Shown here one piece after another: positions 1 to 64,000 of a stretch of DNA of 64,000 nucleotides. Source of the stretch: Eledone cirrhosa (lineage: Eukaryota); NCBI GenBank assembly GCA_964016885.1, contig OZ024743.1:100192001-100256000 (forward strand), given 5' to 3'. How positions within the stretch are numbered: position 1 is the stretch's first letter; every line of letters begins with the position of its first letter. A program made the translations under genes and the position numbers. Under the pieces are notes generated by a model. It made no database searches. It was not told where the DNA came from and saw only the letters and a program-made list of their open reading frames with translations.

Positions 1-564
1 TACTCCCGATGTACATAAAGATTGATGAGTTTGGATAAGTTGGCGTAGAGGAAATAAGTCTGACATTTCAGAACTACTGAAGTAATCAGCTGGGTGAAAG
101 ATTATCAATGATTTCCAACTATGTGTATCTAAAAACACTACTATGTCACTTTTGAACGTAAAATAATATATATTTCCTTTTCAATAGATTTTTAGACACA
201 GTGGTATGTAGGCACTCGTCCAACTAGAAATAATAGCCAAATCTTCCTCATATTACAAATTACTGTTTCATAAAGGAAAGGGATATTATAAACATCATAG
301 TCCTGGACACAGTATTACTGATTTAACACAAGATGATCAAATGCTGGAATATCTTTGATCATAATTGTTGACTCAGGGCAGTCCTGGGGCTAAACAACTC
401 GCCGAACACTGCCCCAAACAATGATTTATTTGTATACTGTTATCAGAGGATAGGATACAGACGACTGAATTTAGAATAGTATATAACAGGTATTTGTACT
501 AGCGATCTCGGAAGGATGCAAGGTAAACTTGACTCTGGCGGAATGAACTACATTCAACTCCAAC

Positions 565-843
565 GTTGAGTGTTCCAGTTGTTTGATCAACCGGGGAGCC
601 TGCTCATGAAATTAATGTGTAAATGGCTGAGCATTCCACAGACGTGTGTATTCTTAACGTAATTCTCAGGGAGATTCAACGTGACAATGTGTGACGAGCT
701 TCCAAACAGTTTACACTTACCCAAATTCACTCACAAAGCATGGGTTGACTTGAGGCCATGGTAAATGGCACTTGCCTAAGACTCCACGCAGTGGGGTTGA
801 ACCTAATGATGCGAGGCGAACTTCTTAACCATTCTGCCATGCT
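565..843 (-). mobile_element. tRNA-derived SINE (decayed)
   Basis: Minus-strand head gcatggcagaatggttaagaag...ggttcaacccc (A/B-box-like); same body recurs at ~34760-35230, ~52985-53140 and inverted at ~24280-24480. Confidence 0.65.
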
Positions 844-1942
844 GTCCACTGTGGTTGGCTAAATTACTATACAGTATTTAGTGTGACACTCCCTATTTCT
901 GACGACTCACCCGTACTTTGACATTAAAAACAATTTAGAAACCTAGCGAGGTAACTGGTTATGAGTAACATGAATTATTGCCCCGCCCTATCATAGAAAT
1001 TGTGAAATGGCAATTTTACTTATTAAGTAATCATTAAAAAAAAAATATTCAAGATTTTAACTTCAGTAAACTACAAGAAAAGTTGGTACACAGTGCCAAA
1101 TCTATCAAAATAACAACAATAAATATAGGTAGATGTTTTCACCATTACCTCAATTCAAATAAAATTGAAGGTTTAGAAAATCTATTCCTTTGAAGGGAAA
1201 TTATATAAAAACCAACTTTGATGTAATTTTAATACAAACGAGATATCAACAAAAACTGAATAAGACTTAGTTTAGAAAATAATGTAAGAGGGGTTAAAAA
1301 CAACAACAACAATAATAATAATACATTAAGAGTGAGAAATTAGACGTTACAATTAATAGCAGATCTTTAATTGAAATTAGAATAATTAAAGATAATGACA
1401 ACTTAACTTGAGTAAGGGTAAACAAATATTTGTGAGACATGTTTACAAGTACTTGCATTGCCAAGTACTTGTATAAAGATAGTAAGAAACAGAAATAACA
1501 TAACGTCTGCTGATATCTTAAGAAAAGGATACTTTCCATGTTCGACATTGTGAAAGGTTAATATATAGATGTTAGACGAGAAAAAATAATTCCAAGTATT
1601 ATTAAAGTACTTTGATAATTGTTTCTACTATTGGCGTACTTTGATAATGTTTGACTAATTTACTCGAGTTAGTGACGTAATAGCAAAGCTAGGAAATTAT
1701 TTTCAGCCTCCTTTTTCTGGCGTGTGTGTGTGTATATATATATATATTTTAACTTTAATTATATCTCATAAAATAATACAACTGGCTTTCCACAAAATAC
1801 ATATAGTTAGCACCCCAAACACTTAAATTGGGTTATACTAACATATAACCTAATGTTTGTTGAGTGAGATGGTTACCAATCGGAGTTTAGCGTTAAGCTA
1901 TCTCTGTTATTGTATTAAATATTATATATATATATATATATA

Positions 1943-2130
1943 GGGTGAATTGGCAGTATCGGTAGAGGGTCAGACGCCATGCTTTCCAGCATAGTTACGT
2001 CCCTTTACAATCTGAGTTCAAATCCCGCCGAGGTTGACTTTGCCTTTCATCCTTACGAGGTCGATAAAATAAAGTACCAGTAATGAACTGGATCATTGCT
2101 GGCCTTGTGCCTAAAGTAGAAACAATTATA
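1943..2130 (+). mobile_element. tRNA-related SINE family 1 (core gttgactttgcctttcatccttacgaggtcgataaaataaagtaccag)
   Basis: Head tggcagtatcggtagag, B-box-like gagttcaaatccc, conserved central core and tail aaagtagaaacaattat; more than 10 copies in the window. Confidence 0.8.
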
Positions 2131-2325
2131 TATATATATACATATATATATATTGATTTTTCCCTGAATTCTGTTGGATGAATCTATATCCTGATTCTTT
2201 TTGAATTGAGTTTGAATTATTTTTCCCACATCTTACGTTAACTATTTTCCCATTTTGACGTTATAGTCACTTATATATTATGAAATACTGTGTGCTTCTT
2301 GCTCATAATAATTTCTATACTTTTC

Positions 2326-2354
<29 letters not shown>

Positions 2355-2360
<6 letters not shown>

Positions 2361-2579
2361 ATCAAAAGATGGTTAAAAGGGTTCCATGTATTTTATTATG
2401 CTCATTTCAAAATCAAATATCATCATGCGATGACATTTGCGTTTTCGTCAGATAAAATAGGGAGACTTGATATGAAGGTTAAAAAACACTTATGAATAGT
2501 GCAGTTTTAAATCAACATATAAATTGAAATGCGCATAATAAAATACATGGAACTCTTTTAACCATCTTTTGATCTTATA
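2355..2579. mobile_element. Fold-back element with 56-bp inverted arms next to (TA)n; probable Penelope-like pseudo-LTR remnant
   Basis: Arms 2355-2410 and 2524-2579 are reverse complements with 2 mismatches; contains the minus-strand hammerhead motif. Confidence 0.55.
2389..2459 (-). ncRNA. Minimal type I hammerhead ribozyme motif
   Basis: Minus strand: stem I UAUUUUAU/AUAAAAUA; core CUGACGA (plus 2445-2451); stem II with 11-bp helix CAAAUGUCAUC/GAUGAUAUUUG; GAAA (plus 2405-2408); 2-bp stem III with AUGAGCAU near-palindrome; AUA cleavage triplet. Confidence 0.7.
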
Positions 2580-2810
2580 TATTATTTATACTCCAGTCCT
2601 ACAAACTGTAGAGTGCTACTTATCCGATATCTGCATTGCTTTATTGAACTACAATAAAACTCACCTCCTACATATATATATATATATATATATATATGTA
2701 GAAGTTATATTTAATTTGTTGGGATACAACAAGCAAATATGTTTATAACTGATATAAAGCACTCAACAAATTTTTGGAGTAAAAATACAATATATTAACA
2801 AATGGAAATT

Positions 2811-3140
2811 ATATTTATAAAACCATATTTATTTTATTATACATATTTCAAGGGCCACCAGAGCAAAATATGGTGCGCTTTCATTTTTCACTATTCCAAC
2901 GGCTTAATTTAAATATACTGTTTTAAACCTTTCCAACACTAATTTACATAATAAACCAACAATAAATCTAATAACTCCACTATCCAGGAGACTCCAACCA
3001 GAATGGTTGCATTTTTTAAGGGTATGTCAATATTTATTTATAAAACTAACCTATATTATATTTTATCTGATGAAAGCACACCATAGTTTGTTCTGTGGCC
3101 CTTGAAATATGTATAATGAAATAAATATGGTTTTATAAAT

Positions 3141-3143
<3 letters not shown>
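2811..3143. mobile_element. Fold-back element with ~74-bp inverted arms; probable Penelope-like pseudo-LTR remnant
   Basis: Arms 2811-2884 and 3070-3143 are imperfect reverse complements; the right arm overlaps the hammerhead motif; abuts (TA)n. Confidence 0.55.
3059..3123 (+). ncRNA. Minimal type I hammerhead ribozyme motif
   Basis: Stem I UAUUUUAU/AUGAAAUA; CUGAUGA 3067-3073; interrupted stem II (AAG/CUU, CACA/UGUG); GAAA 3104-3107; near-palindromic stem III AUAUGUAU; AUA 3113-3115. Confidence 0.6.
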
Positions 3144-3207
<64 letters not shown>

Positions 3208-3927
3208 TTACTGTTACTCCGAGTTTCACATTTCCAATCAGAAATATATCAGCTTACAATAAATATAAAACTCTATAATACATATTGAGTACTTTTTCTC
3301 CTTAGACATACATTGTGTGTATGTATTACTTTTTTATACTAGTTCCAATCATAGAAGTACGGTTGTGCTGGAGCACCGTCTTCAAAGGTTTAGTTAATCA
3401 TATTGACCTCAATATCTATTTCAGTTTGCTACATATTTTATCAATTTTAATTTGTACTTCTAAAGAACTGGGATTTAATATCAATGTAACTACAAATATG
3501 ACAACAGTTAAAACAACCAAGTAACCTGTAGACCACAGCACAAACCAGATTGAAGACAAAAACTCCAAACAGGCAGGACCATATTTAAGAAACTTGTCTT
3601 CAATATTGGTAGAGATATCTCTAATATACCCTCAAACAAAACAATATTTTACAGTGCTGCAAACCTCTTTAACAAAACTGTAAGACGACAAAATACTAAA
3701 TAAAAATGGAAGGGAGGTAACTAGAAATTTACTATCACATGTTTGTTTATATTAGAAACAAGTCATACTTTTTATTTAATCATGTTTATGTATATAAGAA
3801 AACAATAAAGCGAGATTTTTCATTTTATTTTTAACAATAATAATAAAAGCAATTTCTAATTTAGGAAATAATAACAAAATTACGAAACTACTTGTCGGGA
3901 ATCGAAATTATATACAGCGCGCATTAC

Positions 3928-3933
3928 CACGTG
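3928..3933. promoter_or_regulatory. Canonical E-box CACGTG (candidate Myc/Max site)
   Basis: CACGTG ends 9 nt before the URB1 ATG, in a locally GC-richer patch. Confidence 0.55.
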
Positions 3934-3942
3934 TGGAACAGC

Positions 3943-4102
3943 ATGGCTGCGGAAGATGTTAATTTGAAAATGCACAAGAAAAGAAGCAACGATGAAGTGT
4001 TTCCGGATGAACCAACAGCTAAAGTTGCTAAGGTTTCAGATGATGATTATACTTATACAGAATTTATGACAGAACTGAAAGATATTTCAACTTGTTTCAA
4101 AG
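3943..4102 (+). CDS. URB1: URB1 exon 1
   Basis: ATG 3943, MAAEDVNLKMHKKR...ISTCFK; donor AAG/gtaag, ends phase 1. Confidence 0.85.
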
Positions 4103-7100
4103 GTAAGACGAAATGTTCTTCGGACGTTGTATATGTTTACATGTAAAAATCCTGTGCATTAGTGTTTATATAATTTTATACGATATAACAATGTTTATGA
4201 ATAGAAAACTAATGTGAACAATTCTGTCAATGTTTCACTAAACGTTAGCGATTTTTGAGAACTGATCTGGGGATTGAAATGTCGACGTGTCAAACATTGG
4301 TTCTGTGGGTCTTCGTAGTTTTTGTCATGTCGCTCGCCACACCAAGTTGAACATAATCATAAAATAGGCGCTAGCGGCAATCTCTGTTCTAGAGTCACCT
4401 GGATTGTCCAGAGTCAAAGGTAAGAGGTCCGATGATCTTACCCTTTGCCTCAATGTGGGACGCCAGTGACACTTTCGCACTTTTTCACATCGTAGAGATG
4501 TATGTTACTGCATAAACTATTGAAATAACGATATATCGGTAAATTATATTTTTCTGTCTGGAATTTGAGACGTTCGGGAGAATTGGGCCGTTAACAACGG
4601 TGAAATAACAGGTGAGAGTGCTTTGGTTATTCCAACACCTCACCCTCACTATATCATATGAGCTAATGCCCTGATTCGGCTCACATTAAATATTATTAAA
4701 GCAAAATACCAGTATTTCCTGTTGTGTGTAATTTAGTGTGCATGTCTTCTTCCTCGTTTTTCTCATCATTTTTACTTCTTTTTTTTATCCATTTGTTTCT
4801 TTTGCAAATCATAAACTTTCATTATCATTAATTACCATATGATAATGATTATTGTGTACAGTGCTCAGGTGTACTACATACAACTCATCAAAGGTGCATG
4901 TATAATACATAGAATAATGTTCAAATGTCAGGAAAATGAACAGTGTAAGAGTCATGAAATACATGTGTTTGCGTATGTATGGGGGAGGAATATTAGCTGT
5001 AGTGTTGGCGAATCTCAGGAAGCATATGGCGTTTTTAAAGGATGCAGTGTCTCGACAGCTAATAACTGATGCAGGTAGTTTGTTCCATGCTTCAGCAACT
5101 CTGTGTGTGAAAAAATGTATGTCAGTGATATGTGTGTATTTTTTAACCCGTTCATTAACATATTTCCAATGAAAGACACTGTTTCGATTAATTTTGAAAT
5201 TGTTTTTAATTAGTGGAATTTAGTAAAATAACTATAAATGCAGTCTGCTAATATGCAAATCAGGCCGATCAGTCACTGTGTATTTTTGAAAATAGCATAT
5301 ATTTTCACTAGCTCTGACAGTTTGGCAGGTGAACAGTGAGCTGTACTGATGAAGGGTGATACCCAGATACATTAGGATCTGCAGTTCTGTTCACATGCCA
5401 ACACAAGAGCAAGAATGAAGGGTTCATTCTACTGACATGGCTATAAAATTGAGGCTTGTTTGCAAACGAATCGAATGTTATTATTAATATAAATGCTGGT
5501 ATTTGTCGTCTTTCACCTTTTTAGATCAGACAAGATGCATTGCTGTGTCTTTTCCATCTTTATGCATTCTGAATTAAAATCCCTATTACTGTCGACAGAA
5601 AGATGGCGATACTTCTGCTAGGAGTTGTAAATGGCAGATAGTGTCAATAATGGAGACCAATGCAAACATAGTTTCTTTGGTCTAATCTGACTATATAGTT
5701 TCCTTTACTTTTCTTTATAAACTTTTTCAAAATAATTTGATTTTAGGCTAAAATCAATATTTTAAAAGAATTTGAATATATTGCTCTAACTGTATTGTAT
5801 ACATATTCTTTCTTTTCAGCTGTATCTAAATTCATAAAATCATCTTCAAACTATCCAAATACTCGTTATGACTTGGTGGCTCATTATTGTGAAAATTGCA
5901 ATAACTTTGAAGGTCTCTTCTCTGTTCTCTTTTCATGTGAGAAAAGCCCTCAAGATGTAAGCAATATTTTTAATCACCGGTTTTAATAATAATCTAATTG
6001 TTTACATTCTCAGTGAAAAGAATTCTGATAAAGTTAGATTAATCTGCAATACTGCATATTATCATTGGGTGGTAGACTTCATCTATCACCCAGACCTTGG
6101 ATGCCTTTAGTGGAGTTCATTGTATTGCAAGCATTCGGACCATGTCCAGGAGATCCAAGTTAAACAATTCTTCCTATAACTTTCTTGCTTTTATTCTATC
6201 ACAAGTACCTTCCACATAACACTGGAATTGAAGCATTTGCTCCTGTCACATAAGGCACATCAGACACAAAGGAAGCAAGATTTTGATTTGGAGGTTGAAT
6301 GGAGCAACATCTATTTTTAGTTATACTGATTGAGAAAATGTTGTAGGGAAAAAACCCTGAACACCCTGCGTAACTAAAAGTGGACTGGACGAAATGTCTA
6401 TAATTAATAACTGAAGTGAACTGTCAGTTAGACTGTTCGTAGTCAAAGTTTCTCAAGTTATAAAATGAGAGAGTCTAATAGAAAATATCTGTTTAATGTA
6501 AAGTGGAATATCTAAATCGAACTATTAATGTTGCTGTTTGAATATGCATTAACACCCAATTCAATGGCTTAACAAAAGATTTTTGAAATATAATGCATAG
6601 CAGTCTCTAGAAGTAAGCTATTCTCTATCAGACCTTTAGAAATGTATGATTACAAGCTAGTAATTGAACGTTATTTTTTTGTTTTTGTATCTTCACTTTT
6701 TTTTTTTAGGCTGTTTGTGTTTTTGATGCTCTTCGCCTGATTTTGATTCGTATTGCTAGTGACTTGAGCAATTACATACATCTTGGTAACATGATTGCTC
6801 AGAAAGTTCTTACTGTACATTTAGAAATGCTAGAAACTGTTCTCAACTTGCGTAATGCTCAAGCGAAATCAGGCTTAAAACTTTTAACAACCATTGTTGT
6901 TTACAGTGAAGCTACTGCAAAATTAGTCATACATAAATTTGCATTTCATAAACATGTCTTCATCAGTAGAATGTTAAACAGAAGAAACAAGATGGTAAGT
7001 CTATGACTTTCTCTTTATATTTTATGTGTATAAAATGATTGTCATTTTTGTCTTGCAAAACTTGCCCTGTCTGCTGAGTTGTTACAACTCATATCTATGT

Positions 7101-10100
7101 AGGTTTAGCTTGCCTCCTACAAGGTTTCTTGGGTGTTTTTATAATTTTCAATATTTTCTATCAGAAACTATTATTCTTCAGATTGGATCTTTGTTTATTG
7201 GTTATGAATTCATAGTGGTTAACTTTTAACATCCTGAAAATATCTAAAAATAAGTTTTTCAATTCAAATATTTATCATATCTTTATTAGTGGACAAATCA
7301 TTGTGAAAATTTTCAGTAAATTAAAATAAAGACTTGAGTTTTTAATGTGATACAGTCAAAGTGCTGTTTTATACTTTTTAAAAATGTCTTGATGTGGTTT
7401 GATGCAGTACAGGATGTTATGGGAAAGCATCTGGTGTGTTTATCCTGTTTCACCAAATACCTGCATGTTTTAAAGAGTAACTGAAACTGTTGGCATCAGG
7501 AAGAACATCTGGTTGTAAAACATTGCTTTAGAAAGGACCCCATGATGAGAATGAAACCTACCATAGAGCTCACAAAGCTAATCCTCTACTAAGCATGAAA
7601 ATGGCCTTAAAATTCTTGTGGTGGTGTTGGTGGTTTAGTAAATGAAAAAATCGATTTTTATCCTTTCATTCAGAAAACTTAGTTGTCATTAACTCCTCCT
7701 TTTTTTTTTTTGCATTTCTAAATGTTCTTTTTTAGGTGGAAGAAGATATGCGTACCTGTTTTTTCCACTTCATATCAGGATTCTTGGTTGCCAGAAGTGA
7801 TGCTGTTATCAGTCAACTGGTTGATAAACACTGTAAGTATTTCCACATATATTTCACACAAATTTTTCTCTTTATTCAGTAATAATACAGAAAAGAATTA
7901 TATAGCAATATCCTTGAAACCCGAAGAATAAGCTTTAAGCTATTCCGTGACTGTATTTCCAATGAAATACACTCTATATCAATTACTTAATGAAGAATGT
8001 TGATTTAATTACTAAAATTATTGTTTCATTACTAAGTTATATTACTTATAACAAATTATGTTGGAAGATTTTAGTTTAACCTTTTAGCATTTACATTACT
8101 TTACATTTACTATTGTATTTTCATGGTAAAGGCTTTATCTCACATAATATCAAATCTGAGATTTTGATATTATTTATGTTGAGAATAATACGTTAACATC
8201 AGTATGAGTGATTGGTTATAGCTGGTTTGAACAGAAAGAGGGGAGAGGATTCTGGCCAGATACAGCTGGTTTGAATGCTAAAGGGTTAAATAGAAACCCT
8301 TTAAAATATGTAGTTTTGTTTCATAGAATCAGAGCTGGATTTTGGGCACATTGGTATCAAATGTGTTAATATCCACTGTTTTTAAAATTAATATTTATTA
8401 GAAATAAAGTAGTATACAGCACAATATCACCAGATGTTTTTAAGGACATTTTCTCTGCTAAAGCAAGAGTCAGTATTGTGAGCTTCGTGACATTTTGCCT
8501 TACCATCTGCATCCCCCCTCGCCAACACCCTGTCTTTAATTTCCTCCTCTATCATCTTTAACTGTGAAAACACAGTTAACCTTCCACATTCATTTTTATC
8601 ACTCTTCTCAGTCACTTTCATCCTTCTTTAACATGACACAACCATCTCATTCCATTCTTTCCAGCCTTCTCTCTTGTTCAATATTCATCATCCATGTCTC
8701 ATAAATCATGACACTTCTTACACATACAACATACACCTTCCCTTTACATTCAATGATAGATATAGTGTTTGAATCTTATGTGGGGGCGGTTTCTCTTTGC
8801 AATCTCAAATTGAAGATTATATGCCTAATATAAAAAGTGACAGGTACAGTGAGGATATTTAACAATGTTAATTTTTCTGTCTTACTGTTGGTGCAAGAAA
8901 TTCGTTTTGTAGCTACATGATTTTAGGTTAGTCCCCATCTGTGAACAAATGTCTTCTACTCTAGTCTCGGGTTGACTTATGACTGGAATTTGGTAGATGG
9001 AAACTATGTAAAAGCCTGTCAGAAGCAGTGTTCTTGTTCTAGGGTGGTAGACTTCATCCGTTACCTAGTTTAACACCATATGAGATTTAAGTACCTTTAG
9101 CAGAGTCCATTCTGTTGCTAGACTTTAGGCCAGCTATCCCTAGTCTTGGGGTCATGATTGCTGCCTTTTCTGACTAACGTTTTTAAAAAAGTATGTATCA
9201 TATTTTATAATTTCATCATATTGGTTATTATTATCAATGTTAAAAATTTATGGTAAAATTAAATGTGTTGATTTTTCTTTATCAGCAATTGTGAAACAGA
9301 TGTTTAAAGGAATGGAAGTAGACAAAGCATCTTCACTTCAAATCTTTCTACCCCTTGTTCTACAAAAGGTAACTAAAATGTCTTCTATTTATCATTTCTT
9401 TCAAATCCAGTGGGCTAGGGATCCATCTTTGCTCACTGTGATATACTATTTGGTGGTATGTTCTATGGAAATTCATTATTACAATCATCGTTTAACATCC
9501 CTTTTCTATGCTTGCCGTGGTTAGATGGGTTGTCACATTGAGACAAGTCAGGTCAGGTAATCACGTCTTGCTCATATGGGCTGGATGTATATTATTATGG
9601 CACCAGCACTACTACTTATAGAGTGGATTGAGTGTATTTTATCATGGCACCAACACTACAGCGAACTGGGTGCATTTTATTGTGGTACAAGCACTGTCAC
9701 TTTACAGTGCTGTATCTTACCAAGTAATTGTGACACTTCATTTAATCTCTGGCAAATATACCTATGTATCAATGGCTCGGTTCATACAGCTGTCAAGAAT
9801 ATGTAGCTGAATATCTGGGAATCATTTACTATCTATTTTCCCTGCTAGCGTGTGTTGGACATGTCATTACAGACTGACCTCGCAGATGGGCCAAGCCCCA
9901 CATCTCGCTTACATACTTTCCTATGCTCTTCCACAAGTATTTTATCATGGCAGTAGGACTAGAGAGGTTGCCATTTCTGACAGAACTGAAGTATTCTCCC
10001 AACCCTTTGTTTGGGAAATTTTCTTCGGCTGGATGCCCTTTCTGTGATCCACCACTTTACAGAGTATGTTTATCATGTAGATCACCAACACCAGGGAAGT

Positions 10101-13100
10101 TGTCATTTCTTTGACACATCTGAAGAGTCCATCTGACTCTTGATTCTAAAACATCAGCATATGTCACTCAATCACCTAACAAAAAACTAAGCCCTTTGGA
10201 AATTAAGATATTATATTTTTCATAAGTTCTATGAATATTTGCAGTTTATTACTGTGTGAAATAGTAGAGACTATGTTTTGATGAGTTGACCCTTTTGTGA
10301 CTATATGTCTAGTAATATACACAGTTGTCTGTGTGATCTTTTCATTATTAAATTGATATCTAGAACATAGCAAAAGGATTAAATTAATGTGATATCAAAT
10401 CCTCACACCTGTCTCCTAGAAATCACTACACAAAGATAGTCTTCCGCAGTGGCTCTGATAATCTAATTTGTATATGTGATATGACTTTCTGGCATTCACA
10501 GACGTGTGTTTGTATGAAGTAGGAAAATTTATTAATCCTGTCAATGTATTTCTAATGAAAGATTTTTGCCTATGATTTTCAATTAATTTTGAAAATAAAA
10601 ATTTGGAAGTATTTAGTAATATCATCATCATCATTGTTTAACGTCCATCTTCCACGCTAGCATGGGTTAGTATAACTTATCTTTCTCAATACTAAGTTTT
10701 TGTGTGGAATATGATTTGACAAAGGTTCATTCTGTGCTAATAAAGGTTAGACAGTTCATAAGAAAACAAGTCAATACTCAAGCAGAGCTACTGACCTCTC
10801 AGATGGGTTAGAAGCCTGCATCTAACGAAACATTCCCACTTTCTACCATTGTGGCACCAACATTAGGGAGATTGTCATGTTTTTGACATATTTAAACAGT
10901 TCTGACCCTCCTTACATAAGATTAAGATGGAATGTTTTTTATGTAGATATAAGCATGGTTTGGATGAAAGGGGTTAAAAGAGGGCAGTAAATGTAAAGGA
11001 GAACCCTAAATACGCTATGTAATCATTAAATCTGTGATCAATGCTCATTCTAACCTGCTTTTGTTTAATTACAGATCGTCAGAAATAACTTGATTAATAA
11101 AAGTGTCAAGGTGAAACTATTTAAATGCTTTGAGATAAATGAATTAATTAAGTTGTACAGCTGGTATGGTCCTGAATATTGGAAAACAATATTGTTACAA
11201 AAGACTAAAGTAAGTATAATTATTGTAGTAATATACATTGATTTCTTTAACCCTTTAGCATTTACATTACTCTAAATTTACTATTTTATTTTCATGGTAA
11301 AGGCTTTATCTCACATAATATTGAATCTATGAGATCATCATCACCGTTTTACGTCCGTTCTTCCACGCTAGTATGGGTTGTCCTGTTATGGGCAGTGTCC
11401 GGTTGGCTGACCATGCCTTGCTCATACAGGAACTGATTCTGGCTTGATTTCTACAGCTGGATGCCCTTCCTAACACCAAGCTCATTTAGAGTGAGTGTTG
11501 GGTCCTTTTTTAAAGTGGGAAGGGGTGGGGGCATATTGTCTATATGCTTCAGCTTCGGCTTGTACCCATGGGGCATCGGGTCTTCTGTATCACTGTGTGA
11601 CGCCAGAGATCATGGTCGTGTGTCATCTTGATATTATTTATTTTGAAAACAATATCTTAACATCAGTATGAGCAGCCTGTTTGAAGAGAAAGAGGTGAGA
11701 GAATTCTGGCCGGATACAGCCGGTTTAAATGCTAAAGGTTTAAAACGGCCATTTCCAGCCAGAATTCTCTCACCTCTTTCTGTTCAAACTGACTGTAATT
11801 GGCCACTCATACTGGTGTTAAGGTATTGATCTCAAAATAAATATCAAAATCTCGTAGATTCGCGATATTATGTGAGGTAAAACCTTTACCGCATTAATAT
11901 AAAGTAATGTAAATGCTTATGGGTTGAGTAATACATCTATTTCATAAATCATCATCATCTTACATTCATTTTCCATGATGACATGTGTTGGATGTGTCCT
12001 CACAGTCTGAGACTAGACTTGTCTTGCTCATATGTTCCATATTTGGTTTAGCTTCTACAACTAGATGCCTTTCCCAAAGCTAACCACTTTACAGAATATA
12101 TTGGGTGCATTGTATATGGCACCAACACTTTACAGAGTGTACTGGAAGTATCATGTCAGCAAGACTGAGGAGTCTTCATTCAGTAATAGTTTTGCTTAAA
12201 GATTTCGACAGCTAGATGACCTTATTACAAACAACTGTGATGAAATGAACCAAGTGTGTTGTGACACTAACACTAGAGATGTCTTCTTTATCATACACTG
12301 GATATGGTTTGTGATAACCTCTCTCCCAGATGGATTATTTTCACAAAAGTCAAGAACTCTTTCTCTTGAGTGGAAGTTGGCAAGAGAGAAAGAAGAGCTA
12401 GCCAAAGGAATAAGGATAGTTCTTAGTAGCATTATAGTTACATTGAAACTGAATCATCACTTGAGAAAGGAGGAAGAAACTTTATTTTATCCTACAAGTA
12501 CCAGCTTAATAAGAAAGTTGGTTATTTTATTAAATCTTTCCAAATTCTTGATTATTTTCAAAAGGATTTGAATAATAGACTTTGTCTTTCATTAGAAATA
12601 TCATAATGAAAGAGTTACTCGACTCTTGACCACGACAGGAAAGATTTATGAAGTGTAAAGCTCTGAAAAATACCTATATTCACCTCATCCTCAATCTTTA
12701 TGCCATTACAAAAAGCTAACAGGCTGATATCTCAGTTCTCATTACCAAAACAATTATAGATAGATCCAAGTAAGATTTCTCCAGGATTGATAAAATAAGT
12801 ACCAGTAATAATACAGAATCTGACATGTTCAAAGTTTTCAATTATTCTCATGGATATTCTTTGCAGGCGAATGTACATGGCAATCCTGAAGATCTTGCTG
12901 TGATACGAACATACACACATGAACTTCTTCTTGAACTTTTGACCTCTCCACATAATGGCATTATATTCTTTGATACAACCTTTGGGCTGTAAGTTAATCT
13001 TTCTTTTCACTGCTATCTCACACTTTAATCCTTTTGATACCAACCCCAAATAACCTCTGGTTCTGTGAAACAAAATAACCTTTATTGAAGGATTCCTGTT

Positions 13101-16100
13101 TAAATAAAAACCTTCCAAACGTTATTTTACATTAGAATCTTCTGTTATTACAAATACAATCTTAATAATGAAATATTTTAGTAAATCCCTCCAAATTCTT
13201 CATTAATTAATCCAAATATGATGTATTTCATTATAAATATAGTAATGAAAGGGTCATGATTCTGTGCAAGCTTACATCTGCATAACAATCTAAACCTCAG
13301 AAACTGCACTAAAGTTTGAGGAAAAACTCTTTTATAGTCAGCAGCGGTAGTAGCTACCTGAACGTTTTCCATCCTGTTCTCACTCCTGTTACCGTACACC
13401 CACCACCACAGTTTATTAGGTCACCTATGTAGCAGAAGCTATCAACTGCTTCTACAGAACCTATATATTATATACATATATAGAGAGAGATTATATGTAA
13501 AATCATGACCACGGTGCCAAGTGGCTTTGGTTTGTGTGTCAACCTGAAATCGCCTGGTGCTGCGGTCGGGATTTTACATACCTTTATACCCTCTCTGCAT
13601 CTCATCATACATCAAGTACTCCCATGATTAGTGGTCTCCTCGGTCTCAGCACCGCAGACTCTCTCTTTTTATATATATATGTGTGTGCTTGTGTTATGTT
13701 CTATAATAGTTCAACAAAAAAAAAAGATTGATAAAATAAGCACTGGGTTCATATGCCTGAAACCATTAACAGGGTTAATATATGATGTTTTGGAATATTT
13801 TTGTAGCTACAGACATAAATTACCAGTCTCATACTTTTGATTTATATAGCAATTGCAACAAGACTCTACGATATGTTTTGGAGAATATTACCAAGAAGTT
13901 TTTATTTCAAGATCCATTAATAAACGAACTTATTTGGAAAGCATTTCAAGTTTGTCCTGAACAAATTCAACCATTTTATAAGAAAGTAAGGTGTCACTTC
14001 AATTTTAAGAGTGACTCCAACTTCTTGCTATTCCTTGAATTCTCTAAAAAGGTAAGATATTATTGCACTACATTTGTGATATTGTATAAACATTATAGAT
14101 GTAGTGGGATCACAGGGAAGCTAACTAAGAATATAGATTTTATATGTGGCCGGTGCTCTGGTGCAATAAGTAGCAGCAAGTGCCCACAGAATACTAGCTC
14201 ATTCCATTGCACAGATGGTTCTATAGAAATAGTGGACACCTTCCATTACCTGGGTGACAAAATCAGCAGTGGGGGAGGGTGCTCTGAAAGTACAGTAGTT
14301 AGAGTCAGAACGGGATGGAAAAAGTTCAGAGAGCTTATACCACTATTGGCTGCTAAAGGGTTCTCTGTAAAAATGAAAGGCAGGCTGTATGATGCCTGCA
14401 TACGAACAGCAATGTTACATGGCAGTGAGACCTGGGCATTGTGTGCAGAGGATCTACGCAGACTGGAGAGAAACGAAGCTTGCATGCTCCGCTGGATGTG
14501 TAATAGTAATATACGTGAACGGCAAAGCATAAACAAACTAAGGGAGAAATTAGGAATAAGAGGGATCAGATGTTGTTTACTCGAGAGAAGACTACGTTGG
14601 TATGGTCACGTGATGCGCATGAAAGACGACAGCTGTATAAAAAAGTGCGGGGCGATAAAAATAGACGGTAGCCACGGAGTAGGCAGACCCAGGGCCGACT
14701 TGATAAATTTCGACCTCACACTTAAACCTCTCCAAGACAATGTCACTGGACCGAGATCTTTGGCGCTACACAGTCATACAGAAGACCCGCCTTGCCTAAG
14801 TACAAAGCGAAATCTACAGTCAGTAGGCACCTCTAACAAAATACACGCCCGTCCCACTACTCCGACCTCATCCACACCACCCCCTTAAATGTGAAGTTAT
14901 GTTGGTACCACAACATCCAGTCCGAAACAAATGAGGTCGTGTAGGTGTCACAACAAAAAAAAAAAACACAGTCCACGCTGTAATGTGGCCGTGTAGGTAA
15001 CACGGTAAAAACCTCCCAGTCCACACTGTAATCGTGGTTGGTGTTAGGAAGGACATCCAGCCGTAGAAAACCCGCCAGACAGTCCTATACGAGCAGGACA
15101 ACAAATCTTGCCTCAAATGGGAAAACTCCCGTCCAAACCCATGCTAGCGTGGAAGATGGACGTTAAACGATGATGATGATGATGATGATGACTACTACTA
15201 CCATTGCTACTATAATCTGTCAACATCACTACTACTACTATATAGTCTGTCAACATCTCTACTGCTACTACTATATAGTCTGTCAACATCACTACTACTA
15301 CTACTACATAGTCTGTCAACACTACTACTGCTACTATATAGTCTGTCAACATAACTACGACTATATATTCTGTCAACATCACTACAACTATATAGTCTGT
15401 CAACATCACTACGACTACTATATAGTCTGTCAACATCACTACTACTACGACTATATTGTCTGTCAACATCACTACTACTACTACTATATTGTCTGTCAAC
15501 ATCACTACTACTACTATATAGTCTGTCAACACTACTACTACTACTATATAGTCTTTCAACATTACTACTACTACTATATAGTCTGTCAACACTACTACTG
15601 CTACTATATAGTCTGTCAACATTACTACTGCTACTATATAGTCTGTCAACATTACTACTGCTACTATATAGTCTCTCAACATTACTACTGCTACTATATA
15701 GTCTGTCAACACCACTACTACTACTACTATATAGTCTGTCAACACCACTACTGCTACTATATATTCTGTCAACATCACTACTACTATATAGTCTGTCAAC
15801 ATTACTACTACTACTATATAGTCTGTCAACACCACTACTACTACTACTATATAGTCTGTCAACATCACTATTACTACTACTATATAGTCTGTCAACATCA
15901 CTACTACTACTACTATATAGTCTGTCAACGCCACTACTACTACTATATAGTCTGTCAGCACCACTACTATTACTACTATATAGTCAACACTACTGCTACT
16001 ACTACTACTATATAGTCTGTCAACATTACTACTACTACTATATAGTCTGTCCACATCACTACTACTACTACTACTATATAGTCTGTCAACATCACTACTA

Positions 16101-19100
16101 CTAGTATTACTATATAGTCTGTCAACATCACTACTACTACTACTATATAGTCTGTCCACATCACTACTACTACTACTATATAGTCTGTCCACATCACTAC
16201 TACTACTACTATATAGTCTGTCCACATCACTACTAGTATTACTATATAGTCTGTCAACACTACTACTACTACTACTATATAGTCTGTCAACATCACTATT
16301 ACTACTACTATGTAGTCTGTCAACACCACTACTACTACTACTATATAGTCTGTCAACATCACTAGTACTACTATATAGTCTGTCAACACCACTAGTACTA
16401 CTATATAGTCTGTCAACATCACTAGTACTACTATATAGTCTGTCAACATCACTACTACTACTATATAGTCTGTCAACACCACTAGTACTACTATATAGTC
16501 TGTCAACACCACTAGTACTACTATATAGTCTGTCAACACCACTAGTACTACTATATAGTCTGTCAACACCACTAGTACTACTATATAGTCTGTCAGCATC
16601 ACTAGTACTACTATATAGTCTGCCAACATCACTAGTATTGCCATCAACATACTTCCATTACATGGTATATAACATCATGTAACATGTTTTGCCTGCTATC
16701 AAGTATTGTGCAGTTCATTACAAACGAAGCCAGTACTCAAATGGAGCTTCAGACTTTTCAAACAGGCCAGGGGCCCCACATTTGCACACTTTACTGAGTG
16801 CATTTTATTATGGCTCCATCAATAGGGAGGTTTTCTTATCTTTGACACAACCCTCCCAACTTCTTAAAACTATTTTGCCATACTGCCATGGATTGGACAA
16901 TTGTATATATATATATATATATATGTGTATGTATATATATATATACATACATTCCTCTTCATTACTGAGTGTCAGGGCTGATGTATAATTGCATCAATGC
17001 TCTCTGTAGTTCCCCTTCCTCCACATACCATGCACTCTGCCATCATTCTTCCCATCCATTCCCTAATGTCATCATTCCAGTGTCTCTTTGGTCTTCCTTT
17101 CAATCTTCTGCCATCAATGCATCCCTCAGAGGTTCTGGACCTTGATGACATGCCCAAACTATTGTAGCTTATGGTTGCTTCTCTCCTCCAAGACCAACTC
17201 AATATTTTTGTGGTCTATCCATCTGAAACACAGTGCCTTGCCTGTAACATATTGTTTCAAACAACGTTGGTTTGTTAACATCAATGGCTTTTTGAGTGTT
17301 GAAACAGGTCAAAAGCTTTCTTGTAATGAATCAAGGCCATGTACAGGGAGACATTTTACTCACATGCCTTTCTATAATGATCCTAATGTTGAAGACTAGA
17401 CCCAACTTTCTTTCAAAAGCCCTTCTACAACCCAGAGAACTCTTCCTCCATGGTCTTCTGTTTTCTGCAGCAGGACTCGGAGAAGTATCCTACTAGCGTG
17501 GCTGACTAAAGTGATGGTGCGATTTCCTTTACATTGTCCATAGAAAGCTTGCCAAAAATAGGTTGGGGGTAGGAAGGGCATCCAACCATAGAAAGTTTGC
17601 CAAACAAATAGTGGAGAGGGCCCTTCACTTGTGTCAAAGACATGACTACCTCTCTAACACTGGTGCCATAATAAAATGCACTCTGTAGTATGGGACCAAT
17701 TGTGAGATGCGGACATTAACCCTTTAGCATTTACATTACTCTATATTTATTATATTTTCACAGTAAAGGCTTTACCTTACATAATATCAAATCTACAAGC
17801 TTTTGATATTATTTATTTTGAGAACAATACCTTACCATAAGTATGAGTAGCTGGCTATGGCTGGTTTGAACAGAAAGAGGTGAAAGATTTTTGGTGGGAT
17901 ACAGCTGGTTTAAATGCTAAAGTGTTAAATGTTGATATATAAGCAAATAGACCATCCATCAGTGTCAAAACTGTTGGAGCATCCATTTTCTTATATTTTC
18001 ACATGTCCACAATTACACACACTGTTACTATTAGATGTAACTGATTGTGGCTAATTTTGTGCCATCTGTGAACCTGTTTATCTTTTGTATTAGGTAGCAA
18101 ATTAGCATTGTTGTTAGAGAGTAAGACAAATGCCTTGCAATATTTATTCTAGCCCCCTGTGTAGTGAGTTCAAGTATCAGCAAAGTCAACTTTGCTTTTC
18201 AGGCTTTTGAGGTCCATAGCAGTGATGAGATGCCTTGTAGTATTTGTTCCAACTATTTATACTCTGAGTTCAAATTCTGCTGTGGCTTATTTGAGTGGTA
18301 GACTTAATCCGTCACCCAGTTTAACTCCACCATCTGTGTGTTTTAAGGAGTGACTAAAATGGTTGGTGACGGGAAGGGCATTCAGCTGTAAAACATTGTC
18401 TCAAAAGGTTTTGTCCAACCCATGCCAACATGAAAAAGTCAATGTAAAAATGCTGCTGGTGATGATCTGGCCAGTTTCTGAAAAGGGTCATGGGTACTGC
18501 TCTTCCCTTCTAAAGTCTGTCTTAAGCCAGACGGCTCATTAGACTGGTGCTTATCTCTGTTTTATGGCATGAAGCAACTGAGAGTACAAGACTTCCCGCT
18601 GGACAGGACACCAGTCTATCTCAGGGTTAAACCGCCAGCTATTTTCAGCTGAGTGTAGAAATGAAGTGTTTTGCTCAAGAACACAACACTCAACCCAGGA
18701 GTTGAACCCATGTCATTATGATCGTAAGTCCAACACCCACACCACTAGGCCACGGACCTCCACTTTTTGACAGTAACAAATGTACCATATCTACTCATAT
18801 ATAATCTGAGAAATATGTGACAGAAAGAAAATCAATGATAAAAGGGGGGTAGTTTTTTGTAAATTTTCACCAACTTCAAAATTCTTCATAAAAAATAATA
18901 GGAAATATGAATTTCACATCGAAAGTAAAACTGGCGAAATATTCATCTCCACAACGAAAATATTTTCGTTGTGGAGATGAATATTTCGCCAGTTTTACTT
19001 TCGATGTGAAATTCATATTTCCTATTATTTTTTATGTTTTGGATGTATATGGTCCTCAAAATGGTCAAGAATTGGTAAAAAAATCATTACAAATGGAGTT

Positions 19101-22100
19101 GTGAAACAAAACCTATACTCTGAACAACGCTTAAAACATCTTATATATCAAAATATTAAAACTTCATAAATATATTCTCCATCCATGACAATTTAAAAAC
19201 AGTGCCAATCTAAACATAATGTGTTGGCTTATAAATCGTGTTTGGATTTTTGCCTATTTCTCAGGAATAAAGTAATGATTGACTTACATTAGAGTACATA
19301 CGGTATATATATCTAAAGATTTTGAATTATCTGATTCGTTTTAGGTTTTGGAATATCAATACGAAGTCCTTACTCCTTTGAAGATATCGAAAAAATTTAA
19401 TCTGGAGAAACTTACAGAGATGATATTTTCTATTCTTATACCATCTACAGCGATCATGAACGTTATTGAAAAGAACTTAAATGTAAGTAATCATTGTCGA
19501 AGGCAGTGAATTGGCAGAGTCATTAGAACATTGACTAAAATGATTTGTAATTTTCTTTGCAGCTTACTGCGCTCCGATTTCAAATCCCACCAAGGTCAAC
19601 TTTGCTTATCATCCTTTCAATAAAAAAAAAAGTAGCAGTGCAGTATTGGGATTGATTCTTCCTTTATATCTCTTTCTCACTTCTCTATCATGCTATATTC
19701 TCTGGAAAAATCAGTTGTGTTCAGAGCTGGAGAGGGATGGGCTCATTAAGGGCGGTGGATTGGCAGTACCGTTAGAGAGTCGGACACCATGTTTGGAGCA
19801 TAGAGTTACGTCCCTTTATGATCTGAGTTCAAATCCCGCCGAGATTAACTTTGCCTTTCATCCTTACAGGGTCGATAAAATAAAGTACCAGTAATGCACT
19901 GGCCTTGTGCCAAAAAATAGAAACAATTATTAAACTTAATAAATGTTCTTACATAAGATTAAGCTGAAAGGTTTTCAGATAAATATAAACAATTGCAAAC
20001 ACAGGAAAATATCTATAACCACAACTGCTATAGATAATAGCTTAGAAAATAAGGTAAAATACCTTCGATCTATAGATGGAGAACATAACCAGCAACCACT
20101 ACGAAGACTTAAACACCGGAGTTCAATTCTTCATAGTAGCTGCTAGCTACTTTTTACGTCTGTATGGGTATTTTACCTAATTTCCAGACAATCTGGAACA
20201 GCTGTTCTCCTAGCCTTACATAATTACTTTTCCTTTCATCCTTCATCAATAGAATAAGTACTAGCATCCATTTAATTAAATATTCCCTCCTCCTCCCTTC
20301 CTTTTGTCTATAGTAGAAGTTGATTATGATATTGGCTAAGTGTTCTTGAATGCTAAGGAGCTTAATCAATAGAAATCAAATGGTGAAGAAATTTATTTAC
20401 TAGAAATTTTTTCCATATGCTGGTGCATATGTGTGTATGTGCATATACATACATTTGTATGTATATGCACATTCATACAAACACACACATACATTCACAC
20501 AAACACACACATACATTCACACACACAGCATAGTTTTTCCACCATCCCCTTCCTTCCTTTTATACACGCATTCACGCAGGCAGCAGACGTAAAGAGAGAG
20601 TAGTAGTATGAGGTAGTCAAACAACTCCTCTCTCTTTACATGTGACAGAATCGCAGAAATTTATATATATAGATATATATATATACTATACAATAAACTT
20701 CATTGAATGAATTTAAAAGAGGTTGTTGATATCTTTCTGGTTGTTTTCTTTTGCAGAGTCCTGACTTATATATGAGACATGTTTGCCTGGATTATATATT
20801 CACATTGTCGAAAAAGTTGTCAAACATCTCAAACTATTGCACATCAGGAAATTTTCTGGCCCACACTACGGTCTACAACAAGGCAGACATTGAAGAGTTC
20901 CATTCCCTATTCATAACTGGAATGAAGAAAGTAAGTCAACAATGAGTGAAGCAAGTCAGCTTTCATTAACCCTTTAGCATTTAAATCAGCCATATCCGGC
21001 CAGAATTCTCTCACCTCTTTCTGTTCAAACTGGCCGTAACTGGCTGCTCATACTGATGTTAAGGTATTGTTCTCAAATTAAATAGTATCAAAATCTTATA
21101 GATTTGATATTATGCGGGATAATTGTGTGAGATAAAGCCGTTACTGTGAGAATACAATAGTAAATATAGAGTAATATAAATGCTAAAGGGTTAAGTACAG
21201 TTTATAACAAATATAAGATATATAAATTTGAAAAAGAATTTGTTCCTTATAGACTTTTGTTCAAGAGTGAGAATTCTACTTTTCTATATCTAATCATCAT
21301 TGTTTAATGTCTGTTTTCTCCGCTAGCAAGTGTTGGACAGGTCTATCTATATACAGGTAGCATCTTTTGACTCATCTGAAAGGTCTGTGGCACTGATTAA
21401 GTAATGAGTCGGTCTGTGAGATTCCATACAAGCCTCATAGCAAGGAAAACGGATCTTGAACGATAATAATGATGATGATAAACATGAAGGCATGTTTATT
21501 TTTTCTTTGTTCATTTTTCTCAACCATATTGAATGCAAACAGTTCATGGTTAAAAGGCAATATGATTTGCTCTAAGAGTAGAAACCTAAAATTTATATTA
21601 TTGCATATGGAGGCACATGGCTTAGTGGTTAGAGCATTGGCCTCGCAATCGAAGGGTTGTGAGTTCAATTCTCAGACCGGGTGATATGTTGTTTCCTTGA
21701 GCAAGCCACTTTATTTCACATTGCTCTAGTTTACTCAGCTGTTGAAATGAGATGATAGGGACTGGGGTCCATATCATTCCACTGCAAAGTGGCCGTGGAG
21801 GTGCCACGGCAAAAAAACACCCAGCACTCACTGTAAATGAGGTTAGTGTTAGGAAGGGCATCCAGCTGTAGAAATCAAGCCAGAATCAGTTCCCATCCCA
21901 CCCTTGCAAGCAGGGAAAAGCAGACATAAAATGATGATGATGATGAAGGAGCTTCAAGACAAGTATGTATGTGTGTAACATTGCTATAGTAATGCTCTAC
22001 TGTGCACAGTATTATAGGGATAGTTATTCTCTGATGAAGGGATAAAAATATCTGAAATATGGCATAAGGATAATCATGTTTTTTCTATGTATTGAGGAAT

Positions 22101-25100
22101 AGTTGAAAATGTTTCCTCTTCTGACTTCATTATTTTCACAGTGAAGACTTTTAATTAGTAGTTATATTTACATTAAATTTACCTTAAAATATTCATATAT
22201 ATATATATATATATAGTATTTCAGTATGTTATTAAATGCCTGTCTTTTTGTTGTTTTGTCTCTTACAACAGTTGCTTCCAAGTACTGCTATTATATATTG
22301 CTGTTGGGTAAAGATGGACAAGCAAAACCCTAGAGAGACAGATACTATAGAAGATCATTCAGGTTTGAGTTAGCTACTTTCTTATATTTTGTTCTGAAGA
22401 TTTAAAAATATTTCTCTCACATATTTAGTTTAAGAAGCAATCGAACACCTTGCATGTTGATTAGCTCATAAGATCTGTTTGAATTAATGTATGGTTTAGG
22501 AGTAGTTAGTTGAATGTGAAACATCCAGCATGTTGTGTTCTTGAGCAAAACACTTCATTTCACATGGCTCCCATATATACAACTGAAAATGAATACCAGC
22601 AGTAGCTGAGAGTTAAACCATGCGATGGATTGACATCCTTTCCAGGGTGGCAGGGTGTCTTGTACTCTCAGTCACTTAATGTCAGAGAAACCAAGATAAG
22701 CACCGGCCTAATGAGCCTCGTAGCTTGAGATAGGCTTTTAGACTTTTTTTTTTAAAGTACTATAGTTGATTTAATCCAGTTCTTCTTCAAAATTTCTGAC
22801 CTTGTGCCAATGTCAGAAATTATGGCAGCAAATTGGCAGAGTTGTTAGAACATCAGAGAGAATGCTTTGCAGTATTCATTCTGGCTCTTTCAGTCCAAAT
22901 TCTGCTGAAGTCAACTTTGTCTTCCGTCTTTTTTAGGTTGATAAAAAAAAGTACCGGTCAAGTACTGGGGTCAATTCTTCTATATCTCTTTCTCACTTTC
23001 TATTCTTCTCTGGAAGAAATCTGCTGTGTTCCAACCTGAAGAGGGATAGGCTCTGCCAGGCTTAAAATGCCCAATAAACGCTGCATGTCACTACAGTACC
23101 CACGCCACTCCACTCCACTCCGCAGCACTGCACTGTTTAAATATCAATAATTTACAATTATATAATTTTACCTGATTTTATTTGGTTAAATTTGACTTTT
23201 ATGGGCAGGTGAAATTAATTAATAGGGGCATTTGAAGTATCAACCAGGTGCAAATACTGGTTTAATTTTAAATACGTTGTTTTTGGCATAATACTTGATA
23301 TATAAGGATCACTAAACCATATATCAGTGTTCCAGTAATTCCACAGTCTTGGAAATTGTTTTATACCGAACATAATATTTATGGTAAAAAATGCTTGTAT
23401 TTCCGCAGCATCTGTCGGTCGCCAAACAGATGGGGTTTTCCTCGATTTGAAATCTGTTGTTGGGCATATCGATTAATCTCTTCTGCCACAACTTCGAAGA
23501 AATTTTGTGGTAAAAACAAAAAGAAATAATCCAGTGCTTTAGCATTGGGAGCTAATGTATCTTGTGGAGCAGTCTTTTGAATAAAATCGGGAACATATAT
23601 TGGTGTGGTATTTTTCAACCACGTTGCTGTAATATTTTCAATGGCGTCCTGGAGATCTCCTTCGTTTTCACTTTCAAAACAACAATCATCATCGGATGAA
23701 ATTTCACAAGTGTAAACTTCTGATTCATTTGAAGATAAATCACTAATATTATCTTTTGTTTCTTGTTCATTCTGAATGTCGTCATGTGTAAAACCTTCAA
23801 AGTCGGTATCGCTACTTTCGCAAGCCATGTTGATACACAAAAAATCTGTTCTACTTTCAATGTTAAAAAAACACGTGTTGTTTCAAGTTATTTCACTATA
23901 TTAAGTGTTAATTTTCGCGGTAAGGGCCTAATCTCGCAGTGTTCTCGAATCGATGACGGTATTGTTTATTAGAACGATATTTTAGTGTGGGTGTTATCGG
24001 TCGGTATCGGGCAGTTTGAACAAATGAAGGGAAAATAATTGCTGCCGGTTTGGGGCGGTTTGAACACTAAAGGGTTAAATCCACAAACTTAACTAGCAAG
24101 CAATTCTAAGTGATTTGTGTTGTTATGGTAATGGGGGAGATGATTGTGTTGGTAACACAGATAGAAATGGTAGAAGCTCCTCAGTGAATTATGTTGGAAA
24201 CTATTTCAGATTGCTTCTATTCTGGATGTTGTTGTGCTAATGATGACAGTGATTGTTGATATTGTTGCAGACATATTTGTGTGATTAAGAAGTTTGCATG
24301 GCATCATGCGCAAGTGTTTTTGTTATAGACTCTGGTCAACCCTTGTGAGTGAAACTAGGTAAACAGAAAGTAGATGGATTGTACTTGTAATTCAAAGGTC
24401 CAGCATTATCAAGTTGATCTGACTTAGAAATTACACTAAGGGAACAGGTATCTGTGGAATTCCCAGCCATTAACATGTGGCTGTGACTTGTGGTTGTTGC
24501 TGATGTTGTGGTAAAAATTGTAGAAGTTATAGCAATGCCTGTTGCTGTTGTTTTGTTTTCAGGAAGTCAATATCAAGCCTGATTCCATTGCCCATTTAAA
24601 CTGGCCGTATCTGGCCAGTTCTCTCACCTCTTTCTGTTTAAACAGGCCATAACTGGCAACTCATACTGATATTAAGATATTGTTCTCAAAATAAATAATA
24701 CCAAAATCTCATGGATTCGATATTATGCAAAAATGCAATAGTTAATATAGAGTAATGTAAATGCTAAAGGGTTAAAGCTAGCTCCCAATGTGTTGATATC
24801 CTTAAAATTATCATGAATGTTACAACTTCCCATTCTTCCCTTAATCCTTTAACATTTACATTACTCTATATTTACTATTATATTTTCATGGTAAAGGCTT
24901 TACCTCACATAATTATCTCACATAATATCGAATCTATGAGATTTTGAAAGTATTTATTTTGAGAATAATACCTTAACATCAGTTTGAACGACCAGTTACA
25001 GCCAGTTTCAATAGATAGAGGTAGAGAATTCTGGCCGGTTTGAACATTAAAGGGTTAAAAACATACATGTATATATCTGAATTGAAAAGTCTTCTTTTTA

Positions 25101-28100
25101 TTTCCAGGCGAAGTTGATCCTCTTGAACATGTGGCACTCAGTATGCAGATATTATACCGTTATCAGTCTTTGATGCCTTCATCTCTGTCTGATGTCACCA
25201 TTGAGGGAATCATAAAAAGAATACATAAACTCTTTGTTCAGTGGGAAGAAGATAAAGAGACTGCTGCCAAAGACACCAGTGGTGTAGTTTCAGATGAAAA
25301 ATACCTAGAGATTCAGTTGCAGATTGAAATAAAACTATACTTTTTCAAGATATTTGCTGACATTGGTCTAAATGGAATCAAGAATGTAAGAAGATATTTT
25401 TGTACCACTATCATCATCATCATTGTCAATTTTAATCTTGTGTCATCTTATTTTGAGACCTCACCACTTCCCATATCTTCCTTGATCTTCCTTTTTCTGA
25501 GTAAATTCCTCTGATAGTACACTTGTATTTTTCCATGCAACCGATGTCATTTAATTTGATCTCGGAAAAACATTAGCTCTTTATACCCTTTGCTCATTCT
25601 CCCAGGATGTTCAGCTTCAGTGCTTGACAGTTATAGCTTTGATATTAACTTGTCTGAAACCATCCCTGGTTCTCTGATACAAAACTGCTATATTTTAAAG
25701 TGTTCACACATATACATATTTATATATGTGAAAAGTCGAGGAAAAATAACACAGGAGAACAATGATACAGTATAATGATCATATATATTAGTTTAATGCT
25801 TGATATAGTAGGAAAAGAGTCTTCATGTAGTGTGTGTGTGTATATATATATGGAGGCACATGGCTTAGTGGTTAGAGCATTGGCCTTGCAATCGAAAGGT
25901 TTTGAGTTCAATTCTCAGACCGGGTGATGTGTTGTTTCCTTGAGCAAGACACTTTATTTCACATTGCTCAAGTTTACTCAGCTGTAGAAATGAGATGATA
26001 GGGACTGGGGTCCCTATCATTCCACTGCAAAGTGGTCGTGGAGGTGCCACGGCAAAAAAGCACCCAGCACTCACTGTAAATGAGGTTGATGTTAGGAAGG
26101 GTATCCAGCTGTAGAAATCAAGCCAATATCAGTTCCCGTCCCACCCTTGCAAGCAGGGAAAAAGCCGACATAAAATGAAATGATGACGATGATGATGATG
26201 ATCATCATCATCGTTTAAACGTCCATCTTCCACGCTTGCATGGGTTTGGACGGAAGTCTTCCCACTTGAGGCAAGAGTGGTTGTCTTGCTGGTATAGGAC
26301 TGTCTGGCGGGTTTTCTACGGCTGGATGCCCTTCCTAACACCAACCACATTTACAGTGTGGACTGGGAGGTTTTTACCATGTTACCTACACGGCCACATT
26401 ACAGCGTGGACTGTGTGTTTTTTTGTTGTGCCACCTACACGACATCATTTGTTTCGGACTGGATATTGTAGTACCAACATAACTTTGCATTGAAAGGGGT
26501 GGTGTGGATGGGATGGGGTAGTGGGACGGGGTGTATTTTTGTTAGAGGTGCCTACTGACTGTAGTAGGTTTCACTTTGGACTTAGGTAAGGCGGGTCTTC
26601 TGTATTACTGTGTTATGCCAAAGATCTCGGTCCAGTGACATTGTCTTGGAGAGGTGTAAGTGTGTGAGGTCGGAATTTATCAGGTCGTCCCAGGTTTTTC
26701 TGGGTCTGCCTACTCCGTGGCTACCGTCTATCTTTATTGCCCTGCACTTTTTTATACAGCTATCGACTTTCATGCGCATCACGTGTCCGTACCAACGTAG
26801 TCTTCTCTCGAGTAAACAACATCTGATCCCTCTTATTTCTAATTTTTCCCTTAGTTCGTTTATGCTTTGCCGTTCACGTATATAACTATTACACATCCAG
26901 CGGAGCATGCAAGCTTCGTTCCTCTCCAGTCTGCGTATATCCTCTGCACACAATGCCCAGGTCTCACTGCCATGTAACATTGCTGTTCATATGCAGGCAT
27001 CATACAGCCTGCCTTTCATTTTTAGAGAGAACCCTTTAGCGGCTAATAGTGGTATAAGCTCTCGGAACTAGTTCTGACTCTAGCTACTGTACTTTCAGAG
27101 CACCCTCCACCACTGCTGATTTTGTCACTCAAGTAAAGGAAGGTGTCCAATATTTCTATAGAACCATCTGTGCAATGGAATGAGCTAGTATTCAGTGGGC
27201 ACTTGCTGCTACTTATTGCACCAGAGCACCGGCCACATATAAAATCTATATTCTTAGTTAGCTTACCTGTGATCCCACTACGTCTTTTATGCACCCATAC
27301 TTTGCATTTGGGACATAAAATGGAGTTTCTGCCTACTCCTTTCCTACACACTGAGCATGGCCATTTCCCGGATGGGACCGGTGCCCTATTTTCCTTCCTA
27401 CAAACTAGAACTTTAGTCTTAGACAGGTTAATTTTAAGGCCTTTTGATTCTAGGCCATGCTTCCATGTTTTGAATTTCTTCTCTAGTTCAGCCATTGATT
27501 CAGCTATGAGCGTTAGATCATCTGTGTATAGGAGTTCCCATGGGCAGCCGGTCTTGAACTCCTCTGTTATAGCCTGAAGGGCAATAATAAATAGTAGGGA
27601 GCTAAGAACGGAGCCCTGATGAACACCAACTTTTACGCTAAACTCTTCACTATATTTGTTGTTAATTTTAACCTTGCTGACTGTTTCTTTATCCAAACCC
27701 ATGCAAGCGTGGAATATGGACGTTAAACAATGATGATGATGGCTTGTATAGCTCTCACAAGCCATTCATCAACACCTAGTTTTCTAAGAGCCCACCAGAT
27801 AATGGAACGAGGGACTCTGTCAAAGGCTTTCTCCAAGTCGACAAAAGCTAAGTATAGGGGTTTACTTTTAGCTAGGTACTTCTCCTGTAGTTGTTGTACA
27901 ATGAAAAGAGCGTCTGTGGTACTTTTACCTGACACAAACCCGAACTGCATTTCATCTAGATCAATTCGCTCTCTGATTAGTTGCGCTATTACTTTTTCTG
28001 TGATCTTCATGACCTGGTCGATTAATTTAATGCTTCTATAGTTACCCCTATCTAGGGCATCTCCTTTACCCTTGTAGCAGTTAATGATGATGCTGCTACG

Positions 28101-31100
28101 CCAGTCCTTCGGAACAACCCCATTCTGTATGATTTGTTTACTATCCGGGTGACCATAGTGTGTCCCACCGTTCCAGAAGCTTTCAGCATTTCCGCAACTA
28201 TTTCCGAAGGCCCAGCCGCCTTACCCGTCTTCATATCTTTGATTGCCTTACTTATTATACTACCTTCAACTAACACTGCTGGTCCCTCTATTGGATCGAT
28301 GTGGGGGAGACTGTGTTTCTCCTATTTATTCTCCTCATTTAATAGCCTTTCGTAGTGACACTTCCAAGCTACCATCTTATCAGCGTCAGTGATGGCAAGT
28401 ACACCATCATCATTAAGGAGACACTTCTCCCCGACAATATCACGGTTTTCCTTGACACATTGCCTAGCAATCCTGAACACCTCACGTTTTTGGTCCTCGC
28501 GTTGTAGAACATGCTTGAACTTTCTTTCCTCTGCTTCCCTTCTTGCGAAGTACACTTGTCTTCTAGCTTCCCTCTTGGCCACTTGATAGTCTTCTCTACT
28601 TCCCCCATCCCGCCATACTTTCCAAGCCTGCTTTTTGGCCTTAATTGACTCCTCCACCTTACTGTTCCACCACCACGTTACTCTCCTCCTGCCTATAGGC
28701 CTGCTCCAGCCACAGACTTCATCTGCCGCCATCAGCAGGTTTGCTTTCAGGAATTCCCACTGTTCCTCTATATTGTACGACTCTAATTGCTCTTCCTTAC
28801 TGTCGAAAGCATCAAGTAAAATGCTTTTAAATTTATTACTGGCTGTGGGGTCCTTTAGCTTCCATATTTTTCTCCTGAGGATAGTCCTCTTCTGTTGTCG
28901 AGTACGTCTTGTCCTGACTATGAGGTCGCTAATTATGAGTCTATGTTGAGAGGTGCATTCTTCATGGGGGAGGGATTTAGTGTTTACAACAGACACTCTA
29001 TCACGTCTTCTGGTAAGGATATAATCTACCTGGCTGGTATGTTCCCCTGATCTGTAGGTGATCAAGTGATTGTCTCTTTTTTTGAAGTTAGTGTTACAGA
29101 TAGTTAGGTTATTTGCGTCACAGAATTCCAGGATTCTGGAGCCTGCCTCATTTCTAGTACCAAACCCATAGCCTCCATGGATTCCATCATAGCTGTCACA
29201 ATGTTGTCCAACGTGACCATTTAGGTCGCCAGCAATAATTATATAGTCACTGTTGATTATTTGGGAGGTAGTGAGCATCAGTGTCTCATAGAATCTGTCT
29301 TTTATAGCGCCAGGCAGTCTGGATTGGGGTGCGTACGCAGATATTACTGTCACAGTAGTTCTATTTAGAACAAGTCTTATTTTAATTATTCTGTCGTTCA
29401 CTCTATTTACGTCTATTATCTTATCCACCCATTTTTCTGCTAACATGATTCCTACCCCACCCAGAAAAGCTTATAGCATCGCTTTTTACCCACAATGAAT
29501 CTAGCAGACCCGCCTCTCCACCTGGTCTCTTGGATGCAGCAGACATCAACTTCCTTACGTTCAGGCATTTCTATAACCTCGTTTGATCGACCTTTTAAGG
29601 TGCCTACATTCATGGTACCAACTCTGAAGTTTTGGATTGCGTTTGGTGGGTGGGGCACGGGGATGGGGTTGGGGTTATGTTGGCCATCCGCTGCCGAAAC
29701 AAAGGGGAGGAGTCCTTGCCCTTTCGTCCGGCAGCATGAGGTGAATTTGTCGTTATCTTTGGCATTGTCACTGAGTGTCCAGATTCTTCAGACTCTCCAG
29801 AATTCCTTAGTCCATCCATCATATCGAAAAGCAACCAGGAGAAGTGATAGCATAGGTCGCTGACTTATGATTGGTCCAAATAATAATGGTGGAGAGTGGG
29901 GGCAGGTGGGAGGGGTATGGGGTAGTTAGCGAGGAGAAGGTTTTAAATAAAGCATATAACAGTAATAAGCGATATACTAGGATTTTAAAATACATAAGAT
30001 TATTTAGAACAGCCAGACAGAATTATAGAATAGCATTGAGAAAGCAGGATTGGATTCTGGGCGATTATATGGATGAATAAACCGAAGGATGGCGAGAAGA
30101 AGAAAATGGTATTTTTACATTACATTTCGTGGAAGTGGACTGACCATTAATAAGAGTTGACAAATTCTGAGATTCGTACCTCGTAACAGGTTTATTTATA
30201 TTTGGTGCGAGTAGGGAGTGATCGAGAGAGAGAGACCAACAGGCACGTATGTGATAAAGAGGCGGGGGGGGGGGGGGGGGGTAAAGATTTAGAAGGACGA
30301 GGGAGGCCATTTTTATGAATCCTGGAAAATTTCGGCCAAAATTAAGATTAAGCGAGGAGAAGGTTTTAAATAAAGCATAGATATATATAAAGTTATCTTG
30401 AATATCAAGTTTGAGTTGTGAGTGTATTACAATTTGTAGAATAATAATAATAATAATAATAATGAAATTATTGTGTACAGTGCTCAGGTGCACTACAACT
30501 CATCAAAGGTGCATGTATAGTACATAGAATAATGTACAAATGTCAGGAAAATAAACAGTGTATGAGTCATGATATAATAACAATAACGAAATATTGTGCA
30601 CCACAACTCATCAAAAAAGTGCATGTACAGTACATAGGGCAATGCACAAACATCAGTAAAATGAACAGTGCACGAGTCATGATACACACATGCAATGCCG
30701 TAAATGACAGCGTCAGGTAAAATTTACCTCAATTGATAGAAATCAGTGACTAGATGTGTGTTGGCTGATAGAGATGATAGAAAGAAAGGAACAAAGGAAG
30801 AAAAATGGACGAGAGAAGGTCACACAAACATTTAAATACTCTCAGCTTTTGTCAACCAATGTCATTCTTTTTTTTTTTTTCTTCAAACTTGTTTTCATTT
30901 TTAACCTTGTTTTTTTTGTTTGTTTTTTTCTTTCTAGAATGATCTGAAGAAATTTCACATAAATGTTATTTTGGACTTTTTAGTAACCATTCGGGATCCT
31001 CAGTTACTGATTGTCATCAAGTCATTAGTATGTCAGGTAAACTTGTATTATTGAAAATACTTTTGTTGTTCTATTCAGGCAGATATATACAAGACGATTC

Positions 31101-34100
31101 AAAAGTCTGGTCCCATAGAAAATGTATTTAACACAGTTATTTTTGTTTAAAATTTATTAATTAATTAGTAGTTTATTTTAGTTAGTCTTCACGTCTATAC
31201 ATTTTGAACATGTATTTTAACTGATAACTAGTTAATAAATAAATTTTAAACTGAAATAGTGTTAGATACATTTCCTATTGAGCCACAGTTCTGAAATAGC
31301 CTGCATATGGCATTTACATACAATTTACAATATAGGTTCTAAGAGGACTCTTCAATCTGGACAAGCATGTTACAACTTCTCTAGTGCCTTGTCCATCCTG
31401 TTAAGTGGTAGTGTTGATATCACAAATAAACACACCCATTACACCCTGTAAGGTGGGTGGTTCATGTCAAACATGGAAATAAGCAAGATGAAGTCGTTCT
31501 GATCCGATCTCTCCTCATATGCCAACCCATCCAACCATGGAAAATTGACATAAAAATGATGATGATGATACAAGCATAACAAGGAATACACAGTTAATAT
31601 ATAAAAAGAAGAGAGAAAAGAATTAATACCAAACTTCACAAGCTTCATTTTCTTTTTCTCCCAAAAAGTCTTAGATTTGTTTTCCTTTCATTTTTCAGCT
31701 TCTCTATAAAACTGGTTTCTTTGTGGGTTTGAAGAATGAACTTCTTATATGGCTTGATTGGATGGTACATTTTGGGGCTGACCAACAGGGAAATACTTTA
31801 CTCCAGTTTATATCAAATCTCTTTATGGTTTATATTTCAAATCCTTACTCTTACATTGACCAAGTAATAGATGTGATTTCTCAGGCACCCACGCTTGTGA
31901 CTGGAGTCAGTGAAGATGACAAGACAAGCACATCCGAGCTTGATGCAGTTTTAGAAAGTGAGTATAATAGTTAACTATCTTTTTAACAGTAATAATAATA
32001 ATAGCAATAATAAATATCGTTTTGTTACCAGTAAGGAGTCTTTGACTCTAAATAAGTTGTCAGCTCGGCTACTCGGAATAACCTAACTAAAAGATACATG
32101 GCCTAGTGTTTAGGATGTTGGGCTCATGATTATAAGATTGTGGGCTTGATTTCCAGTTGGGTAGAGCATTGTCTTGTGACACAATTTTGAAAGCTTCGGT
32201 TGATCCTAACCATTATTCAGCTGTTATTTGACATGAAAGATCAATATGTGAGGCTGAAAATATTATTCAGAATATTCATAGTTATTGGAGTTTGCATCTG
32301 AAATATAAATTAACCATATTTCTAATGCACTGCCTATGTGTTCAGTTAATTTAAAAAATAATCAAACATTTGGAGAAATTAAGAAAAATTTTCTAAAATA
32401 AGATTTTGATAAAAATTCTTTATATAAGGTTAAATATTTTAAAATGAACAGTTTTATATCATAAATTGAGGTTTCAGGTGGTTTATTGTTTCAAGGTTAA
32501 CCCTTTAGAATTTACATTACTCTATATTTACTATTGTATTTTCACAGAAAACACTTTATTTCACATAATATCAAATCTACGAGATTTTTATAGTATCTAT
32601 TTTGCGAACAATACCTTAACATAAGTATGGTTACGGCCAGTTTGAACTGAAAGAGGTGAGAGAATTCTAGATGGATATGGCCGGTTTAAATGCTAAAGGG
32701 TTAAATATAAATTAAGATACTGTAATATTGCACTGTTATCTATACATTCATTTTTAAAATGAACTCGAGAGGGGATACAGAGTGAGCAAAAGTAATTTGA
32801 CATGTTTTTATTCTTCATTATTATATTTCTAATTCTGAGTTCAAATCCCGCCGAGGTTAACTTTGCCTTTCATCCTTACGGGGGTCGATAAAATAAAGTA
32901 CCAGTAATGCACTGGGTAATTGCTGGCCCTGTGCCTAAAGTAGAAACAATTATTATATTTCTAATAAGATATTGCCTAGAATCTTTAAATAACTTTTTGA
33001 AAATAATCAAGAGTTTGGAGAAATTTAGTAATATAATGGATTCTCTCATTATTAAGCTAGTGTTTAAATCATAACTTAAGATTTTTTTAGATAAATATAA
33101 ACACTTCAAAATAAAGTTTTTATCATAGAATCTGATGCAGTTTAATATAAAAAGGGTTAAATTATTTTCTATAAATTTTGCTACTTATTTTTTAAGTGAT
33201 TATTGATAATTTTAAATGTGTGTGTTTAACAGATTTTAATGAAGATGAATTAAGCCAGACAGATCTTGAAACTATTGCATCTAATAGCAACGAAAGTGTC
33301 ATCAGGTAAATGAAAAGTGTTTTACCTTTTTCATTCTAAATTTACCTTATTAATTTATTTATTAATCCTTTTGTTATTATCATCATCGTTTAACATCCAT
33401 TTTCCATGCTTGCATGGTTTAGATAAGTTGTCAAGTCTGGTGACCACATCTTGCGCATACGGATCTCTATTTTGGCTTGGTTTCAATGGTTGGATGCTTT
33501 TTATCATGGTACCATTTAACAGGGCGGACTAGGTGCTTTTTGATATGTCACCAGCACAACTCTCCTTACAGGGTGATATAATTGACATAGCTAAAGAGTT
33601 TTCTCAACCCTTTGTCTGGCATGGATTGTGGCTGGATGCTCTCCCTAACAAGAACCACTTTACAAAGTTTATTGAGTGCATTTTTATCAACAGCATTATA
33701 CATCTAAACAGTTCACTTGTCTCTGCTTACTTTAATTTGCCAAACTGATAAAACAGATTCTATCTGGGCACTGAAGGTGGAAGACTTACGTAGATTAGAG
33801 AGAAACGAAGCCTGCATGCTCTGATGGATGTGTAATAGTAATATACGCGAACGACAAAGCATAAATGAATTGAGAGAGAGACTGAGCATAAGAGGAATCA
33901 AATGCTGTGTGCAGGAGAGGCGGTTGCGTTGGTATGGACATGTGATGCGTATGAAGGATGACAGCTGCATAAAAAGGTGCAGAGCACTAGAAGTCGATGG
34001 AAACCGCGGAGTGGGGAGACCCAAGATAACCTGGGATGAGGTGATAAAAGCCGACCTTACCCAATTACACCTCTCAAAGGCGATGACACACGACCGTGAC

Positions 34101-37100
34101 CTCTGGCGTCACGCAGTAATACAGAGTACCCGACCTCCTATGGGTACAAGCTGAAGCATATAGACAATATGCCCCCACACCTTCCCACTGCAAGATGGTC
34201 GTGGAGGTGCCACGGCAAAAAAGCACCCAGCCCACACTGTAAAGTGGACGTGTAGGCGCCACGAAAAAGCACCCAGCACTCACTGTAAATGAGGTTGGTG
34301 TTAGGAAGGGCATCCAGCTGTAGAAATCAAGCCAAATCAGTTCCTGTATGAGCAAGGCATAGTCAGCCGACCAGGCACTGCCCACAACAGGACAACCCGT
34401 CTAACCCATGCTAGCATGGAAGAACGGACGTAAAACGGTGATGATGATGATCCCAAGTTGTTCCTTGTCATATATTTTGTTTCGTTGATTTTAGGACTAG
34501 GAAGGAAACAGGAAACCATGTCTTAACCATTGCTACTAATTATTTAATTAATATTCTTCTACTTTTAATTAAAAAAATTTAGCTTGCCATTCAGTCCCCT
34601 GATTATTGTTGCTTCTGAACTTACTAAAGATATTCCTGCATCAGAAAGTTCTGGTAAGTTGTTTTTATCTTTTCTTTTTACCAATTCCATTGTATGCAAT
34701 AAAATGCTTGTTGTAAACACACATGCATCAAATTAACAGACCTCTGTCAGCTTTGACACTATGTTCCAGTTTTTCAATCAATGGAACAGCCTTCTCATGA
34801 AATTATTGAGTAAGTGGCTGAGCATTCCACAGACATATGTACCCTTAACGCTTTAGCATTTAAACCAGCTGTATCTGGACAGAATTTTCTCACTTCATTC
34901 TGTTCAAACTGGCTGTGACCGGCCGCTCATACTGATGTTAAGGTATTGTACTCAAAATTTCATAGATTTGATATTGTGTGAGGTAAAGCCTTTACCATGA
35001 AAATATAATAGTAAATATAGAGTTATGTAAATGCTAAAGGGTTAAGATAATTTTCAGAGAAATTCAGCATTACACAGTGACCCTTTGAATTACAGGTTCA
35101 GTCCATCTGATAGACTTCCAAACAGTTTCCGTCTGAGGAAATAGTAAATGACATTTGCCCAAGATTGTATTGGGATCGAACCTGCGACCTAATGATTGCG
35201 AAGTGAACTCCTTATCCATTCAGCCATGCCTCATCTACACACATACATCATAAAATTTGGCACTTCTTTCCATTATAAAATAAATGAACTCTGTTGATTT
35301 CAATGATGAATATTTCCATATTTTATAATGGTTATATTTTTATTTCTTTTACTGAAACTTGCTGCAAAAAATAAGTTTCTTTGTTTTTAAATTTCTTTTC
35401 ATTTTTTTATTTATTTATTTATTTTTTTTTTTTCTTGGTTTCAGCTTTGAAATATTTCCTAAGATCTGTATTATTAGACTTGTTCCATGCCCAGTCTGAT
35501 CCAATGGCTCTTTGTTATTTTGTGCTCAAAGAAAATATCAAGGATCTCTGTTGGATGAACAAAAGAGTTGTTAATTATATCAAATCTTACTTACCAAATT
35601 CAAAAGTAAGTAACAATTCCATTCCAATATTGTTGCAAGGTATAATTTTTGTCTTTATTTCGAATCACTTTAAGCCTTTTGATAGCACACCACTCCTGGT
35701 TCTATGATACTAAACACTTCCATCTATAAGTCACACACTAGAGATGACTGAGGAAGGAAGGAGTGATGACATCACGCACTAGAGATGACTGAGGAAGGAA
35801 GGGGTGATGACAAACTACAGAAAACAACATCTAACATTCACTACACGTGTGTGTGTGTATTTGTAAGTGTGTTTGTGTGTTTATAATAATATACTCATGT
35901 GTCACCATGTTGAAAGACATTCTAGTTATAAAGTTTTTGCATTTATCTAAAAACCTTGCATCATAATTTATGTAAGAACTGTTGTTAAGTATGAACATTT
36001 TAAAAGGAGGTCACTCTGATCGATCAACAAGATTCCTGACCTCATTCGCTTGCCCGATATTATCTACTGGTCACATCTGGCAGAAAGAGCAACATGAAAT
36101 AAAGTGTCTTGCTCAAAGACATAACACATCACCCAGTCCAGGAATTGAACTCGCAACCTCACGATTGTGAATCCAACTCTAACCACTAAGCCATGGAGCT
36201 GTTGTGTATAAAACCTCTGAAATTTCAGGAAGGTTGGTATCAAAAGTGTTAATCTGTTACATAATTTATATTTTCAGTTGAAAATAAAAAACAACCCTGT
36301 TGACCTTGAAGCTGCTCAAACAGAAGCATTTTCATCTTTGTTCAAAACATTATACCGAAATCCCTCAGCTTGTACCAATAGTGAAGAATTTATAAACCTA
36401 CTACTGAATTCATTGAGTTCTTTAAGTGTTGTTGAAACGTTCAGAGCCTTCAATCAGAATCTATTTTATATTAAAGTTTCATTAAGCTGTTTTGAAAAGG
36501 TTTGTGAATTATATTTTTTTAATTATAATATTTTCTTCTTCAATGTCTTCATCATCGTTCTATGTCTATTGTCCATTCTAGCATGGGTTAGACTGGCTGT
36601 TACCGTTTAAGATTTAACAGGTCAGATGACCATGCCTTACTCATATCTTCCATTTTGGCATGGCCTCTATGGCTGGATGCCTTTCCTATCACCAATTACT
36701 TTACAATATGGTGTATTTTTATCATGAGACTAGCCCTACCACCTTACAGGATTGGCTGAATGGAGTGAAGCAACATAAAATGAAGTGTCTTGCTCAAGAA
36801 TACAATGTGTCACCCAGCTTGAAAGCTGAATCCACAATACTAACCACTAGGTTGTGTGCCTTCACTAGAGTCCCCTATATCCTACATTATCTCCATTGAA
36901 TCGCCAATCACTGTATAGAGTGTGTTGAGTGCATTTTACTGCGACACCAACACTAGAGAGGTAGTCTTGTCCTCTCCATTTTTTAGGGTAAACAAGACCA
37001 AGCATATGAATATTATTTAAGCATACTTGTGATATGATCGGCTCCTCACTGTCTCTGGTAAATGTCCTTTCATCAGAGGGATAGTAAAAAATGAAACTTG

Positions 37101-40100
37101 CTTTTTATATGCTTAAAGCTTTTAATTTGCTTTAAATGTGTATTCATGTATCTTTTCTATTTTCTTTCCACAGGATACTGATGTTTTGCCTGATGCCATA
37201 AAAACTTTAGAACTTTACTTCAAAATTATAAAGAAAATATTAAATAATTTATTTGAGCAAATTTTGAAGCATGTTTCCATAAATCCTTATAAAAGTTTCG
37301 TTTTGAAACCTTTTGAGAAGAGTGCTGTAGGAGATCTCTTGAAGCAAGTGTTAGATACTCTCTCATCTCAAAGTTCTTTGCTGTATTGGTTTTTCTTCAT
37401 TCCTGACAAAAATTCTTTAGAATCCAAACAGCCAAGTGAAACTCTCAGTTTTATCAGGAATCTTGTTACTAAAGAATTAGTTGAAATATTTTGTTTTCTA
37501 TCTAAGGTATCTAGTAAGAAGAAACAGATCCTTCCAGAAGTTTATAGACAAAAAATACTTCATTCTTTGAATAACTTATGTCAACAATCCAAGAAAAAGG
37601 AAATTGTTAAAACAGATGAGTTATCATTTATTTTCAAAAATGTAAACGATCTTTGTGATATTCTTGATTTTATCACCATTCAGAAGATTATTACTACTTT
37701 TGTTCAGTCTCCAAAAAATAGCGTAATTTATGAAGATAGTTTGAATATTTCTGGTGAAACTTTAGTGAACTTACTAAATCATTTATTAACTAATAATAAA
37801 AATATTGATTTAGAGATTACAAATGTAAACGTTATTTTTCTTCTGCTAAAATCCTCTAAACTGTTGATGGGACTCTTTACTAAATTAGTTCTTATCAAAC
37901 CATACTACTGTTTAGTTTGCTCTGCCAAAACATTTAAATATTTTCTTACTGTGGAACCTCCATATTATTTGAACCTGGTTATGATTTTGATGAAATTTAA
38001 TCCAAATTTAGATCAGGTTTTTGTTAACTGGATTCTAGAAAATGGCTTGGCTAAGGACTGTTTAGAAACGTATCTTGAAGTATGCACTTGTTGGTGCCAG
38101 CTACAGAATATGCCAGTTGAAGGTTAGTTGATTTCTTCAACATATTTGAATATAAATATTTTATTATTTAACCCTTTCATGATCATATTTCTAATGAAAT
38201 AGACTGTATTTCAATTGATAAAAGGTTCTCACATCAAATTATGTTGGAATATTTTAATTTGAATATGGACATTTTAAAAATGGGCAGTTTTATTTAAAAA
38301 TCAAGCTGGTTTGGGGAATGTTGTATCAAAAGGTTTAATTAATTCTTAACATTCCACATGAAACTGACTAACAAGACATTTTTAAATAATATAAAACAGC
38401 ATTGACAGCATCACATTATAACTATAGCCTTTAACCTAATACTACAATTATTTACTATGATTATCCACTAGTAAAATATTACAAACATTTGAATTAACAT
38501 GCTTGTTTTTAGATTTTTTCTTCTAAATCATTACAGGATGTTTGTATAATATCAGTCTACCTTTTAGATCAACAAATAAGTTTCATATTTTACATTTTTC
38601 TCAACATGTACTTTATGAAATATATCAGTAGTCATTCTCTCTCCTCTTCAAATGACTGTAGCTGATGGCTCAATATCATTCTACATCTGCTTTCCTTGCT
38701 GGTAAATATTGGATGGGTCATCACAATCCAAGACTAGTCACATTCCTTATTTTGACCTGATTTCTATGGCTGGATGCCCTTCCTAAAGCCAACCACTTTA
38801 CAGATAATATGAAGATTATGAATTGACAAGTATAACACGCCTATTAAGCAAATTCAAATTTAAAACAGTAGCTGTTAATGAATCCTTTTCATTACTGTAT
38901 TTCTAATGAAATTCTCTGCCTATGTGTTTCAATTAATTAGCAAACATTGGAAGGGATATAATGAAATTACTAAGTTGATATTTAGAACATTCTTAATATA
39001 ATTTTATAAAATATAATTATGATGAAAGGTTTTAATATAAAGATAAACATTTTTAAATTAACAGTTTTTTTTTTGTTTTTTTTTTTCCATAAATTGGGGC
39101 CCGATTTCATGTGGTTTGGTATCAAAAGGGTTAATGTAACATGTTAGTATGAATCATGATTATCATTCTTTCTATGTCCACATTTCCATGCTGGCACGGG
39201 TTTGAACGGGATGCCTTTCCTTGCACCAACCCTTTTAGTTGCCTCTTATGACACGCAAGGTTAGGGTGTACCTATTCTAAACACACAGCATGAATATTTG
39301 TTCAATTCTTTATGTTACAGGTGACAAAATGACATGTCTGAAGAAGATCGGTAAGCGTTACCGTAAATATTTGTGCAAGTGGATGGAACAACTGGGTAAT
39401 GAACCAGAGAACAATTCTCACAATACCAAATGCCATAAACTTTTACAAGAACTTACACGGCTGCATGTTTCTGGTATGAAATTTTCTGTTGTTGAAGATT
39501 CAATACACACATCATCATCATCATCTTCGTTTAATGTCCATTTTCCACTCTAGCATGGGTTAGACCCATATATATACATACACACTTACATGTATACGTA
39601 TATGCATGCACACATACACATACATTCACAAATTCACATTCACACACACGCATACATATATGCATTCAGAGAAATTTTGGGTGGCTTCTCTCCACTCTTT
39701 GCATTTCTTCATCATCTCCTTTTAAGATCTGCTCTCACTATTTCTGCTTGGGTTTTCCTTGGTCTTCCTTTACTGCAGCTTTCTTCTATTCAAAACTCCT
39801 GGTCTTTCTTCACTTTTCTCTGATGATGAACAGAACATCGAGATCTGTTAATACCAATAATATAGTCGAAGAATCAATCAGGAAACATTGAGCAAATTTT
39901 GATTTGTGAAAGTATGTTAGCATAAAGTAAGCTGCTTGAATGTAGGTTTTTGACTGAAAATAGCCAAACAAATGGGGCATGTAAGTCCCTAAAGAAAAAG
40001 TGGACAGTATTGCCTGTCAGCATCGGACCCAACTTGTTGGACTATTTTGATTGGTTGATTACGTTCAGGCAACTTACATTAAGCTAACATACAGTTAAAA

Positions 40101-43100
40101 TTCAAAATTTGTTCAAATCTTCATGAATACAATTAATTCTTTGTCTACATCCTTGTCTGTAGTCTATTATTAATAAGGCTTAAAATTGATGAGTAAGTGG
40201 CCAGTCGCACTTTGGTGTAGTGATAGTGCAGCTGTTCGGCATATGGCAGATATGTAAGTTCAGTTCCCACTGGTGATAATCTCCACTTTTTCCGTCTCTA
40301 GGACCTTATATGTCAGGCTTATTCAAATGTTTTCACATTCTAAAAACCTATGTTGAAGCAGCCTACTTTTAAAATAATATATTATCATTTCTTTAGGTTC
40401 CAAGCATTTTGTCCCACTTGAATCTTTCAAGGATATTGTTGACAAGAAAGAAGTCCTTACAATTGAACAGCTTCAATGCTGTTTGTTGAATCTTCAGCGG
40501 CTGGAGAATCAGAACAGTGAAATGGAAGAAGTCTACAGCACCAGGCTTGAAATTTGTATAAAATGTTTTGTAAACAGTATCAATCGAAAATTAGATGATG
40601 ATCAAACCAAACAACTTGAAGCCTATCTTCTGTCATTGTTGGAGAAATATTTAAAGGTGCTAACTACTTTCCTATCAATTTTTATTTCTCATTCTAACAC
40701 ACACAGACTCTCTATCTCTCTCTCTAATATGTAATTTGATTAAAATTGGTTTAAATGATAACCAAATAAACTAAGTAATGATGGAATAGGAAATATCTAA
40801 AAACAGGTTTATTAATTCAAATATTTATAGTATATTTACTAGTGAACAGATTGCTGTAAAAATTTGCAATAAACTAAATTGAAATTTTAATTTTTAATGT
40901 GATGCATCCATAGTGGTTTATCCTAGATATTGACTAATATATAAACAGTCTGTCTGAGAGAATAGGTATTGTTTTGTGACTCTATCAAGACTGAATCAAA
41001 CCCAACTTGATCAAAATCATTCTTTTTTTTTTTTGTTCATTTTTAAAAGTAAGTTTGAAATATTTTTTCGTATAAAATAAATTAATTCTCCAAATCTTTG
41101 CAAGTCATGAAAAGGAACTAAAAAAGTTATCACAAGGAATGGCATCTGGCTGTAAAACATTGCCTCATAAAGGACCCTATGATGAAGCCTAACATGACAC
41201 TAACACCTAATTTAACAGGGAAAATAGCTTTGTTGGTATTGAGTACTGCAATGGATACACCATAAATATTACAAAACACCCACATTGAAAACCAATGGCA
41301 ATCACATATATTCTCTTTCTTTTTCTAGAACATTTCCTCAGAGCAGTTTGATGTCCTTAAAGCTACATGGTCTTCATTCATCCGAAGCAGTCTAAAGTAA
41401 GTGTACTATTTAAATATGTAAAACAGTGCTCATGATGAGGGCTGCTGGTACTATCTTTGGACATGTTACCTCCAAAATCAATGACAGCAACTTTATCATT
41501 GTATTTTTCTGATTATGACTGGAAACACTAGGCTGGATACATTGGTTACATCTATGGTACAAGAAATTAAGAGGTATCAAGACTTCTGGAGTTCTGCAAT
41601 ATGCCAAAGAGAGGAACTTCTATATGGCTATTTGACCAGCTAGAAATAGCAACCAAATCTTCCCCTAATCACACCATTGTCTTTAAAAAATATCAACAAA
41701 GTATAATTGTTTCTACTTTTGGCACAAGGTCAGCAATTACCCCAGTGCATTACTGGTACATTATTTTATTGATCGCATAAGGATGAGAGGCAAAGTTAAC
41801 CTCGGCAGGATTTGAATTAGACCGTAAAGGGACGTGGCTCTATGCTGCAAAGCTTGGTGTCTGACGCTCTACCGATACTGCCAATCCACCGCCTTATGTA
41901 ATATGAGATGTAAAACAGCTTATAAACTATTTACAAAATATCCCTGTGTAAACTTTTACTATTATTTCTATTTCCAGATTCTGTTTTACTGATCCTACAT
42001 TGTGGCGAATCTTGCTCAGTGTTATTCCCACTGTCTATCGCAAGAAAAACAAAGCAAATATGTCACCAGTCTTGAAGGAGCTTCACCAATTGGTTATTTA
42101 CCATTCAAAATTTACAGACATTATGATAGAAAGTGACTCAGGAGTAGCAAATGGTAAGCTTGAGAGCTTATTTGATCCATCGTCATCAATGTTTTGTAGT
42201 TGTAATTGTATATTTGTTCACAATTTCAGGAAAACATTGAATTATTTCCCAAATGTTAATTCAAAATTTTATAGTACAGTATCTTTCATCATCATCACCG
42301 TTTTACGTCCGTTCTTCCATGCTAGCATGGGTTAGACGGGTTGTCCTGTTGTGGGCAGTGTCTGGTCGGTTGACCAAGCCTTGCTCATACAGGAACTGAT
42401 TTTGGCTTGATTTCTACAGCTGGATGCCCTTCCTAACACCAACCTCATTTACAGTGAGTGCTGGGTGCTTTTGCCGTGGCACCTCCACGACCACTTTGCA
42501 GTGGGAGGGTGTGGGGGCATATTGTCTATATGCTTCAGCTTGTACCCATGGGAGGTCGGGTACTCTGTATTACTGCGTGACGCCAGAGGTCACGGTCGTG
42601 TGTCATCGCCTTTGAGAGGTGTAATTGGGTAAGGTCGGCATTTATCACCTCATCCCAGGTCTTCTTGGGTCTCCCCACTCCGCAGTTTCCATTGACTTCT
42701 AGTGCTCTGCACCTTTTTATGCAGCTGTCATCCTTCATACGCATCACATGTCCATACCAACGCAACCACCTCTCCTGCACACAGCATTTGATTCCTCTTA
42801 TGCTCAGTCTCTCTCAATTCATTTATGCTTTGCCGTTCGCGTATATATGCAGGCTTCGTTTCTTTCTAATCTACGTAAGTCTTCCACCTTCAGCGCCCAG
42901 GTCTCACTACCATGTAACATTGCTGTTCGGATACACGCATCATACAGTCTGCCTTTCATTTTGAGGGAGAAGCCTTTTGCAGCTAGCAGTGATAGTAGTT
43001 CCCTGAACTTCCATCCCGTTCTTACCCTAGTTATTGTACTTTCTGAACACCCACAGCCGCTGCTAATTCGGTCACCTAGGTAGCCGAAGCTGTCTACTGT

Positions 43101-46100
43101 TTCTACAGAGCCCTCCCAGAGATTAGTGGTACTTGTTTCCTGTGGCTGTTTGCTGCTTGCTGTCCCAGCACAGCTGCTACATGTGAAGCCTACATTCTTA
43201 ATTAAGCTTCCTGAGATCCCGCTACATCTCTTGTGTACCCATTGTTTGCATTTGGAGCAGAGAATGGAGTTCCTACATACTGAGCAAGGTCATTTCCCTA
43301 AGGGGATCTGGGTTCTGTTTTCTCATCTACTTACAAGGACCTTAGTCTTTGTCATGTTGACTTTGAGACCCTTTCTTTCTAGTCCCTGCTTCCAAGTTTG
43401 GAATTTCTTCTCTAGTTCTACCATAGATTCAGCTATAAGTGCGAGGTCATCTGCATACAGGAGTTCCCATGGGCATCCGGTCTTAAACTCCTCCGTTATT
43501 GCCTGCAGGACTATGATGAACAGGAGAGGGCTAAGAACAGAGCCCTGGTGGACACCAACCTGTACGCTAAATTCCTCGCTATACTCATTGCTAATCCTAA
43601 CTTTGCTGCTGCTCCCCTTTACATGGCTTGTACAGCTTTCACAAGCCATTCATCTACTCCTAGTTTTCTAAGAGCCCACCAGATTACAGCACTTGGAACT
43701 CTGTCAAAGGCTTTCTCAAGGTCGACAAATGCCAGGTAGAGTGGCTTACTTTTAGCTAGGTACTTTTCCTGTAACTGCCTCACAACGAAGAGGGCATCAG
43801 TGGTGCCTCTTCCCGGTACAAACCCAAATTGCATCTCATCTAGTTTCACCCAGTCCCTAATCAACTGTGCTATAACTCTTTCTGTTACTTTCATGACCTG
43901 GTCCATCAGCTTTATACTTCTATAGTTTCCTCTATCTAGTGCATCACCTTTACCTTTGTAGCAGTTGACAATGATGCTACTGCACCAATCTTTTGGTATG
44001 ACACCTTCTAGTATTACCTGGTTAACAATACGTGTGGTTATCGTGTGACCTACAGACCCAGATGCCTTCAGCATCTCGGCAGCTATACCCGATGGACCGG
44101 TTGCCTTCCCCATCTTCATATCTTTGATTGCCTTACTTACTACGCTGCTGCTGACTTGTACTGCTGGCCCCTCTATAGGGTCTACTTGGGGTAGGGTCTC
44201 TTCTTCCCATGCATTCTCCTCATTTAGTAATCTATCATAATGGCTCTTCCATGCATCTTTCTTCTCAGCACTTGTGAGGGCAAGCTCACCTTTATCATTC
44301 CGGATACACTTCTCTCCAATGACATCACAATTCTCTCTGACACACTGCCTCGCAATCTTGAACACCTGTTTCTGGTCCTCACGTTGCAAAACATGCTTGA
44401 ATTTTCTATCCTCTGCTTCCCTCCTAGCTAAGTATACTTGTCGCCTAGCTTCCCTCTTGGTCTCTATGTAATGTACCCTGCTTCCCCCGTTCTTCCATTC
44501 TTTCCATGCCTGTCTCTTGGCCTTAACTGCCTCATCTACCTTATTGTTTCACCCACCACCAAGTCACTTTCCTCCTGCTTGTGGTCTTACTCCAGCCACA
44601 GATCTCATCCGTCGCCTCTAGTAAGTTATTTTTTAGGAACTCTTCTACATTGAATGTCTCTATCTGTTCTTCTTTATTGCATTAGGCATTGAGTAAAATA
44701 TCTTTAAATCTATTACTGGCCGAGGGGTCTTTCAGCTTCCAGATCTTTCTTCAGTCAAGTAAATATTTAAATGTTTAATGTGATGCAGACATAGTGTTGT
44801 TTTATATTTTTTGAGGATTTCTTGCTAATGTGATTTCATGTAATACATTAAAAAGTGTTTCAAATAATATAAATTCTTACTCCTTTTTTTAGAACTTGTA
44901 CTGGACATTATTCTACTTATCATGGAGATGGAACCAGAATGCCATGTTGAAGCACATCTCAATATCTTTTTTGGAGTCTATGGAGCCACCTTATCTCTGC
45001 AAGGTTAAATTTTGTTTAAAATATTTCTTCATTTATTTTATTATTAATCACCTAAACACGGGCAGTAGATTGTCAGTATCAATAGAGCATCAAATAACAT
45101 GCTTTGCAGCATATAGTTACAGCTGTTTAGCTTCTGAGTTCAAATCTTGCCGAGATTAGCTTTGCCTTTCATCCTTATAGGGCTGATAAAATAAATCACC
45201 AGTAATACACTGGGGTCAATTTAATCGATTTACCTTTTACCTTCAAATTGCTGACATTGTTCCAAAAGTAGAAACAATTATTAATCTCTGACACAATTTG
45301 AGGATTTTACTAAAAGCTTCCTTCTGATCATGCCTTAATGATTGTAAGAACTGATTGTAAGCACAGGCAAGGCGGCTGGGCCTTCGGAAATAGTTGCTGA
45401 AATGCTGAGAGCATCTGGAACGGTGGGACACACTATGGTCACCTGGATAGTAAACCAAGTCATACAGAATGGGGTCGTTCCGAAGGACTGGCGTAGCAAC
45501 ATCATCATTAACTGCTACAAGGGTAAAGGAGATGTCCTAGATAGGGGAAACTATAGAGGCATTAAATTAATTACCAGGTCATGAAAGTCACAGAAAAAGT
45601 ATTAGTGCAACTAATCAGAGAGCGAATTGATCTAGATAAAATGCAGTTCGGGTTTGTGTCAGGTAAAAGTACCACAGACGCTCTTTTCATTGTACGACAA
45701 CTACAGGAGAAGTACCTAGCTAAAAGTAAACCCCTATACTTAGCTTTTGTTGACTTGGAGAAAGCCTTTGACAGTCCCCCGCTCCATTATCTGGTGGGGT
45801 CTTAGAAAACTAGGTGTTGATGAATGGCTTGTGAGAGCTATACAAGCCATGTATAAAGAAACAGTCAACAAGGTTAGAATTAACAACGAAGTGAAGAGTT
45901 TAGCCCCCTACTATTTATTATTGCCCTTCAGGCTATAACAGAGGAGTTCACGGCCGGCTGCCCATGGGAACTCCTATACGCAGATGATCTAACGCTCATA
46001 GCTGAATCAATGGCTGAACTAGAGAAGAAATTCCAAACATGGAAGCATGGCCTAGAATCAAAAGGCCTTAAAATTAACCTGTCTAAGACTAAAGTTGTAG

Positions 46101-49100
46101 TTTGTAGAAAGGAAAATAGGGCACAGGTGCCCTCAGGGAAATGGCCATGCTCAGTGTGTAGGAAAGGAGTAGGCAGAAATTCCATTTTATGTCCCAAATG
46201 CTAAGTATCGGTACATAAAAGATGTAGTGGGATCACAGGTAAGCTAACTAAGAATATAGATATGTGGCCGGTGCTCAGGTGCAATAAGTAGCAGCAAGTG
46301 CCCACAGAATACTAGCTCATTCCATTGCACAGACGGTTCTATAGAAATAGTGGACACCTATTACCTGGGTGACAAAATCAGCAGTGGTGGAGAGTGCTCT
46401 GAAAGTACAGTAGCTAGAGTCAGAATGGGATGGAAAAAGTTCAGAGAGCTTATACCACTATTGGCCGCTAAAGGATTCTCTCTAAAAATGAAAGGCAGGC
46501 TGTATGATACCTGCATACGAACAGCAATGTTACATGGCAGTAAGACTTGGGCATTGTGTGCAGAGGATATACGCAGACTGGAGAGGAACGAAGCTTGCAT
46601 GTTCCGTTGGATGTGTAATAGTAATATACGTGAACGGCAAATCATAAATGAACTAAGGGAGAAATTAGGAATAAGAGGGATCAGATGTTGTTTACTCGAG
46701 AGAAGACTACGTTGGTATAGTCACGTGATGCGCATGAAAGATGACAGCTGTATAAAAAAGTGCAGGGCAATAAAAATAGACGGTAGCCACAGAGTAGGCA
46801 GACCCAGAAAAACCTGGGACGACTTGATAAATTCCGACCTCACACACTTACACCTCTCCAAGACAATGCCACTGGACTGAGATCTTTGGCACTACACAGT
46901 AATACAGAAGACCTGCCTTGCCTAAGTACAAAGCGAAACCTACAGTCACTAGGCACCTCTTAACAAAAATACACCCCCGTCCCACTACCCCCACCCCATC
47001 CACACCAATCTTTGATGTAAAGTTATGTTGGTACCACAACATCCAGTCCAAAATAAATGATGTTGTGTAGGTGTCACGACAAAAAAACGCACAGTCCACG
47101 CTGTAATGTGGCCATGTAGGTAACACGGTAAAAACCTCCCAGTCCACACTGTAAACGTGGTTGGTGTTAGGAAGGGCATCCAGCCGTAGAAAACCCGCCA
47201 GACAGTCCTATACGAGCAAGACAACCAATCTTACCTCAAGTGGGAAAATTCCCGTCCAAACCCATGCAAGCGTGGAAGATGGACGTTAAACGATGATGAT
47301 GCTTCACTGTAGAACTTATATCCCAATTTATTTATGGCAAATACTAACCATATATTTTAAACTCCATATCAATAATGCTAATTTCAGTTATACATTCAGC
47401 CCTTTTGATTGTAAAAAAAATGTTCCTCATCAGCCCTGGACAATACTTTACTACTTTTTTAACAGGTTAAAAACTTAAAAGCCTGTATTACTGTTCTACT
47501 CCAACTATATACAGTAATTAATTGTAAACATGGAATTACTGAGACAGCCATTTAATTAGTTATTCTATTTCTTTCAGACCAGAAACTATTGAAGATCATT
47601 TCTCTTTATGAGAAGAATGGAGTGAATTTTAATAAATTTAGGTGAGCATTTATATGTTAATATTTTTTAAATTTTTATTTATTTGATTTGTTGTCACTAA
47701 CCTGGAAATATCATGAAATATACAATAATAGTTTAAAATTTTCTCTGGTTTTCATTCTTGTATTTCTAATTTGCATTGTACCAGCTTTCCTAAAACAGTC
47801 ATAACCACATATCTCACAGTGCTTCATATAAACTATACTATTAAAGTTACTTGTCTTACAGATTGTATATAAATAGATGTATAACTTTTTTTTTCTTATT
47901 CCAGACCATATTTGTGGGGACCAAAATTTATGGAAGTTTACGCACTCAGAGGTTTGGGAAATGATTCAAAGATAGCTGCCCGTGTCAATGATGTATTAAA
48001 CATCATTGACGAGGACAAAATGATGAATTCTATCATGAATTTTCCTTTGGAGAGAAAACTGTGTGTAAGTACAAAATTGACTAACATCATAGGGCATGAA
48101 TTAACCCTTTCATTTCCATATCTTATGAACTACATGGCCTCTGTGTTTCAATGATTTTGAAAATAATCATGAATTTGAGATATATAACTAACTTTCTCAT
48201 TATTAAACATAACTTAAAGATTCTTACATAAAATTATGAAGAAAGCTTTTTAGATATAGAACTATAGAAATATGAAAACTTTAAAATAAACAGTTCTGTG
48301 TTCTTTATAAGGAAGTAAATGTATTTAGTCAGATGTACATTCTGAGTTGCAATTCCTCCTCCTGGTTTAATTTACTTTCCACTTCTTTAGAGGGCAGATC
48401 AGATGTGGTCCAGTCAAATACAGGACACAATTCAATTCATTATACCTTCTCCTAAAATTTATGGCCAATGTTTTTTGCCCTTTTTGCCTCCTTACTCTTG
48501 GGATATTCGTGGGAGCAGAATCCTCAAGTACTCCTTCAAGTACTTCTGTCAGAAGCAACCATCTCCAATTGATGTGAACCAGCTGAGTTCATGGATACTA
48601 TCCAACCATCTTCCTTGGAGTCTACTCATGGGTTTCCTACCTGTTGGTTTTACCCATAAAATCTGTCCAGTGATTTTTGCCTTTCATCCTTCTTGGTTCA
48701 TCATCATTTAACATCTATTTTTCCTGCTTGCATGTGCTGGACAGGTTTTCACTGACCAAGTCAAAAGTCATCTCCAATGGACCAGGGGCCTACATCTCGG
48801 TTACATATGTTACTGTGCTCTACTATGTGCATTTTATCATTGTACCAGCACTAGGGATGTTGTCATGTCTTCTCAGCCCTTTATTCAACGGGTTGTCTAA
48901 GGCTGGGAGCCCCTCTTATTAAAATAAAATACCCAATAATAGAGGAAGTTAAATCAACTTTTCTCTCCCTATTAAAATTGCCAGACTTGTGACTAAATTA
49001 GAAACTATTATTGTTAATTCAATTTTTCAGCCATCCACAGTCCTTTCTGGTGACCAACTGAAGTTATCTGACTGTTATGATCCAAGTTTTCTCCTCCCGG

Positions 49101-50967
49101 TGCTTAGTTACATATTGTCACCAGGTATGTGTTGGAAAAATTAATATTTTAACATCCTCTTTTTTTTATATGCAATGAACAAAATTCATTGCTGTTAGTA
49201 CTATTGTTAGGTATGGATCAAAGCCATTTCAACCATGGCCATCCTTTTTTAAACATGATAGGATGTACATGGAAGGATATTCAGCTTTTATCTCTAGCAA
49301 GTTGAGTGACCACGTAGGGCTTCTATTGTTGGTTCATTGAGTATACTGTAGTAACATAATGTGTATGGTGATACAAATAAATGTTTCATACATCATTAGG
49401 TTAATATTTAATACAAGGTTTGTATTGGGTGAGACACGGTAAAGGAAAGAAAAGTGTGGCATACGGGTGCATCAAATGATACACCTTCATAGCTCTGAGA
49501 AACAAGAAACATCATAGTAATGGTAGGAAAGACACAGCATTTCAGTGGAATAGTGGTTGTAGTATGTTAGTGCTGGACTTTTGACTTCATTAGTACGATC
49601 ATCATCATGAATTTTACATTAATTTTTATTAATTTCCATTATGAATCCTTGTGTGTTGTAAGATCTGACTAAAAGGTTTGGTACCAGGAAGGGCATTTGG
49701 CTTTAAACATTGCTTTGAAAGGGACCCCATGAGGGATATAAAGATATTCTGGGACATGCATGGCTAACACCTGACCTTAAAATACTTTTTGTGTTCTTCT
49801 AAATATATATTTTTTTTCCTTTTTCTTCTCAGAAAACCAGCTCGAACACCACCTCTTCATTGAGCAAAACTGTTTCAGTTATTGCATCATTGCCTTGAGC
49901 TGCTCTGATGATAACCTGCGTGCAGCTGCATACCATGCACTTTTTCACTTCAAAAGTCATTTGATTAGCGGTACATATTTTCATCTGCGAGACCACTTTC
50001 TGTGTGTTCTGAGATTCTTAAAGAACAGTATAATTAAAGACAATGTCCAAATACCGTTCATAACGACTCTATATTTAGTCAGAGTTACTCAAGTTCTGTT
50101 AAATAAAGGTAAAGATTTAACTCTTGTTTCCCTATTACTAATGAAAAAAAAATGATTTACAATTTATTTTGAAAATAATCAAAGATTTAGAAGGATTTAG
50201 TAATATAACTAACTAACTTTATGTTTAGTAACTCTTAATATCCTATAATAATTTGGCTGAAATATCTAAAAATGTGATCTGTTAATTCAAATGTTTATAG
50301 TATATTTATTTGTTGACATATTGTTGTGAAAATTTGTAATATTAGATTAAAGGCTTTAGTTGGTAATGTGATGCAGTTGTAGTGTTATTTAAACTTTTCA
50401 AGAAAATGTTGCTAATGCAATGTGGTGCAGGATGTTAGGAATTAAGCTGTTGTTTGGACAACAAATATTCTTAAATTTTGATGAAAGATTTTTAGATCAA
50501 TATAAACACATTAAACAGTTTTGTATTATAGAACCCGAGGGGCTTGTTATCTAAAGGGTTTTAAAACATTAGAATGTTGTTCATTATAAAGTGGTGGTAA
50601 AAGCCTTCGTTGTTCTCATTTTCTTTTTCTGTTACAGATCATGATCTTTATACTTCGATTATTGGTTCAGTTGTGATGAAACCATTCTTTGATATATATT
50701 CAGTGCCAGAATTTTCCCAGATGTTTAATTGTTCCTCATACAGGGTTAGTGCATAATTATTTTTCTTCCAGCTTTTGTTCTACCACAAGCTCTTCAGCTG
50801 GTTGTTGAATTTGTAGGAAACTTTTGTTCTCCACTCACATACTTTTAGTTTCCATCTTTTGCCATATTCTTGTCTCTACTCGTTCTAGTCATATAGCAAA
50901 GGAAAAAAATTTGTAAATGATTGTTATTTATGATCCTATAAATCAACGACCCAAGCATTAACATTAA

Positions 50968-50998
<31 letters not shown>

Positions 50999-53900
50999 TA
51001 TTTTCTTCATAGATAGATAGCTTATATACACTCACTGAGTTTATCAATTTATAATAGAGCTTGATTTATTTATTGTGGAAAAAATAAACCAGGGAGCGTG
51101 ATCAACCTGACCAATTGATTAGTTTCGTTTTTCATTAAAACCATCACCAGACTTGCTGTGTACATCATCATTATTTAACATCCATTTTCCACAATAGCAT
51201 GGGTAGGACAGGCTGTCCTTTTGTGAGAGATCAGGTCAGAGGACTGTGTTTCGCTCACACAGAACTGATTTTGGCTTGATTTCTACAGCTAGATGCCCTT
51301 CCTAACACCAACCACATTTACATGGCTATATATCTTTCTATTGAAAAACTGATGAAAAAGATGAATTTTACTCTTGAACTTTTGAGGAAATAACATGTCC
51401 AAATTTTCCTTCCAGCATTACACAAAGAAAAAATGGATGCTCCATCTACTTCATGATGGTCTTCAAGGTGTGACTGAACATAAAATTTATCAAAGGTTTC
51501 ATGTGTTTAAAATCATCATGTCATATGCTAATTCTTCTTTGTGTGACAGTGGAACTCAGGTAAGTTATGATATATATTTTTCACTAACCAAGATTGAATT
51601 TGTTCTTTACCCATTTCAAAATTATATTTCTTATAAAATGACACTACGTGTGTGTTAGTTCATTTTCACTATATCTAGAATTTTGTGGGGCTTAATCCAA
51701 TAACCATATTCCTCTCTATTCATTGATTATATTAAAAGCACAACCACATGTGCACCCTTAACGTAAATCTCAAGGACTGTGTAACAAAGCTGACCCCTTG
51801 AAATGCATGTATAGTCCAGCTGACGAGCTTCCATTTTTTTTCCAGGTTTAACTGATATCATTTTTTATTTTTTTTATGATTTTCATGCAAACAGCCAAGG
51901 TTGAGAATTGTACACATGGAATGTGGTTGTGGTTCAGAGAGTTAAATGTTCTTTAGTTGAAATCATTACATCATCATCATCATCATTTAACATCCACTTT
52001 TCCATGCTGGCATGGGTTGGACCAAGTCAGTAATTAATTGGAGCTACTGTCCACTTAGATTGGCTGGGAGCCATGTCTCGCTTACATACTTTGATTCCGA
52101 TTTTGGGCTGGTTTCTATAGCTGGTTGTTCCTCCTATCCCACTTTTATCATACACCACCACTAGAGAGATTGTCATGTCCTTGAATACAACTAAAGTGTC
52201 GTCTCTAACATTTGTTTGGCATCGTTTCTACATTACATTTATTTTTATATATTACAGGAGTTGGTGTTACATATACTGATGCAGGCTTGTTCAGAACAGA
52301 AGACAGCTGTTCAAATGACACGGAGATACAGCATCCTAACTTGGATTAACTCATTCATTACTAATGTGTATGTTTATATTTCATTAATGGTTTTGTTGTT
52401 GTTTTGTTATATTTTGATTGCTAGTTGTAGTCTTTATTTACTTCTTTAGTGTTACAGTTGTTCAATCAACAGAACAACATAACCAAGAAATTAACATGTA
52501 TGTGGCTGAGTATTCCATGGACACATACTCTTAACATCACTAACCTTTGCACTTCTTCAATGTTTTCCTCTTTTCATGTGCTCCAGATCTGTGTTCATCT
52601 TCAACCTGTTCCCTTGAAACCACCTGTAGAAACTTTTCTCATTAATTCACCCCCATAGTCCTCCTCTAACATTTCATAGTCTTCTCGTTTGGTTTTCGTA
52701 AGATTAACACAACATTTGATGGCATAATGTTGTTCTTTGTTTCCTTACATCTTGCTACATGTTGATAGATAGGTGAATCAGATCACACTTGTTCCACCAT
52801 GTACGCTGCTGTGCTCCAGTCTAGGAAGTTACCAGTTAGTCACTTTATATATTATATATAAGTCACTTCACCATGAAGTAATATACTAATTGAACGATAT
52901 TTAATGTCTTTCCTGAAATTTTCTCATTGCTCATTGAACATACCTTGTATATGGAATGGACCTCTGCTGGTTTCAATGATCAGTGTTCCAGTTGTTTGAT
53001 CAGCAAAACAGCCTACTCATGAAATTAATATGCAAATGGCTGATCATTCTACAAACATGTACCTTTTAATATAATTCTGAAGGAGATTCAGTGTAACACT
53101 CAGATGTGGTTGTGAATTGCAGGTGCAGTCCATTCAACAAGCTGTGGGATATGTATAGCTTTCTATGTTGGCATGGGTTGGATGGGGATGGAAATTAAGT
53201 CAGCGGTGTGAGTGTAAGGGGTTAACATGGGTTATAGATTGACTGGTTTTTAATTTCATATATTTTGCATGTTTAACAATTTATTCATTTTTCTTGTAGG
53301 GATCCTCACTCACAGTTGGCAGTTCTCATCACAAAACTGGTGGACAAGATTTGGTGTTCTCTGCAGCAGCAGAAGAAATCTCAGAAGGATGACAAAGAAT
53401 TTACATTGCCAAAACCATTTTTTACTGAGATGCAGATCTTACTGTTAAACCTTTTGGATCATTTCAGGTATTTATTATCACATGTACATGTGAGTATGTG
53501 TATAGAGAGAGCTGGGGAGAGAGTGAGAGATAATGACCTAATGAGTTTTGTGTGATATGGTGAGATATAATAAAGAGGGTGAGTAGAATGAAGAGAGACT
53601 GTGGGTAAGTGGGCATGTTTGCAGAAGTAATGTACAGCTATTTCAAGGAAGTAGTAATGATAGAAGACAATATCTCTGAGATAGTGGTTGTAGTGTGTTG
53701 GTGATTGAATCTTTGTCAATTACTTAAATTTTGGTTGGAGGGTGGGGGCAATCTAGAATGTTTGTCAATGAAGCAGCATTATCTTATAGATATGAACAGT
53801 ATTTTAATGTGGGCTTTACTTGACATTTGTGCAAGTTTAAAAACTGACCAAATCTGAAGTATTTTCTGAGCCTTTGTGAAGTATCAAATATCCCAACTAA

Positions 53901-56900
53901 TTATTCAATCAGCCGAGTTTCATCTTCCATCTTATAATTGGCTGGAGCTCAGAATGCCATGCCACTTGCTGCAGCCCTTCAGTATCTAGCACACACTCCA
54001 ACAGAAAAAAACAGCCAACTCTTCTTTTATTTCATTTAGTAGAGCGTTAGGCAACTTGCTTTGCAGCATAGAGTTACGTCCCTTTACGTTCTGAGTTCAA
54101 ATCCTACAGGCTAGTTTTCCGTCTGTACAGAGTCAATAAAAAGTAAGTATATGTTTGAGCTGATGGTAAATTTTTGAAAATGTTAAATATTTTAGATTTG
54201 TTTTCATGAATTCTTTACTTTTTGTTAATGAAAAAACTAGTCTAAATTGAATACGTATAAGAAATCTTTCTTTCTTAATCCAGGGAAGTAGGTGCTCAGT
54301 CAGCAATGAAATTATTTTTGCCGCTATTCAGTTCAGTTTTAGAACACAAGAAAAGGATACAGGCACAAGGTATTTTTTTACATTTTTCTATTTATTAATC
54401 CTTTCATTTCAATATGCCTGTGTCTCAAATAATTTTGAAATTAATCAAGAATTTGGAGGGATTTAGTAATATAACTAACTTCCCTATTATTAAGCTGGTG
54501 TTTGGAACATAACTTGACAAATGTCCTTACAGAAAATTATGATGGAGGATTTTTAGATAAATATAAACACTTCAAAATACCAGATTAATATTGTAGAACC
54601 ATGACTGGTTTCAAGCAGGTTAGTATCAAAGGGGTTAAATTATAGTAAAATAGTTGCAAGGTATATGAAAATCCTTGTCTTTTATTTGTGAGGACAAGGC
54701 TAATCATCGTTCTCATCATCACTTTTTTTCCACACTAGCATGGGTTAGACGAATTGTCCTGGTGTGAGCAATGTCAGCTCAGGTGACCATGTCGTGTTCA
54801 TACAGAACTGATTCTGGCCTGGTTTCTACAGCTGGATGCCCTTCCTAATATATATTAAAATTCTTTTTATGACAATTCATGTGCTACTATTGAACTGTCT
54901 CCAATATTCAGTGATTTGCTTGTGTATTTTAGAATAGCATTCCACAAAAAAAATTGAGTGACCAAAAAAAACAAAGCAAAATATATTCTTTGTGTCCAAT
55001 CACAAGACATATCATAATTCTCTTTATAGCAAAGTAGTTAGTGCTAACCTTTTCATTACAACTTTCTCACAGCTTTCATCATCACACATCTAATTTTCCT
55101 GCTAGCAAGGTTTGGATGGGTTATCACAGACCAAGTAGTACTTATTTGGAGCTACTTGCCTCTCAGACAGACCAGGAGCTTGCTTACTACTTACATAGTT
55201 CTTGCACTCTACGACGTGCATTTTATCATGGCACCAGTACTAGGGAGGTTGTCATATCTTCAACACAGCTAAAGAGTCCTCTCTGACAGTTTTCCCTTTC
55301 TATTAACAAACCGTTTACACAGTGTACAGGTTGTTATGCTTGACACAACTGAAGAGTCATCTTGCCTCATTCTTCTTTAGAATAATATTATTCATGTGAA
55401 ACATTAAGAAGCATCATGGCTATGAAATCAATACTTTATTCACATGATTGTAAGTTCCAATCTTAGTACAGCCATTGTGGTGTCTTTCTAAGAAAGTTTA
55501 CTTGACTGAGGAAAAACAGGTTGCACTCTTACTTGACTGTTAAGTGGTTAGAAGTTAAGAAGGGCAACCAGCGATAAATACAATTTCAAATTAACATAAA
55601 ATATAATACACATAATACAGTAAAAGAATATATAATTTCAGATGTTTCATCATCATTATCATCATTTTCCATGCTGGCATCTGTCAGATGAGTTGTCACT
55701 GTCAGAGACAAGACAGGTCTGAAGACTACGCCATGCTCATACATTCCATTTTGACATGGTTCTTAAAGCTAAATGCACTTCTTATTGCCAACCACATTAT
55801 AGAGTGTACTGGGTGTATTTTATCGTGGTACCAACACTACCACTTTACAGAGTGTGCTGGGTACATTTTATTGTGGTTATAATAATAATGAAAATGATTG
55901 TGTACAGTGCTCAGGTGCACTACAACTCATCAAAGGTGTATGTATAGTACATAGAATATTGTACAAACGTGAGGAAAGTGAACAGTGTATGAGTCATGAT
56001 ATACACACACACTTGCGTGTGAAAGGGAAATGTCAGGTGAGTGTTGGTGGATTGGTTACACCAACGCTACCATTTTACAGAGTGTATTGGGTACATTTTA
56101 TCAATGTAGCCTCCACACATATTTTTCATATTTATATATTTATTTTTCAGAGGAAAGATGCTTGAGTAAATGTGAGGAAGCATCAAAAGTGAAGAATTGT
56201 GAAGACAACAAAGAAATAAAGAATGGATTCAGTGACCTTCAGGAGAAGACAGAAGACAATGAGAACTCAAGTCTATTATCTGATCCACTTTTTGATTTAA
56301 CTACACAAAGAGACATTCTTTTATTACTATTTCAGTGTCGACTGCTTATGCAATCTACACACATTTTCCAACAAGCTTTAGACATTCTAAGACTCTCTGG
56401 TTATGACTACAGTCATTTGGTAGAGGTTTCTAAAGACAAAATGGAGTTATCAACACAGGAGGTTACTACTGAAGAAACTGATGTGGATGACTCCGTGTCT
56501 GAAGACGACTTAGCATATATAGATGTTTCAGAAGAAGAACAAATAAAATTGACCAGTTCCCTTATCAATATTTGTTTAACATGGAAACCCTCTACACCCA
56601 CTACTGAGAATGGTAAATTAGTTTTGATTGAAACGCTAAAATTAGTCATTTCATGGTTGAGTCATGAGGTTAGCCATAAAGGGACCATTATTCAGTTATA
56701 TACTGTGTTATTATGGATTGACAGAACTCTTGAGAGCTGTAATTCTATCATTCCTGATCTCTTATCTGGAGAAAATACCACAGTTTCTATAAGAAGTCTC
56801 CCTGAAAATCTATTAGTATTGCAGGGCGGAATTTTTTCTATGAAAGACCCTGACAACACTAACCAGACAGAAGATCATTTGGAATTAAAATCTTATAATG

Positions 56901-57037
56901 AAACTATACAGAAATCCCAAAAATTGCTGGCTAAACTTTGTAAATTAATTTCAGATTTTCAAATTCAACACAACGTAACAAATGAATCAGTTAATTTTTA
57001 TCTATTTTTAGACAAAGTTGTAAATGTAATCATTTGA
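3943..57037 (+). CDS. URB1: URB1/NPA1 nucleolar pre-ribosomal-associated protein 1, whole spliced gene span (34 coding exons, 6600 nt, 2199 aa)
   Basis: All 33 introns are GT-AG and exon phases chain without a stop from ATG 3943 to TGA 57035-57037. Peptide blocks match my recall of metazoan URB1 in collinear order: LILIRIASDLS, LYSWYG, HNGIIFFDTTFG, QVCPEQIQPFY, NPYSYID, LPFSPLI, DLFHAQSDPMALC, FGVYGATLSLQDQKLL, PYLWGP, CYDPSFLLP, ALSCSDDNLRAAAY, WMLHLLHDGL. Length is close to the ~2200-2300 aa of vertebrate URB1. Confidence 0.93.
4838..5118 (-). mobile_element. CR1/L2-group LINE 3' end
   Basis: Minus-strand FTHRVAEAWNKLPASVISCRDTASFKNA (WNxLP...FK terminus) followed by a 3' UTR; UTR copies with (ATT)n tails at ~30440-30720 and ~55878-56040. 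Confidence 0.7.
5820..5956 (+). CDS. URB1: URB1 exon 2
   Basis: ttttcag acceptor; AVSKFIKSS...EKSPQD; donor gtaag. Confidence 0.88.
6710..6994 (+). CDS. URB1: URB1 exon 3
   Basis: poly-T tag acceptor; AVCVFDALRLILIRIASDLS...RRNKM; donor gtaagt. Confidence 0.92.
7736..7832 (+). CDS. URB1: URB1 exon 4
   Basis: VEEDMRTCFFHFISGFLVARSDAVISQLVDKH; donor gtaagt. Confidence 0.9.
8076..8289. mobile_element. piggyBac-type MITE (~200 bp, TTAA flanks, CCCTTTAGCATT termini)
   Basis: TTAA-ccttttagcatt ... aatgctaaaggg-TTAA. Confidence 0.85.
9286..9368 (+). CDS. URB1: URB1 exon 5
   Basis: IVKQMFKGMEVDKASSLQIFLPLVLQK; donor gtaact; phases fit. Confidence 0.87.
11075..11209 (+). CDS. URB1: URB1 exon 6
   Basis: IVRNNLINKSVKVKLF...LYSWYGPEYW...TK; donor gtaagt. 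Confidence 0.9.
11247..11927. mobile_element. piggyBac MITE (11247-11743, RTE-interrupted) plus adjacent inverted partial copy (11744-11927)
   Basis: Same family as 8076-8289. Confidence 0.8.
11334..11627 (-). mobile_element. Short RTE subfamily B 3' end nested inside a piggyBac MITE
   Basis: Matches 42286-42610; splits the MITE at gagat/ttgat. Confidence 0.8.
12867..12988 (+). CDS. URB1: URB1 exon 7
   Basis: ttgcag acceptor; ANVHGNPEDLAVIRTYTHELLLELLTSPHNGIIFFDTTFG; donor gtaagt. Confidence 0.9.
13850..14051 (+). CDS. URB1: URB1 exon 8
   Basis: NCNKTLRYVLEN...QVCPEQIQPFYKK...FSKK; donor gtaaga. Confidence 0.88.
14097..15191 (+). mobile_element. 5'-truncated RTE LINE, subfamily A
   Basis: RT C-terminal region and 3' UTR nearly identical to the 3' end of the 26201 element; (ATG)n tail. 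Confidence 0.9.
15192..16637. repeat. Minisatellite, roughly 45 units of ~27-39 bp: CTATATAGTCTGTCAACA(T/C)CA(CTA)n
   Basis: Directly visible tandem array; explains the low-complexity ORFs 15113-16225, 15170-16015 and 15976-16650. Confidence 0.95.
16960..17560 (-). mobile_element. Old, decayed RTE-type LINE RT fragments
   Basis: Remnant peptides RTITLVSHASRILLRVL and GRPKRHWNDDIREW. Confidence 0.6.
17716..17928. mobile_element. piggyBac MITE
   Basis: TTAA flanks and terminal inverted repeats. Confidence 0.85.
18783..19305. mobile_element. Tc1/mariner-pogo-like non-autonomous element with TA flanks
   Basis: Left TAccatatctactcatatataa versus reverse complement of right end TAccgtatgtactctaatgtaa; contains the 150-bp palindrome. 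Confidence 0.55.
18887..19036. repeat. Perfect 150-bp palindrome with no spacer
   Basis: Centre between 18961 and 18962; the 75-bp arms are exact reverse complements. Confidence 0.95.
19345..19482 (+). CDS. URB1: URB1 exon 9
   Basis: VLEYQYEVLTPLK...IEKNLN; donor gtaagt. Confidence 0.87.
19750..19930 (+). mobile_element. SINE family 1 copy
   Basis: Highly similar to 1943-2130. Confidence 0.8.
20757..20930 (+). CDS. URB1: URB1 exon 10
   Basis: SPDLYMRHVCLDYIF...ITGMKK; donor gtaagt. Confidence 0.9.
20966..21194. mobile_element. piggyBac MITE (opposite orientation)
   Basis: TTAAccctttagcattta ... taaatgctaaagggTTAA. Confidence 0.88.
21609..21946 (+). mobile_element. Composite SINE family 2: tRNA head + CORE-like domain + RTE 3' UTR + (ATG)n tail
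   Basis: A box tggcttagtggttagagc; B box gagttcaattctc; CORE-like tccttgagcaag.cactt...tttactcagctg; 3' part matches the RTE subfamily B 3' UTR. Confidence 0.8.
22024..22073 (+). ncRNA. Minimal type I hammerhead-like motif in intron 10
   Basis: Stem I UUAUUCU/AGGAUAA; CUGAUGA 22031-22037; bulged stem II; GAAA 22054-22057; AUA 22064-22066. Confidence 0.5.
22272..22362 (+). CDS. URB1: URB1 exon 11
   Basis: LLPSTAIIYCCWVKMDK...EDHS; donor gtttga. Confidence 0.85.
23218..24078 (-). mobile_element. Truncated piggyBac transposon (5' end plus transposase N-terminal part)
   Basis: Terminus ...cactaaagggTTAA at 24078; ORF 23379-23840 has an acidic N-terminus and DYFFLFLP...EEINRYAQQ; after a frameshift near 23425 it continues WRPTDAAEIQAFFTINIMFGIKQFPRLWNYW...MPKTTYLKLNQYLHLVD. 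Confidence 0.85.
24592..25058. mobile_element. Two piggyBac MITEs in inverted orientation (24592-24775 and 24841-25058)
   Basis: Same family, about 65 bp apart. Confidence 0.82.
25108..25385 (+). CDS. URB1: URB1 exon 12
   Basis: EVDPLEHVALSMQILYRYQ...GIKN; donor gtaaga. Confidence 0.88.
25852..26200 (+). mobile_element. Composite SINE family 2, second copy
   Basis: Closely similar to 21609-21946 over its whole length. Confidence 0.8.
26201..30379 (-). mobile_element. Near full-length RTE-clade LINE (subfamily A), disabled
   Basis: Minus-strand ORF pieces 29834 to 26582 encode an APE endonuclease (VGTMNVGTL, CIQETRW, ISAYAPQ, AGDLNGH, SQVDYIL, SQHRL) and an RT (QFGF, FVDLEKAFDRV, GVHQGSVLS, YTDD), ending RRLRWYGHVMR...GRPRKTW; (ATG)n tail; several frameshifts and stops. 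Confidence 0.92.
30938..31036 (+). CDS. URB1: URB1 exon 13
   Basis: NDLKKFHINVILDFLVTIRDPQLLIVIKSLVCQ; donor gtaaac. Confidence 0.85.
31699..31957 (+). CDS. URB1: URB1 exon 14
   Basis: LLYKTGFFVGLKNELLIWL...NPYSYIDQV...VLE; donor gtgagt. Confidence 0.92.
32497..32704. mobile_element. piggyBac MITE
   Basis: TTAA flanks and terminal inverted repeats. Confidence 0.85.
32833..32953 (+). mobile_element. SINE family 1, 5'-truncated copy
   Basis: Starts at tctgagttcaaatccc; core and tail intact. Confidence 0.75.
33233..33305 (+). CDS. URB1: URB1 exon 15
   Basis: FNEDELSQTDLETIASNSNESVI; its phase 1-to-2 change is needed to join exons 14 and 16. Confidence 0.8.
33764..34451 (+). mobile_element. 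5'-truncated RTE LINE, subfamily B
   Basis: RRLRWYGHVMR...GRPKITW plus subfamily B 3' UTR and (ATG)n tail. Confidence 0.88.
34583..34653 (+). CDS. URB1: URB1 exon 16
   Basis: LPFSPLIIVASELTKDIPASESS; donor gtaagt. Confidence 0.85.
34845..35045. mobile_element. piggyBac MITE inserted in a SINE
   Basis: The single TTAA of the host SINE (compare cttaacgtaattctcag at ~653-669) is duplicated at 34845-34848 and 35042-35045. Confidence 0.87.
35445..35605 (+). CDS. URB1: URB1 exon 17
   Basis: LKYFLRSVLLDLFHAQSDPMALC...PNSK; donor gtaagt. Confidence 0.9.
35731..35812. repeat. 41-bp tandem duplication
   Basis: tcac(a/g)cactagagatgactgaggaaggaagg(a/g)gtgatgaca, twice. Confidence 0.9.
36278..36499 (+). 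CDS. URB1: URB1 exon 18
   Basis: ttttcag acceptor; LKIKNNPVD...SCFEK; donor gtttgt. Confidence 0.85.
37174..38122 (+). CDS. URB1: URB1 exon 19 (large central exon)
   Basis: 949-nt open exon DTDVLPDAIK...MPVE within ORF 37138-38127; donor gttagt. Confidence 0.9.
39321..39473 (+). CDS. URB1: URB1 exon 20
   Basis: DKMTCLKKIGKRY...LHVS; donor gtatga. Confidence 0.85.
40397..40656 (+). CDS. URB1: URB1 exon 21
   Basis: SKHFVPLESFKDIV...EKYLK; donor gtgcta. Confidence 0.85.
41329..41396 (+). CDS. URB1: URB1 exon 22
   Basis: NISSEQFDVLKATWSSFIRSSL; donor gtaagt. Confidence 0.85.
41703..41894 (-). mobile_element. SINE family 1 copy
   Basis: Reverse complement of the 1943/19750 element. Confidence 0.8.
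41978..42153 (+). CDS. URB1: URB1 exon 23
   Basis: FCFTDPTLWRILL...HSKFTDIM...VAN; donor gtaagc. Confidence 0.88.
42286..44750 (-). mobile_element. 5'-truncated RTE LINE, subfamily B
   Basis: ORF pieces 43619-44389, 43323-43649, 42535-42780 encode RT (QFGFVPGRGTTDA, YADD); 3' UTR differs from subfamily A. Confidence 0.9.
44893..45003 (+). CDS. URB1: URB1 exon 24
   Basis: LVLDIILLIMEMEPECHVEAHLNIFFGVYGATLSLQ (conserved YGATLS); donor gttaaa. Confidence 0.92.
45060..45280 (+). mobile_element. SINE family 1 copy (older)
   Basis: Same head, core and tail with more substitutions. Confidence 0.7.
45363..47301 (+). mobile_element. 5'-truncated RTE LINE, subfamily A
   Basis: RT motifs (QFGF, DLEKAFD, YADD), same 3' UTR and (ATG)n tail; frameshifted. 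Confidence 0.9.
47578..47641 (+). CDS. URB1: URB1 exon 25
   Basis: QKLLKIISLYEKNGVNFNKF; donor gtgagc. Confidence 0.9.
47905..48064 (+). CDS. URB1: URB1 exon 26
   Basis: PYLWGPKF...MMNSIMNFPLERKLC; donor gtaagt. Confidence 0.92.
49031..49124 (+). CDS. URB1: URB1 exon 27
   Basis: PSTVLSGDQLKLSDCYDPSFLLPVLSYILSP (conserved YDPxFLL); donor gtatgt. Confidence 0.92.
49833..50108 (+). CDS. URB1: URB1 exon 28
   Basis: NQLEHHLFIEQNCF...ALSCSDDNLRAAAY...LLNK; donor gtaaag. Confidence 0.92.
50638..50744 (+). CDS. URB1: URB1 exon 29
   Basis: HDLYTSIIGSVVMKPFFDIYSVPEFSQMFNCSSYR; donor gttagt. Confidence 0.9.
51416..51559 (+). CDS. URB1: URB1 exon 30
   Basis: HYTKKKWMLHLLHDGLQG...DSGTQ; donor gtaagt. 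Confidence 0.92.
52258..52367 (+). CDS. URB1: URB1 exon 31
   Basis: ELVLHILMQACS...YSILTWINSFITN; donor gtatgt (phase 2). Confidence 0.88.
53300..53467 (+). CDS. URB1: URB1 exon 32
   Basis: DPHSQLAVLITKLVDKIW...LLDHF; donor gtattt. Confidence 0.87.
54284..54369 (+). CDS. URB1: URB1 exon 33
   Basis: EVGAQSAMKLFLPLFSSVLEHKKRIQAQ; phases link exon 32 to 34. Confidence 0.82.
54395..54638. mobile_element. Second, older TTAA-flanked MITE family (ends ...gtatcaaa.gggttaa)
   Basis: Related decayed copies at ~13025-13256, ~38168-38338 and ~38880-39134. Confidence 0.6.
56151..57037 (+). CDS. URB1: URB1 exon 34 (terminal coding exon)
   Basis: tttttcag acceptor; ERCLSKCEE...KVVNVII then TGA TAA. Confidence 0.88.
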
Positions 57038-57058
57038 TAAGAGAAGAAAAATGTTTTT

Positions 57059-57064
57059 AATAAA
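57059..57064 (+). terminator. Candidate polyadenylation signal AATAAA
   Basis: AATAAA 21 nt after the stop codon, followed by a T-rich and GT-rich tract at ~57087-57115. Confidence 0.55.
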
Positions 57065-57545
57065 AACATATTTTTAATATTCCTGCTTTTTTTTTTTTTT
57101 TTTTTTTTGTGTGTGAATACATCATGTGAGTAGGGCATCCAACCAGAGAAACCATATGAAAAATGGGACAAGACATTGACCACCCTATTTTGGAGGTAGT
57201 AACTTCAAATAAGAACTAATTTGGACCTTCCAGTATGGAAAGTAGATGTAAAGTTATGATGAGAGACAGAAGTTGATTTATTAATTCAGAGGAAGAGATA
57301 TTTAATACTAGCAATAGATCTCGCCGTTGCTGGGTACACCTTTTGCCACTGTAAATAAAGACCCCCTCTCTCATCAACATGGCTGTCTTTAAATAGCACC
57401 AGAACTCTGCTATTTTAGGGGAGCGAAAGATTTCAACTATCTGTTGACATGCTCCAGGAGCTAAATAACTTATGTCTCAAAATTGGATGGAAACTATGGA
57501 AATGCATCGCCTGCATACAGAGAGACATTTTCGTTTATATATTTA

Positions 57546-58159
57546 CTAGCAGAATGGCCCGGCGCTGCTCTGGATTTGATCTAGGGTTCTTATATATTTG
57601 ATATATATTTATCCTTATCGAGCCTCGTGAAATAAATACGTTTGTTTATATTTTGTTATTGTGTATGCAAAAATATCTGTACACGAATATATAATTATAT
57701 ATATATATTAAAATAATATATTAATGTTTAAGCAAAGAATCGCTGCTTTCAACCTTAACGGGATCTTCTGAAACTAAAAAAAATCAATCTGTGAACGCAG
57801 ATGTAAATATTTCAAAAAACATTGCAACCGAAGGAAAATAGGAAGACGATACTTTGGTTCGTGAAGACGTTCCCTGGCATAAGAATATATATATACACAC
57901 TGATCGCATCATAATGCAGACAGCCAGGCATACACAGATATTATGTAGGCGCGATATCATATCTATGTATCTATCTAAAAAGAGAAAGACTAAGAGATGG
58001 CTAAATCGCCTAATACGGTCCCTAGGTCAGAATAATTTGAAATTTTTTTTGCTCAAAACACTTCCGGGGCCATACGGGTTACATGTGTAAAGTTTGAAAA
58101 AAATGGTTGGGTACTTCTCGAGTTTTAGGGAAACACATCCTCTGTTTTATATATATAGA
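57546..58159 (-). mobile_element. Non-autonomous Helitron-like element
   Basis: Minus strand begins TCTATATATATAAAA and ends with a GC-rich imperfect hairpin then CTAG, inserted between A and T with no TSD; similar decayed ends at ~57308-57543 and ~58166-58488. Confidence 0.6.
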
Positions 58160-59295
58160 TATATACTAGCATTAGGAGAAAATTAGTTTATTTAAGCGAT
58201 TACCAACCGGAAGTGTTGACATTTCAGAATTTTTAAATAAACAAAATATATTTAATCAATAGCCACGAAATTTAGATAAATTATGTAATATTCATTAACT
58301 TTGCCTTTCATCCTTACGGGGTCGATAAAATAAAGTACCAGTAATGCACTGGATAATTGCTGGCCTTGTGCCAAAAGTAGAAACAATTATTTATTCAAAG
58401 TAATCCAACTTATTTTACTAATGGGATAAAAAATTATAAACTGTACACAGTCCCGCGCTCCTCCCTTTATTATAGTTTAGGTATAGATAGAAAGCAGTCA
58501 GATTTTGACAGCAAAATTTTTAGTTAAAAATATGTTTCATAGACTGCAACATAGTAATTTAACTAATGAGGAGTACATTTGAGAGGGGGGGATAGCAAAA
58601 CCTTGAATTTATAATCCAAGTTAGAAAATCTTAGAATATTTGGTGAACAACAGAGAAAAGAACAATTGATTCTAAATTGCTACCAAGGAAAAATAATGGA
58701 ATTGCCTTTGTTAACACGAAGATAGCATTAAAGGTTTCCTTCTATCATGACTGACCATGAGTTTGTGCCTGTCTAAGACCCAAGCCTAGGCAAGGTGTTT
58801 TTTGTAGAAGACCAGCAGATGCCCATGCAACATCCCCAATGTTCTAACAATTCTAGCAATCCACTGCTCCAGACTGGTATTTACTTTATCAACCTCAAAA
58901 GGATGAAGGGCAAAGTTGACCTCTTTGGAATTTGAACTCAGAACACTGGTGGGAGATGGAACAAATACTGCAAAGTATTTACATTCAATGTTCAAATGAC
59001 TTGAATTAAACAAGTCATTCCTATACATTAATGACTTGTAATGGCTCTTTAATTCATGTTTGATGTTGTACTTATCTGATCTTATCTCATACTTTGTGTT
59101 AAAACCAATTACCACCTTTCCTTTTTCTTCTAGATGGTAACGCTCTATTTAAAAAGAAAAAGCTCAAATATATGAAACAATTAGTGCATGGAAGAGTTAT
59201 TTTTTAGCCATTAACAAAAACTGTTAATTTTACTTTATATATATATCAGACATTGTAACTAAAAATGTTGACAGTCTGAAGTAAATGATATTATG

Positions 59296-59650
59296 ATTGG
59301 CAGTATCGGTGGAGGGTCGGACACTATGGATTGTAGCATAGAGTTACGGTCTGAGTTCAAATTCCACCGAGGTTAACTTTGTCTTTCATCCTTATGGGGT
59401 CGATAAAATAAAGTACCAGTAATGCACTGATATTATTGCTGGCCTTGTTCCAAAAGCAGAAACAATTATATAAAGTTGATGTGGATTGGCAGTATCGGTA
59501 GAACATCAGATAACATGCTTTGCGGCATAGAGTTGTGGCCCTTTACGTTCTGAGTGCAAATCCCACCGAGGTTAACTTTGTCTTTCATCCTTAAGAGGTC
59601 GATTAAATAATGCACTGGACAATTGCTGGCCTTGTGCCAAAAGTAGAAAA
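59296..59650 (+). mobile_element. Two tandem SINE family 1 copies
   Basis: Copies at ~59296-59470 and ~59480-59650. Confidence 0.75.
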
Positions 59651-60728
59651 TGATTTAAAGTTAACAGCTTTCGTGTTTTTTATTTACTCTTTTACCTGTT
59701 CCAGCCATCCGGCTGAGGCCATGCTGTAACTTTTCCATGCACTGTTTCATATATTTGAATTTCTTTTTAAATAGAACATTACCTTCTAGATAAAGAAATG
59801 AGACGTGCGATAATGTTATCTTAAATACACTTATGCATGGATGAAAAAGATCGGGATCGGTATGGACAAAGCGATGACAAACAAAAAAAAATCTGATGAA
59901 AAATCGTCTGCTTGAAATTCTCTTCTCTAACAAGTGACAACTTTACAGCGCTACTTGAAGCTTTTTTAACTATATTAATTGGTATGTACAATTGATCTTT
60001 AGAATATCAACTTTTATTACATTACATTATTCACAAATGCTTTTTCCTTGAAATGAATGAATGAGTGAATCCACAAAGATAGACGTAAGTAATCGAGATG
60101 TCCTCCCAAGCCAGCGCTCAGTTATCTTCTCTTGTTATTTCACTCGATTAGTCTAGTCGGAATATTAACATATTAACAATCTAACATGCTAGAAATTCAT
60201 TTCAAATGTTAGAGCGAGCACACTTAGCTACAGTGTTGTTTAACCGCCCCGGGTCCAACCCTGATTCAATAGACTCATATTCAAGGGGGTTCCAATTGTG
60301 ACCATCTATTTTATATTCTAGCATTCTGTTTTTAGAACTACATTATCCAACGCGTCTTCTTTTATTTTCCATGACAGTTGATTTTGCTGCTATTTCTAGC
60401 AAACGGCATTACCACGTAGTCTTCCCTCGTTGTTTTAACGGAACTAAACATAAATAACAAATGATATTCAATATTAAACCAAATATACGAAAACGTGTAT
60501 CCCGCGTTCTAAGTTCTAATTTGTAGAAAAACTCGTCCAAGAAAAGTATCAACTTTTTCTCTCCTTAAATAAGGAATCAACTTTCGGAACTTTCTGAAAA
60601 GAAATGTTCCTTTAAGAAGCGTGATGGAAGTTGGGAATGTTACACTCCGAACTAGAGGACTTAATATTCTTCAAACTGGTGAGTGTTTCTTTATAAATAG
60701 ATATTTGCAGAACAAATACATAAACGTG

Positions 60729-60765
<37 letters not shown>

Positions 60766-60900
60766 ATGTGTAAACGTAGAAAAAGAAAACAATAACAATG
60801 CTTGGGTCCACATCAGTTATATATATATGGGGGACAGGGAATTCTGGGGCATGAGAGTGAGATCAGTCATCTCGACAGTAGTCGACGAATGATGATGATG

Positions 60901-63622
<2,722 letters not shown>

Positions 63623-64000
63623 AAATAATACAGAAAGTTCGATAAGCTCGGGCGTCGTGTAAAATGTTTTGAGGTATTTTAGTTTTCTATGGTCTGAGTT
63701 CAATTCCTATCCAGATCAACTTTACCTTTCATCCTTCTGGGGTCGATAATATCTTGGCCCAGTCAAGTACAGAAGCCCATATAATCCACTTTCCTTTTCC
63801 CTCCCCAATAAAATACAGAAATCGTTTATTATTTTTATATATTTCTGTATATAAAATATTTTATATATTTCTCGTACATTAAATATGTACCAGTAATATC
63901 CTGTTGGTCAAGTCAATCGGTTTGAGCTTTATAATTTGCTTGTTCCTGTTTGGTGGTTATTTATAGTATTTAGGCGTGTCCCATTACATTCTGAGTTCAA

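What the first reader, a model, noticed from the sequence alone, without database searches (positions are those of the whole stretch)
2355..2579. Intact-core minimal hammerhead ribozyme in a fold-back element upstream of URB1
Seen: on the minus strand, UAUUUUAU-CUGACGA-[AAAC-G-CAAAUGUCAUC-gcau-GAUGAUAUUUG-AUUUU]-GAAA-UGAGC-AUA-AUAAAAUA. This gives a perfect 8-bp stem I, every core nucleotide, an 11-bp stem II helix and a very short stem III. The inverted second arm (2524-2579) starts just before GAAA and has the perfect palindrome AUGCGCAU in stem III. Known: Penelope-like retroelements carry minimal type I hammerheads with short palindromic stem III in their pseudo-LTRs, thought to cleave as dimers, and often have an inverted truncated pLTR. 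Inference: this is a ribozyme-bearing non-autonomous Penelope-like family inserting at (TA)n, which a protein-based annotation would miss.
Basis: partly seen in the sequence, partly recalled or inferred. Interest (0 to 1): 0.8.

Follow-up and report, generated by a model that had tools for sequence, protein, structure and literature searches.

The report
Penelope retrotransposon stub carrying a hammerhead
The hammerhead ribozyme motif is real but sits in a tiny head-to-head stub of an abundant, protein-coding Penelope-like jumping gene, and thousands of such stubs start at one sharp spot that is likely where the element's uncut RNA begins.

Summary
The type I hammerhead on the minus strand (2459-2389) is as described and beyond chance. 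It is not a separate non-autonomous family. It is the end module (pLTR) of an autonomous Hydra-clade Penelope-like element: 800-aa RT plus GIY-YIG-type ORF, identical intact copies on four contigs, about 12,000-16,000 end-module arms. The insertion is longer than reported (about 2355-2672): a sense arm and an inverted arm with a roughly 90-bp tail, between (TA)n tracts. Three genome-wide patterns inform mechanism. 64 of 70 head-to-head pairs join one short and one tailed end. 48 of 100 arms start within about 3 nt of one point 61 nt upstream of the ribozyme, often with an extra G. Only 1 of 100 starts at the cleavage site. The template was therefore likely an uncut transcript from the pLTR promoter, copied twice at one target. 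The window copy is likely dead: stem III is mutated and the inverted arm would mask the ribozyme. Cleavage and the transcription start are untested. A sister family showed no such start point. Verdict: new member of a known kind.

The parts
2328..2357 (.). (TA)n target tract at the short 3' end of the sense arm
   Evidence: the same flank type in most of 30 copies
2355..2520 (-). Sense arm: end module of the Hydra-clade element, from the fixed 5' start point (+1 = 2520) to the short 3' end (+168 to +171)
   Evidence: 97% identical to ORF-linked copy L156
2389..2459 (-). Type I hammerhead motif: stem I 8 bp, core CUGACGA/GAAA/UA, long stem II, minimal stem III; predicted cut between 2397 and 2396
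2399..2404 (-). Stem III; this copy has a private C-to-A change at 2402 that breaks the family palindrome
   Evidence: predicted self-dimer -2.6 versus -10.5 kcal/mol
2521..2523 (.). Three untemplated bases at the head-to-head junction
   Evidence: row L001
2524..2582 (+). Inverted arm: second copy of the end module, 5'-truncated just upstream of GAAA (3' half of the hammerhead only)
2583..2672 (+).
2673..2697 (.). (TA)n tract shared with the neighbouring insertion
2697..3143 (+). Second insertion of the same design from a sister family: tailed inverted arm 2697-2884, sense arm 2885-3143, hammerhead 3059-3123
   Evidence: ORF pieces 41-57% identical to the first family's protein lie upstream in L182

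Best explanation
The feature is a two-armed, extremely 5'-truncated insertion of an autonomous Hydra-clade Penelope-like retrotransposon, likely made when the element's protein copied its end module twice from uncut RNA into one (TA)n target. Shown: the hammerhead lies in the end module (pLTR) that flanks an 800-aa RT and GIY-YIG-type ORF; arms have two fixed 3' ends about 90 nt apart; head-to-head pairs nearly always join one of each; about half of all arms share one 5' start 61 nt upstream of stem I; almost none start at the cleavage site. Inferred: (1) the fixed start is the transcription start of the pLTR promoter, and the frequent extra G is a copied cap; (2) the protein, probably a dimer, nicks both strands of (TA)n and primes one cDNA at each internal start site; (3) on a transcript from a single pLTR, reverse transcription runs out at the RNA 5' end, giving stubs, while full-length copies need tandem transcripts; (4) here one cDNA ran to the 5' end, the other stopped at the base of stem II, and the two were joined head to head; (5) the family ribozyme would cut only as a dimer through its AUGCGCAU palindrome, in a step not needed for insertion; (6) this copy is likely a dead end, because it lacks the sequence beyond the tail, its stem III is mutated and its inverted arm would mask the ribozyme.
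For: ORF link: L121 shows a 690-bp direct repeat holding the hammerhead on each side of the ORF; tandems in L149 and L164. Over 50 of 150 scored matches have the full 821-codon open frame (counted by eye). Five ORFs at four loci on four contigs differ at 0 of 2400 nt. Hydra motifs RW, DKT, CxCx5C, CxxC and CxH are present, and the N-terminal half parallels Hydra-1_Obim by eye. The ESM Atlas gives GIY-YIG (31% of one cluster) and RVT_1/HTH_animal look-alikes at 0.92-0.96. Abundance: 9,804, 11,955 and 16,144 exact pattern matches, controls 0, 0 and 11. Ends: 64 of 70 pairs are short plus tail. Start point: 48 of the first 100 arms; 2,111 arms carry G where the long copies have C; joints leaving 2515-2520 are also seen in contigs of public DNA runs. 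Cut site: 96 of the first 100 arms span it, 1 starts at it. Structure: all 6 changes at paired positions between old and young subfamilies keep pairing, 0 changes in 18 core and stem III bases; other families pair stems I and II with different sequences although pairing was not demanded. Literature parallels: two internal RT starts define the tail, both strands are cut and extended, uncut RNA is the main substrate (PMC11167929); a TATA-less internal promoter in D. virilis Penelope (PMC2377424).
Against: No RNA evidence: the runs that hold the element behave as DNA (introns evenly covered) and the two RNA runs gave 4 and 0 pieces. The extra G is not proof of a cap: in 30 G-bearing junctions, 7 agree with the internal CATG snap-back template over 4 nt or more, several are explained by microhomology, and 5 single-base junctions can be read as the partner's templated C. 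The sister family showed no pile-up at the site I guessed (about 6 of 100 truncated) and no sharp one in 37 held loci. Within-family covariation is not significant (364 of 500 shuffles as high). Pfam found no RT or GIY-YIG family in the ORF, the PDB sequence searches were empty and the fold job did not finish. Pair 10.1-11.1 is A-U, not the usual G-C noted in PMC4209133. No tree was built. Cleavage is untested.
Confidence: 0.75

Rival explanations
1. Same element, but the fixed 5' start is not a transcription start. It is a site where reverse transcription stalls and snaps back, or where two cDNAs anneal, at the CATATG palindrome (the self-priming idea of PMC3846280, possibly on an antisense template).
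For: 17 of the first 100 arms form a perfect palindrome at this point; many 5' additions read ATG or CATG, matching an internal template about 50 nt downstream; the sister family has no sharp start in the loci examined; palindromic junctions are described in PMC3846280.
Against: 31 of 48 arms at the start point are not palindromic and join partners broken elsewhere. Single extra G residues occur where neither arm nor snap-back needs them (L223, L232). Half of all arms read through the palindrome, and only 2 of 100 break in the next dozen bases upstream.
Confidence: 0.25
2. One reading: a distinct non-autonomous, ribozyme-bearing mini-element (retrozyme-like) with its own short master copy, mobilised in trans as a fold-back unit.
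For: Thousands of short copies share one 5' start; 40 copies at 89-100% identity have the same overall layout; non-autonomous PLE derivatives are known (PMC8557442; bioRxiv 10.64898/2026.07.22.740005).
Against: The junction differs in nearly every copy and the tail can be on either arm. The stubs carry the same subfamily variants as ORF-linked copies. They stop at the tail end and lack the downstream sequence present in full copies. They are not head-to-tail tandems. A read-through transcript would bury the ribozyme (stem I probability 0.0 versus 0.7-0.83 for the arm alone).
Confidence: 0.06
3. A cut-and-paste MITE with 59-bp terminal inverted repeats and a TA target; the hammerhead is coincidental.
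For: 57 of 59 nt inverted repeat flanked by TA.
Against: One arm extends about 90 bp beyond the other, arm length varies from under 60 bp to about 2.8 kb, the module flanks an RT ORF, and the motif is absent from 200 shuffles.
Confidence: 0.01
4. This copy has been co-opted as a regulatory RNA or promoter element of URB1, about 1.27 kb downstream.
For: Proximity to the likely URB1 start codon near 3943.
Against: It is one of more than 10,000 arms, sits among other repeats in TA tracts, and carries 5 private changes in 166 nt, one of them in stem III. No expression data.
Confidence: 0.02

Closest known systems
Hydra clade of C-terminal EN+ Penelope-like elements (Craig et al. 2021, PMC8557442; passages, section 11 and part of the supplement seen), including Hydra-1_Obim
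   Same: Single ORF with RW and DKT motifs, CxCx5C linker, C-terminal GIY-YIG-type domain without CCHH, hammerhead near the 3' end, (TA)n target, partial tandems and inverted 5'-truncated copies, tail at one end.
   Different: A different family: its hammerhead sequence differs from that listed for Hydra-1_oBim and the proteins are only distantly alike by eye. The unit is about 3.7-3.9 kb rather than under 3 kb, the tail is about 90 bp rather than 30-40 bp, there is a roughly 60-aa Asn-rich insert before the linker, pLTRs are clear, and the copy number is very high.
Poseidon element of Anolis carolinensis studied in vitro (Frangieh et al. 2024, PMC11167929; first half of the text seen)
   Same: Two internal RT start sites bracket the tail, AT-rich target, both strands used, hammerhead cleavage not needed for insertion.
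   Different: Different clade. There the hammerhead overlaps the ORF start, here it lies about 200 nt upstream of it. The part read does not describe a fixed 5' start of short copies or the one-short-one-tail pairing.
Minimal and palindromic-helix-III hammerheads of metazoan PLEs (Cervera and De la Pena 2014, PMC4209133; first half seen)
   Same: Type I topology, long helix II, palindromic helix III suited to dimers; mostly found in truncated copies, some as opposite-strand pairs 100-700 bp apart.
   Different: Helix I is 8 bp, pair 10.1-11.1 is A-U with no extra base after A9, and helix II has a mismatch at its fourth pair that recurs in the related families here.
Non-LTR retrozymes (bioRxiv 10.64898/2026.07.22.740005; first fifth seen)
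   Same: Short, non-coding, type I hammerhead, related to PLE pLTRs.
   Different: Retrozymes are head-to-tail tandems with a ribozyme in each unit. These stubs are head-to-head with copy-specific junctions.

Membership tests
Type I hammerhead ribozyme | Core CUGANGA, GAAA, UH with helices I-III | tested here: met
   core intact in 165 of 173 held arms
Type I hammerhead ribozyme | Helix pairing kept under sequence change | tested here: inconclusive
   Within the family only one-sided changes, not above shuffles. Across families stems pair with different sequences: 8 of 12 groups have 8 of 8 stem I pairs.
Type I hammerhead ribozyme | Match to an Rfam hammerhead model | tested here: not met
   E up to 10, window 1-6000
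Type I hammerhead ribozyme | Self-cleavage as monomer or dimer | not testable with these tools
   needs in vitro transcription or 5'-OH end mapping
EN+ Penelope-like element | Single ORF with RT and C-terminal GIY-YIG endonuclease | tested here: met
   YRDD and flanking RT motifs, LIY..YFG..R..E..N pattern; Atlas look-alikes. Pfam and PDB sequence searches were blank; fold job unfinished.
EN+ Penelope-like element | pLTR from partial tandems with the hammerhead inside | tested here: met
   L121, L149, L164
EN+ Penelope-like element | Adjacent inverted 5'-truncated copy and a tail at one end only | tested here: met
   64 of 70 pairs; tail about 90 bp, longer than the 30-40 bp reported
Hydra clade | RWK motif and DKT in place of DKG | tested here: met
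   RLRW and SDKT; the K of RWK is replaced by I or T
Hydra clade | CxCx5C linker, CxxC and CxH around the conserved E and N, no CCHH | tested here: met
   read from the alignment against the description
Hydra clade | (TA)n insertion preference | tested here: met
Hydra clade | Length generally under 3 kb | tested here: not met
   tandem period about 3.66-3.9 kb; described as 'generally', so not strictly defining
Hydra clade | Phylogenetic placement with reference Hydra proteins | not tested
   reference sequences were seen only in a supplement and compared by eye
Non-LTR retrozyme | Head-to-tail tandem of short units, each with a hammerhead | tested here: not met
   head-to-head stubs
MITE (DNA transposon) | Fixed terminal inverted repeats and uniform length | tested here: not met
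   asymmetric ends and variable arms

The most novel reading that the evidence does not exclude
The thousands of stubs are a genomic record of Penelope-like retrotransposition: they mark the capped start of a sense transcript, show that the ribozyme had not cut the template, and show that each insertion obligately pairs two cDNAs begun at two different internal start sites, as a dimeric enzyme would. This would decide the open sense-versus-antisense template question and explain tail, inversion and stubs by one mechanism, in a family that is probably still active.
Probability: 0.45. Interest if true: 0.62.

Novelty: new member of a known kind. Interest (0 to 1): 0.38.

Why it matters
The role of the hammerhead in Penelope-like elements and the origin of their inverted, tailed insertions are stated as open in PMC8557442 and PMC3846280. 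A young family with more than 10,000 arms, identical intact ORFs and sharp end points allows these questions to be counted in a genome and tested with one protein and one short RNA. Practically, such stubs look like MITEs and can be misannotated. The single copy near URB1 shows no sign of function.

Tried and rejected
Rfam search: no hammerhead match. Pfam GIY-YIG search of the genome: 10,596 candidates, but none of the 30 loci fetched carried this family's end module. Pfam scan of the ORF: nothing significant. PDB sequence searches with the protein and the alignment: nothing. Structure prediction: submitted, never finished (last try), so no fold search. Expression and RNA ends: only contigs were served; X3 and X5 behave as DNA, X6 is too shallow to tell, and the RNA runs X1 and X2 gave 4 and 0 pieces, so no conclusion on transcription or cleavage. 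A 5' start point in the sister family at a guessed position: not found. Within-family covariation: not significant. A role of the inverted arm as dimer partner: rejected, since it is antisense on the ribozyme strand and abolishes stem I in the predicted fold. No PLE ORF lies in the window itself. Earlier scan notes by sequence and by genome: nothing. No tree was built, because reference Hydra proteins were seen only as supplement text.

Full report
Observation. The motif is present as described. On the minus strand stem I (2459-2452 with 2396-2389) is a perfect 8-bp helix, the core reads CUGACGA, GAAA, UA, stem II has an 11-bp helix, and the predicted cut follows 2397. My descriptor found three such motifs in the window and none in 200 dinucleotide shuffles of bases 1-60000. 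Rfam has no matching hammerhead model, and the folding z-score is only -2.42. The neighbouring gene is URB1 by Pfam Npa1 and NopRA1 hits. The host was not identified by any search. The genome is 3.0 Gb and AT-rich; my guess of an octopus rests on recalled repeat types.

Extent. The 30 best copies fetched (of 40 scored, 1,992 candidates) show that the element is longer than reported. One arm continues for about 90 bp to a second fixed end at 2672, and both ends abut TA repeats. The sense arm starts at the same point in all of them, while the inverted arm breaks at different places and the junction bases differ from copy to copy. In L007 and L022 the tail is on the sense arm instead. The fold-back is therefore made at insertion, not inherited as a unit.

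Autonomous parent. An exact 27-mer upstream of the ribozyme has 9,804 matches, control 0, many as opposite-strand pairs 10 bp to 6 kb apart. Fetching long pairs gave ORF pieces and, in L121, a complete layout: 690-bp direct repeats holding the hammerhead, the tail continuing into a 5' UTR, and a long ORF. Over 50 of 150 scored matches to the ORF's N-terminal part have the full 821-codon open frame (by eye). Of nine ORFs compared, five at four loci on four contigs are identical over 2400 nt, which points to very recent activity (inference). The window copy belongs to an older subfamily: 97% to L156, 86% to L149 over the sense arm. That subfamily is also joined to ORF pieces (L156-L158).

Classification. 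The protein has RLRW, SDKT, YRDD, a CxCx5C linker, a GIY-YIG-type stretch, CxxC and CxH, and no CCHH. These are the Hydra-clade marks listed in PMC8557442 section 11. Its N-terminal half parallels Hydra-1_Obim by eye, but the hammerhead listed for that family is different, so this is another family. Nineteen unnamed relatives are 32-40% identical and most carry PF26215. Pfam and PDB sequence searches did not detect the domains. The ESM Atlas gave GIY-YIG and RT look-alike clusters, with those families on a minority of members. The fold job did not finish and no tree was made.

Ribozyme. Of 173 held arms spanning the motif, 165 keep all core bases and 162 keep the AUGCGCAU palindrome; many of these loci were picked by similarity. 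Between one old and one young copy there are 0 changes in 18 core and stem III bases, and all 6 changes at paired positions keep pairing. This is not significant as covariation (364 of 500 shuffles; 98.4% paired versus 35-62% when slid). A search that demanded only the core and a stem III pattern found 12 groups, two of them deletion variants of the two main families. Eight have 8 of 8 stem I pairs, and all 12 have a mismatch at the fourth pair of stem II despite different sequences. The family motif suits the dimer model of PMC4209133. The window copy has a private change in stem III that weakens the predicted self-dimer from -10.5 to -2.6 kcal/mol, and in a transcript of the whole insertion the inverted arm takes stem I to probability 0.0, against 0.7-0.83 for the arm alone.

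What the copies say about mechanism. Three counts matter. First, 3' ends fall at +168 to +177 or +251 to +263 from the start point. Among 70 head-to-head pairs in 136 held loci, 64 join a short and a tailed end, 3 are read-through plus tail, 1 is read-through twice, and 2 scored short-short (L017, whose tail is split by a later insertion, and L124, inside a larger duplication). Sixty of these loci were chosen by similarity. Second, of the first 100 of 11,955 matches in genome order, 50 continue upstream as in long copies, 48 start within about 3 nt of one point and 2 start a few bases further up (by eye). Seventeen of the 48 are perfect palindromes. Sixteen of the other 31 have G where long copies have C, and 2,111 such arms exist genome-wide. 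Third, of the first 100 of 16,144 matches just downstream of the ribozyme, 96 span the cut site, 1 has an internal deletion, 1 starts at the cut and 2 start a few bases past it (by eye; the pattern skips rows with C at its first place). Joints leaving 2515-2520 also occur in contigs of public DNA runs, though these may come from the same sample as the assembly.

Model. In vitro, a Poseidon element starts reverse transcription at two internal sites that define the tail, cuts and extends both strands, is predicted to be a dimer, and uses uncut RNA (PMC11167929). D. virilis Penelope has an internal TATA-less promoter (PMC2377424). I infer that the fixed start is the transcription start, that the protein primes one cDNA at each internal site on opposite strands of a TA tract, and that on a transcript from one pLTR the cDNA runs out at the 5' end. 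In the window one cDNA reached +1, the other stopped at the base of stem II, and three untemplated bases join them.

Against the model. The extra G has a rival source. Of 30 G-bearing junctions, 7 match an internal snap-back template over 4 nt or more, several are microhomologies, and 5 can be read as the partner's C; a few (L223, L232) are clean single additions. PMC3846280 explains junction palindromes by self-priming, possibly on an antisense template. The sister family at 2697-3143, also ORF-linked, showed no sharp start at the site tested or in held loci. No RNA data were usable.

Novelty. Hydra elements, their hammerheads, TA targets, inverted copies and tails are published. An O. vulgaris repeat annotation counts recently active Penelope families and, in its main text, does not mention ribozymes or Hydra (PMC13282606, passages). 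I found no paper describing this family, a fixed 5' start of short copies or the strict end pairing in searches. The library lacks most subscription papers, Repbase and Dfam, bioRxiv supplements were closed, and I read only part 2 of 59 plus search passages of the PMC8557442 supplement. Earlier notes of this scan report similar start points in other genomes; they are unchecked AI notes, not support. Papers seen: PMC4209133 and PMC11167929, parts 1-2 of 4; bioRxiv 10.64898/2026.07.22.740005, part 1 of 5; PMC8557442, passages, section 11 and supplement as above; PMC2377424, PMC3846280, PMC8969392 and PMC13282606, passages only.

Verdict. A real hammerhead motif in an ordinary kind of element: a new, abundant, probably still active Hydra family. 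The single copy is likely inert. The end-point statistics give a testable handle on how these elements copy themselves. Interest 0.38.

Noticed in passing
window 2697-3143: Second Hydra-type insertion from a sister family, tail-to-tail with the first across one TA tract, with its own hammerhead (3059-3123) and a tail of similar length ending in a similar motif.
   Followed up: yes
window 22015-22074 (+): Third hammerhead of the same design (8-bp stem I with compensatory differences, short stem II) inside a URB1 intron; no copies among held loci.
   Followed up: partly
window 1748-1915, 1940-2125, 2152-2330: Three more dispersed repeats between TA tracts (hits in 6, 55 and 3 held loci); the URB1 upstream region is a cluster of insertions in TA microsatellites. 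The 1940-2125 repeat looks like a SINE (recalled, not tested).
   Followed up: partly
L149:1839-4238 (residues about 555-615): About 60-aa Asn-rich insert between the RT region and the Cys linker, absent from the relatives aligned; similar inserts are described in rotifer Penelope.
   Followed up: no
L009, L024, L039, L047, L165, L187: Several further hammerhead families share a TATGTA-type stem III and a mismatch at the fourth pair of stem II, a candidate tertiary-contact site.
   Followed up: partly
L136:8270-10000 (-): A further, more distant Hydra-like ORF (577-aa open frame) beside a family copy.
   Followed up: no
L121:1850-2420 and table 5: The 3' UTR holds tandem duplications of about 110 and 200-220 bp that vary in number between copies.
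   Followed up: no
window 13779-14888, 27043-29470, 42819-46880: Fragments of AP-endonuclease/RT LINE ORFs inside URB1 introns.
   Followed up: no
window 23379-23882 (-): 167-aa open frame resembling the N-terminus of a piggyBac-type transposase (recalled resemblance, not tested).
   Followed up: no
window 15100-16680 and 60800-63700: Long minisatellite and a TA/TG microsatellite of about 3 kb.
   Followed up: no
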